Assembly: GCF_036365525.1 (NCBI RefSeq)
Contig: NC_090399.1
Location: 46,346,430 to 46,410,429, forward strand
Reading direction: 5' to 3'
DNA length: 64,000 bases
DNA from: Heterodontus francisci
Taxonomy: Eukaryota
Shown here: in pieces, positions 1 through 64,000 of the stretch
How the letters are laid out: each line of letters begins with the position of its first letter
Position numbering within the stretch: position 1 is the first letter of the stretch
Notes under the pieces: generated by a model
Database searches by the model: none
What the model was told of the DNA's origin: nothing
Seen by the model: only the letters and a program-made list of their open reading frames with translations
Translations under genes and position numbers: made by a program

Positions 1-1480
1 TGATAGAGCCACCCTCAAATGGCTCAGAACGCATACTGTCCATCCGACTGTTCACCACCTCTGGTCCAGTACACCTACTCAGGATCTATGCTCCAACACT
101 CTGCTCCCCACCTGAAGTTCTACGAGGAGCTCCATAATATTAGTCGCATCCCCAATACTGAACAACGGTTCCTGCTGGGCGACTTTAATGCCAGGGGTGG
201 GGCTGACCATGACTCATGGCCCTCCTGTCTCGGGCACTATGCCATTGGAAGGATGAATGAGAATGGACAGAGACTGCTTGAGTTGAGTACCTATCTCAAT
301 CTCTGCATCACGAACTTGTTCTTTCATACTAAACCCTGTCTCCAGGTTTCATGGAGACACCCAAGATCACCAGCTGGACCTCATCGTCATAAGGCGAGCT
401 TCCGTAAACCGTGTTCAAGTCACACGCAGCTTTCACAGTGCGGACTGCGACACTGACCACTCCCTGGTGTGCAGCAAAGTTAGACTCAAACCAAAGAGGC
501 TATATCCAAGCAGAAGGGTTGCCTGTGCATCAACACTAACAGAATTTCTTAAGCGCAGCTGTCACATAAGTTTCTAAATTCACTTGAAAAATCCCTTCAA
601 AACACTCCTACAGGGGATGCAGAGACCAAGTGGGCCCACATCGGACGCCATCTATGATTCAGCAATGACCACCTTTGGTAAACGTGAGAAGCCGAATGCA
701 GACTGGCTTCAATCTCCGCTTGAAGAGCTGGAACCAGTCATAGCCGCTAAGCGCATTGCACTGCTGAACTACAAGAAAGCCGCCAGAAGCACCGTGCAAA
801 GAACAGCCAGGCGCTGCGCAAATGACTACTGGCAACACCTATGCAATCGTATTCAGCTGGCCTCCAACACCGGAAACATCAGAGGAATGTATGATGGCAT
901 TAAGAGAGCTTTTGGGCCAACCATCAGGAAGGTCGCCCCCCCCCCACCTTCAAATCTAAATCGGGGGACACAATCACTGACCAATGCAAGCAAATGGACC
1001 GCTGGGTGGAGCACTACCTAGAACTGTACTCCAGGGGAAATGCTGTCACTGTTACTGCCCTCAATGCAGCCCAGTCTCTGCCAGTCATGGATGAGCTGGA
1101 CGTACAGCCAACAAAATTGGAATTCAGTGATGCCATCGATTCTCTAGACACTGGAAAAACCCCTGGGAAGGATGGCATTACCCCTGAAATAATCAACAGT
1201 GCCAAGCCTGCTATACTTTCAGCACTCCATGAACTGCTTTGCCTGTGCTGGGATGAGGGAGCAGTACCTCAGGACATGCGCGATGCCAATATCATCACCC
1301 TCTATAAATACAAAGGTGACTGTGTTGACTGCAACAACTACTGTGGAATCTCCCTGCTCAGCACAGTGGGGAAATTCTTCGCTTGAGTCACTTTTAAACA
1401 GGCTCCAGAAGCTGGCTGAGCGTGTCTACCCTGAGGCAGTGTGGCTTTCGTGCAGAGATCCACCATTGACATGCTGTTCT
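1..1480 (+). mobile_element. Degenerate RTE-clade LINE (AP endonuclease plus N-terminal RT), ends at assembly gap
   Basis: Frameshifted ORFs: LLGDFNAR..GRMNENGQRLLEL..CITNLFF..SWRHPRS (APE), then GKTPGKDGITPE, IITLYKYKGD..DCNNYCGISLLS, AERVYPE..RSTIDMLF, typical of RTE/BovB-like RT. Confidence 0.9.
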
Positions 1481-1680
1481 NNNNNNNNNNNNNNNNNNNN
1501 NNNNNNNNNNNNNNNNNNNNNNNNNNNNNNNNNNNNNNNNNNNNNNNNNNNNNNNNNNNNNNNNNNNNNNNNNNNNNNNNNNNNNNNNNNNNNNNNNNNN
1601 NNNNNNNNNNNNNNNNNNNNNNNNNNNNNNNNNNNNNNNNNNNNNNNNNNNNNNNNNNNNNNNNNNNNNNNNNNNNNNNN
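1481..1680. other. Assembly gap (200 N)
   Basis: Run of N; flanks are unrelated LINEs in opposite orientation. Confidence 1.
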
Positions 1681-2914
1681 TGTGTTGTAGCTTCACCAGG
1701 TTGACAGCTCATTTTGCAGTATGCCTGGTGATGCTCCTGGCATGCCCTCCTCCACTCTTCTTTGAACCAGGGTTGGTCTCCTGGCTTGATGGTAATGGTA
1801 GAGTGGGGGATATGCCTGGCCATGAGGTGAGATTATGGTTGAGTACAATTCTGCTGATGGCCCACAGCGCCTCATGGATGCCCAGTTTTGCATTGCGAGA
1901 TCTGTTAGAAATCTATCCCATTTAGCACGGTGGTAGTGCCACACAACACGATGGATGGTATCCTCAATGTGAAGGTGGGACTTCATCTCCAAGGACTGTG
2001 CAGAGGTCATTCCTACCAATACTGTCATGGACAGATGCATCTGCGGCAGGCAGATTTGGTGAGGACGAGGTCAGGTATGTTTTCCCCTCTTGTTGTTTTT
2101 CCCCCACCACCTGCCGCAGACCCAGTCGAGCAGATATGTCCTTTAGGACTCTGCCAACTCGATCAGTAGTGGTGCTACCAAGCCACTCTTGGTGATGGAC
2201 ATTGAAGTCCCCCACCCAGAGTCCATTTTGTGCCCTCGCCACCCTCCATGCTTGAAGTGCTGTTCAACATGGAGTACTGACTTGTCCAGAGTCAATGTTG
2301 AGGACTCTCAGGGCAACTCCCTCCATACTGTATACCACCATGCTATCACCTCAGTGGGTCTGTCCTGCTGGTGGGACATTGTAAGGTATGATTCCATGAG
2401 TATGACTGTCAGACTGTTGCTTGACTAGTCTGTGGGACAGCTCTCCCAACTTTGGCACAAGCCCCCAGATGTTAGTAAGGAGGACTTACTAACAACAGGG
2501 CTGGGTTTGCCGTTGTTTCCGATGCCTCGGTCAATGCTGGGTGGTCTGTCTGGTTTCATTTCATTTTTTTTTAATGATTTTCGTAGTGGTTAGATACAAC
2601 TGAGTGAAATGGCCCAGCAAGCCACTCGGAGGGCAACCACATTGCTGTGGGCTTGGAGTCACGTGTAGGCCAGACCAGGTAAGGACAGCCGATTTTCCTT
2701 CTCTGAAGGATATTAGTGAACCAGATAGTCAATTGTTGTAAAAACCTATGGTTTCATGGCCATCGTTAGACTAGCTTTTAATTCCAGATTGTTATTAATT
2801 GAATTCAAATTCCACCTTCTGCTGTGGTGGGATTTGAACCCATGTTCCCAGAGCATTACACTGGGTCCCCGGGTTACTCGTCCAGTGACAATACCACTAC
2901 GCCTCCGCCTCCCC
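1681..2914 (-). mobile_element. 5' part of an APE-type LINE (CR1/L2-group-like) with a tRNA-like 5' head and no ORF1
   Basis: Minus strand reads NIWGLVPKLGELSHRL, WVGDFNVHHQEWLGS, HYHRAKWDRF, KPGDQPWF; the 5' end at 2914 starts GGGGAGGCGGAGGCGTAGTGG (A-box-like) with B box GGTTCAAATCC at 2830-2840. Confidence 0.75.
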
Positions 2915-2949
2915 TACTGTACTGAAAAGGCTGGCTAGACTTAATTGAT

Positions 2950-3995
2950 AAGTCACCTGCTCTGGAGGGCTTGTATCCCAGGTTTCCAAAGGAAGTGGGA
3001 GTGAAGATAACAGAAGCCCTTTCCATAATCTTCCAATCTTCCCTAAATACAGTGGTAGTGCCAGAGAATTGGAGAGTGGCAAATGTGATGCTGTTATTCA
3101 AGAAAGGGTGTCAGGGCACTCCTACTAATAGGTCATTTAGTTTAATAGCAGTGGTGGATAAGATTTTTTCCCCCCAATTATTGTTTCTAAAACCAACAGC
3201 CACATGAAGAGGTATGAATTAATTAAGGAAAGCCAGCACAGATTTGCAAAAGGCAGAGCGTGCCTGACTAATCAGTTACATCAAAAAAATCAAATAGAAG
3301 TTTGATAAAGGGAATGCAGTGGATATTTCTACATGGATTTTAGGAAATCGTTTGACAATGTACCACAGAAAAGGCGGGTTAACAACATTTAGGCTCATGA
3401 AATAGGAGAGTCAGTGTGAGATTCAATTTTTTAAAAATTGGCTTGAGGTCAGAAAGCAGCACATCATAGTAAATGGTTGTTTTTTTTTTAGAATGGGGGA
3501 TGGTAGGCAGTGGTCTTCCCCAAAGTTCAGTGTTAGAACTATTGCTTTTTTGATGTATATAAATAACATGGATACTGGAAAACAGAGCAAAAATTTGCTG
3601 ATGATACCAAACTTGAAAGTGCGGCAAACAGTGAGGATGATACCAATCAACTGCAACAGAACAGATAGGCTAGCAGAATGGGCAGGCAAGTGGCAGATGG
3701 AATTTCATAGAGAGAAATGTGAGGTGATGCATTTTGGCAGAAGGGATGGGGAAAGACAATGTAGAATTCATGGCACAGTTCTGAAGAATGTACAAGGGCA
3801 GAGGGACCTTGGGATCCATGTACACAGATCCTTACATTTGGCAGGACATATTGAGAAAGCAGGTAACAAAGCATATGGCATCTTTTGGGCTTCATAAATA
3901 GAAGTACTGAGTACAAAAGCAGGTACGTAATGCCGAACCTTTACAAAGCTCTGGCTAGGCCACAACTAGAGTATTGTGTCCAGTTCTGGTTCAGC
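2950..3995 (+). mobile_element. Degenerate CR1 LINE ORF2 (RT) fragment
   Basis: VPENWRVANV, WAGKWQMEFHREKCEVMHFGR, QRDLGIHVH; many stops and frameshifts. Confidence 0.9.
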
Positions 3996-4097
3996 GCATG
4001 AACCCCAAAACCCAACAGCACCTGCCCACCCCAGCCACCCCCCCCCCCCCCACCCCCCTGCAAACTGAGACATCAGGGTATGAACCCTCAAAACAGA

Positions 4098-4594
4098 AGA
4101 ACATTTGAACTTGGAACAGGAGTAGGCCATTCTGCCCCTCGAGCCTGCTCTGCCATTTAATAAAATCATGGTTGATCTGATTCTGGCCTTAACTCCACTT
4201 TCCTGCTGTCCCCCATCACCCTTGACTCCCTTGTAGATAAAATATCTAACTCTGCCTAGAATATATTCAATGACCCAGCCTCCACTGCTCTCTGAGGTAG
4301 AGAATTCCAAAGACTAATGACCCCCAGAAGAAATTCCTCCTTATTTCTGTCTTAAATGGGAGACCCCTTATTCTGAACTTTGCCCCCTAGCTCAAGATTT
4401 CCCCATGAGGGGAAACATCCTCTCAGCATCTACCCTATCAAGCCCCCTCAGAATCTTATGTTTCAATAAGATCATCTCTCAATCTTAAACTCCAATGAGT
4501 ATAAGCCCAACCTGCTGAACCTTTCCTCATAAGACAACCTCTCTATCCCAGTAATCAGCCAAGTTAACCTTCTCTGAACTGCTTCTAATGCAAT
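4098..4594 (-). mobile_element. CR1 LINE 3' end
   Basis: LEAVQRRLTWLI..LSYEERFSRLGLYSLEF and a CR1-type 3' tail (GGCAGAATGGCCTACTCCTGTTCC). Confidence 0.85.
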
Positions 4595-4731
4595 AATAAA
4601 AGCAAAATACTGCGGATGCTGGAAATCTGAAGCAAAAACAAGAAATGCTGGATTCACTCAGCAGGTCTGGCAGCATCTGTGGAAAGAGAAGCAGAGTCAA
4701 CGTTTCGGGTCAGTGACCCTTCTTCGGAACT
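4595..4731 (-). mobile_element. Short Penelope-derived or SINE-like element with minimal hammerhead ribozyme motif (copy 1)
   Basis: Minus strand AGTT-CCGAAGA-AGGGTC-ACT-GACCC-GAAACGTT-GACT; near-identical to the copy at 25239-25372. Confidence 0.7.
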
Positions 4732-4739
4732 TCAGTTTT

Positions 4740-5175
4740 TCAAATTTTTGCCCGCTCAGTTAACTGAACTATATATCTTTGCAGAGACTTTGATTTCTCC
4801 TCACTACTTGCTTTCATATTTATCTTTCTATCCTCCAAGTTTGGTTACAATACACTTGGCTCTTTCAACCAAGTCATTCAAACAGATTGGAAATAGTTGA
4901 TGCCCCAGTCCCATGCTGTAGCATTCCACCAGTTATAATTTACCAACTTGAAAATGCCCCATTTATCCTGACTGTTTCCTGTTAGTTAGACAATCTCTAT
5001 CTCTGCTGGTACATTACCCCCAACACCATGAGCTGTTATCTTCTGTAATAACCTTTTTATGTGGCACCTTTTATTGAATGCCTTTTGAAAATCTATTTCC
5101 ACTACATCTACTGACTCCGCTTTATCCACCCTGCGTGTTCCATTCTCAAAGAACTCGAATAAATTTATCAAACAG
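4740..5175 (-). mobile_element. Old CR1 RT fragment
   Basis: LINLFEFFE..VDVVEIDFQKAFNK..LLQKITAHGVGG. Confidence 0.75.
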
Positions 5176-5589
5176 AAAACACCAAACCACAGAGAGGAGA
5201 CATTCAGACTTGAAGCCCAAAACACCAAACTGACACAGACATCAGGACATGAATCTCCAAACTACCAATACCCTACCTCCAATCCCACAGAACCCTCCTG
5301 ACCCCCCAAATCGTATTCCCATGGCCTGTGTTCTCTCTCCCCAATCCTCCACTGAACCCCACGCCACACATTCTGAGCCCCACCCATTCCTCCTCCAGAC
5401 CCACTGTGATCCAACCTGATCCGTTAGCTGGAACCTGGGGCACTAATCTGTGTGACCTCCTCCAGCATAAACTACAGAACGGTGAGGTCCGAGGTCCAAA
5501 ATCCAGGCTCCTCCGCATTTGAGCTTGTGCTGTGAACACAGTGTGAGGTGGGGGCGCCATTCCCGAATTTCACCCCAGGGACTTGTGTA

Positions 5590-6072
5590 TCTGAGTTTGC
5601 TCACAACACTAAGTCAGGTAGCACAGTAAATTGTGTGGACAGTGACAGGAAAGTGCTGAAGAACATTGATGGATTAATAGAGCAGATAAAACTGGCAGAT
5701 GTTGTTCAATGTGAGGAAATGATTGGAGTTTAAAATGTTAAAAGGAGTCAATAGGGTAGATCAAGAGAAACAATTTTTTATCTGGTGGTTAAATCAAGAA
5801 CCAGATGACATCATCTTAAAGTTAATGAAGCTGTTCAGGAATGTAATCAGGAAACACTCTATTCATAGAGCAGTGGAAATCTGGAACTCCATCAAAAGGC
5901 TATGGATGTTGGGAGTCACTTCAAACTCTCAAAACTGACAGCAATAGATTTTTTGTTAGAGGGTATCAGGGCAGAGAGAACAAAGATGGAAAGTGGGGTT
6001 GTGGTACAGATCAGCCATGATCTACTTGAGAGGCAGAATATGCTCTAAGGACTGAACAGCCTGCTCCTGTTA
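5590..6072 (+). mobile_element. Old CR1 3' fragment
   Basis: FKMLKGVNRVD, RAVEIWNS and a degenerate CR1 tail. Confidence 0.6.
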
Positions 6073-6339
6073 TGGTCACTCTCCAGCCCCGTGCCCCAGT
6101 CTCTCAGAAACCAAGCTGTTTCTGCAACCACCTCCCCACCCCCCCCCCCCCCCCCCCCCCCACCCTGCAGTCCACCCCCAACCATGGTCTCTCTGTTTCT
6201 GTCTCCACCCCCATATCAAGCTTGGCACTAAAAACCTTTCAGAACCCATTACCCACTTACCAAGGGTTAATGCCCCAGCACCCAGATTGGCACTGCCCAT
6301 CACAGACCCCAGTACTCACCAGCAGAGACCCCACCACAC

Positions 6340-6680
6340 AGAAGGACCAGCACAATCAGACCAATCATTGTTGCTTCCCTCGACAGCCTAGGAGAAGTCT
6401 GTGGAAAATCTTTTTCCTGGAAGTGTCAATTTTCAGTCAGCAAACAGTTCCGTGTACTGATACTGTGTCTCTCAGTCTATGAGCTGTGTCCGTTTCTGAT
6501 TTGCATTAAACCAGAAACTTATTCTGTTGACTCAGAAACCTCCGTACTGATTGGGCACGAACAAACTAATCAGAAAGAAGCAGGCTGTGACTCTGCCCAT
6601 AGCACCTGACAGTGAGAGTTGGAGACAAAACTAACATCATAAACTACCCAATCAGATTAAAAACTCATAGTTCCATTAAC
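6340..6680. promoter_or_regulatory. Non-repetitive island with clustered TF motifs (possible enhancer)
   Basis: TTCCTGGAA (GAS/STAT) ~6414, octamer ATTTGCAT ~6499, TGACTCA (AP-1) ~6528, CCAAT/ATTGG motifs; motif presence only. Confidence 0.25.
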
Positions 6681-6719
6681 TATTGCCAGGGAGGATAAAA
6701 GTTTGACAGTGACAGAGGG

Positions 6720-7450
6720 AACAACATTTGGAACTGAGGGAGGCCCCTCTGCCAGCTACACCATTTCAATTAGATAATTGCTGATCTGCACCATTAATTC
6801 TATTTTCCCAGCTTTTCTCCAAATCCCTTATTCCATTAGCCAATAAAATATATCGCTCTGTTTTAAAAACTTCCATTGTCCAACATCCATTGGAGGAATG
6901 AGTTCCACATGTTTTCTACAGTTTGTGTATCTCTTTTATATAAAAAAAAAATTCTTCCAAATTTCCCTCCTAAACAGCCAAGCTCTAATATTAAGATTAT
7001 GCCCACTCATTCTTGACTCCCCACCATAAGGAATAATTTTCCTGTATCACCACTTTTAATCTTAAACATCTCAATTAGATCACCGCTCAAACTTTTATAA
7101 TCCAGGGAATACAAGCCAAGTTGAGGTAACATCCCTTTAAGCCAATGTATCCCTCTGGTGAACCTGCCCTGCACCCCCTCTTATCTTTCCTGAGATGCTG
7201 TTCACAGATTGAACTGAACCAGGTGGGATCTGACCAAGATTCAGTACAACTGATGTATAACATCCACCACTTTATATTCCAGCACCCCCTCCCCCACAGA
7301 GATAATGGCCAAGATTCCATTCGACAGACTGGTGAAATAGGCAGACACACGGTAGCTGAGCTTGAATGCAGAGAAATGTGAACTCGTGTATTTTGGAAGG
7401 AAGAATGAGGAAAGGCAATATAAACGCAAGAGGTCAATATTAAAAGGGTG
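6720..7450. mobile_element. Highly degenerate CR1 fragments (minus ~6720-7290, plus ~7320-7450)
   Basis: CR1-like 3' sequence on the minus strand; NAEKCELVYFGRKN on the plus strand. Confidence 0.55.
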
Positions 7451-7734
7451 GCACCTCCTCCAGTGCAGCACTGACCCTCCAACTGTGCAAATAAATTGTT
7501 CATTTTTACTTCCTTATAATTGTATTACAATTTCTGAATTTTAATAATATTTATTTTCTGCCACTTTTGCTCTGCATCTCCTATGTTAGCATCAAATGTG
7601 ACATGACAGTCCCTTCAGAAAGTGGTCAGAAGGCACAGGAACCAGCTGGATGTGACGATACTCGTCTGCCTTCTTGATCGGATCGTATCCACTGAATCAC
7701 CATCAATGGCTCCTCTTCCTATTCCTGCACTGTC

Positions 7735-8445
7735 AATCCTCAGGATCGATCTTTGTCCTCCTCCTATTTCCCAGCAACTTGCTGCCCCTCGGCAACATTA
7801 TCCAAAAGCACAGCATTAGTTTTCACACGTACCCTGACAACACTCAGCTCTACCTCACCACCCCTTCTCTCGACCCCTCCACTGTGTTGAAACTATCAGA
7901 CTGCTTATCCGACATCCAGTACTGGATGAGCAGAAAATTCCTGCAACCAGACATTGGGAAAATCTTAACCATTGTCTTTGGTCCCCATGACAAATTCCAT
8001 TCTCTCGCTACCAGCTTCATTCCTCTCCCTGGAAATAACCCCAGACTTTGCATTTGACCCAGAGATGAACTTTTGACCTTCTTTCGTGCCACCATTAAGA
8101 CGGCCTATTTCCCACTCCCCACCATCCCCCAACTCCACTCTTGTCTCAGCTCATTCTTTTGTTCCCTCTGTTCCTGACTATTCCAATGCACTCCTGCTCA
8201 GCCTCCCAATTCCACCCGACATAAACGTCAATTCATTCAAAACTCTCCTGCCCATGTCCTAACTCGCACCAAGTCCCAATTACCCATCACCCCGTGCTTG
8301 CTGACTTGCATTGAATCCCGATCAAGCAATCCCTCTGTTTTAATGTCTCTTCCTTGTTTTCAAATCCCTCCATGGCCTTGCCCCTCCCTATCTCTGTAAT
8401 CTCCTCCAGCTCTAAACCCTCTGAGATACCTGCACTCCTCCAAAT
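7735..8445 (+). mobile_element. L2 LINE RT/C-terminal fragment (resumes at ~9570)
   Basis: LLPLGNIIQKHSISFHTYPDNTQLYL (YADD-derived), CLSDIQYWM, ITPVLADLH-type L2 motifs. Confidence 0.85.
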
Positions 8446-9565
8446 TCGCCAGGGCCAATCAGCTCCAGACCTCATTCCAGCCTGGGTTCAAACATGGACA
8501 GACGTGAGGTGAGAGTGACTGCCCTTGACATCAAGACAGCATTTGACAGAGTATGGCATTAGGGAGTCCTCGAAAAACTGGCGTCAATGGGAATCCAATG
8601 AAAAATTCTGCATTGGCTGGTGTTACAGGACATCACTGCAGGATATCCTCAGAGTAGTGTCCTAGGCCCAACCATCTTCAGCTGCTTCATCAATGACCTT
8701 CCCACCATCATAAATGTCAGAAGTGGGGATGTTCGCTGATGTTTGCACAATGTTCAGCACCATTCTTGACTCCTCAAAGACTGAAGCAGTCTGAGTCCAC
8801 AAGCAGCGAAACATGCATAACATTCAGGCTTGGGCTGATAAGTGGCAAGTAACATTCACACGACACAAGTGCCAGGCAATGACCATCTCAAACAAGAGAG
8901 AATCTAACTATCTCCACTTGACATTCAATGGCATTACCATCGCTGAATCCTCCACTATCAACATCCTGGGGATTACCGTTAACCAGAAACTGAACCGGAC
9001 CAGACAGATGATGACATGAGGAAAACCTTTTTCACTCAGTCAGTGGTTAGGATCTGGAATGTACTGCCTGAGAGTGTGATGGAGGCAGATTCAATTGAGG
9101 TTCAAAATAGTTTTGAAAAGCAAGAATGTACAGGGTTATGGGGAGAAGTCGGGGGAATGGCTCATTAGGACAGCTGGTGCAGACACGATGGGCCGAATGG
9201 CCTCCTTCTGTGCTGTAACAATTCAGTGATTCTCTGATATTAATACTGTGGTTACAAGATGGGTCAGATACTGGGAATTCTGTGGTAACTCACCTCCTGT
9301 CTCCCCAAAGCCTGTCCACCATCTACAAGGCACATGTCAGGAGCGTGATGGAATACTCTCCACTTGCCTGGATGGGTGCAGCTCCAGCAATGCTCAAGAT
9401 GTTCGACACCATCCAGGACAAAGAAGCTTACAAGCTTACTGTGGGTACCAACGTCACACAGACTGCAGTGGTTCAAGAATGCAGCTCACCACCACCTTCT
9501 CAAAGGCAAATAAAGATGGGAAAAAGTGCTGACCTTGCCAGCGATGCACACATTCCTGAATGAAT
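8446..9565 (+). mobile_element. LINE RT and 3' end, probably the same family as 1681-2914, nested in L2; contains a CR1 3' fragment at ~9010-9236
   Basis: VRVTALDIKTAFDRVWH, FADV, WADKWQVTF, IYKAHVRSVMEYSPLAW; tail GACCTTGCCAGCGATGCACACATTCCTGAATGAAT. Confidence 0.8.
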
Positions 9566-9569
9566 CCCT

Positions 9570-9838
9570 GATTTTAATCACTCCACCATCAGCAATGTGT
9601 CTTTAACTGTCTGCTCCCTGAGCTCTGAAATTCTCTCCCAAAATCTCTCCAACTTTCTACATATCTCTCCTCCTTTAAAAGGTCCCTTAAAACATACCTC
9701 AGCAAGATTTTGGTCATCTGTCCTCGTATCTCCTTACGTGGCTCGGTGTCAACTTCTGTTTGATAAATGCTCCTGTGAAGCACCTTGGGATGTTTTATTC
9801 TCTGAAAGGCGCTATATAAATGCATGTTATTTGTTGAA
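9570..9838 (+). mobile_element. L2 3' end
   Basis: TGTGAAGCACCTTGGGATG..AAAGGCGCTATATAAATGCA tail typical of L2. Confidence 0.75.
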
Positions 9839-9939
9839 CTGTGTGGTCTTTGCCCAGTGCTGAGAGATAAACCTACAATAGCTTCTATTTCACGCATGAC
9901 AAATCTCACAAATTTATTGCGGGTTATTGCAGGAGGTGA

Positions 9940-10430
9940 TTTTGAAGTGAAATTCTGCCCCTCGGGCTATCTCACCAGAGGCCTCGGAAACCTCAGCATT
10001 TAGAAGGCAGATTTCAAACCTGCCATTGGCTACGTCCTGCTGCTCCTTCCGACTGCATGGACCAATGGCAGGGGTTGGATCGCCCGTGCTGCAAGCTCAT
10101 TCATAAAGATCCAGCCATGTGTTGCAGTTTCAGACTCTGACTTGTCTGCACTGATACATGTGGGGACTTGCAGTAATCTCTCTCTTCAAGGCCTCAGGAT
10201 TAACATAGGAATATAGGAACATATTGGAACTGCTGGTTTCAGTGCAAATGGAATCCATGTGATGTTCAATTATATTCAATATTTCCTGTCATCTGTTGAG
10301 AACAGCAGATTATTTTCACGTTGAGGAGAGAGAGAGTTAGGGAGGGAGGGGGTTAAAAAAAACTGGCAGCCATCTCAGCACAGAAACTGTGTCAATGACC
10401 AATCAGAAAAAGACAAACAGGGTAAGGCCT
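9940..10430 (+). promoter_or_regulatory. Possible Pol II promoter or non-coding first exon in a unique island
   Basis: ATTGG ~10025, CCAAT ~10062, CATAAA ~10102, later donor-like AGG|GTAAGG ~10421; no coding exon identified. Confidence 0.2.
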
Positions 10431-10894
10431 TGTGACAATTAACTACATGATAATGGTTTTGTAAGACTTTTCGACCACATCAGAGAAAGTATCCACAAAC
10501 CAATCAACTTCCGGACAGAGTGTGAAAAGAGACAATACACCAGAGCACAGAAACAACACTGCCCTGTCAGCAATCGGTGGTCTGGGACTCAATCATGTTT
10601 CACTTCCTTGGAGAACATTTCAAGTCCGGATTTGATTCGTGTGAATTGGAACAGTCACTATGACTCGAGGAAACAGAGCAGGTGTGAGTGCCAGTGAACA
10701 GTGAGCAGCTGGAAATGCATCAATCACAAATGGTGGGGCTGTTAAATGTACAGTAACCACAGCAACCACAATATCAACCAAATTAACAAAAGCAGCAACA
10801 GATCAACAGACATCTAGAACCTGCTTCATCTGCTTCATGGCCCAGCACTAAATAGGCTTCTCCTGCTGTGAGCTCCGTGTTTCATACAAATATG

Positions 10895-11790
10895 CGAACA
10901 TACAATTTAGGAGCTGGAGTAGGCCATTCGGCCCCTCGAGTCTGCCCTGTCATTTGATAAGGTCATGCTGATGTGACTGCGGCCTCAACTCTATTTTCCT
11001 GTCTACCTGCTATAACCTTTGACTCCCTTGTCCATCAAAAATCTATCTAACTCAGCCTTCAAAATATTCAATGACTCAGCCTCCACTGCTCTCTGGGGAA
11101 GAGAATTCCACAGATGAACAACCTTTTGAGAGAAAAATTTCTCCTCATCTCCATCGTAAATGGGAGACCCCTAATTTTTAAATTGTGTCCCCTAGTTCTA
11201 GTCTCTCTCATTCGGGAAAACATCCTCTCAGCATCTACCATGTCAAGTTTACTCACAATCTTATATGTTTCAATAAGATCACCTCTCATTCTGCTAAACT
11301 CCAATGGATGCAGACCCAACCTCTCCAATCTTTCCTCATAAGATAACCACGTCATCCCAGGAATCAGTCGAGTGAGCATTCTCCGAACTGCTTCCAATGC
11401 AAGACTGTACGCAGTACTCCAGATGTGGTCTCACCAGTGTCTTGCACAGCTGGAGCAAAACATCCCCACTTTTATATTCCATTGCCCTTGCAATAAACGC
11501 CATCATCCATTTGCCTTCCTCATCACTTGCTGTATCTCCATACTAACCTTTTGTGATTCATGTATCAGGAGATCCAGATCCCTCTGTCCTGGAGAGCTCT
11601 GCAGTCTCTCTCCATTTCAATAGTAGGCTGCTTTTCTATTCTTCCTGCCAAAGTGAACAAGTTCACATTTTCCCACATTATACTCCCTCGGCCAAATTTC
11701 TGCCCATTCATTGAACCTAACGATATCCCTTTGCAGACTCTTTATGTCCTCTTCACAACCAACTCTGCTACCTATCTTTGTGCCATTTGT
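10895..11790 (-). mobile_element. CR1 LINE 3' fragment
   Basis: LSYEERLERLGLHPLEFSRMRGDLIETYKI..TRTRGHNLK and CR1 tail. Confidence 0.9.
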
Positions 11791-11868
11791 TTTTAAGGTC
11801 CATGGCTAACATGAATCACTTGGAAAAGATTTATTCTGCCAATATCAGAGATCATAAATTAACCATAT

Positions 11869-12877
11869 TGTGACAGAAGCCATATCTGCCAAATGGAAAA
11901 TATTAATTTAATTATATGGAACATTATTTGAACGTATACTGGACATTGAACATAACTTGTTTTAAAAAGACCACAGAACAGTGGCTGAAAACATGGCTGC
12001 ACATTTGCATTCTAAAAGACTGTGCCATGGAGAGACGAGCGAAGTATTTCTGGATTCAATTAGCTGGATGGGTTTATCAATAATGATGATCAAAAGACAT
12101 TCTGAGAGTCATTGACTGTGTAAGAGGCAGCATTCAACTCCACCAGCGCCAACCCCCCCAACCCGCCCTCACTCCCATCCCCACCGTTCCCACTGAGAGT
12201 GTCTGGTAAGCTTGGAAGAATCCCACAAACCTCACAGGAGAGGCTGTTTCAAACAGGGAGCTAGTCACATGACTAGCCTGCTGGCCTACCTGGAGTTATT
12301 TGAATGGTGCTCACAGAACAGTTTTTAGAAGAGACTACAATTGAACTTCAAGAAGAGAGCACTCCCTCTCTCTGTCTTCCTCTTTCACAAATTTCCAGGG
12401 ACCCACAGATAAAACTTAAGTCTCAAAACAGAAGACCAGCAAAACAAGTTTGAAAGTGTGCACTGGGCCCCAATGAGAACTGCAAGACTTAACTTCAATT
12501 AAAGACTTTACATCTAACCAAAAACCAGTAACTGAACTCCATCTATTACTTCACATCTTTCCCCTTTAATTCTTTCTCCTCCTCTGTCTCTATTTGCGTG
12601 TGTATTTATCGTGTATGCATGCTGGCACAGTCGTCTCATGTATTTTTAGTAGTTTTAACTGAGTTGGAGTTTTAAGATTACTAAACTTACACCTTTCTTG
12701 TTTAAATCTGAGAAAGCCTACCAGGTTGATTTCTTTGCCATTCCAATTATAGAGCAGTGAGCAAGGACTCACTGAGAGGAGTTAAAAACACTGTTTTCAA
12801 AGTTAAACCCTGTTACGGCCAAACCAGGAAAAGGCTGAGAGGGGAACCCTCGACTCCTTACTCACCTGGTCGCAACA
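11869..12877 (+). repeat. 5' LTR
   Basis: TG...CA; aligns along its length with 16306-17997. Confidence 0.9.
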
Positions 12878-12883
12878 GAAATT

Positions 12884-12901
12884 TGGGGGCTAGCACCCCA
12901 G
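12884..12901 (+). promoter_or_regulatory. Primer-binding site, tRNA-Pro-like (degenerate)
   Basis: TGGGGGCTAGC.. 6 nt after the LTR; canonical Pro PBS is TGGGGGCTCGTCCGGGAT. Confidence 0.55.
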
Positions 12902-13010
12902 ATTGGACAACAGACAAAAAGGAAATTGGGAGTGGGAAGTCAAATTGATCCCAATCAAAAAGAGCAAATATTTCACTACAGGTCTTCTTGTGGTTTGTGT
13001 GTGCTAGAAT

Positions 13011-15450
13011 ATGAACATGTCCGTGACTGAAGCCAGTAACTACCCCAGTCAGGGTGAAATAACTTGGGATAAGTTAAAAGCACTGTCCATGGAAGATTCG
13101 AGGAGTTTGTCTGAGCAGTCTGGGATCACTGTACGTGGCAAGGCTAGGAAGTCGGAACTCCTAACACAAATGGCCAACCATTTTTCCCTAGAATCTGAAG
13201 AAGCAGATACAGGGCTAGCAATAGACTCCGACAGGGTTTAGTTTAGAGAAATGTCACTGAAACAGGCCCTTTGGCCCACCGAGTCTGTGCCGACCATTAA
13301 CCACCCATTTATACTAATCCTACACTAATTCCATATTCCTACCACATCCCCACCTGTCCCTATATTTCCCTACCACCTACATATACTAGGGGCAATTGCT
13401 AATGGCCAATTTACCTATCAACCTGCAAGTCTTTGGCATGTGGGAGGAAACCGGAGCACCCGGAGGAAACCCATGCAGACACAGGGAGAACTTGCAAACT
13501 CCACACAGGCAGTACCCAGAATTGAACCCGGGTCGCTGGAGCTGTGAGGCTGCGGTGCTAACCACTGCGCCACTGTGCCGCCAATTGCCGCCAAGGGTAC
13601 TGATAGTAAAGATACAACTGGAACAGAGGAAATTTGAATTAGAAGACAGGGAAAGAGAAAGGCAGGAGAGAGAGAGAAAGAAAGAAAGAAATTTACAGAA
13701 GGAACGGGAGAAAAGAGAGCTGCGTTAGCTAGGGGGCAACACAGTAACCCGAGGGAAAGCATAGATAATATAACTCGTGCGGGGCTGTGTGCGGAATTTT
13801 TAAAATCTTCCCAATTGATTCCAAAATTCAATGAGGGAGACATGGAAGCATTTTTGTATCTTTTGAAAAACTGGTAAGGCAGTTATAATGGCTGTCTGAG
13901 TTTTGGACTCTTCTGTTCCAAAGTAAGTTAACAGGACAAGCCCATGAGGTTTATTCCCTGTTGCCAGATGAGAGTTCATAAAATTGTGAACTGACAAAAA
14001 ATGCAATCCTCGGGACACATGAGCTAGTAGCGGAAGCCTATCACCAGAAGTTCCGAACCTTCAGGAAACATGCTGATCAAACTTACTTGGAGTTTAAGAG
14101 AAGTAAGTAGCTGAACTTTGACCAGTGGTTGAGGGCTCTTAACGTGCAGCCCAGCTATGAAAACATCAGAGAGGTGATTTTGCCAGAGGAATTTAAAAAC
14201 TTTCTCCCCCTCTCCATGAAGACCCATGTGGAGGAACGAAAAGTGCGCACACAGTGAGGCAAGCCGCAGTTCTGGCTGGTGAGTTTGCTCTAATATACAA
14301 GTCAGTTCCCTGAGGAAAACCTTTCCTCGTTACCCCCACAAATCCGAAAAGGACAAAGGGTGGAAAGGTGATGGGAGCCTAATCAGTCCTGGGAGAGAAA
14401 GAAAAGCAGGAGACACAGGGGGCCATCCTCCAGCCAAAAAAGAAGGTGCTGGAAGTCGGAGTGAGACCTGGAGACCTATGTGCTTCCATTGTAATAAGGC
14501 AGGTCATCTGAGAGCTGCCTGCTGGAAACTACAGGGAAAGCCTGTAGGGTTAATCAGGGCACACCCGCTCAGTACAGGAGATGGGACCCTGATGGAAAGT
14601 ACAGCAGAACAAGCTGTGGCTTTAAATGCAGCAGTAGTAAGGCCCAGAAAACATACAGGAAAATTTAATAGGATTCCTGAAGGTTATCAAGATTTAGTGT
14701 CTGAAGGGAGAGTAACCCCATGCCTCTCGAGTGGGGCAAGCAAGCCCATAGTAATTCTCAGGGATACAGGGGCCACTAGATCCCTTTTACAGGGAAAAGG
14801 CCTGACCTTTCCCCCAGACAGTGCAGTGAAAACCAGAATGGTGGTGAATGGTATTGGAGGGCAGTGTGTGACTGTACCTGTATGCAGGGTGCACCTGGAG
14901 TGCGACCTAGTTTAGGGACCGGTGATCGAAGGGATTGTCCCTAGTTTCCCTGAGGACGGGGTTGACCAACTCCTAGATAATGATCTGGCGGGGTGAAGTT
15001 GGTAGCTTCCCCCGGAGTGAAAAAGAGAGCGCAGGAGATCAGAGAGACAGGGCAGTGGCAGTAGACAGTACCCTACAGTTTCCCTGAATGTGTAGTGACT
15101 CAGGCCATGACCAAACCAGCAACTCTCGAGGAGACCGAATTCGCACAGCAGGCAGATGACCATGAGGTCTGTCTGTCTGAAACAATCTTTGGAAAGTTAG
15201 AGGACCCAGGGAATGAATTAAATGAATCTTCCCTAGATGAGGCTCAGTGAGCCAACCCAGTATTGCAAGAGTTAGCACAGGCTGCCCAGTCTGAAAGCGA
15301 AGCAGAGGGTGTCCCTGATTGCTACTATTTAAAGAATGAGGTACTGATGAGGAAATGGAGTTCTCCTCACAGACCTGAGGACAAAGAATGGACAGTGGTT
15401 CACCAGTTAGTGGTGCCGCAGAGGTACTGGATAGCAATGGAAAGAATGGC
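13011..15450 (+). pseudogene. gag: Disrupted gag-protease and pre-integrase region of the Gmr1-like element
   Basis: IPKFNEGD gag motif, CCHC knuckle at ~14480, DTGA protease at ~14763, YYLKNEVLMRKW..QLVVPQRY; stops, frameshifts and a SINE insertion. Confidence 0.8.
13237..13582 (-). mobile_element. HE1-like V-SINE inserted in gag
   Basis: tRNA head GGCGGCACAGTGGCGCAGTGGTTAGC..GGGTTCAATTC, V domain GGAGTTTGCAAGTTCTCCC..GGTTTCCTCCGGGTGCTCCGG, CR1-type tail. Confidence 0.9.
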
Positions 15451-16305
15451 CCATGAGGAAAGGGGAAACAAGGATAAAGAGGACAGGTTAAAGAAGATTC
15501 AAGAGGATTCCCAAATGGAAAACCCTACTGTCCAGTCAGCTAACCCCGAAATATTTGAAAAGTTAGACCCCACATCCTCTTATGTAAATGCAGACAATAG
15601 AGGCACCCCACCAGAGTTGCCAACAGCATTTACAGGAACTTGCAGAGACAAAAGAAAGTCCTCAAGAGGGCAGAGAAACTGTGAGGGTGATGCCTCACCT
15701 CGTCGAAGTGCCAAAGGGGAGTACAGTAGAGACTGGACAAATACCTGCAAGCAGGAGTGTCCCAGAGGACAAAGGGAAGGTTAGCAAGGAATCTACCCAC
15801 ACAGTCAAGAGGATAGGTAACCAACCATCACCTGAGGTGAAAAGCCCTTGCTTGATTCATCAGAGCACTGAAAAAGTGATCAGAATGGATCCACCCAGTG
15901 CTAATCAGAAATCCAAACTAGGGCTCATTAAATCTAACCCTCCCCCTACAGACCTCAACAGGAACAAAGGCACCCGAGACAGTCATGGAAATGTGTGAAA
16001 AGAAAACCTCTCCAAAAATCACATGTTTATTGGGATGCCCATTCCCAAGGTATTGCAGGCTGATAGTGAAGAAACCTCATACCCCTTGGGCAACACATAA
16101 CTATCTCAGACCCACCTCAAGAGAAAAGGGGCAGTTTAAAGCAGCACTGCTACAAAGGAAAGACAATTTGTAACAATTTTTAAGATTTCTGAATGAATGA
16201 GAGTAAATGAGAGAAATGCATGTGTGTCTTTCTGCACTTTCTTCTCTTTCTATTTTATAATGAAATGTTCCCTGAATGTCATATTTCATAAGCGAGATAT
16301 GGAGG

Positions 16306-17997
16306 TGTGACAGAAACCACACCTGCCAAATGGAAAATATTAATTTTGTCATTATTTGAACTCCTCCTGGACAATGAACATAACTTGTTTTAAAAAGACC
16401 ACAGAACAGTGGCTGAAAACATAGCTGCATATTTGCATTCTAAATGGCATGGAGAGACAATGGCACTGTTCCCAGATTCAATTAGCCAGATGGGTTTTGT
16501 CAATAATGATGATCAAAAAGACACTGAGAGTTATTGACTGTGTCCTTTTGGGCCTCCTTATCTCGAGAGACAATGGATATGCGCCTGGAGGTGGTCAGTG
16601 GTTTGTGAAGCAGCGCCTGGAGTGGCTATAAAGGCCAATTCTTGAGTGACAGGCTCTTCCACAGGTGCTGCAGAGAAATTTGTTTGTAGGGGCTGTTGCA
16701 CAGTTGGCTCTCCCCTTGCGCCTCTGTCTTTATTCCTGCCAACTACTAAGTCTCTTCGACTCGCCACAATTTAGCCCTGTCTTTATGGCTGCCCGCCAGC
16801 TCTGGCGAATGCTGGCAACTGACTCCCACGACTTGTGATCAATGTCACACGATTTCGTGTCGCGTTTGCAGACGTCTTTAAAGCGGAGACATGGACGGCT
16901 GGTGGGTCTGATACCAGTGGCGAGCTCGCTGTACAATGTGTCTTTGGGGATCCTGCCATCTTCCATGCGGCTCACATGGCCAAGCCATCTCAAGCGCCGC
17001 TGACTCAGTAGTGTGTATAAGCTGGGGGTGTTGGCCGCTTCAAGGACTTCTGTGTTGGAGATATAGTCCTGCCACCTGATGCCAAGTATTCTCCGGAGGC
17101 AGCGAAGATGGAATGAATTGAGACGTCGCTCTTGGCTGGCATACGTTGTCCAGGCCTCGCTGCCATAGAGCAAGGTACTGAGGACACAGGCCTGATACAC
17201 TGTGTAAGTGTGTAAGAGGCTGTGTGTAAGGCTGTGTAAGAGGCAGCATTCCACCCCTGCCCACTCCCCCTCCCCCCCCCCCCCCCCCCCCCCCCCACTG
17301 TGAGTGTCTGGTGAGCTTGGAGGAATCCACAAACCTCGCATGAGAGACTGTTTCAAACAGAGAGCTAGTCACATGACTAACCTGCTGGCCAACCTGGAGT
17401 TATTTGAAATGTGATCACAGAACAATTTTTAGAAGAGAATACAATTGAATGTCAAGATGAGAACACTCCCTCTCTCTGTCTCTCTGTCTCTCTCTCTCTG
17501 TCACGCAATGTTCCAGGAACCCACAGAAGAAACATAAACCTCAAGACTGAAGATCAGCAAAACAAGTTTGAAAGTATGCACTGGGTCCCAACAAGAACTG
17601 CAAGACCTAACTTCAATCAAAGACTTTACATCCAACCCAAAACCAGTAATCGAACTCCATTTATTACTTCAAAATTTTTCCCTTTAATACTTTCTCCCCC
17701 TCTGTCTCTATTTGTGCCTGTGTTTATCATGTATGCCTGCTCGCATCGTCACATCGTGCATTTTCAGTAGTTTTAGCTGAGGTGGAATTTTAAGGTGACT
17801 AAACTTATACTTTTCTTGTTTAAATCTGAGAAAACCTGTCAGGTTGATTACTTTGCAATCACAATTAGAAAGCGGTGAGCAAGGACTCACTGAGGGGAGT
17901 TAAAAACACTGTGTTTTAAAAGGTTAACCCTGCTATGGCCAAACTAGGAAAAGGCTGAGAGGGGTGTTTTAGGCCCCTTTCTCTCCTGGTCGTAACA
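16306..17997 (+). repeat. 3' LTR, interrupted by an RTE insertion
   Basis: Homologous to the 5' LTR; preceded by purine-rich GAGATATGGAGG. Confidence 0.9.
16543..17200 (-). mobile_element. 5'-truncated RTE LINE 3' end inside the 3' LTR
   Basis: VYQACVLSTLLYGSEAW..FHLRCLRRILGIRWQD..RRLRWLGHVSRMEDGRIPK; absent from the 5' LTR. Confidence 0.9.
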
Positions 17998-18111
17998 ATA
18001 TGGTCAGATATTCAGAAATCGGAAAGGCTCCCCTTCCAGATCAAGCATGTGTTCAGTGTCTAGAACTAAAAAAAATAGTTCAGGAAATGAGGAGTAAATC
18101 AATCCTCAAAC

Positions 18112-21100
18112 CACTGATGCTGGGGCAAAGGGTCCAATTTGCTCACACTGGGGAAGAAGGTCCGATTCACTCACACTGGCGAACAAACCCTGACTCGCTC
18201 ACACTGGGGCACAGGCCCCGACTCTTCACACTGGGGAACAGGCCCCGACTCATTCACACTGGGGAACAGGATCCGATTCACTCACACTAGGGAACAGGAT
18301 CCGACTCACTCACACTAGGGAACAGGCCCCGACTCTTCACACTGGGGAACAGGCCCCGACTCATTCACACTGGGGAACAGGATCCGACTCACTCACACTG
18401 GGAAACAGACCCCGACTCACTCACACTGGGAAACAGGATCCGACTCACTCACACTGGGAGACAGACCCCGACTCACTCACACTGGGGAATAGGATCCGAC
18501 TCACACACTGGGAAACAGGCACTGACTCACTCACATTGGGGAACAGGATCCGATTCACTCACACTGGGGAACAGGCACTGACACTCACATTGGGGAACAT
18601 CGTCCGATTCACTCACACTAGGGAACAGGCAATGACTCACTCACATTGGGGAACAGGGTCCAATTCACTCACACTGGGGAACAGGCACTGACTCACTCAC
18701 ATTGGGGAACAGGATCCGATTCACTCACACTGGGGAACAGGCACTGACACTCACATTGGGGAACATCGTCCGATTCACTCACACTAGGGAACAGGCAATG
18801 ACTCACTCACATTGGGGAACAGGGTCCAATTCACTCACACTGGGGAACAGGCACTGACTCACTCACACTGGGGAACATCGTCCGATTCACTCACACTGGG
18901 GAACAGGCAATGACTCACTCACATTGGGGAACAGGGTCCAATTCACTCACATTGGGGAACATCGTCCGATTCACTCACACTGGGGAACAGGCAATGACTC
19001 ACTCACACTGGGGAACAGGGTCCAATTCACTCACACTGGGGAACAGACCCCGACTCACTCACACTGGGGAACAGGATCCGACTCACTCACACTGGGAAAC
19101 AGACCCCGACTCACTCACACTGGGGCACAGGCCCCGACTCTTCACACTGGGGAACAGGCCCCGACTCACTCACACTGGGGAACAGGATCCGACTCACTCA
19201 CACTGGGAAACAGACCCCGACTCACTCACACTGGGGCACAGGCCCCGACTCTTCACACTGGGGAACAGGCCCCGACTCATTCACACTAGGGAACAGGATC
19301 CGACTCACTCATACTGGGGAACAGGATCCGACTCACTCACACTGGGAAACAGACCCCGACTCACTCACACTGGGGAACAGGATCCGACTCACTCACACTG
19401 GGAAACAGACCCCGACTCACTCACACTGGGGAACAGGATCCGATTCACTCACACTGGGGAACAGGATCCGACTCACTCACACTGGGAAACAGACCCCGAC
19501 TCACTCACACTGGGGAACAGGATCCGACTCACTCACACTGGGGAACAGGATCCGACTCACTCACACTGGGAAACAGACCCCGACTCACTCACACTGGGGA
19601 ACAGGATCCGACTCACTCACACTGGGAAACAGACCCCGACTCACTCACACTGGGGAACAGGATCCGATTCACTCACACTGGGGAACAGGATCCGACTCAC
19701 TCACACTGGGAAACAGACCCCGACTCACTCACACTGGGAAACAGATCCCAACTCACTCACACTGGGGAACAGGATCCGATTCACTCACACTGGGGAACAG
19801 GATCCGATTCACTCACACTGGGGAACAGGATCCGACTCACTCACACTGGGAAACAGACCCCGACTCACTCACACTGGGAAACAGACCCCGACTCACTCAC
19901 ACTGGGGAACAGGATCCGACTCACTCACACTGGGAAACAGACCCCGACTCACTCACACTGGGAAACAGACCCCGACTCACTCACACTGGGGAACATGATC
20001 CGACTCACTCACACTGGGGAACAGGCACTGACTCACCTACATTGGGGAACATCGTCCGATTCACTCACACTGGGGAACAGGATCCGATTCACTCACACTG
20101 GGGAACAGGATCCGATTCACTCACACTGGGGAACAGGATCCGACTCACTCACACTGGGAAACAGACCCCGACTCACTCACACTGGGAAACAGACCCCGAC
20201 TCACTCACACTGGGGAACAGGATCCGACTCACTCACACTGGGAAACAGACCCCGACTCACTCACACTGGGAAACAGACCCCGACTCACTCACACTGGGGA
20301 ACATGATCCGACTCACTCACACTGGGGAACAGGCACTGACTCACCTACATTGGGGAACATCGTCCGATTCACTCACACTGGGGAACAGGGTCCGATTCAC
20401 TCACACTGGGGAACAGGCAATGACTCACTCACACTGGGGAACAGGATCTGACTCACTCACACTGGGAAACAGACCCCGACTCACTCACACTGGGGAACAG
20501 GATCCGATTCACTCACACTGGGGAACAGGATCCGACTCACTCACACTGGGAAACAGACCCCGACTCACTCACACTGGGGAACAGGATCCGATTCACTCAC
20601 ACTGGGGAACAGGATCCGACTCACTCACACTGGGAAACAGACCCCGACTCACTCACACTGGGGAACAGGATCCGACTCACTCACACTGGGAAACAGACCC
20701 CGACTCACTCACACTGGGGAACAGGATCCGACTCACTCACACTGGGAAACAGACCCCGACTCACTCACACTGGGGAACAGGATCCGACTCACTCACACTG
20801 GGAAACAGACCCCGACTCACTCACACTGGGAAACAGACCCCGACTCACTCACACTGGGGAACAGGATCCGACTCACTCACACTGGGGAACAGGATCCGAC
20901 TCACTCACACTGGGAAACAGACCCCGACTCACTCACACTGGGGAACATGATCCGACTCACTCACACTGGGGAACAGGCACTGACTCACCTACATTGGGGA
21001 ACATCGTCCGATTCACTCACACTGGGGAACAGGCACTGACTCACTCACATTGGGGAACATCGTCCGATTCACTCACACTGGGGCACAGACCCCGACTCAC

Positions 21101-23931
21101 TCACACTGGGGAACTGACCCCGACTCACGCACACTGGGGAACATGGCCAGACTCACGCACACTGGGGAACATGGTCCGATTCACTCACACTGGGGAACAG
21201 GGTCCGACCAATTCACATTTGGGAACATGGTCCAATTCACTCACATTGGGGACCAGACCCCAACTCACTCACACTGGGGAACTGACCCCGACTCACGCAC
21301 ACTGGGGAACATGGCCAGTCTCACGCACACTGGGGAACATGGCCCGACTCACGCACAATGGGGAACATGGTCCGATTCACTCACACTGGGGAACAGGGTC
21401 CGACCAATTCACATTTGGGAACATGGTCCAATTCACTCACATTGGGGACCAGACCCCAACTCACTCACACTGGGGAACAGGCCCCGACTCATTCACACTA
21501 GGGAACAGGATCCGACTCACTCATACTGGGGAACAGGATCCGACTCACTCACACTGGGAAACAGACCCCGACTCACTCACACTGGGGAACAGGATCCGAC
21601 TCACTCACACTGGGAAACAGACCCCGACTCACTCACACTGGGGAACAGGATCCGATTCACTCACACTGGGGAACAGGATCCGACTCACTCACACTGGGAA
21701 ACAGACCCCGACTCACTCACACTGGGGAACAGGATCCGACTCACTCACACTGGGGAACAGGATCCGACTCACTCACACTGGGAAACAGACCCCGACTCAC
21801 TCACACTGGGGAACAGGATCCGACTCACTCACACTGGGAAACAGACCCCGACTCACTCACACTGGGGAACAGGATCCGATTCACTCACACTGGGGAACAG
21901 GATCCGACTCACTCACACTGGGAAACAGACCCCGACTCACTCACACTGGGAAACAGATCCCAACTCACTCACACTGGGGAACAGGATCCGATTCACTCAC
22001 ACTGGGGAACAGGATCCGATTCACTCACACTGGGGAACAGGATCCGACTCACTCACACTGGGAAACAGACCCCGACTCACTCACACTGGGAAACAGACCC
22101 CGACTCACTCACACTGGGGAACAGGATCCGACTCACTCACACTGGGAAACAGACCCCGACTCACTCACACTGGGAAACAGACCCCGACTCACTCACACTG
22201 GGGAACATGATCCGACTCACTCACACTGGGGAACAGGCACTGACTCACCTACATTGGGGAACATCGTCCGATTCACTCACACTGGGGAACAGGATCCGAT
22301 TCACTCACACTGGGGAACAGGATCCGATTCACTCACACTGGGGAACAGGATCCGACTCACTCACACTGGGAAACAGACCCCGACTCACTCACACTGGGAA
22401 ACAGACCCCGACTCACTCACACTGGGGAACAGGATCCGACTCACTCACACTGGGAAACAGACCCCGACTCACTCACACTGGGAAACAGACCCCGACTCAC
22501 TCACACTGGGGAACATGATCCGACTCACTCACACTGGGGAACAGGCACTGACTCACCTACATTGGGGAACATCGTCCGATTCACTCACACTGGGGAACAG
22601 GGTCCGATTCACTCACACTGGGGAACAGGCAATGACTCACTCACACTGGGGAACAGGATCTGACTCACTCACACTGGGAAACAGACCCCGACTCACTCAC
22701 ACTGGGGAACAGGATCCGATTCACTCACACTGGGGAACAGGATCCGACTCACTCACACTGGGAAACAGACCCCGACTCACTCACACTGGGGAACAGGATC
22801 CGATTCACTCACACTGGGGAACAGGATCCGACTCACTCACACTGGGAAACAGACCCCGACTCACTCACACTGGGGAACAGGATCCGACTCACTCACACTG
22901 GGAAACAGACCCCGACTCACTCACACTGGGGAACAGGATCCGACTCACTCACACTGGGAAACAGACCCCGACTCACTCACACTGGGGAACAGGATCCGAC
23001 TCACTCACACTGGGAAACAGACCCCGACTCACTCACACTGGGAAACAGACCCCGACTCACTCACACTGGGGAACAGGATCCGACTCACTCACACTGGGGA
23101 ACAGGATCCGACTCACTCACACTGGGAAACAGACCCCGACTCACTCACACTGGGGAACATGATCCGACTCACTCACACTGGGGAACAGGCACTGACTCAC
23201 CTACATTGGGGAACATCGTCCGATTCACTCACACTGGGGAACAGGCACTGACTCACTCACATTGGGGAACATCGTCCGATTCACTCACACTGGGGCACAG
23301 ACCCCGACTCACTCACACTGGGGAACTGACCCCGACTCACGCACACTGGGGAACATGGCCAGACTCACGCACACTGGGGAACATGGTCCGATTCACTCAC
23401 ACTGGGGAACAGGGTCCGACCAATTCACATTTGGGAACATGGTCCAATTCACTCACATTGGGGACCAGACCCCAACTCACTCACACTGGGGAACTGACCC
23501 CGACTCACGCACACTGGGGAACATGGCCAGTCTCACGCACACTGGGGAACATGGCCCGACTCACGCACAATGGGGAACATGGTCCGATTCACTCACACTG
23601 GGGAACAGGGTCCGACCAATTCACATTTGGGAACATGGTCCAATTCACTCACATTGGGGACCAGACCCCAACTCACTCACACTGGGGAACAGACCCCGAT
23701 TCACTCACACTGGGGAACAGGATCCGACTCACTCACACTGGGAAACAGACCCCGACTCACTCACACTGGGGAACAGGGTCCGACCAATTCACATTTGGGA
23801 ACATGGTCCAAATCATTCAGACTGGGGAACAGACCCCGACTCACACTGGGGAACAGGGTCCGACTCATTCTCACTGCGGAACAGACCCCGACGCACTCAC
23901 ACAGGGGAGCAGACCCTGACTCACTGACACT
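18112..23931 (+). repeat. 28-bp tandem satellite (~205 units), consensus GACTCACTCACACTGGGGAACAGGATCC, with higher-order repeats
   Basis: Direct reading; diagnostic variants recur at 308, 952 and 2212 bp spacing (multiples of 28). Confidence 0.97.
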
Positions 23932-25238
23932 GGTCTTTAGTCTGCTATTTTCTCTTTTTTATTCTGCTGTGCATGAGTAGAACTGTTGGATGATCCAAGT
24001 TCTTCATTCGGGTTGAACTGTGGCTTGGTTGATCGCAGCATCACTGCTTCATCAAACATTTGAGATGCTTGGTCTTGTATTTGCTGCTGCTTTGGTATCA
24101 CCACCTTCTGTTTCTCCTTATCATCCCTTCAATTTCCCTCACTATTTCAGGCCACCATAATGAATGTCTTACCCTGCCTCTTCTCTTCGTAACACCCAAA
24201 TATCCTAGAGCAATCTCTCCAAAATCTCTAATCTCAAGAATCTAGGGATAACTAATCCCTCATCGTAGATCAGTGAATCATCAACAATGCTGAGATGACA
24301 CCTCTGTTTGTAATACTATCTTCAAACAGAGTTATGTGGCATATACTCTGGCCATCCATTCAAGGAATATTGCCAGATTGTCGCACCTACTTCATCTGCT
24401 TTCCGCACATTCTTGATCTCACTCTGTTTCTGAACTGTAGCAGTTAAAGTTGTCATCATAAAAGCAAAACCTTTGACTCTTTGAGGAGTAAAAAGTCTTT
24501 TTCTGGTCCTGTTGCTGAAATCCGAGATAAAGCACCTGCTTTTTTCCTGGAATGCATTCAGTTTCACATCAAATCTCATCAATCTTAGCCTAAATCTCCT
24601 CCACAAGCTCCTTTCAGTTTCGTAGCTGTAACCAGTAGTTTATGGTTTGTTTAGATTTCGAATTGAAGTCCAAGGATGTAATCTGAAAATTTTTCTCATG
24701 CCCAGGATGCTGCCAATGCTTCCTTTTCTATGATTGTGTATCTGTTCAGTTTCTGTTAATGAACGAGATGGAAAATATACCGGACTGTGTCTCCCATCTC
24801 TCTGCACTTAAAATAGGACCACTCCGAATCCTGTAGATGATGCATTCGCAGCTATGATGGCAGATAACTCGGAGTCATAATGTGCTATCATTTCTGATGA
24901 TACTAACATGTTCTGGATTTTCTCAAATGATTCTTGTTGGGCTTCTTTCCAACACCAAACATCATCGTTTTTCAACAATTATCGCAATGTCTTACTGATC
25001 ATTGCTAAGTTGGGTAGAAATTTTCCTGCTTGATTCACCATTCTCACAAACCTCTGAAGCTCTGTAATGATTTTAGGCACTGGGAATTCCTTGATCACCT
25101 TTGTCTTTTGTGGATCTGCTCTCATACTGGACTCAATATGTCTGAGAAACTTTACCATTGGCTACGATAAAACACATTTTTCATTCAGTGTGAGACCTGC
25201 TTCTTTCAATCGTCATAGTCAGGCTCTTACTTTAGCAT

Positions 25239-25372
25239 AAAAGCAAAATACTGCGGATGCTGGAAATCTGAAATAAAAACAAGAAATGCTGGAATCACTC
25301 AGCAGGTCTGGCAGCATCTGTGGAAAGAGAAGCAGAGTTAACGTTTCGGGTCAATGACCCTTCATCGGAACT
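25239..25372 (-). mobile_element. Short hammerhead-bearing element (copy 2) inserted in Gypsy RT
   Basis: Minus AGTT-CCGATGA-AGGGTC-ATT-GACCC-GAAACGTT-AACT; ACTTTAGCAT repeated at 25229-25238 and 25370-25379. Confidence 0.75.
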
Positions 25373-26134
25373 TTAGCATCATCTTTTTGATTGGCTCCAT
25401 GGATTATTATGTCATCCATATGGCAAATAATTCCATCCAATCCTTGACATCGTCCTCTGAAAAGATCTCAGGCACTGATGTTATTCCAAATGGTAAACCT
25501 GTTAAAAGAGACTCTTTCAAATGGTGTCACAAATGTTGTTAAAAGCTTTGATTCCTCGTCTCAGGGTAATTGCCAAAATCAGCTGTTTGCGTCCAATTTG
25601 GTGAAAATTGAGCTCCTCCCTAGTTCAGCCAAACTCCCATCTGTTGCTGACATTGGATGTATTTCTCTTCCCAATCCCTTAGTCAGTCCCGTGAGATCAA
25701 CACAAATTCTAACTGAACCCTTAGTTTCTTCACTTGGACCATACCCGGGCACCATCCTGTAGGTTTTGTTCAAGGTGAAATGACTCCTTTGTCTTGGCAT
25801 TAATTCAATTTTCTTTTTCCTTTTTTTCTAGAAGGAGTTGTGGGACTTTCCTAGGTGTATACAAACACACTTGCTCTACTTCCTAATATGGTATGACGTT
25901 TTTAACTTTCCAATCCTTCTTAGAAATTTGGCTCGAAAATATCTAAGCTGGTCTTCCTTACATTCGAGTTCTTCCACTCTATCTATGAGTTGTAAGTCTA
26001 TTCAAGCATTCCTACTTAGCAGTGACCAACTTTGCTTTTAAATTACATATAAAGACTCAGCAATTTCCTTTCCCTGGTAATTCAATGTTGAATTTAACGC
26101 TCCCATTATGCCTCCAGGCCCATATAATTTTTTC

Positions 26135-26230
26135 ATAACAAAAACAGAAAGTGCTGGAAATATTCAGCAAGTCTGGCAGCAACTGTGGAAAGAGAAGCCA
26201 AGTTAACTTTTCAGGTCGGTGACCTTTCAT
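26135..26230 (-). mobile_element. Degenerate copy 3 of the hammerhead-bearing element
   Basis: CAGCAAGTCTGGCAGCAACTGTGGAAAGAGAAGCCAAGTTAACTTTTCAGGTCGGTGACCTTTCAT aligns to copies 1 and 2. Confidence 0.65.
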
Positions 26231-26342
26231 AATTTTTCACCTGATGGTTTGAGTTTTCTATTTCAGTCACAGTTCTGTGTCTGATAGAACTCAAACTGCT
26301 ACTCCTGTGTCCAGTTTAAAATGAGTCTTGTTTCCTTCCAAT

Positions 26343-26486
26343 CAGTAATAAAGCAAACACCCAGACATCGGCCGCGCAGCCAGTAATAGGCCTCGCATCC
26401 AGTAATAAACCACACACATAGTAATAAGCCACGCACCCAGTAATAAACCTCGCGCCCAGTAATAAACCTCACGCCCAGTAATAAAT
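26343..26486 (+). repeat. 19-bp minisatellite (CAGTAATAAACCTCGCGCC), ~6 copies
   Basis: Direct reading; AGTAATA recurs every 19 bp from 26382. Confidence 0.85.
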
Positions 26487-26489
26487 CGG

Positions 26490-27225
26490 ACACTCAGTCA
26501 CAAACCATGCAATTACCTCCTCAAAGATTTGACTGGGTTTGTTAGAGCTAACCTACTCTTTACAAATGCATTCTGGCTCTCTTTGATCAACTCAGAATTG
26601 TCCAAATAACCAGTCTCTTTGATGCTGATAAGTGATTCAGTAACTGATGTTATTATAATAGGCTTATATTTTCCTAGTTTGTCTCTATTGCCCTTCGTAA
26701 ACAGATTTGTGGCAATTTTCCAATCTGAGAATTAATTCCTGAATTGAGAGAGTCTGAGAAGGTACAGCGTTAATAATATCCTCTTAATTTTCAGGGGTGG
26801 TCCTGGATATTGGCCTGTCTTTAATAATATTCATTTCTCCAGCAACAGTTTTTCCCACAAGTTTTGGAGTTAGTTCCTCCTCTTGATTTATTTTTAGCTT
26901 TCCACCAATCTCTGGTATTTTACCCTCTTCCTCTACTGTGAATACCGAGACTAAGTAACTAGTTAGGAAATTAGTCATTTCCTGATTTCCTGTTACAATA
27001 TCAGCTGTGGCTGCCTTAAAGGGTCCACATTACCTTTAGCCACCCTCTTTCTCTTAATATATTTGTAAAAGCCATTAGTCTTGGTTTGTTCTTGTGTTCC
27101 GTTTTGAGACTCTTTTCCCTTTTTTCGTATCCCTTTGTTCTGTGTATTGTTCCCAATAAGTGGGATCTCTATTGATCTGTGCATTCCTATCAGCTCTCTG
27201 CTTTACTTTTATACAATCTCTCATT
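26490..27225 (-). mobile_element. Old CR1 ORF2 fragment
   Basis: FYKYIKRKRVAKGNVDPL, YLVSVFTVEE. Confidence 0.65.
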
Positions 27226-27227
27226 TC

Positions 27228-27577
27228 ACTTTAGTTTAGAGATACAGCACTGAAACAGGCCCTTCGGCCCACCGAGTCTGTGCCGACCATCAACCACCCA
27301 TTTATACTAATCCTGCACTAATTCCATATTCCTACCACATCCCCACCTGTCCCTATATTTCCCGACCACCTACCTACACTAGGGACAATTGCTAATGGCC
27401 AATTTACCTATCAACCTGCAAGTCTTTGGCATGTGGGAGGAAACCGGAGCACCCGGAGGAAACCCACGCAGACACAGGGAGAACTTGCAAACTCCACACA
27501 GGCAGTACCCAGAATTGAACCCGGGTCGCTGGAGCTGTGAGGCTGCGGTGCTAACCACTGCGCCACTGTGCCGCCCC
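27228..27577 (-). mobile_element. HE1-like V-SINE, full length
   Basis: Nearly identical to 13237-13582; (TAAAC)n-type tail. Confidence 0.9.
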
Positions 27578-27708
27578 CGACTACACTATACCCTCCTCCC
27601 CACTATTCCCCCCTCCTCCTCCCCACTATTCCCCCTCCCCCTATTTCCCCCTCCCCACTACTCCCTCCTCCCCACTATTCCCCCCTCCCCCTCCCCACTA
27701 TTCCCCCT
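27578..27708 (+). repeat. C-rich repeat (CCTCCCCACTATTCCCC), inverted copy of the G-rich array
   Basis: Reverse complement of the units at 28230-30410. Confidence 0.85.
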
Positions 27709-27823
27709 CGGCTCACCGAGTCTGTGCCGATCATCAACCACCCATTTACACTAATCCTACACTAATTCCATATTCCTACCACATCCCCACCTGTCCCTAT
27801 ATTTCCCTACCACCTACCTATAC
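27709..27823 (-). mobile_element. Partial second HE1-like SINE (3' region only)
   Basis: Repeats 27265-27378 almost exactly. Confidence 0.85.
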
Positions 27824-27897
27824 AATGAGCCTGAACTGAATTTAGAACCCTGGTTCGTGACTTACCTTCTCCCTCTCAAACCCAATATCATCATCAT

Positions 27898-30840
27898 GGG
27901 CAGAATTTTAACTCCAATGGGAGGTGGGATTCGGGTGCGGACCCCAGGTGAGGGAGGAGGCGGGTGAAGCCCCGAAGCATGTCATTGGCCTGGCAACCCA
28001 ACATGATCCCGCCCAATTGCGGGATTGACCTGGGAGAGTTTGCAGGTGAGTGGGAAACCCCCCCGCCGCCCCCCACGGAGCAGTCGGATAGGCAATGTCA
28101 ATATATAAATCCGAATCAACTGAGAATTTAACTCAGCATTCTGGCTTTAACAGCCAGTGCACGGGTTTCCTGAGCGATATGGAACTCACCAGGGTCAACA
28201 GGGTAAGTGCACAGTGGGCATATGGGGCGGATGGGGGAATGGTGGGGAGGAGAGAGGGGGAGGGGGTGAGGGGGAATAGTGGGGGAGGGAGTGAGGGGGG
28301 AATAGTGGGGTGGGGAGCGGAGGGGAGGAGGAAATAGCAGGGCAGGGGAATAGTGGGTAGGGGGAGGGGGGAATAGTGGGGAGGAGGGAGTAGTGGGGAG
28401 GGGGAAATAGGGGGAGGGGGAATAGTGGGGAGGAGGGTGTAGTGGGGAGGGGGAAATAGTGGAGGGGGAATAGTGGGGAGGAGGGAGTAGTGGGGAGGGG
28501 GAAATAGGGGGAGGGGGAATAGTGGGCATGGGGAAATGGGGGAGGGGGAATAGTGGGGAGGGGGAATAGTGGGGAGGAGGAGGGGGAATAGGGGGAGGGG
28601 GGAATAGTGGTGAGGAGGGAGTAGTGGGGAGGGGGAAATAGTTGGGAGGGGGAAATAGTGGGGAGGGAGGGGGAATAGTGGGGAGGAAGGAGTAGTGGGG
28701 AGGGGGAAATAGGGGGAAGGGGAATAGTGGGGAGTGGGAATAGTGGGGAGGGGAGGGGGAATAGTGTGGAGGGGGGAATAGGAGGGAGGGGGGAATAGTG
28801 GGGAGGGGAGGAAAATAGTGGGGAGGGGGAATAGTGGTTAGGAGGAAGTAGTGGGGAGGGTGAAATAGGGGGAGGGGGAAATGAGGAGGGGGAAATAGGG
28901 GGAGGGGGAGGGGGAATAGGGGGAGGGGGAATAGTGGAGAGGAGGGAGTAGTAGGGAGGGGAAATAGGGGGAGGGGGAATAGTGGGGAGGAGGGAGTTGT
29001 GGGGAGGGGGAAATAGGGGGAGGGGGAATAGTGGGGAGGGGGAATAGTGGGGAGGGGGAGGGGGAAATAGGGGGAGGGCGAATAGTGGGAGGGGGAGATG
29101 GGAAGGGGAAATAGTGGGCGGGGGAAATAGGGGGAGGGGGAATAGTTGGGAAGGGGAAATAGGGGAGGGGGAAATGGGGAGGGGGAAATAGGGGGAGGGC
29201 GAATAGTGGGAGGGGGGAGGTGGGAGGGGGAAATAGGGGGAGGGGGAACAGTGGGGAAGGGGAAATAGGGGAGGGGGAAAGGGGGAGGGGGAGAGGTAAA
29301 TAGGGGGAGGGGGAATAGGGGGAGGGGGGAATAGTGGGGAGGAGGGAGTAGAGTGGAGGGGAATTAGGGGGAGGGGGAATAGTGGGGAGGGGGAGGGTGT
29401 AATAGGGGGAGGGCAAATAGTGGGGAGGGGGAAAATAGGGGGAGGGGGAAACAGCAGAGGGGGAAACAGAGGGAGGAGGAAACAGGGGGAGGGGGTGGGG
29501 GAAATAGGGGGAATAGTGGGGAGGGGGACGGGGAAATAGGGGAAGGGGGAATAATGGGGAGGGGGGAATAGTGGGGAGGGGGGAAATAGTGGGGAGGGGG
29601 ATGGGGAGGGAGAGGAGGAGGGGTCAAGAGTGGGCAGTGGGTAAATAGTGGGGAGGCAAATAGTGGAGAGACGGGGAAGGGGGAAATAGTGGGGAGAGGG
29701 GGGAGGGGGAAATAGTGGGAAGGGGAGGTGGGAGAGGGGAATAGTGGGAGAGGGAGGGAGGGGGAATGGTGGAAAGAGGGGAGGGAGGGTGGGGGGAATA
29801 GTGAGGAGGGAGAATAGTGAGGAGGGGGTGAGGGGGATAGTGGGGAGGCGATGAGGGCGGATAGTGGACAGGTGGTGAGAATGAGAAGTGGGGAAGGGGT
29901 GAGGGGAGTATAGTGGGGAGGGGGAGAGGGGGAAATAGTGGGAAGGGGAGGTGGGAGAGGGGAATAGTGGGAGAGGGAGGGAGGGGGGAATGGTGGGAAG
30001 AGGGGAGGGAGGGTGGGGGGAATAGTGAGCAGGGGGTGAGGGGGGAAGTGGGGAGGCGATGAGGGCGGATAGTGGGCAGGTGGTGAGAATGAGAAGTGGG
30101 GAAGGGGTGAGGGGAGTATAGTGGGGAGGGGATGAGGGGGGAAGTGTGGAGGGGGGAGGCTGAATTAGGGAAGGGGGAATGGGGAAGTTGGGAGGGGTGA
30201 GGGGAGTATAGTGGGGAGGGGTTGATAGGGGAATAGTGGGGAGGGGGGTTAGGGGGGTTAGTGGGGGGGATGTGGGGAGGGAGTGTGGGCAGATATTGGG
30301 GAGGGGTGAGGAGGGAAGGGCGGAGGGGTGAGGGGAGTATGGTGGGGAGGGGTGAGGGGGAAGTGGGTAGGGGTGAGGGGGCAATAGTGTGGAGGCGGTG
30401 AGGGGGGTTTGCTTCAGTAGAACTGACAGGATGGGATGTCTCCAAAGAGTGAAACTGAAAAGCCGCTTCCCTGCCTAGGTGAGAGGCAGCTGCTCACAGA
30501 GAGTATGCTCTCTCTGCTTGACAGGCTATATTTAAATCATGGGAAGTCCATTCACCTGCCTTCACCTTGATCTGCATTTCCCTGCTGCCAGCCTTCACTG
30601 CAGCATGGGAGCAGCTTCGACAGCTCCACCTTGGATAAGGAACAAAAGGAGCAGCAACTCCAACACTAACAGCACCAGCAGCACCAGCAGCACCAGCAGG
30701 AGCAACACCACGAGCAGCAGCACCAGCAGGAGCAACACCAGCAGCAGCAGCAGTTGTCTTCTCTTCAGTCCCATGGTGCTGAGGACATGCCTAGAGAGAG
30801 AGGAATGAGTGGAGCTGCAAGGTGTGTTACTCTGAGGAAT
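27898..30840 (+). mobile_element. Possible PIF/Harbinger DNA-transposon remnant (left end plus Q/H-rich ORF start) hosting the G-rich array
   Basis: GGGCAGAATTTT terminal-like motif at 27898; degenerate frame ..QHQQHQQEQHHEQQ..SHGAEDMPRERG at 30635-30830; no matching right TIR and no catalytic domain seen. Confidence 0.3.
28230..30410 (+). repeat. G/purine-rich low-complexity array (GGGGAATAGTGGGGAGG)n, ~2.2 kb
   Basis: Direct reading; extreme G/A strand asymmetry. Confidence 0.97.
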
Positions 30841-30879
30841 GTTGTGCAGGAAAATGCTTGTTCAAGAAGGGTTGTAAGG

Positions 30880-32400
30880 ACCTTCCTAGTAACTAGTTTA
30901 ACATCAGTGGTGGGTAAGGTTTTAGAAAAAATAATCAGTGAAAAAAATGACCAGATACTTGGAGAAGTTTGAGTTAATTAGGGAGAGCCAGCGCAGTTTT
31001 GTAAAAGGCAGATTGTGTTTGACTAATCTAATCGAAGTTGTTGATGAAGTAACAGAAAAGGCTGATGAAGGGAATGCGGTGGATGTTGTTTATATGGATT
31101 TTAAGAAAGCATTTGATAATGCACCATATAAAAGGCTGGTTAACAAAACTGAGGCACATGGAATAGGAGGGTCAGTGTTAGTTTGAATACAAATTGACTT
31201 AAGGACAGAAAACAGCGAGTCATGGTAAACGGCTGTTTTTCAGACTGGAGGATGGGAGACAGTGGTGTTCCTCAAGGGTCAGTGCTGGGACCACTGCTTT
31301 TTTGATATATATATATATATACATAAATGACTTGGATCGTGGAATACAGAGTTAAATTTCAAAATTTGCCAATGGCACCAAACTTGGATATGTGGCAGGC
31401 AGTGAGACTATGTAACAGGACATAGATAGACTAGCAGAATGGGCAGACTGGTGGCAAATGGAATTTAATACAGAGAAGTGTGAGGTGATGCATTTTGGCA
31501 GAAGTGATAGGGAGAAGCAATATAGACTTAATGGCACAGTTCTAAAGAATGTGCAGGGGCAGAGGGACCGGGGGGTGCATGTGCATCGATCTTTGAAGAT
31601 GGCAGGACCTATTGAGAGAGTGATCAGCAAAGCGTATGGAATCTTGGGCTTTGAAAATGTGGGCATTGAATACAAAAGCAGGGAAGTTATGCTGAACCTT
31701 TATAAAGCTCTGGTTAGGCCCCAACTGGAGTATTGCATCCAGTTCTGGCCACCACACTTTGAGAAGGATGTGAGAGTCCTTGAGAGGGTGCAGAGGAGAT
31801 TTAACAGAATGGTTCCAGGGATGAAGGAATTTAGTTACAAGGCTGGGCTGGAGAAGCTGGGATTGTTCTCCTTGGAGCAAAGGAGATTGAAGGGAGATTT
31901 GATAAAGGTGAACAAGAGCTGTTCCTCTTAGCAGATGTTACAAAGACTAGGGGACATAGATTGAAGGTTTTGGGCAAGAGATTCAGGAGGAATATGAGGA
32001 ACAACTGTTTTTATTCAGCGAGTGGTAATGGCCTGGAATGCGCTGCCCTTTTAAGGCAGAGGTAGATCGATTCTCGATAAGCAAGGGGGTGAAAGGTTAT
32101 CAGAGGTAGGTGGAAATGTGGAGTAATCAGTTCAGCCATGAACTTATTGAATGGCGGAGCAGGCTCGAAGTGTCGGGTGACCTACTGCTGCTCCGAATTG
32201 ATATGTTCGTCTGAGGGTGGTGGAAGCAGAGACGATCAATGATTTTAAAAGGAAACTGCATGGGAACTTGAGGGAAATAAACTTGCAGGGCTGCGGGGAT
32301 GGAGCAGGAGAATGAGACTGACTGGACAGCTCATGGAGAGCTGGCACGGAGTAGATGGGCCAAATGGCCTCCTTCTGTGCAATAATGATTCTATTATTCT
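30880..32400 (+). mobile_element. CR1 ORF2 3' half, with a nested CR1 tail at ~32050-32210
   Basis: [53 protein letters not shown]. Confidence 0.9.
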
Positions 32401-33112
32401 AAGAGAGAAGTAGAAAGGCAGAGAGGTTTAGGGAGGGAATTCCAGAGCTTCCAGGGCATAAACAGCTGACGGCCTAGCCTCCAATGGTAGAGCAATAAAA
32501 ACTGGGGACAGCCAAGGGAGCAGAATTTTGGGAACGCAGAGATCTCGGAGGGTTTTAGGGCTGGGTAGGTTTACAGAGATGGGAAGGGGTGAGGCCATGG
32601 AGGCAAAGCTAGGATGAGCATTTAAAAATTGAGTTGTTGTTTAACTGGGAGCCAATGTAGGTCAGAGAGTAATGGGTAAATGGCACTTGGTGCAAGTTAG
32701 GACACGGGCAGCAGAGGTTTGGACGCTCTCAAGTTTACAGAGAGTAGAATATTGGAGGCCAGCGAGGATTGTGTTGAAATAGTCAAGTATAGAGGTAACC
32801 AAGACATGGATGCGGGTTCCAACAACAGATGAGCTAAGGCATAAGCAGAATCGAGTGATTTTTTTTCAGAAGTGGTTGTCGGCTGAGTTAGTGATAGAGC
32901 AGATATGTGGTCTGAAGCTCATCTCAGGGTCAAATACAACACCGAGATTGTGAACAGTCTGGATCAGCCTGGGGCAATTGCCAGGGGAAGGATGGAGCCG
33001 ATGGCTAAGGATCAGAGTTTGTGGTGGGGACTGATGACAATGGCATCAATCTTCCCAATATTTAGTTGGTGGAAATTTCTGCTTATCCAGCACTGAATGC
33101 CAGACAAACAAT
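32401..33112 (-). mobile_element. L2 fragment
   Basis: Homologous in reverse to 7900-8440 and 9570-9680. Confidence 0.7.
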
Positions 33113-33129
33113 GTCTTTTAAGTGTTGTT

Positions 33130-33480
33130 TTCCAAGTCATAACAACTGGCTGCATTATAAGAGAAATTCTCCTCTCCCCTCTGGTTCTTTTGCCAACTAC
33201 CTTAAATCTGTGTCCTTTTGGTTACCGACCCTTTCTGTTTAGTTTCCTCCCACTTGCTCGATCAACATCCTTCATAATTTTGAATATCCCTATGAAATTT
33301 TGCCTTAGCCTTCTCTGCTGTAAGGAGAACAATCCCAGCTTCTCCAGTCTCTCCACATTAACTGAAGCCTCTCAGCTCTGTTGCCATTCTAGTCAATATC
33401 TGCATTCTCTTTAAGGCTTCGACAAACTCCGGAAAGTGTGATGCCCAGAACTGGACACAATACTGCAGCTAATTTATAAA
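33130..33480 (-). mobile_element. Old CR1 3' fragment
   Basis: QLQYCVQFWASHF and EKLGLFSL-like sequence. Confidence 0.6.
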
Positions 33481-34261
33481 TGTTTTCTTCAGTGCGTTGA
33501 TTCACGCCTCCGTGCGATTTAAAGGATCACAGTATGCAGAAACGGGGTGAATTGTCAACTTTGGCATTGGGGCCTGAATCCGGCCTTGGGAATCTTCCAC
33601 TGTGTATAGATAGCGCGCGGTTTTCATTTCCATTAGAAGGGAGAATCTGGGAGGTTATGTAATGAGCAGCAGATCCACATTCAACATTCGCATCGAGCAG
33701 CTAAAAGTTAATGTCACCCACACCACGATACTGAAAACCAGATGGTTTCTGTAATGAGGGCCTGTGAACTTCACCTGATTCATGTCCCAGCAGGAAATTG
33801 AAGATCTACCCTGTTAGATTGTGCCAACAGTTCCAAGAAATTACGATACGATAACGATTGACTCCAGTTCCTTTGAGGATTATTCTAACTTTGGGCAGTG
33901 AAACAGTGATATTATATTGTCTGTCCATTTTAAACCTGATACTCCTCTGCATTGCCTTCAATACAGAAGAAAATTAGCCAAGGTGTATAATGGGCATTTA
34001 ATTGGACATGGTCCATTTTACACCATGGCGGAGAAACCAAATTACCCCCCATTGTGTAACCGATGGGGTAATATAGACCATTAACATTTCCTATTGCTTT
34101 GGTAAAGAGTTCTAATCAAATGAGATTATGATTTTACTTGGAATATTGATGACTAAGAAATCTGTCAGCCGTATTTACAATTGTGTTCATTTCCTGGATT
34201 GTTCCTGACCGACCGCTGCTGGAAGATGGACTGATATTCTCAGGAAACATACCAATGCATA

Positions 34262-34593
34262 GGGCGGCACAGTGGCGCAGTGGTTAGCACCGCAGCCTCA
34301 CAGCTCCAGTGACCCGGGTTCGGTTCTGGGTACTGTCTCTGTGGAGTTTGCAAGCTCTCCCTGTGACTGTGTGGGTTTCTGCCGGGTGCTCCGGTTTCCT
34401 CCCACAGCCAAAGACTTGCAGGTTGATAGGTTTATTGGCCATTATAAATTGCCCCTAGTGTAGGTAGGTGATAGGAGAATGGTGGGGATGTGGTAGGGAA
34501 TATGGGGTTAATGTAGGATTAGTATAAATGGGTGGTTGTTGGTCGGCACAGACTTGGTGGGCCGAAGGGCCTGTTTCAGTGCTGTATCTGTCT
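34262..34593 (+). mobile_element. HE1-like V-SINE, full length
   Basis: A box TGGCGCAGTGG, B box GGTTCGGTTC, V domain, tail GGGCCGAAGGGCCTGTTTCAGTGCTGTATC. Confidence 0.9.
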
Positions 34594-34599
34594 ATGACA

Positions 34600-37283
34600 T
34601 TGGGACCAATATTTACAGTCTCCCAGCCACTGGGCAATAACATGCAGTGGGAGGAGCTTTAACTGTGGATGATGGTGCGAAATTGTCAAAATCCAACTAG
34701 TCTCCTAGCTGGTATTTCCTTCCATCAAAGTCAATGGAAAATTGAGGCATGCAATGAAGCCCATTATAGTCGAAGGCGCAACCCATGGACCACATAAGCA
34801 ATACCCTATCAAAGCAAAGACAGAACCAGCGGTTCAGGCAATCATACAGGGCTTATTAGCTGAGGGTATAGTTAGAGAAACTACATCTACAACAAAGGCT
34901 CCACTCAGGAAGCCTGACAGTGTCTGGCCGCTTAGCATATATTGGACAGCACTTCATCAATGTACATCCAGACTGCAACCCACTGTAGCAAGCCCGGTCA
35001 CAGTACTAACTGGGCTAAGCCAAGAACACAAAATATTCACGGTCCTGGATATTTCGAATGGTTTCTGGAGCTTGCCCCCGGCTCAGGAGTCACAAAACAA
35101 GTTTGCATTCACCGTAGGAGGTGAACAGTACATGTGGACCAGACTGCCTCAAGAGTTCCACAATAGTCCAGTAGTATTCCATCAGGCCATGGTTCAGGCC
35201 TTAGGGAATATAAATCTAAATCTAACCCCAGACAGTGCTGCAGCATGTGGACGATTTAGTGATCACATCCGAACTACAGCGGGGAACACTGCGGAGCATT
35301 GGTGTACACCCTGCAGCCCCTCCAAAACCAAGGATTTAAGGTTAGCCCGAAGAAAGTGCAAATTCGACAGGGAGCTGTGCACTACCTGGGGCACAAGGCA
35401 ATGTCTGATGACCAATGGCAGGCAAAGTGTCGCGACTGGCCAATGTACGAGGAGTTCGGAAAGTAACACGGTCGTTTAACAACTGCCGAAATTTTATACC
35501 GAACTTTGCTGTGATCACAGCTCCAATTCAGAGCCTAACCAAAATGGGACGAGTCCCCTGGAACCAGTGCAATGGGGACCAGAGCAGAAGGGGGCCAAAT
35601 ACAGCCGTTAAGCTGGCCTTGACCTCAGCCCCTGCCCTGGGACTCCCAGATATGTCAGAGCCTTTCCACTTGTATTGTAGCGAGGGAGGGTTTTACACGG
35701 GAAAGTTAAGAACAGCATTAGATAGTTGCAGGGTGACATGGCAGGCAGTGCCAGTCCCAGGAGACGAGTCTGTACGGATAATCAGAGATAGCAGAGTAAA
35801 CCCCGCAGGCAGTACGCTTACTGAAAGGGGAGAGCGCAGATGTGAGCTGGCTGTTGAAAGCGAGGAAAGCTGTGCTGTAAAAGACACTCCATTAAAGGGA
35901 GACAGTGACGTGTTTGCCAATGGCTCAGGGGAATTCAGAGATGGGTCACCGCACACCGGATGGGCGGCGGTCGAATGGGACGGCCAGATGGTGCGGCAGG
36001 GAGCCCTGCCAGGAGGTGCCTGAGCTCAGGGAGCAGAACTCCTGGCCCTCACTGAGGCGCTGCGATCCTGCGAAGGGAAATGCGTAACTACCTACACAGA
36101 GAGTCAGTATACATCTGGAGTGGTGCATGACTATATGACATCACGGGCCTGAAGAGGCTTTGTGACGTCAGGAGGGGTCAGAATTAAACATGAACACATA
36201 GTGAAGGCATTTGTAAAAAGCCTCTGAGCTTCCCACTGAAACAGCCAGTGGTGAAAATAAAGCAGCAGAAAGCAGAGGACTGGCAGCAGATGGGAAACAC
36301 CGATAGACACAGCGGCCAAGGCAGCTGTAAAGCTGCTGCGCCCAAACGCGGGCCTAGTGGCGCTCTCTGTCATGGAGCCTGAAGAAGTGGATATTGTAAA
36401 ATTAGGCACAGATACCTCAGTGGAAGAAACAGAAGGACAGCAAAAGAGGATGCTGATGGAGTGTGGAAATTAGACGGGACAGACCGCCTAGCAGCACCTG
36501 AGTGCGTTCGGCCAAATTTGCTGAGAATTTATCATGGAGATATACACCAAGCAAAACATGGAACGCTACTCGCCGGGGAGATGCTGATGGTGGCCGGGCA
36601 TGGGCCGGGATGTAGGACTTGGCTACACAAAGATGTTTCATCTGTGTGCAGCTGGAGTGGGGGTGGGGTGCATAAAGTTGCACTTGGGAAAATCAACCCA
36701 GACCAAGAGGGGCTTGGGCAAATTGAATTTACAGGACCCCTTCCTAAGAGCAGAGGGAGAACTTATTGTTCTGTAAAAATAGATCAATACAGCAGGCTGG
36801 TGAAGACATTTCCAAAGCAAAACTACACCACAGACACAGCTGTCAGGAAACTAGCAGAAGAAGTGAAACCACGGTGGGGAGTTCCCCTGCAGATAGACTC
36901 TGACCGAGGAATCTATTTTACAGGCAATGTTATGAAAACTGCACTGGAAGTCAAAGAAAGGCTTCAGGGATGGTGAAGCATATGAATCGAACTTCAAAAA
37001 CTGTGTTTCAAAAACAATTGCAAGCACAGGGATAAATTGAGTAGATGTACTCTCAGCAGTACTGCTGGGGCTACAGGCCGTTCCTAACCGAACAACAGGA
37101 CTGACCCTTTAAGAGCTAATGACTGGAAGGGCTATGAGACTCTCTGAGGGATTGGACCCCTGAAGGACAGAATCACATGCGATATGACGGAACTGTGCAA
37201 ACAGCTCCGAGGAATGAAAGCAGACATGAAACGGCAGCAAGAAGCCGCTGACAGGGAGAGACAGGGACCCGAGTTGAAGCTGC
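34600..37283 (+). pseudogene. pol: Endogenous retrovirus pol (RT, tether, RNase H, integrase), degenerate; foamy/loki-like
   Basis: PHKQYPIK, TVLDISNGFWSL, QYMWTRLPQEFHNSP, HVDD, ALTSAPALGLPD tether, second RNase H VFANGS..GWAAV..AQGAELLAL, IN QIEFTGPLP..PLQIDSDRGIYFTG. Confidence 0.85.
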
Positions 37284-37547
37284 CTTTTTTTTTACAAAAT
37301 ATACTTTATTCATAAAAATCTGTGAAAAATACATTTCCAAACAGTTTAAAACAGCATCAAGTCAAAAAATGCAAACAGTGCAAAGGTGATCAGTTTCCTT
37401 CTATACAATCATTAGTTGCCTCACAACCCTTCCATTTCATTGTTATGCCAATTACATTTTTACATTTACATCACACAAAATTTTCCTGATACAGTTCGAG
37501 GGGTTTCCCATGGATCCAGCCCCTCCTTTCAGCTTGGTGGGGGGACC

Positions 37548-40500
37548 TTACACTGTGGTCTTTCCCCATTGAGCCTTTGCTGCGGCTGCCCCAAGCTTTA
37601 CTGCGTCCCTCAGCACGTAGTCCTGGACCTTGGAATGTGCCAGTCTGCAACATTTGGTGGTGGACAACTCTTTGCGCTGGAAGACCAGCAGGTTTCGGGC
37701 AGACCAAAGGGCGTCTTTCACCGAATTGATAGTCCTCCAGCAGCAGTTGATGTTTGTCTCGGTGTGCATCCCTGGGAACAGCCCGTGGAGCACAGACTCC
37801 TGTGTTACAGAGCTGCTTGGGATGAACTTCGACAAAAACCACTGCATCTCTTTCCACACCTGCTTTGCAAAGACACATTCCAGAAGGAGGTGGGCAACTG
37901 TCTCTTCCCCACCACAGCCACCTCGGGGGCATTGGGCAGAGGGGGGCGAGACTTCGGGTGTGCATGAACGATCTGACGGGGAGGACTCTTACCACCAGCC
38001 AAGCTACATCTTGGTGCTTGTTTGAAAGTTCTGGTGATGAGGCATTCCGCCAAATGACTTTGGCGATCTGCTCGGGGAACCATCCGACAGGATCCCCCGT
38101 CTCCTTTTCCCGTAGGGCCTTGAGGACATTCCGTGCAGACCACTGCCTGATGGATTGGTGGTCGAAGGTGTTTTCCTGCAGAAACTGCTCCATGAAGGAT
38201 AGGTGGTATGGCACGGTCCAACTGCATGGAGTGTTCCACGGCAATGTGACCAGGCCCATCCTTCACAACACTGGGGACAGATAGAACCTCAGCACGTAGA
38301 GACACTTGGAGTTTGCGTACTGGAGGTCTACACACAGCTTGATGCAGCCGCATACGAAGGTGGTCATCAGGATGAGGGCCACGTTGGGTACATTTTTCCC
38401 GCCCTTGTCCAGAGATTTGAACATCGTGTCCCTCCGGACCTGGTCCATTTTAGATCCCCAGATGAAGCAGAAAATGGCTCGGGTGACCGCCACAGCACGG
38501 GAGTGGGGTATGGGCCAGACCTGCGCCACGTACAGCAACAACGTGAGCGCCTCGCACCTGATGACCAGGTTCTTACCCACAATTGAGAGAGATCGCTGCC
38601 CCCACATGCCCAAATTTTGTCGTACCTTGGCTACTAACTCCTCCAAGGTTTTGGTGCATGCCCTGGCCCTTCCGAACCATATCCCCAGCACCTTCAGGTA
38701 ATCTGACCTGACGGTGAAGGGGACAAAGGATCGGTCAGCCCAGTTCCCAAAGAACATGGCCTCGCTCTTGCCGTGGTTAACTTTGGCTCCCGAGGCCAGT
38801 TTGAACTGGTCGCAGATGCTCATCAGTCTGCGCACAGACAGCGGATCCGAGCAGAAGACGGCGACGTCATCCATGTACAGGGAGGTTTTAACCTGAGTGC
38901 CTCCGCTGCCTGAGATTGTCACCCCTCTTATGCTCGCATCCTTCCTAATAGACTCAGCAAAGGGTTCAATACAGCAAACAAACAAGACCGGGGAAAGAGG
39001 ACAGCCCTGTCTGACTCCAGATTGGATCGGGAAACTTTCTGATTCCCACCCATTGATTGAGACTGCGCTACTGATGTTTGTGTAGAGCAGTTTGATCCAA
39101 TTGCAGATTCCCACCCCAAACCCCATTTTGGAAAGCACGTCCATCATGTAGGTGTGCGATATCCTGTTAAAAGCCTTCTCCTAGTCCAGGCTGATGAGGC
39201 AGGTGTCCACCCTCCTGTCCAGTACGTAGGCGATCGTATCCCTGAGTAGCGCGGGACTATCAGAGATCTTCCTGCCGGGTACAGTACAGGTCTGATCAGG
39301 GTGGATCACCAACTCCAGAACAGACTTGACTCGACTGGCTATGACTTTGGACAGAATCTTGTAGTCAACATTAAGCAGTGAGATGGGCCGCCAATTTTTG
39401 ATTTCTGCCCTCTCCCCCTTCCGCTTGTAAATGAGGGTGACGATGCCTTTCCTCATGGATTCTGACATGCAGCCGGTCAGGAGCATACTCTCGTATACTT
39501 CCAGCAGGTCCGGGCCGACCCAGTCCCACAGGGCCGAGTACAACTCGACCGGTAAGCCGTCGCTTCCGGGAGTTTTACTCATCTCGAAGGACTCGACGGC
39601 CTTTGTCAGCTCGTTCAGAGTTAGCGGCTTGTCCAGTCTCTCCCTCCTGCTGTCATCTAAGACCTCTGTGATAGATGACAGGAAGGACTGGGAGGCTCTG
39701 CTGTCTGTGGGCTTCGCGTCATACAGCCCAGCATAAAAGGATTTGCTGATCCTTAGTATGTCGGACTGCGAAGACGTTACCGAGCCATCTTCTTCCTTCA
39801 GGCTGCTGATAACAGAGCTCTCTCTGTGTACCTTTTGGAAGAAGTAACGTGAGCACGGCTCATCCTGCTCGATGGAGCGGACTCTGGACCGGAATATGAT
39901 CTTGGAGGCCTCCTTGGCAAAGAGCGAGGCCTGCTGGCTCTTCACCTCTTGGAGGTCCTCCTTGACCTCGACCCCCATTGACTGCAACCGGAGCAGATTT
40001 TGCACACTTTTCTGGAGTCGGGACATTTCCCTCTGTCTCTCTCTCACCCTCTGAACACCTTTGTGGATGAAGAACCTCTTGATGTTCTCCTTGATCGCTT
40101 CCCACCAGTGAACTGGAGACTCAAAGAGGGGTTTCACGGTCCTCCAACCTTTGTAATCCCTTTTGAGTTCCTCAACGTTCTCTGGGGTCAGCAGTGTAGC
40201 ATTGAGCTTCCACGTCCCTCTGCCAACCCGCTGGTCGTCCTGTAAGTGACAGTCGGCCAGTAAGAGGCAGTGGTCGGAGAAGAACACCGGCTTGACGTTG
40301 GTGGATCCGACCGTGACGGGACAGGACACAAACAGGAAGTCAATCCTGGAACGGGCAGACCCGTCCGATCTTGACCATGTGTATCTGCGCTGCGCTCCGT
40401 CTGCAGGTTTGCTGAAGACGTCGTGCAGTTTGGCATCTTTAACTGTTTCTATTAGAAATCTGGACGTAGCGTCCAGTTTGCTGTCGTCACTGCCGGATCG

Positions 40501-40953
40501 TCCAGCCGCATCGATGATGCAGTTGAAGTCACCGCCTAGGATGACCGGCCTGGACGTCGCCAGCAGCAGTGGGAGCTGCTGGAAGACGGTCAGCCGCTCG
40601 CTGCGTTGTACCGGGGCGTACACGTTGATCAACCGGAGCGGAGCGTTGTTGTACATCACGTCTGCTACGAGGAGGCGACCGCCCACCACCTCCTTAACTT
40701 CGGAGATGGTGAAGTTACCTCCCCGCAGCAGAATACCCAGGCCGGAGGAACGACAATCATTACCCCCCGACCAGATCGATGGCCCGTGGGACCACCATCG
40801 CGACCACTGCCTGTAGGTGCTGAGGTGTGGTATTCCACACTCCTGCAGAAACAGTAGGTCGGCTTTGACCTTGGCGAGGTAATCTAAGGTTGAAACACGT
40901 CACGTAGTAGATTTAATACTATGCACATTAATGGAAGCAATTCTTACAGTCAT
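37548..40953 (-). pseudogene. Tx1 ORF2 (APE-RT-zinc finger), few stops and frameshifts
   Basis: ATG at 40953 (MTVRIASINV), GGDFNC, FFSDH, NWRPISLLNVDYKI, GVRQGCPLSP, YMDD; in-frame stop at 39181. Confidence 0.9.
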
Positions 40954-40963
40954 TTTTTTATAG

Positions 40964-42190
40964 TTAGTTGTTGCTTCCCATACCATTTGTCCTTGCTAGT
41001 CCCAGTCCTTCGGGATGTTCCTGCATACCCATTGTGTGAGCAAGCAGTTTCACGTTGGTTGGGCTCAGAAACCCCTCCTGGTTTTTCATGCAGGGTTTGT
41101 TCTGCTGGGGTGACATCGGGGGGATCTTGTAGGCAGCAAAGATTGAGTTGTCCTCTACTGCTTCCCTCTGTTCCTCCTCGAAAACATCACTGCTCCCAGC
41201 TTCCCGGAGCTGAGGTACGCCAGACGTGTCTTTGCTCTCGGTGTCCCGGAGCTGGGATGCGTTGGCCACGTCATTGCGTGTGGCACTTTGGGGTTGGGGC
41301 ACGCCAGGCCCATCACAGTTTCCACTGCCCGGGGGCTGGGATGCTTCATCTTCCATTTCCTTTGAGTTCTGCCGCCTTTTTTGAAGGGGCTGTCGTTCCA
41401 GCATTCCCCCGTCCAGTGAAGAGGAGTTGTTGCAGTCTGATTCAGAAGATAGCCTCCTCTTGCCACTGGTTTGGGTGGTGGCCTGTTCCGCTTTTGGATG
41501 TTTTTACTTTGTGATTTTCCTCTGGACCACTTGCCGCTGACCTGTTTGTCCATCTGCTGCCTCCTCCTCCATTGATTCTGTCTGTGGAGGAGGGGTTTCC
41601 GGGTGCAAGGTAGGTGCTGGGTCGCTGGTTTCAGCTGCCTCCCCTTCCTTCTCCTTCTCAGGTTGAAGTTCCTCATTGCGGGGAAGGTTGCTGGTCTCCT
41701 TTCGAACACCGGACGCCTTCGTCGAACCTTCTCCCGGCCTTTCCTTGGACCTTGCCGCCTGAGCATAACTGAGGCAGCGTTTGGGGCAGGTTTTGTAGAG
41801 GTGGCCTGCCGCACCGCACAAGTTGCAACACTTAGTCTGCTTACAGTCCTTGGTCTGATGGCCTTCCTCCTTGCAGTTCTTGCAAACAACTGTGCTGCAG
41901 TTGGCTGCCACGTGGCCAAATTTGCCACAGGTGTGGCAAACTCTGGGCTGCCCAGCGTAGACCAAGAAGCCTCGACTTCCCTCGATAGCGAAGCTGGAGG
42001 GAGGGTGGATGATGGCTCCACTGGCATCAACCTTCAAGGTCACCTTGACCTGCCGCTTGCTGGTCCAAATCCTAAAGGGGTCCTTGACATCAGTGCTGCT
42101 GCCGGCCACCTCGACGTACCTGGCGAGAAAGGTGAGTACATCCACCACCGGAACATGGAGGTTGTAGAGGTGAATCGTCACCACCCGGTC
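40964..42190 (-). pseudogene. Tx1 ORF1 (ZCCHC3-like, triple zinc knuckle), truncated and frameshifted
   Basis: YAGQPRVCHTCGKFGHVAANC, CKNCKEEGHQTKDC, CNLCGAAGHLYKTC. Confidence 0.85.
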
Positions 42191-42328
42191 CCAGAGATAG
42201 GGGACAGAGTAATAGTAAAGGCCGTGCCATCGAAACCAAGACTGGCGCCCTGCTGGACGGGACACTACACGGTCCTAATGACCAGCGACACCTCTGTGTA
42301 TTTGGATATGCCAGGGGCAGGGGAGTAG
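42185..42328 (+). pseudogene. pol: ERV integrase C-terminal (GPY/F-like) domain
   Basis: GDRVIVK..LAPCWTGHYTVLMTSDTSV, ending at a stop. Confidence 0.8.
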
Positions 42329-42412
42329 ATGGAAACACTGGTCTCAGGTTAAGTTTACGACTCACAGTCTGTTTCTGCCAACAGGAGGGCCAGCAGCAGA
42401 TCTCGTAATTAT

Positions 42413-43004
42413 TTTGTTTCAGGTAAACCACTGGAACAATGGCAGCCTGGTGGACAACGGCATCAGTGATCTCCCTCCCGACAACTGCGGCAGCATGGGA
42501 GGCACCCACTGTGGGAGCCATACTTGTGTGCATCCCGGGCAGTATGTTCAGCTCCCAAAAGGGGGAAAGGGAGAATGGAAAAGAATCCGGGACGGATGGG
42601 GGTCATGCACGAATAAGCGACGTGTTGACAGAATCTGACAAAACCAAGGGACTGACAATAAATGAATCCTGAGCCCATGCCAAAACTGGGATTGTCCTAA
42701 CGATTAACTAACCTGGGATGCTCACAAGGCCTGCCAGACCGCTGTAAAAAATCTACCCCACATGGGCGGTCTTTACCCTGCAGGGGACGACTACATGCAG
42801 GCTCTTGAGAAGGATTTGGGATCATACACTTACCTAAAGGCTCGCAATGATACGACGGGAGAGCTGACTGTAATGACAGCATATGGGACGGATACTGGGG
42901 TGGGAGAATGGGAATTCGCCTGTACACGAGCACAAACCTTGACTCTGAGTCACAGGGAGAGTTTGTGTACAATAAGTAAAGATGCCAAAGGTAGCTGGAT
43001 TTGA
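42413..43004 (+). pseudogene. Degenerate ORF at the env position of the ERV (spliced, signal-peptide-like start)
   Basis: Acceptor TTTTGTTTCAG just upstream of ATG 42439; MAAWWTTASVISLPTTAAAW; a Cys/Trp-containing frame continues to 43004 with stops. Confidence 0.45.
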
Positions 43005-43423
43005 GCTTAACTTGACCATTTTCACACAGTGTCTTCTGTAATAACATAACAAGGTCAAAGTAATCCATCTTAATACTAACACGTGACCAAAGAAGCCATT
43101 TTTGTGTCTTGTATCAGCAACTGTATTAATAAAATTCATTTATTAAGTAGTAACCCGTCAAGAAACAGTGATGACAAAGCAAAGGACCTTGACTGAGTTG
43201 TTTTCAATGAATTAAGAATCACGCTGGAAAGAATGAGCTTTAATTTAAAAGTATTAAGTTTAAACTAAGTCTTAAGCTTGTAAGAAATTCAATATCAACA
43301 GGACCTTAAGTTACTGTGACACAAACACAGCAGAAAAACTACTGTGACCCTGATAACATTCTTAACTTTTCTAAAAGAGAAGCAATTTCTGTACAAATTT
43401 ATACTGTCCAAGGAGATAACAAT

Positions 43424-45643
43424 TGTAATGTATCGAACTCTTCATAGGTTTTTATCTCAATTATTGGCAAAATGTTTTATCGATTATGGCCCAATTAGAA
43501 TAGAGTAGTAACTGACATCACATACATGGACCAACCATTGGGCAAGCTACAAGTTGTTCTGATGGCCAGAAAGGACAGCTATTGAACATGAGAAGCAGCG
43601 TGAAAAATCCAGAGGAAGAAAGGAGAGAATCTTCTGTTAACAGAACACAGCAAGGGAAAGAAAGTTCACGCCAAAGTCACTCGGAGGTCTACTGCCAAAG
43701 TTCTGAGGAACAGACCGTGACCATTGTCTTTTTTAAGCATTACTTCTTTGCACTGAATATAAATGACTTAATAAATCTGCTAAGTTATAACCAACATATA
43801 CCTGTACCCGTCGTGTTTTGGTGCAGTCAAGGACAAGTCACCCTGGTTGGATTAAGTTGATTCCTGAAAATAGCAGGAAAGCTCTGGGAGTCGGGACTTG
43901 AGGGACAATATTGTCAAGAATTGGGTACCAGATAGGATGTATTGATGTATGATGCTTTAATCTTACAACATGTGGTTATCGGAGGCCAGTGCGATGTCCA
44001 GTTATTAAGTTCCTTCCCGAGGACGGCATGATGTTACGATGATCATATTAGAAGTGACCGATACTTTGATAAGGTCCCGTTTGGGAGATTGGTCAAGAAT
44101 GTAAGAGCCCATGCGATCTAGGGCAATTTGGCAAATTGGATTCAAAGTTGGCTTAGTGGCAGGAGGCAGAGGGTGATGGTCGAGGGTTGTTTTTGTGATT
44201 GGAAGCCTGTGACCAGTGGTGTACTGCAGGGATCGGTGCTGGGATCCTTGCTGTTTGTAGTGTACATTAATGGATTTCGACGTAAATATAGGAGGTATGA
44301 TCAGTAAGTTCGCAGATGACATGAAAATTGGTGGTGTCGTAAATAGTGAGGAGGAAATCCTTAGATGACAGGGAGATATACATGAGCTGGTAAGATGGAC
44401 AGAGCAGTGGCAAATGGAATTTAATCCTGAGAAGTGTGAGGTGATGCATTTTGGGAAGACTAACAAGGCAAGGGAATATACAGTGGATGGTAGGACCCTA
44501 GGAAGTACAGAGAGTCAGAGGTACCTATGGTGTACTTGTTCATGGATCACTGAAGGTAGAAGCACAGGTAGATAAGGTGGTTAGGAAGGCATATGGGATA
44601 CTTGCCTTTATTAGCCAAGGCATAGAATATAAGAGCAAGGGGGTTATGATGGAGCTGAATAAACGCTAGTTAGGCCACAGCTGGAGTACTGTGTACAGTT
44701 CTGGGCACCACACTATAGGAATGATGTGATTGCACTGGAGAAGGTGCAGAGGTGCCCAGGATGTCGCCTGGGCTGGAGCATTTTAGCTATGAAGAGAGAC
44801 TGGATAGGTGAGGCTCGGGTTGTTTTCCTTGGAGCAGAGAAGGCTGAGGGGAGACTCTATAGAAGCATACAAAACTTTGAGGGACATCGCTAGGGTAGAT
44901 AGGAAGAAACTTTTTCCCTTAGTGGAGGTGTCAATAACTAGGGGGCATAGATTTAAGGTAAGGGGTAAGAGATTTAGAGGGGATTTGAGGAAAATTCCTT
45001 TCACCCAAAGAGTGGTTGGAATCTGGAACGCACTGCCTGAAGGGGCTGTAGAGGCAGGAACCCTCACAACATTTAAGAAGTATCTAGATGAGCACTTGAA
45101 ACGCCATAGCATACAAGGCTATGGGCCAAGTGCTGGAAAATGGGATTAGAAATGGTGCTTGATGGCCGGCACAGACACAGTGGGCCGAAGAGCCTATTTC
45201 GGTGCTGTTATCACTCTATGACTCTAACTCTATGATCGACAAAGCTGTAAGAGAATTTCAAATTATTAAGGGTTTGATGCCCACAGGGGTCCAGTAGGAT
45301 CCCTGGACGACCCTGTTGGCCAAGAATTCTACCAGGAGGTTGTGCCCACCTGGATCAGACACAATCAGTCCAACGGCCAATGGGAGGGACTGATGTGAAA
45401 AGTGAAGGGTGACCAGAGTTCATACTGTTTAAGTTGTTTTTTCTCCCTCACGGGCTCTGGGTCTGCTTATCTGCGATGATTCAAAGGGACACTTTCCGAT
45501 AAGATGCTGTATGAATAGCCCTGCTGTAAATGCTGATTTTTGAGACACTTCAGTCGTTGAAGGCTTTCTCCTGCATGCTTGTAATAAAGAATTTCCAATT
45601 TCGGCACACTCCTCACTACTAGGTGTGTTTTTTCCCCACAACA
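43424..45643 (+). repeat. Probable 3' LTR region of the ERV, interrupted by CR1; exact start uncertain
   Basis: TGTAATG after a purine-rich tract at 43424 (alternative TGTCAAG at 43912); AATAAA at ~45583; ends CACAACA at 45643, abutting host LINE sequence. Confidence 0.45.
44065..45236 (+). mobile_element. CR1 3' fragment
   Basis: FDKVP, QGSVLG, FADD, RRLRGD, TRGHRFK, tail with (CTCTATGA)-like repeats. Confidence 0.9.
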
Positions 45644-45757
45644 CCTTCCATCCCTTTGCTGATGAGTGAGAGTAGACTGATAGGGTGGTAATTGGCTGGA
45701 TTGGATTGTCCCACTTTTTGTGGACCGAGCATACCTGGGCATATTTCCACACTGTTG
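45644..45757 (-). mobile_element. Fragment of the LINE family also seen at 8446-9565 (resumes at 49234-49342)
   Basis: WKYAQVCSVHKK..NPANY..ISLLS motif; continuous across the CR1 insertion. Confidence 0.65.
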
Positions 45758-46292
45758 CTCAGAAGGGAAAGGGGAAGAGGAGCAGAGCATTAGTCATTGG
45801 GGACTCCATAGTTAGGGGAACAGATAGGAGGTTCTGTGGGAACGAGAGAGACTCACGGTTGGTGTGTTGCCTCCCAGGTGCCGGGTACGTGATGTCTCTG
45901 ATCGTGTTTTTGGGATCCTTAAGGGGGAGGGGGAGCACCCCCAAGTCGTGGTCCACATAGGCACCAACGACATAGGTAGGAAGAGAGATGGGGATTTAAG
46001 GCAGAAATTCAGGGAGCTAGGGTGGAAGCTTAGAGCGAGAACAACCAGAGTTGTTATCTCTGGGTTGTTGCCCGTGCCACGTGCTAGCGAAGAGAGGAAT
46101 AGGGAGAGAGAGGAGTTGAACACGTGGCTGCAGGGATGGTGTAGGAGGGAGGGTTTTGGTTTCCTGGATAATTGGGGCTCTTTCTGGGGTAGGTGGGACC
46201 TCTACAAACAGGATGGTCTTCACCTGAACCAGACGGGTACCAATATCCTGGGGGGGAGATTTGTTAGTGCTCTTCGGGGGAGTTTAAACTAA
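45758..46292 (+). pseudogene. CR1 ORF1 SGNH/GDSL esterase domain (one frameshift)
   Basis: VIGDSIVRG, CCLPGA, HIGTND, DGLHLN. Confidence 0.9.
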
Positions 46293-46409
46293 ATCAGCAG
46301 GGGAATGGGAACCTAAATTGTAGTTCCAGTGTACAGGCTGTTGAGAGTAGTGAGGTAGGGGATAAGGTTACAGGGAAGCAAGAGGGCACTGGCAAGCAAG
46401 AACTTGGTT

Positions 46410-49172
46410 TAAAGTGTGTCTACTTCAACGCCAGGAGCATCCAGAATAAGGTGGGTGAGCTTGCAGCATGGGTTGGTACCTGGGATCCTGATGTTGTGGC
46501 CATTTCAGAGACATGGGTCGAGCAGGGGCAGGAATGGATGTTGCAGGTTCCGGGATTTAGATGTTTCAGTAAGAACAGAGAAGAGGGTAAAAGAGGGGGG
46601 GTGTGGCATTGTTAATCAAGGAAAGTATTACAGCGGCAGAAAGGACGTTTGAGGACTCGTCTACTGAGGTAGTATGGGCCGAGGTTAGAAACAGGAGAGG
46701 AGAGGTCACCCTGTTGGGAGTTTTCTATAGACCTCCGAATAGTTCCAGAGATGTAGAGGAAAGGATAGCGAAGATGATTCTCGACAGGAGCGAGAGTAAC
46801 AGGGTAGTGGTTATGGGGGACTTTAACTTTCCAAATATTGACTGGAAATACTATAGTTCGAGTACTTTAGATGGGTCTGTTTTTGTCCAGTGTGTGCAGG
46901 AGGGTTTTCTGACACAGTATGTGGACAGGCCAACCAGGGGCGATGCCACATTGGATTTGGTACTGGGTAATGAACCCGGCCAGGTGTTCGATTTAGATGT
47001 CGGTGAGCACTTTGGTGATAGTGATCACAATTTGGTTCGGTTTACCTTAGCGATGGGCAGGGACAGGTATATACTGCAGGGCAAGAATTATAGCTGGGGG
47101 AAAGGAAATTATGATGCGATTAGGCAAGATTTAGGATGTGTAGGATGGGGAAGGAAACTGCAGGGGATGGGCACAAACGAAATGTGGAGCTTATTCAAGG
47201 AGCAGCTAATGCGTGTCCTTGATAAGTATGTACCTGTCAGGCAGGGAGGAAGTTGTCGAGCGAGGGAGCCGTGGTTTACTCAAGAAGTTGAAGCGCTTGT
47301 CAAGAGGAAGAGGGCGGCTTATGTTAGGATGAGACGTGAAGGCTCAGTTAGGGCGCTTGAGAGTTACAAGCTAGCCAGGAAGGATCTAAAGGGAGGGCTA
47401 AGAAGAGCAAGGAGAGGACACGAGAAGTCATTGGCGGATAGGATCAAAGAAAACCCTAAGGCTTTCTTTAGGTATATCAGGAATAAAAGAATGATAAGAG
47501 TTAGAACAGGGCCAATCAAGGATAGTAGTGGGAAGTTGTGTGCGGAATCAGAGGAGATAGGGGAAGCGTTAAATGAATATTTTTCGTCAGTATTTACAGT
47601 AGAGAAAGAAAATGTTGCCGAGGAGATTACTGAGGTACAGCCTACTAGGCTAGATGGGATTGAGATTCACAAGGAGGAGGTGTTAGCAATTTTGGAAAGA
47701 GTGAAAATAGATAAGTCCCCTGGGCCAGATGGGATTTATCCTAGGATTCTCTGGGAAGCCAGGGAGGAGATTGCAGAGCCGTTGTTGTTGATCTTTATGT
47801 CGTCATTGTCGACAGGAGTAGTGCCGGAGGACTGGAGGATAGCAAATGTTGTCCCCTTGTTCAAGAAGGGGAGTAGAGACAGCCCTGGTAATTATAGACC
47901 TGTGAGCCTTACTTCGGTTGTGGGTAAAATGTTGGAAAGGGTTATAAGAGATAGGATTTATAATCATCTTGAAAAGAATAAGTTCATTTGCGATCGTCAG
48001 CACGGTTTTGTGAAGGGTAGGTCGTGCCTCACAAACCTTATTGAGTTTTTCAAGAAGGTGACCAAACAGGTGGATGAGGGTAAAGCCGTGGATGTGGTGT
48101 ATATGGATTTCAGTAAGGCGTTTGATAAGGTTCCCCACGGTAGGCTATTGCAGAAAATACGGAAGTATGGGGTTGAAGGTGATTTAGAGCTTTGGATCAG
48201 AAATTGGCTAGCTGAAAGAAGACAGAGGGTGGTGGTTGATGGCAAATGTTCATCCTGGAGTTTAGTTACTAGTGGTGTACCGCAAGGTTCTGTTTTGGGG
48301 CCACTGCTGTTTGTCATTTTTATAAATGACCTGGATGAGGGTGCAGAAGGGTGGGTTAGTAAATTTGCGGATGACACGAAGGTCGGTGGACTTGTGGATA
48401 GTGTCGAAGGGTGTTGTAGGGTACAGAGGGACATAGATAGGCTGCAGAGCTGGGCTGAGAGATGGCAAATGGAGTTTAATGCGGAGAAGTGTGAGGTGAT
48501 TCACTTTGGAAGGAGTAACAGCAATGCAGAGTACTGGGCTAATGGGAAGATTCTTGGTAGTGTAGATGAGCAGAGAGATCTTGGTGTCCAGGTACATAAA
48601 TCCCTGAAAGTTGCTACCCAGGTTAATAGGGCTGTTAAGAAGGCATATGGTGTGTTAGCTTTTATTAGTAGGGGGATCGAGTTTGGAGCCACGAGGTCAT
48701 GATGCAACTGTACAAAACTCTGGTGAGGCCGCACCTTGAGTATTGCGTGCAGTTCTGGTCACCGCATTATAGGAAGGATGTGGAAGCTTTGGAAAGGGTG
48801 CAGAGGAGATTTACTAGGATGTTGCCTGGTATGGAAGGAAGGTCTTACGAGGAAAGGCTGAGGGACTTGGGGTTGTTTTCGTTAGAGAGAAGGAGGAGGA
48901 GAGGTGACTTAATAGAGACATACAAGATAATCAGAGGGTTAGATAGGGTGGATAGTGAGAGACTTTTTCCTCGGATGATGATGGCAAACACGAGGGGACA
49001 TAGCTTTAAGTTGAGGGGTGAAAGATATAGGACAGATGTCAGAGGTAGTTTCTTTACGCAGAGAGTAGTAGGGGCGTGGAACGCCCTGCCTGCAACAGTA
49101 GTAGACTCGCCAACTTTAAGGGCATTTAAGTGGTCATTGGATAGACATATGGATGAAAATGGAATAGTGTAG
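46410..49172 (+). pseudogene. CR1 ORF2 endonuclease-reverse transcriptase; 699-aa open stretch, frameshifts at ~46595 and ~48685
   Basis: YFNARSI, YRPP, MGDFN, SDHN, NYRPVSLTS, DFSKAFDKVPH, GVPQGSVLGP, FADD. Confidence 0.95.
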
Positions 49173-49344
49173 GTCAGATGCTCGGCGCAACATCGAGGGC
49201 CGAAGGGCCTGTACTGCGCTGTAATGTTCTAATTGTTGGGTAGATACCAGTGTTGCAGTTGTACTGGAACAGCTTGACTAAGGCTGCAGCTGGTTCCAGA
49301 GCACAGGTCTTCAGCCAGGATGTTGTCAGGGCCCATAGCCTTTT

Positions 49345-52300
49345 AGAAATGAAGTTGGAAGGACTTCACTCTTCTTCGAAAATGGCTTTATAGTTCTTAC
49401 ACCTCTTTCCACTTCACCATTTGATTGTGGATACAGTTGTGAACTTGTGAGATGTCGAAATCCCATTCTTGTTGCAAACTGTGTGAGATATTCATTCGCA
49501 AATGGAGGATTGATGTTTGGTGTTTAATTAGCTGCCCGAGAAAATAGAAATTATAATAAAGTCTTTGCAGATCACGCTTCCTATTATGGTCTTCAAATTC
49601 CATACAGTCCAAGTTCACTTGCAGTCTTCCAAGGTCCGATGAGGGAAGAATCCTTTCAGAGATAAGAATTCAGCAGTTCAGTTCAGCATTTGAAGCATCA
49701 AACTTTTCTTCTGTCTTCTAGCGATGAACACAGCAGATCAATAATTGGTTATTTTCTTCAAGGATTTCATCTGGCTTCAAGTTTTTAGAAGAGAGAGAAT
49801 AATAAACTAACTTCTCTTCCTTCAGTTTAAATGGTCTGAGAGCACTTCTTTCTCCCTTCTGGTGCTGGCATGCAGCTGTGTCAACTACCTGTGCCTGCCA
49901 GCCAGTTTCAAAGTTAAATGTCATTGTATTTCGTCTCTTCTTGATTTGAATGGTAGCTAAGCAACTAGAATGCACTTTCGCTCAGTCACTGGAACTTGTT
50001 CCCTTAAAGATGTACTGATCCCTTACAGGCTTAAAGGTGCACCGCTTATAAAGAAAAAGGATCATGACACGTCCGCCCCTGGTGAAATGAAACACCATTC
50101 CCGAAATGCGTTTCATTACAATGTCAAAAAATAGATATTGAAAAACACTAACATTTTTTTCCCATATGTAGATATACTATTTTCCTAAAATGGTACGACT
50201 ACAGCAACAAGTTCCATCAGAACATTTTCAGCTTTAAATTTTACAAAGTTTGTCCCAATTATCCCATTTCAACCTTCCAAATATAGCCTCCCAGTTGTTT
50301 TGTGTTTTCCTTCCAAGTGTCCCTATTGTCCATCACCTCAGCCAGGTGAGCTGCACAGCTAGGAGCACTGACCACTACTGGGTTCACTATTCTCTGAGAA
50401 GTTTCTCAAGTATTTCTTAATCTATGTGGCATCACTTGACACTGGAAAACCCTGTCCGGTGTAACAGAATCTGACCTTTCCTTATCTTAGGGTGTCAAAG
50501 GAATTTGACAGAATCCCTCCAACATATCTGTCTCTTTAAGACACATTGTGTTGCCCACTCTGTCCATACAATCCTTTAAATGAGAATTTAGATAGGAGTC
50601 GGCCTTCTTTACCACAGTGACTTTTCTAGAGTCTATGCAAGTTTGAGCCGACTCACCAGGTTTAGTCATCAAGACCATCTGCGAATTCCAGCTGTCCTGA
50701 CTAGGTTCATCTGAGCTGCCCTTCTGTCTGCATTGTACCTCCGCTTCCACTTGGGCCTGTCTGTCTGGACCTAAGTGACAAGGATGTTGTTTTAAAGGAA
50801 TGGCTCCCCCTATACCCACATCATGTGTGGCTAAGGTTGTGCATCCTGGCTCATCCCTACAAACTCTTTTAAACAACACTGTTTTGTCTCTAAGTGCAAA
50901 AATATATTGTCGAATTTTCCTAGCCGTTCTGTATTCGCTAATTTGATTGTTGGAGGTTCATTCTGAGAATTTCCTGGGCCTGCTTCTGCCTCATCCTCAT
51001 TATCCTTTTCCTTCTCAACAGTCCCAATTACCTGAAATACCTGTACTGGCTTATCCTGCTGCCTGTGATAATATTGCTTTAGCATATTGATGTGACATAA
51101 CCGGTTCTTCTTCAGGCAATCAGGGGTGTTTATCAAGTAATCTACTTTACTTACTCTTTTGATCACTCTATATGGGCCACTGAACTGTGCTTTCAATGGT
51201 TCTCCCTGTAATGGTAACAACACTAATACTTCATCCCATGGTTGAAACTCACGGGCTTTTGAATTCTTGTCTGCCCATTTTTTCACATTGGCTTGGGATG
51301 CTTTAAGGTGTTCCTGAGCTACACCATAAGCTTTTGTCAGCCTTTCCTGGAACACAGATATGTAGTCTAGTATCGAAGATTCATTCTTTTGTTCCAAGAA
51401 TCTGTCTTAAGTTTTAGAGGACTTTTTACTTCTTGTCCGTAAACTAATTTGAAAGGACTGAAGCCTATAGACACATTCGGTGAGTCTCTGGTGGCAAATA
51501 AAAGAAAATCTAGTCCTTTATCCCAGTCACGTGGATATTTGTGACAGTATGTTTAAATCATTGTTTTGAGAGTTTGGTAAAATCTCTCTAAAGCTCCCTG
51601 TGACTGTGGGTGACAGGCTGAAGATTTCAACTGTCTAATCCTCAAATTGCCCATGACTTCCTCAAATATCCTAGACCTGAAATTAGAACCTTGATCTGAT
51701 TGAAATTCAAGTGGCAACCCATACCTAGTAAAGAATTGGGTTAACTTTTCTACTACTGCTCTACTGTTCTCAAAGGAATGGCCTCTGGAAATCGAGTAGC
51801 CATATCCATGATAGTAAGTATGTATTGATGTCCCACTTTTGTTTTTGGCAAGTGTCCTACAGTCTACTAACACCCTGCTAAATGGTTCCTTAATCACTGG
51901 TATGGGAACTAGTGGTGGCGGTTTTATGGTAGATTGAGTTTTTCCCACCATTTGACATTTATGGCAAGTCCTACAAAATTGTCTCACATCCTTTGTAAGA
52001 CCTGGCCAGTAATAACGTTTGCTTATGTGTGATTTGGTCTTCGGAATTCCCCTATGTCCTGCAAAAGGAATGTTTTGTGCTAACCTTAATAATCTTTGGT
52101 GATATTTAGGTGGTACCACTATCTGTTCAACAACTGTCCAGTCTTCGTCAGCAGGTCTATGAGGCAGTCTCCATTTCCTCCTCAAAACCCCGTTTGCAAT
52201 ATAATAGCCTTCTGGAAATCCTTTCGCCTCAGCTTCTGACAGAGCCATCTGTGCTATTCGATATATCTCTGGATCAGCTTGTTGTGCTACAACAATAGAT

Positions 52301-52355
52301 GATCTGTTAAACATCTCATTTGTATTATCTAAATCCCCAATAAGGTTTCAGATGC
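49345..52355 (-). mobile_element. Gmr1-like Gypsy element: integrase, truncated RT, 3' LTR (begins 50069)
   Basis: AGHRGIPKT..CRTCHKC, QSDQGSNF, QGALERF, FSGPY, then IPLKQHP..LEGFCQIPLT (RT start) downstream of IN; LTR begins TGTCATGAT after a G-rich tract. Confidence 0.85.
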
Positions 52356-52876
52356 TTGGCTATCTATTTGTGGTGCCCCTTTTACCTCCGACAATGGATC
52401 CTGTTTAGTCATTGCTTGAAGAGGCCTGAAGACTCAGGGGTGGGGCAGCCAAATCCAGTAAGGGCCCCTGTGTTTGTATTGGTGTTGCACACAGGGAGCT
52501 CCCTCCCCACCCCAACTGCCTGCTCGGGACAGCTGGAGTTGCCCGGGTGAAGACTGTCTTGTTAAAATCAGAAGAGGAGAATACCGGGCGGCTCCAGCTG
52601 TCCTGGGCGAAGAAGCCTCCCCCAACTGGAAGACAACAAACAAGTTTGGACTAATTGTGATAAAGGTGCTCCAACTGGCAGTTGAAACAAACATCCTTTT
52701 CAGCCTTTCTCTCCCTTCCTCCACTCAGTCGCCTCAATCACCTATCCTCCCCTTTTCCTTTACCATCCTACGCCATCCTCCTCTACTCCCACTCCACCTT
52801 GTTTAAAGTTTGCTTTTTTAAAAAAATTGTGTAAATTTGTTTTGTTTCTTGGGGGTGGACGTAGCTCTTAGACCCC

Positions 52877-54916
52877 ATGGCAAGCCCCTCTTCGCCGGTG
52901 GCGGGGCCTTCCCGTTCATATGCTGCTGCGGCTGCTGCAGCTGCACCTGTTGCCCCGTCACCGTTTGCTTTATTAACAACGAAGCATGGGGTCAAGAGCT
53001 ACGTCCACCCGAACATGACTATAGAGGCATGCGTGAAAGCAATGGCCGAGGTTGTCGGCCCTTCGGCCATTGTTGCAGCCTCTAAAATGTACGGGAAGGC
53101 AGTGTTTTTCCTGAAGACCGAGCGGGCGGTGTCCCTGGCTCTGAGCAAGGGGCTCACCGTGGGCGGGACCTTTCTGCCAGTGGACCCCCTGGAGGCCACT
53201 GCGCAAAGGCTCATTTTATCCAATGTCCCACCCTTCATCCCTGGTGAGCTCCTCCTTCCCCACCTGCACCATCTGGGGGAGGTAAAGACGGGGCTCACCC
53301 CAGTCCCGCTCGGTCTTCGGGAGAACAGCCTCCGACACGTCTACTCCTTCCGCCGCCAGTTATTCATGCAGCTGGCGCGGGAGGAGGTGACAGAGGGCCA
53401 CTTCAATGTAGAATTCCAGGGGACGGCCTACCGCGTCTTCTGGACCTTGGACGGGGTGCGGTGCCATGTCTGTAAGGGGGTGGGGCATGTTCGTAAGAAC
53501 TGCCCCAACCTCCCGGCTGCCAACTCCAACTCAGCGGCCCAGGGTGGCGACGCTGCACCTCCTCCCACCCCCACTACACCACCACCAGATACCATTCAGT
53601 CGGTACCGGAGGCTGTGGTTTTCACGGCCTCCGGCAGGGAGGGGGGTGACCGTCCAAGTGGAAGGAAGGCGCGGAGGAGAAATAAACATCGAGAGGCGCG
53701 TCCCCTGGATATCGTGACACTACCCGAGCCTGAGCTCAGCCCAAGGCCAAATCTCGGGAAGTCAAGTTGCCCCAGGGCTGGGCTCAGGCCCAGGGTGAAT
53801 AAAAAAAAGGAGAGTGTGGAGGTGGAGGCCTCTGATGATATGGAGGTCTCTGAGCCTCCGCACACAACTGGGAAAAAGAGGAGAAGGCACCCCTCCACAG
53901 AGGTAACAAGGGGCCCTGAGGCGCAGGGCCCATCTGTTGGAGGGGAGCTGCCTCCTGTTTCGGGTCCCCAGGTTTCCCCTACCGCCACCACCAAGGCTGC
54001 AAAGTCCGGGCAGGTGCTCCCTATTCCTCAGGACGGAGGGGAGGGGATGGCCCCGGTACATGAGGCCCCTCCTGAAGGAGTAAGTGGGGCCCTGCTTGTG
54101 GTGGGGGAGCCTGGGGAAGCCGCCCATTCTTCCACTGCTACTGGGTCGGGTGTCCTGAATGAAGGGGAGGGCGAGGCCCCAGAGGGTCGGGCCTCCCAGC
54201 CGGAGTCCACCACCAACCAGGAGACACCCGACCCAGTTATAACTGAGAATGCTGCCCCACCTGCTGGGCCTGTGGGTGCTGGCGGAGCGGGAGATAGCCT
54301 CCTCCCTCCGCCTCCAATCTCGGCTCCGGCTGGTTTCCCGGAGTCGGGAACTTCTGTCTCCCCTGGACCACTCATTGCCCTGGGGACGGAGGTGGAGGGG
54401 GGTCCTGAACCGCTGGTGCCTACAGGCTCCAGTTTCACAATAGAACCCAGAGAGGACTCCTCTGCCATCGATCCTGGGGGTGGGATCGTGACGGAGGCGG
54501 GACCAGCTGGCGCGGCCGGGACGTCCGCCCCACAGTGTGTGGTGGATGTGTTGGCCGCTGGCGGTGATGACCCGGAGGAGGATGGGGATTCGGTGCGGGG
54601 CACGGAGGATGATCTTGATTCCATCGCCAGTGAGGTGGTGGAGTCCCTCGTGCCTCCCACCGAATCTCCTCTCATCCCCACGGCGGAACTCCGGGATTTC
54701 CTCGCGGCTTGCAGGGGTTGCCGCAATAAAGTTCAGCTGGCCCTCGACCGTTGGTCGAATCTGGCGCTGATCATCCAGTCCGTCCGTGCCGCCCTTAAGA
54801 TAGCGGGCAAGCGCGCGGACGTGAAACTGGTTGAGAGGCGCCGTTTTAATGTGTTCCTCAATGGGTTGCTGGGGGAGTGGAGGGCCAGGTGCACTTCCAC
54901 TCCCTCCTCACAGTGA
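52877..54916 (+). CDS. Tx1 ORF1 (gag-like nucleic-acid-binding protein, 679 aa)
   Basis: SAIVAASKM..VFFLK, ILSNVPPFI, HVYSFRRQ, CHVCKGVGHVRKNC; uninterrupted ORF. Confidence 0.88.
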   Translation: MASPSSPVAGPSRSYAAAAAAAAPVAPSPFALLTTKHGVKSYVHPNMTIEACVKAMAEVVGPSAIVAASKMYGKAVFFLKTERAVSLALSKGLTVGGTFLPVDPLEATAQRLILSNVPPFIPGELLLPHLHHLGEVKTGLTPVPLGLRENSLRHVYSFRRQLFMQLAREEVTEGHFNVEFQGTAYRVFWTLDGVRCHVCKGVGHVRKNCPNLPAANSNSAAQGGDAAPPPTPTTPPPDTIQSVPEAVVFTASGREGGDRPSGRKARRRNKHREARPLDIVTLPEPELSPRPNLGKSSCPRAGLRPRVNKKKESVEVEASDDMEVSEPPHTTGKKRRRHPSTEVTRGPEAQGPSVGGELPPVSGPQVSPTATTKAAKSGQVLPIPQDGGEGMAPVHEAPPEGVSGALLVVGEPGEAAHSSTATGSGVLNEGEGEAPEGRASQPESTTNQETPDPVITENAAPPAGPVGAGGAGDSLLPPPPISAPAGFPESGTSVSPGPLIALGTEVEGGPEPLVPTGSSFTIEPREDSSAIDPGGGIVTEAGPAGAAGTSAPQCVVDVLAAGGDDPEEDGDSVRGTEDDLDSIASEVVESLVPPTESPLIPTAELRDFLAACRGCRNKVQLALDRWSNLALIIQSVRAALKIAGKRADVKLVERRRFNVFLNGLLGEWRARCTSTPSSQ

Positions 54917-54948
54917 GCTGTTGGTGACGGGTTTTAAGTACCTTTGAC

Positions 54949-57900
54949 ATGAAGATAATCATAGCCAGCCTCAACATCAACGGCAGCAGAGGGGCTCACC
55001 GCAGATTTCACAATCTCTCAGTCCTTAGGGAAGGGAGATACGCGGTGAGCTTTCTGCAGGAAACCCACACCGTTCCGGGAGACGAAGCCACCTGGCTCCT
55101 GGAGTGGCAGGGTGGGGTCTACATGAGTCACCTCACCCCTATTTCTAGTGGGGTGGATATCTTGTTGGCCCCGACTTTTCAGCCGGAGATCTTGGGGGTC
55201 AAGGAGCTAGTGCCGGGCCGCTTGCTCCACCTCGCCGTTCGCCTGGGTAGCGTGCCGCTCCACTTTGTGAATGTGTACGCGCCCAGGCCCGGCGCTTTGC
55301 AAGCGCGCTTCTTTGAAGAAGTGTCCGCTCTCTTGAGCTCCATCGATAGCGGCGAGTGCATCATCCTCGGGGGGGATTTTAACTGCACCCTCGAGGTGGG
55401 GGATCGCTCCGGTCCCCAGCGCGGCCAAGCGTCGGTGGAGAAGTTGAGGGGACTGATCAGCTCCCTTAACTTGGTGGACGTCTGGCGGAATCTCCATCCC
55501 GACTCCAGCGCCTTCACGTGGAGGTCTGGAGGAGGGGGGTCGCGAATCGACCGCCTCTACATTTCGCAGGCGTACGTCTCCCGCGTTTCGGCGGCCTCCA
55601 TGCGGCTGGTGCCGTTCTCGGACCACCGCCTGGTGTGGGCGGAGTTCACTCCGCTCCGCACGCGGGCGGGGTCCGCGTACTGGCACTTTAACAACCGGCT
55701 GCTGGAGGACGTGCGATTTCGGGACTCGTTCTGTCGATTCTGGGCCGACTGGAGAAGGAAGCAGGGGGGCTTCCCCTCCTTGAGGCTATGGTGGGATGTG
55801 GGCAAGACTCACATCCGCGTCTTCTGTCAGGAGTACGCGAAGGGGTCGACCAAGAGGCGGGAAGCCGAGATCGGGCGCCTTGAGAGGGAGGTGCTCGACT
55901 TGGAATCCCGCCTCGGTCATGCCGTCGCGGACCCGGCCCTGTGGCAGGCGTACAAAGAGAAGAAGGGCGCGCTGAGGAACCTGCAGCTCATAGGGTCCCG
56001 AGGCGCGTACGTGAGGTCGCGGATCCAGATCCTGGAAGATTTGGACCGCGCCTCACCCTTCTTCTACTCGCTGGAAAAATGGCGGGGGGTCCGTAAGCAG
56101 CTCGTCGAGCTGCTGGCCGACGACGGATCCTCCATCACGGATCCGGAGGGAATGGGCCTCCTGGTCCGGACGTATTACAGTGCGTTGTTCTCTCCGGATC
56201 CGTCCAGTGAGGATGCGCGCAGAGTTTTGTGGGAGGACCTGCCGCAGGTCAGCCCGGAGGGCGCCGAAGGATTGGAGGCTCCGCTCACGTTGGCGGAGCT
56301 GACTGGCGCCCTCCACCAGCTCTCGAGGGGCAAATCCCCAGGGCTGGATGGGTTGACCGTGGAGTTCCTCAGGGCGTTCTGGGACGTCCTGGGGGACGAT
56401 TACGAGCGGGTCCTGGGGGAAAGCCTGGCAACCGGGGAGATGCCCCTCTCGTGGCGCAGGGCGGTCATCGTCCTGCTGCCGAAGAGGGGCGATCTCCGCC
56501 TGCTTAAAAACTGGCGTCCGGTCTCCCTCCTCAGCACGGATTATAAGATCTTTGCCCGGGCTATGTCTACCCGCCTGGGCTCCGTGCTGGCCCACATGAT
56601 CCACCCCGACCAGTCCTACACGGTCCCGGGCCGGTCCATCCAGGACAACATCCACCTGGTCCGGGACCTGATCCATCTTTCCCAGAGGACTGGTCAGTCG
56701 GTCGCCTTTCTCTCCCTCGATCAGGAGAAGGCGTTCGACAGGGTGGATCACGATTACCTTTTCGGGACTCTGCGCGCTTTCGGACGTCCGACTTTTATAC
56801 GCCGCCGCAGAGTGTCTAGTCAAAGTTAACGGGTCCTTGACGGCGCCCCTTCGATTTGGGAGAGGAGTGCGTCAGGGGTGCCCCATGTCCGGCCAATTGT
56901 ATACCATCTGCGTGGAGCCCTTCCTGTGCCTGCTTCGCAGGAGGTTGACGGGATTGGCTCTGCGCGAGCCGGCCATGCGGGTCGTCCTCTCGGCTTACGC
57001 CGACGACGTGCTCCTCACAATCACAGATCCCGTTGACTTGCGGAGGATGCGCGACTGCCAGCAGACCTTTTCTGCTGCGTCCTCCGCGAGGATCAATTGG
57101 GAGAAATGTTCCGGACTCCTGGTTGGTCAGTGGCGGGTGGACTCCCTGCCGGAGGAGATGACACCTTTTGCGTGGAGCACCACGCACCTCCTCTATCTGG
57201 GAGTCCACCTTAGCCCCGCTGAGGAAGCCTGGCCGGCAAACTGGCAGGAGTTGGAGGCGAAAGTCACCGCTCGGCTGGGGCACTGGACAGGACTGCTCCG
57301 AGTGCTTTCCTACAGGGGCCGAGCGTTGGTCATAAACCAACTGGTGGCCTCCATGCTGTGGTACCGGTTGGTCACTTTGGCCCCGCCCCCTGTATTTGCC
57401 ACCAAGATCCAGAAGAAACTCGTCGATTTCTTCTGGGGCAAGAGGAAACACTGGGTCTCTGCCGCGGTCCTGAGTCTCCCGATCGAGGAGGGCGGTCAGT
57501 CGCTGGTGTGCGTCCGCACCCAGGCTGCGACTCTCCGCCTTCGGACCCTGCAGAGATACCTGTACGTCGAGCGTCCTCCCAGATGGTGTGCGCTGGCGAC
57601 GTATTTTTTCCGCCAGTGTCACTGCCTTCAAGACGACACGCAGCTCCCGGTGGAGTCCGTTAGCCGCGCCTCTCTGAGGGAGTTGCCTGTCTTTTACCGG
57701 GATCTTTTCCGAGTCTGGAACATGGTCGCCTCCAGTCAGGGCGCTCCCCCGCCGGCGGAGGAGAGCGCCTCGGCTGTCCGGGCGGCCGACTCTGGGGACG
57801 GTCCGGCGGGCGGAGGAGTAGCCGAAACCCCCGGGACGCCCCTCACTGCGGGTGGCGAGGGGGCTCGGGAGTGCGGAGCGATCCCGGCCGAGCTGACCCC

Positions 57901-58663
57901 CGCTCGGCCGGAACTGCTCATCGGACCCAGGCCCCGAAACCCTCCTCGGGAGCCGGTCCCGCACAACCCGAGCCGCCTCTCGGAAATGCCCTCCGTGCCA
58001 TTCCAATCGGCGCGGAGGGGTTTCCTGTACGGGCTGCTCCTGCACACTCTCCACTTCCTCGCCCTCGTCAGCCGGCCGGACACGCCCTGGCGGTCCGCGT
58101 TGCCATCTGGCGGCGAGGGGAAACCCCGATGGAGGTCTCTCTACGCGGGAGTCTTCCCCCTTTACATCGGGGACCTGGGGTGGAGGGTGCTGCACAGAGC
58201 AGTCCCGTGCAATAGGCTTTTAAGTAGGTTCACGGACTCCCAGGCCACCTGTACTTTCTGCGGCCTGGACGAGTCCGTGTTCCACATTTATATGGAGTGT
58301 GCGAGGTTGCAGCCCCTATTTGAGTTTCTGAAGGGGCTGCTCCTCAAATTCTGGCTGCACTTCAGTCCCACGCTCCTGATCTTTGGGCACCCGGTGCGGA
58401 GGGGCTTGGGCCGGGAGGAGGATCTCCTCGTCGGTCTGCTCCTGGGCCTGGCCAAGGTGGCAATTCACAGGTCCAGGTTGCGGGCCGTCGGGGGGTCCGT
58501 CCTCCCCGATTGCCTGCCCCTCTTCCGCGGTTACGTTCGCGCCCGGGTGTCCCTGGAAAAGGAGCATGCGGTGTCCGCCGGTACGCTTGAGGCCTTCCGC
58601 GACCGGTGGGCACCGCAGGGACTGGAGTGCATCGTCGACGCCGAGAATGGCATTTTAATTTGA
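54949..58663 (+). pseudogene. Tx1 ORF2 (APE-RT-zinc finger), broken by a small deletion at ~56785
   Basis: SLNING, FLQETH, GGDFNC, FSDH, NWRPVSLLSTDYKI, LDQEKAFDRV | GVRQGCPMS, YADD, CTFCG..H..EC. Confidence 0.92.
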
Positions 58664-58832
58664 GTTTTTTTTTTTGTTTATTTATCTGTTTTAATAAAGT
58701 TATTTTAAAACTGTAAATATGTACATAAAGAGGGCCTGAGGGATAAAGGCCCCCTCGATGTGAAAAATATAAAAGGGGCCTGGGGTATAAAGGTCACCTT
58801 GTAAAAAAAAAGAAAAAAAAAACAAAAAAAAA

Positions 58833-59047
58833 CGGGTTAGATACAGAGTAAAGCTCCCTCTACACTGTCCAAAAAAAAAAAAACGGGGGTTAGATACAGA
58901 GTAAAGCTCCCTCCACACTAAAACAAAAAAAAAAAACAAAAAACGGGTTAGATACAGAGTAAAGCTCCCTCTACACTGTCCCCATCAAACACTCCCAGGA
59001 TTGGTACAGCACGGGGTTCGATACAGAGTAAAGCTCGCATTACACCA
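58833..59047 (+). repeat. Repeated CGGGTTAGATACAGAGTAAAGCTCCCTCTACACTGTCC units separated by A-tracts; native unit 68 bp
   Basis: Copies start at 58833, 58884, 58944 and 59012. Confidence 0.95.
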
Positions 59048-60196
59048 CCCAACCCCCGGCCCCCGGAATGCCAACACCTCTGTCTCAATCATCAAGAGAG
59101 AAAGGGGGAAGCATTTGTCCACATAGCTCCCGCTTCGCAGACGTACATTGATCCAGTGAGACTGACAGTCCATAATCCGCTACGTGCATGGCCCTTGTGT
59201 TGTTCTTCATTGACATAATTGAGGAAGGTTTTGCAGGCTGCACAGACACTGGCCCATGGCACTGCCTATCTGTGAATCAATGTAAGTCTGCCGAGAATGC
59301 CTAATGCATATACATTTCTTCCCCAAACTCTTAAAAGCAAGAGATTCTGTATAAAAGTTGCTGTTATTTCCAAAAATACACCAATACAGATTGTCAATTA
59401 ATTTATAAACCTCAAGCATGCCATATTTATTCTGTAACTGGTCGGGGATCCTTACAGAAACTACGTCACTGCAACTGAAAATGCTTTCCAAAAATCTGTA
59501 AATGAAATGTATCCTGTTCTCCCAGTACGTGTTCAAGAAGGATCTGCTCTCCCAACACAGCAGAATGATCCAGTTCACAAGGAGACCACTCAGCCCATTG
59601 CATCTGTCCTGGCTCTTTGGCAGAGCTATCCAATTAGTTTCACTCCCCTGCCCTGTCCCAATAGTCTTGTCAATTTTTTCCCTTCAAGCATTTCTCCAAT
59701 TCCGTTTCTCCAGCTGTGCCCCCTCGATTATCGGCACTGCCTCAGGCGAGTGGAACCGCTCAACTTGTATCTCATCCAAGTAGCCCTTCAGTCAGTTATT
59801 CAACCATGGAGGGCATCAGAGATGAGCACAGGCTTGTTTTCGCCCACTCACACGCAAAACCATACCTGCTTGCACTCCCTGGTAGAGATCACTGGACAGA
59901 AACTCAGCAGCAGAAACGCTGCCGACCTTTCCTCACTATACTTTATTGGGCAATGAAGTCAACTGGGCCTCCTTACACTTTCTGCAAGGCCCAGCAAACC
60001 GAGCACAAAAACAGTGACAGAGTCCAGGGTCTCGACAACCTGCTGCTTCTGGCTGAGTCCCGGACACTGACCTGGACACCCAATTTCCGCCACCCCAAAC
60101 CCTGAATCGCAAGAGGAGCCGCCGAGGGCTCTCACGCCGCTGTCTCTCTCTTCCCCAGGGTTCAGAGATTCAGGTCTTGCGCATGGACATTGACTC

Positions 60197-61442
60197 AAAG
60201 AACAAAGACAAAGAACAAAGATAATTACAGCACAGGAACAGGCCCTTCGGCCCTCCAAGCCTGCGCCGATCCAGATCCTCTCTCTAAACATGTTGCCTAT
60301 TTTCTAAGGTTCTGTATCTCTTTTCTTCCTGCCCATTTATGTATCTGTCTAGATACATCTTAAAAGACGCCATCGTGCCCGCATCTACCACCTCCGCTGG
60401 CAACGCGTTCCAGGCACCCACCACCCTCTGCGTAAAGAACTTTCCACGCATATCCCCCCTAAACTTTTCCCCTTTCACTTTGAACTCGTGTCCTCTAGTA
60501 ATTGAATCCCCCACTCTGGGAAAAAGCCTCTTGCTATCCACCCTGTCTATACCTCTCATGATTTTGTACACCTCAATCAGGTCCCCCCTCAACCTCCGTC
60601 TTTCTAATGAAAATAATCCTAATCTACTCAACCTCTCTTCATATCTAGCGCCCTCCATACCAGGCAACATCCTGGTGAACCTCCTCTGTACCCTCTCCAA
60701 AGCATCCACATCCTTTTGATAATGTGGCGACCAGAACTGTACGCAGTATTCCAAATGTGGCCGAACCAAAGTCCTATACAACTGTAACATGACCTGCCAA
60801 CTCTTGTACTCAATACCCCGTCTGATGAAGGTAAGCATGCCGTATGCCTTCTTGACCACTCTATTTACCAGCGTTGCCACCTGCAGGGAACAGTGGACCT
60901 GAACAGCACAATCTCTCTGGACATCAATTTTCCCCAGGACTTTTCCATTTACTGTATAGTTCACTCTTGAATTGGATCTTCCAAAATGCATCACCTCGCA
61001 TTTGCCCTGATTGAACTCCATCTGCCATTTCTCTGCCCAACTCTCCAATCTATCTATATTCTGCTGTATTCTCTGACAGTCCCCTTCACTATCTGCTACT
61101 CCACCAATCTTAGTGTCGTCTGCAAACTTGCTAATCAGTCCACCTATACTTTCCTCCAAATCATTAATGTATATCACAAACAACAGTGGTCCCAGCACGG
61201 ATCCCTGTGGAACACCACTGGTCACACGTCTCCATTTTGAGAAACTCCCTTCTACTGCTACTCTCTGTCTCCTGTTGCCCAGCCAGTTCTTTATCCATCG
61301 AGCTAGTACACCTTGGAACCCCAAGCGCCTTCACTTTCTCCATCAGCCTGCCATGGGGAACCTTATCAAACGCCTTACTGAAGTCCATGTATATGACATC
61401 GACAGCCCTTCCCTCATCAATCAACTTTGTCACTTCCTCAAA
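60197..61442 (-). mobile_element. Young 5'-truncated CR1, probable TSD GACTC
   Basis: 346-aa open RT C-terminal ORF (GVPQGSVLGP, FADD); (TTCTTTG)n tail; GACTC at 60192 and 61443. Confidence 0.93.
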
Positions 61443-61609
61443 GACTCTTTCCCCTCTCAGCTGCCAATCTCACCTCTGACTTATCAGCAACAGCACACTG
61501 CAAAATCGTGACATTTCGACAAAACGTTAGCCTGCAATTGTGTCAAACAGGATCAATTCACAAATGTTCGTCAGTTTGCAGTGCTTGTTCGCCAGTAAGA
61601 CGGAGACTG

Positions 61610-64000
61610 TGTCTGCACCCCAATGTGAGTGAGTCGGGGTCTGTTACACAGTGTTAGTGAGTCGGACCCTGCTCCCCAGTGTGTGTGAGTCGGATCCTGT
61701 TCCTCAGTGTGTGAGTCGGGGTCTGTTCCCCAGTGTGTGTGAGTCGGGGTCTGTTACACAGTGTTAGTGAGTCGGACCCTGCTCCCCAGTGTGTGTGAGT
61801 CGGATCCTGTTCCTCAGTGTGTGAGTCGGGGGCTGTTCCCCAGTGTGTGTGAGTCGGGGTCTGTTATACAGTGTTAGTGAGTCGGACCCTGTTCCCCAGC
61901 TTGGGCGAGTTGGGATCTGTTCCCCAGTGTGAGTGAGTCGGGGTCTGTTACACAGTGTTAGTGAGTCGGACCCTGTTCCCCAGTGTGTGTGAGTCGGATC
62001 CTGTTCCCCAGTGTGTGAGTCGGGGTCTGTTCCCCAGTGTTAGTGAGTCGGACCCTGTTCCCCAGTGTGTGTGAGTCGGATCCTGTTCCTCAGTGTGTGA
62101 GTCGGGGTCTGTTCCCCAGTGTGTGTGAGTCGGATCCTGTTCCCCAGTTTGAGAGAGTCGGGGTCTGTTCCTCAGTGTGAGTGAGTCGGGGCCTGATCCC
62201 CAATGTGAGTGAGTCGGGGTCTGTTCCCCAGTGTGAGTGAGTCGGGGCCTGTTCCCCAGTGTGTGTGAGTCGGATCCTGTTCCCCAGTTTGAGAGAGTCG
62301 GGGTCTGTTCCTTATTGTGAGTGAGTCGGGGTCTGTTCCCCAGTGTATGTGAGTCGGACCCTGTTCCCCAGTTTGAGAGAGTCGGGGTCTGTTCCTCAGT
62401 GTGAGTGAGTCGGGGTCTGTTCCCCAGTGTGAGTGAGTCGGGGCCAGTTCCCCAGTTTGAGAGAGTCGGGGTCTGTTCCTCAGTGTGTGAGTCGGGGCCT
62501 GTTCCTCAGTGTGAGTGAGTCGGATCCTGTTCCCCAGTGTGAGAGAGACGGGGTCTGTTCCCCAGTGTATGTGAGTCGGACCCTGTTCCCCAGTGTGAGA
62601 GAGTCGGGGTCTGTTCCTCATTGTGAGTGAGTCGGGGTCTGTTCCCCAGTGTATGTGAGTCGGACCCTGTTCCCCAGTTTGAGAGAGTCGGGGTCTGTTC
62701 CTCAGTGTGAGTGAGTCGGGGCCTGATCCCCAATGTGAGTGAGTCGGGGTCTGTTCCCCAGTGTGAGTGAGTCGGGGCCTGTTCCCCAGTGTGTGTGAGT
62801 CGGATCCTGTTCCTCAGTGTGTGAGTCGGGGTCTGTTCCCCAGTGTGTGAGAGTCGGGGTCTGTTATACAGTGTTAGTGAGTCGGACCCTGTTCCCCAGT
62901 TTGGGCGAGTTGGGTCCGTGTCCCAGTGTGTGAGTAGGGGTCTGTTCCCCAGTGTGAGTGTCGGGGTTTGTTCCTCATTGTGAGTGAGTCGGGGTCTGTT
63001 CCCCAGTGTGAGCGAGTCGGGATCTGTTCCCCAGTGTGAGTGAGTCGGCATCTGTTCCCCAGTGTATGTGAGTCGGACCCTGTTCCCCAGTGTGAGAGAG
63101 TCGGGGTCTGTTCCTCATTGTGAGTGAGTCGGGGTCTGTTCCCCAGTGTATGTGAGTCGGGGTCTGTTATACAGTGTTAGTGAGTCGGACCCTGTTCCCC
63201 AGTTTGGGCGAGTTGGGTCCGTGCCCCAGTGTGAGTGAGTAGGGGTCTGTTCCTCAATGTGAGTGAGTCGGGGTCTGTTACACAGTGTAAGTGAGTCGGA
63301 CCCTGTTCCCCAGTGTGTGTGAGTCGGATCCTGTTGCTCAGTGTGTGAGTCGGGGTCTGTTCCCCAGTGTGTGTGAGTCGGGGTCTGTTATACAGTGTTA
63401 GTGAGTCGGACCCTGTTCCCCAGTTTGGGCGAGTTGGGTCCGTGCCCCAGTGTGAGTGTCGGGGTTTGTTCCTCATTGTGAGTGAGTCGGGGTCTGTTAT
63501 ACAGTGTGAGTGAGTCGGCATCTGTTCCCCAGTGTATGTGAGTCGGATCCTGTTCCCCAGTGTGAGAGAGTCGGGGTCTGTTCCTCATTGTGTGAGTCGG
63601 GGTCTGTTCCCCAGTGTATGTGAGTCGGACCCTGTTCCCCAGTTTGAGAGAGTCGGGGTCTGTTCCTCATTGTGAGTGAGTCGGGGTCTGTTCCCCAGTG
63701 TATGTGAGTCGGACCCTGTTCCCCAGTTTGAGAGAGTCGGGGTCTGTTCCTCAGTGTGAGTGAGTCGGGGTCTGTTCCCCAGTGTGAGTGAGTCGGGGCC
63801 AGTTCCCCAGTTTGAGAGAGTCGGGGTCTGTTCCTCAGTGTGAGTGAGTCGGGGCCTGTTCCTCAGTGTGAGTGAGTCGGATCCTGTTCCCCAGTGTGAG
63901 AGAGACGGGGTCTGTTCCTCATTGTGAGTGAGTCGGGGTCTGTTCCCCAGTGTATGTGAGTCGGACCCTGTTCCCCAGTTTGAGAGAGTCGGGGTCTGTT
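61610..64000 (-). repeat. Second array of the 28-bp satellite, inverted orientation, runs off the window
   Basis: Units GAGTCGG(GGT/ATC)CTGTTCCCCAGTGTGAGT are the reverse complement of the 18112-23931 unit; some 26-bp variants. Confidence 0.97.

Follow-up and report, generated by a model that had tools for sequence, protein, structure and literature searches.

Layered poly(A) tail of a Tx1-clade LINE in the shark Heterodontus francisci: a possible record of serial 3' transduction from a repeated target

The 3' end of a Tx1-clade LINE in the shark Heterodontus francisci carried a layered tail, in which three A-tracts alternated with copies of a 68/69-bp repeat. We consider it reasonably probable that this tail was built by two serial 3' transductions, carried out by a LINE with a preferred site in that repeat. 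The window, meaning the whole 64,000-nt stretch analysed here (NC_090399.1, forward strand, positions 46,346,430 to 46,410,429), contained the junction listed below in window coordinates. Depths refer to contigs from 4 sequencing runs of the 24 listed, for which 58797-58950 was excluded as repeat; run X6 was only guessed to be RNA and came from the same sample as run X1, and runs X7 and X9 were labelled as other organisms.

58803-58832, plus strand: A-tract 1 (A9 G A10 C A9), the Tx1 element's own tail
58833-58870, plus strand: unit 1, the first 38 bp of the repeat, 38/38 identical to unit 3, with AGTAAA at 58847-58852
58871-58883, plus strand: A-tract 2 (A13, no interruption)
58884-58919, plus strand: unit 2, 36 bp long, a variant with five G and a T>C, with AGTAAA at 58900-58905
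58920-58943, plus strand: A-tract 3, 24 nt (A4 C A12 C A6)
58944-59011, plus strand: unit 3, a full 68-bp repeat unit, the resident copy 3' of A-tract 3
59012-59045, plus strand: degenerate half unit of the repeat, 28/32 identical
59086-59300, no strand assigned: single-copy 3' flank, covered at a depth of 8.86 by X1 and at 0 by the remaining three runs

Re-parsing reproduced exactly the order given in the initial annotation, namely poly(A), 38 bp, A13, 36 bp, a 24-nt A-rich tract, a 68-bp unit, and a degenerate unit. The common end of the three A-tracts at GCA^CGGG, also claimed there, was confirmed, with the C of CGGG as the next base after each tract (3/3); a nick one base further left is equally possible, since the A of GCA is indistinguishable from the tail. 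For three tracts to share one end point among 68 bases, P was 2e-4, valid only if the ends are independent, and the shared base suggested a preferred site. The 25-nt core of the motif matched four times in the window (at most 3 mismatches), always at the junction, and was absent from all 100 shuffles. Unit 2 differed from units 1 and 3 by five G instead of three and by one T>C, and the last four bases of unit 1 were absent from it. A-tracts 1 and 3 showed a similar two-interruption pattern, and 58808-58870 matched 58920-58981 at 95% over 63 bp. For the insertion present here, A-tract 3 is the likely tail and 58944-59045 the likely target, while units 1 and 2 are likely the first and second transduced pieces, respectively.

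In sharks, the 68/69-bp unit is repeated abundantly and in dispersed form, and the length of its G-run varies; a rough depth ratio put its genomic background at about 0.3%. At 58979-58982, contig depth summed to about 1.8e6 for X1 and to 1e7 for X9. Among loose contig ends, of which 24 of 2868 were listed, 91 and 129 contigs of X9 showed successive units joined head-to-tail at an identical GCA^CGGG junction. The motif had been proposed as a native repeat, and both its depth and these head-to-tail ends bore this out. A gene model of Scyliorhinus torazame also contained a repeat unit of 69-bp period, translated there as coding sequence (one of seven candidates, E 6e-4). The four repeat copies in the window had runs of three, five, three, and four G, and the five-G form followed a native upstream half unit in 19 contigs of X6, a reading for which the position convention of the table was calibrated on neighbouring rows. 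Repeat depth in X6 (58944-59011) was 2.6e6 compared with about 1e3 for the element, a ratio far above that of the DNA run, and contig depth in X6 cannot rank expression. A small-RNA gene was considered as the target and rejected, as the five Rfam matches in 52200-60300 all fell far below the gathering score and none lay at the junction. The 25-nt core had no match in viral, metagenome, or prokaryote contigs. For the C-terminal half of ORF2, none of 78 candidate loci was confirmed in metagenomes and none was found in viral contigs. Chance reading frames across the junction yielded no homologue, two unrelated low-complexity matches, and no Atlas match.

The element had two ORFs plus a 3' poly(A) tail, as in the Tx1 clade. 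Its parts and its upstream neighbour were as follows.

50500..52419, minus strand: truncated Gypsy-type integrase region, Pfam integrase domains at 51553-52347, depth 5e4 at 52338, left end approximate
52420..52876, plus strand: probable 5' UTR of the Tx1 element, with a depth of 6e2-5e3 that marks it as multi-copy (single-copy flank, 8.86)
52877..54916, plus strand: ORF1, 679 aa, open by translation, with a CX2CX4HX4C knuckle
54949..58663, plus strand: ORF2, frameshifted, with APE endonuclease, reverse transcriptase, and zf-RVT (Pfam)
58664..58802, plus strand: 3' UTR, with AATAAA at 58693-58698 followed by a pair of homologous stem-loops
about 58722-58767 and 58768-58807, plus strand: stem-loops A and B, homologous, each loop containing or adjoining a variant poly(A) hexamer

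No Pfam family matched ORF1, and ORF2 carried PF03372 (E 8e-15) and PF00078 (E 2e-18). The endonuclease domain spans about residues 1-235. ORF2 is broken by a frameshifting deletion near 56786, the position at which 38 X1 contigs left the window sequence. This copy differed from the closest long contigs at 26 of 3971 and 25 of 2723 bases, and the low divergence indicated that it is young. Low-depth contigs about 99% identical to it within 52724-58632 were also present in X7 and X9, for which cross-contamination seems likelier than horizontal transfer; as cross-species support for a young copy they were dropped, their depth being very low and contamination possible. Summed X1 contig depth over the ORFs was 4e4-2e5, against 8.86 in the flank at 59086-59300; such a sum is no copy number, and we read from it a family of thousands of copies or more. 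The left end of the 5' UTR is approximate, possibly shortened by deletion. Within the 5' UTR, a near-perfect inverted repeat (52521-52610, plus strand; arms of about 27 bp, loop of 37 nt) gave no significant Rfam match, and the multi-copy stretch 52420-52620 folded at a z of -5.9 (0/200 shuffles).

The likely target flanked the element on the 3' side only, and the 5' side was the cut Gypsy integrase region, whose boundary with the element at 52419 was estimated from bin depth. No copy of the motif and no target-site duplicate was present at the 5' junction, the upstream half of the repeat unit had no match near it even at 11 mismatches in 30, and no identical target copy was found at both ends. 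Comparison of the 5' junction region with the 3' region gave a longest common word of 10 nt, located in the multi-copy 5' UTR. Of 710 joints, 15 were listed, and none of these connected the repeat with the element's 5' portion. Within the window, the Gypsy region did not continue beyond the 3' end of the element. A Gypsy LTR was rejected as the target, as the neighbour was integrase-region sequence on one side only, and a resemblance of the 5' junction to the 3' hairpins was set aside when 425 of 1000 shuffles proved as good. With a 5' side lacking the target, deletion or recombination is needed by every model that places target on both sides.

By serial 3' transduction, a first ancestor would have inserted at GCA^CGGG in a copy of the shark 68/69-bp repeat, its endonuclease presumably nicking that one position of the repeat. 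Its RNA may have been polymerised past the weak terminal TATAAA into the repeat, with cleavage 14-18 nt after the repeat's AGTAAA followed by polyadenylation, by which 38 nt of target would have been captured. The offspring would then have inserted into a further repeat copy of the five-G form, again at that base. A second read-through there would have added 36 nt, and the resulting RNA would have made the present insertion. Reverse transcription would have been primed from the outermost poly(A). The endonuclease would have to choose the position, because pairing between RNA and DNA through the captured unit would be expected to prime the inner tract and add no new layer. The missing 5' half of the target could have been lost by deletion during or after insertion, or by recombination between two copies. 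A family-wide preference for the 68/69-bp repeat, as suggested by this one locus, is quite likely.

Several features of the tail were consistent with read-through. Of the element's own signals, AATAAA is 110 nt away from the tail, measured from its first base, and only TATAAA lies close to the tail. AGTAAA was present in every unit; in the two short units (2/2), the distance from its first base to the next A-tract is 24 nt for A-tract 2 and 20 nt for A-tract 3, within the range of about 15-30 nt expected of 3' transduction. In Xenopus tropicalis, AGUAAA is over-represented at -23 +/- 4.6 according to Table 2 of PMC6616101, in which the position convention may differ. This spacing accounts for the 36-38-bp length of the units without long duplications, with a rough likelihood ratio of 27 relative to random ends and of 3.6 relative to a fixed stagger. 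The two differences of unit 2 in 36 bp had a P of about 0.02-0.04 for decay in place at the element's divergence, a value that would be higher in that G-runs slip faster than the rate used. As the five-G form occurs in native copies and decay in place is unlikely, unit 2 was counted in favour of transduction.

Other features were counted against it. The sequence after the supposed cleavage sites, for which the local unit served as a stand-in, contained 20% T and no usual U/GU-rich element, and neither supposed cut comes after CA. The 5' junction, with neither target remnant nor duplication, was counted in the same way, as were the 15 listed joints, in which repeat and 5' portion were never connected, and above all the searches for the core, ORF2, and junction reading frames, which yielded no junction from any further copy. 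A longer transduction ending further downstream was tried and rejected, as no A-run of at least 9 occurred on the plus strand after 58936 and no Gypsy continuation was present in the window.

A single insertion beside the repeat could instead have been followed by two local duplications at the DNA level, by slippage or unequal exchange, of an A-tract together with the start of a unit. The common end point would then be inherited, and no site preference would be implied. Local duplication predicts both the 95% match over 63 bp, including the similar interruptions of A-tracts 1 and 3, and the identity of units 1 and 3, points that weighed against transduction, and other unstable minisatellites are found within the window. 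However, the breakpoints at 34 and 38 share at most one base of microhomology, tract 2 is uninterrupted, unit 2 is a different variant, and the AGTAAA spacing would have to arise twice by chance, for which the likelihood ratio of about 27 applies. We regard local duplication as unlikely. The initial annotation had instead proposed three target-primed insertions at one site, two of which left nothing but poly(A), and a target-site duplication of 36-38 bp for each. The units are alike in length (34-38 nt of target), which would fit a fixed distance between nicks, and tandem insertions sandwiching a target-site duplication are described for SINEU-3, which is mobilised by Tx1-Mar (PMC4494074, section 14). 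That proposal nevertheless fitted the junction poorly and is, in our judgement, very unlikely: there is no 5' duplicate, the length is explained by the AGTAAA spacing, and the order and divergence of the units are wrong. Unit 1 is derivable only from unit 3, so the second event must strike AAAA^CGGG, and unit 2 would be the younger duplicate, yet it is the more diverged (two differences versus none). The target-site duplication of Tx1L is 23 bp. Reported duplications are shorter than those proposed, at 16 bp for SINEU-3 (PMC4494074) and under 20 bp for L1.

Template jumping during one insertion would also yield alternating layers, if the reverse transcriptase copied poly(A), jumped to a target overhang of 34-38 nt, copied back as far as the nick, and restarted on poly(A), twice, with the whole RNA copied last. 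One nick would give the identical end point, and an extra G might be added at a jump point. Against this, a 36-38-nt stagger with a 5' duplicate is required and the duplicate is absent, two errors in 36 nt are required, one of them equal to a natural variant, and the hexamer spacing is left to chance. The literature searched, which was not aimed at template jumping, contained no precedent that we met. Such jumping seemed highly improbable, and two serial 3' transductions remained our preferred explanation of the layered tail.

The older part of the tail, in the 3' UTR, contained further candidate signals. Hairpins A and B resembled each other more closely than in any of 1000 shuffles, and their fold had a z of -3.0 (1/200 shuffles). 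The variant hexamers precede an A-run by 21 and 17 nt. At position 58731, 31,121 of the 31,682 of X1 depth carried the letter that lengthens stem 1, and such a depth, about 3e4, indicated that the hairpin is a family feature. The stem-loop is probably an RNA signal for ORF2p. A resemblance of the hairpins to the 68-bp unit was rejected, with 481 of 1000 shuffles as good. The AATAAA at 58693-58698 lies in a context like that of the true end of another LINE in the window. A second LINE, of L1/Tx1 type (about 37285-42700, minus strand), is distant, with about 30% identity to Tx1 ORF2 and its own ORF1 region; it ends in AATAAA, 13 nt, and A9, with no repeat unit after its tail.

A bolder extension of serial transduction, which we consider doubtful, is that the repeat's AGTAAA supplies the poly(A) signal of the element, that the element's own terminator has decayed, and that the hairpins are fossils of a target captured earlier. 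Well-ended RNA would then come only from correctly placed copies, and the 3' UTR would grow as a ratchet of captured target. To regard the hairpin segments as older captures is speculation, as their hexamers lie in an A/T-rich region. If true, the tail would be a dated record of a target switch.

Other repeats were observed in the window. Arrays of a 28-bp minisatellite lie at 18142-23933 (207 copies) and 61611-64000 (at least 86 copies) in opposite orientation, with long chance ORFs. A purine-rich G-run repeat with a period of about 17 bp occupies 28256-30405 (GC skew 0.87) and is a possible G-quadruplex former. An interspersed repeat of about 340 bp, probably a SINE, is present in three copies (13237-13582, 27230-27575, and 34262-34589) at 88-97% identity.

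No description of the 68/69-bp repeat as a target was found in the mainly open-access literature searched, including by motif. Repeat-targeting by Tx1 elements and 3' transduction by site-specific LINEs are already published, and it is the landing site that would be new. If confirmed, a shark-wide 68/69-bp repeat would join the list of Tx1 targets, and a close relative of Tx1L with a different, shorter recognition loop would be useful for understanding how the specificity of APE endonucleases changes. Stacked target fragments would allow insertion pedigrees to be drawn from single loci, with the caution that such stacks may be miscalled as long target-site duplications. Knowledge of the clade would be unchanged unless a target-supplied poly(A) signal proves general.

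In humans, 3' transduction was reported in 76 of 698 full-length L1 elements, with the weak own signal bypassed (PMC8647825), and it has been observed for the site-specific R7Ag and R1Bm (PMC7265360). In transduction by L1, SVA, R1Bm, and R7Ag, as presumably in the shark element, a weak own signal is passed over in favour of one further downstream, and an internal poly(A) is left behind (PMC8647825, PMC10760644, PMC3287187, PMC7265360). In contrast to L1/SVA, R1Bm, and R7Ag, the shark pieces are very short (36-38 bp), are stacked twice, and consist of the target itself. With the target as the captured piece, each layer would also mark an earlier landing site.

Membership in the Tx1 clade, as first proposed, was upheld by the Pfam APE and RT domains, by 55% identity to Xenopus Tx1, and by the EN-RT tree, which was the placement originally called for. 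Among the 120 matches listed, the nearest named relatives were the X. laevis Tx1 ORF2 (55%; 54.5% and 56.5% in the two frames), proteins of turtle Tx1 (48-54%), and part of a stingray gene model, 70% identical across half of the query. The catalytic motifs of ORF2 aligned with those of Tx1 ORF2. In the tree, the element and X. laevis Tx1 clustered with two Caretta proteins as a clade of four rows at an SH-aLRT of 100; this was a quick tree of 28 rows, 26 of them from the 120 matches listed, in which Keno, Dewa, Kibi, and Koshi were unidentifiable by name. The view that several Tx1 families are target-specific agreed with the Fig. 3 legend of PMC4494074 (Kojima 2015), in which Tx1-clade targets include transposons, microsatellites, satellites, U2, U5, and 5S; a family counts there as target-specific when over 20% of the flanks of its copies share a sequence type. 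Tx1-Mar, Keno, Kibi, and Koshi share with the shark element the clade and the target-preferring habit, but the target of the shark element differs. Keno targets U2 snRNA, whereas the 3' flank of the shark element contained no U2 (Rfam, 52200-60300). Tx1L of Xenopus laevis (Tx1 ORF2, YTX2) is the nearest named relative, with 55% identity over 612 columns and the same pairing of APE endonuclease and RT. It goes into a multicopy element by means of a sequence-specific endonuclease (PMC4494074, PMC1950540). Whereas Tx1L inserts into the DNA transposon Tx1D, the candidate target of the shark element, as judged from one locus, is a dispersed tandem repeat of 68/69 bp. The bB6-bB5 loop, which in Tx1L has 11 residues with RDGH (PMC1950540), is four residues shorter in the shark element and lacks RDGH.
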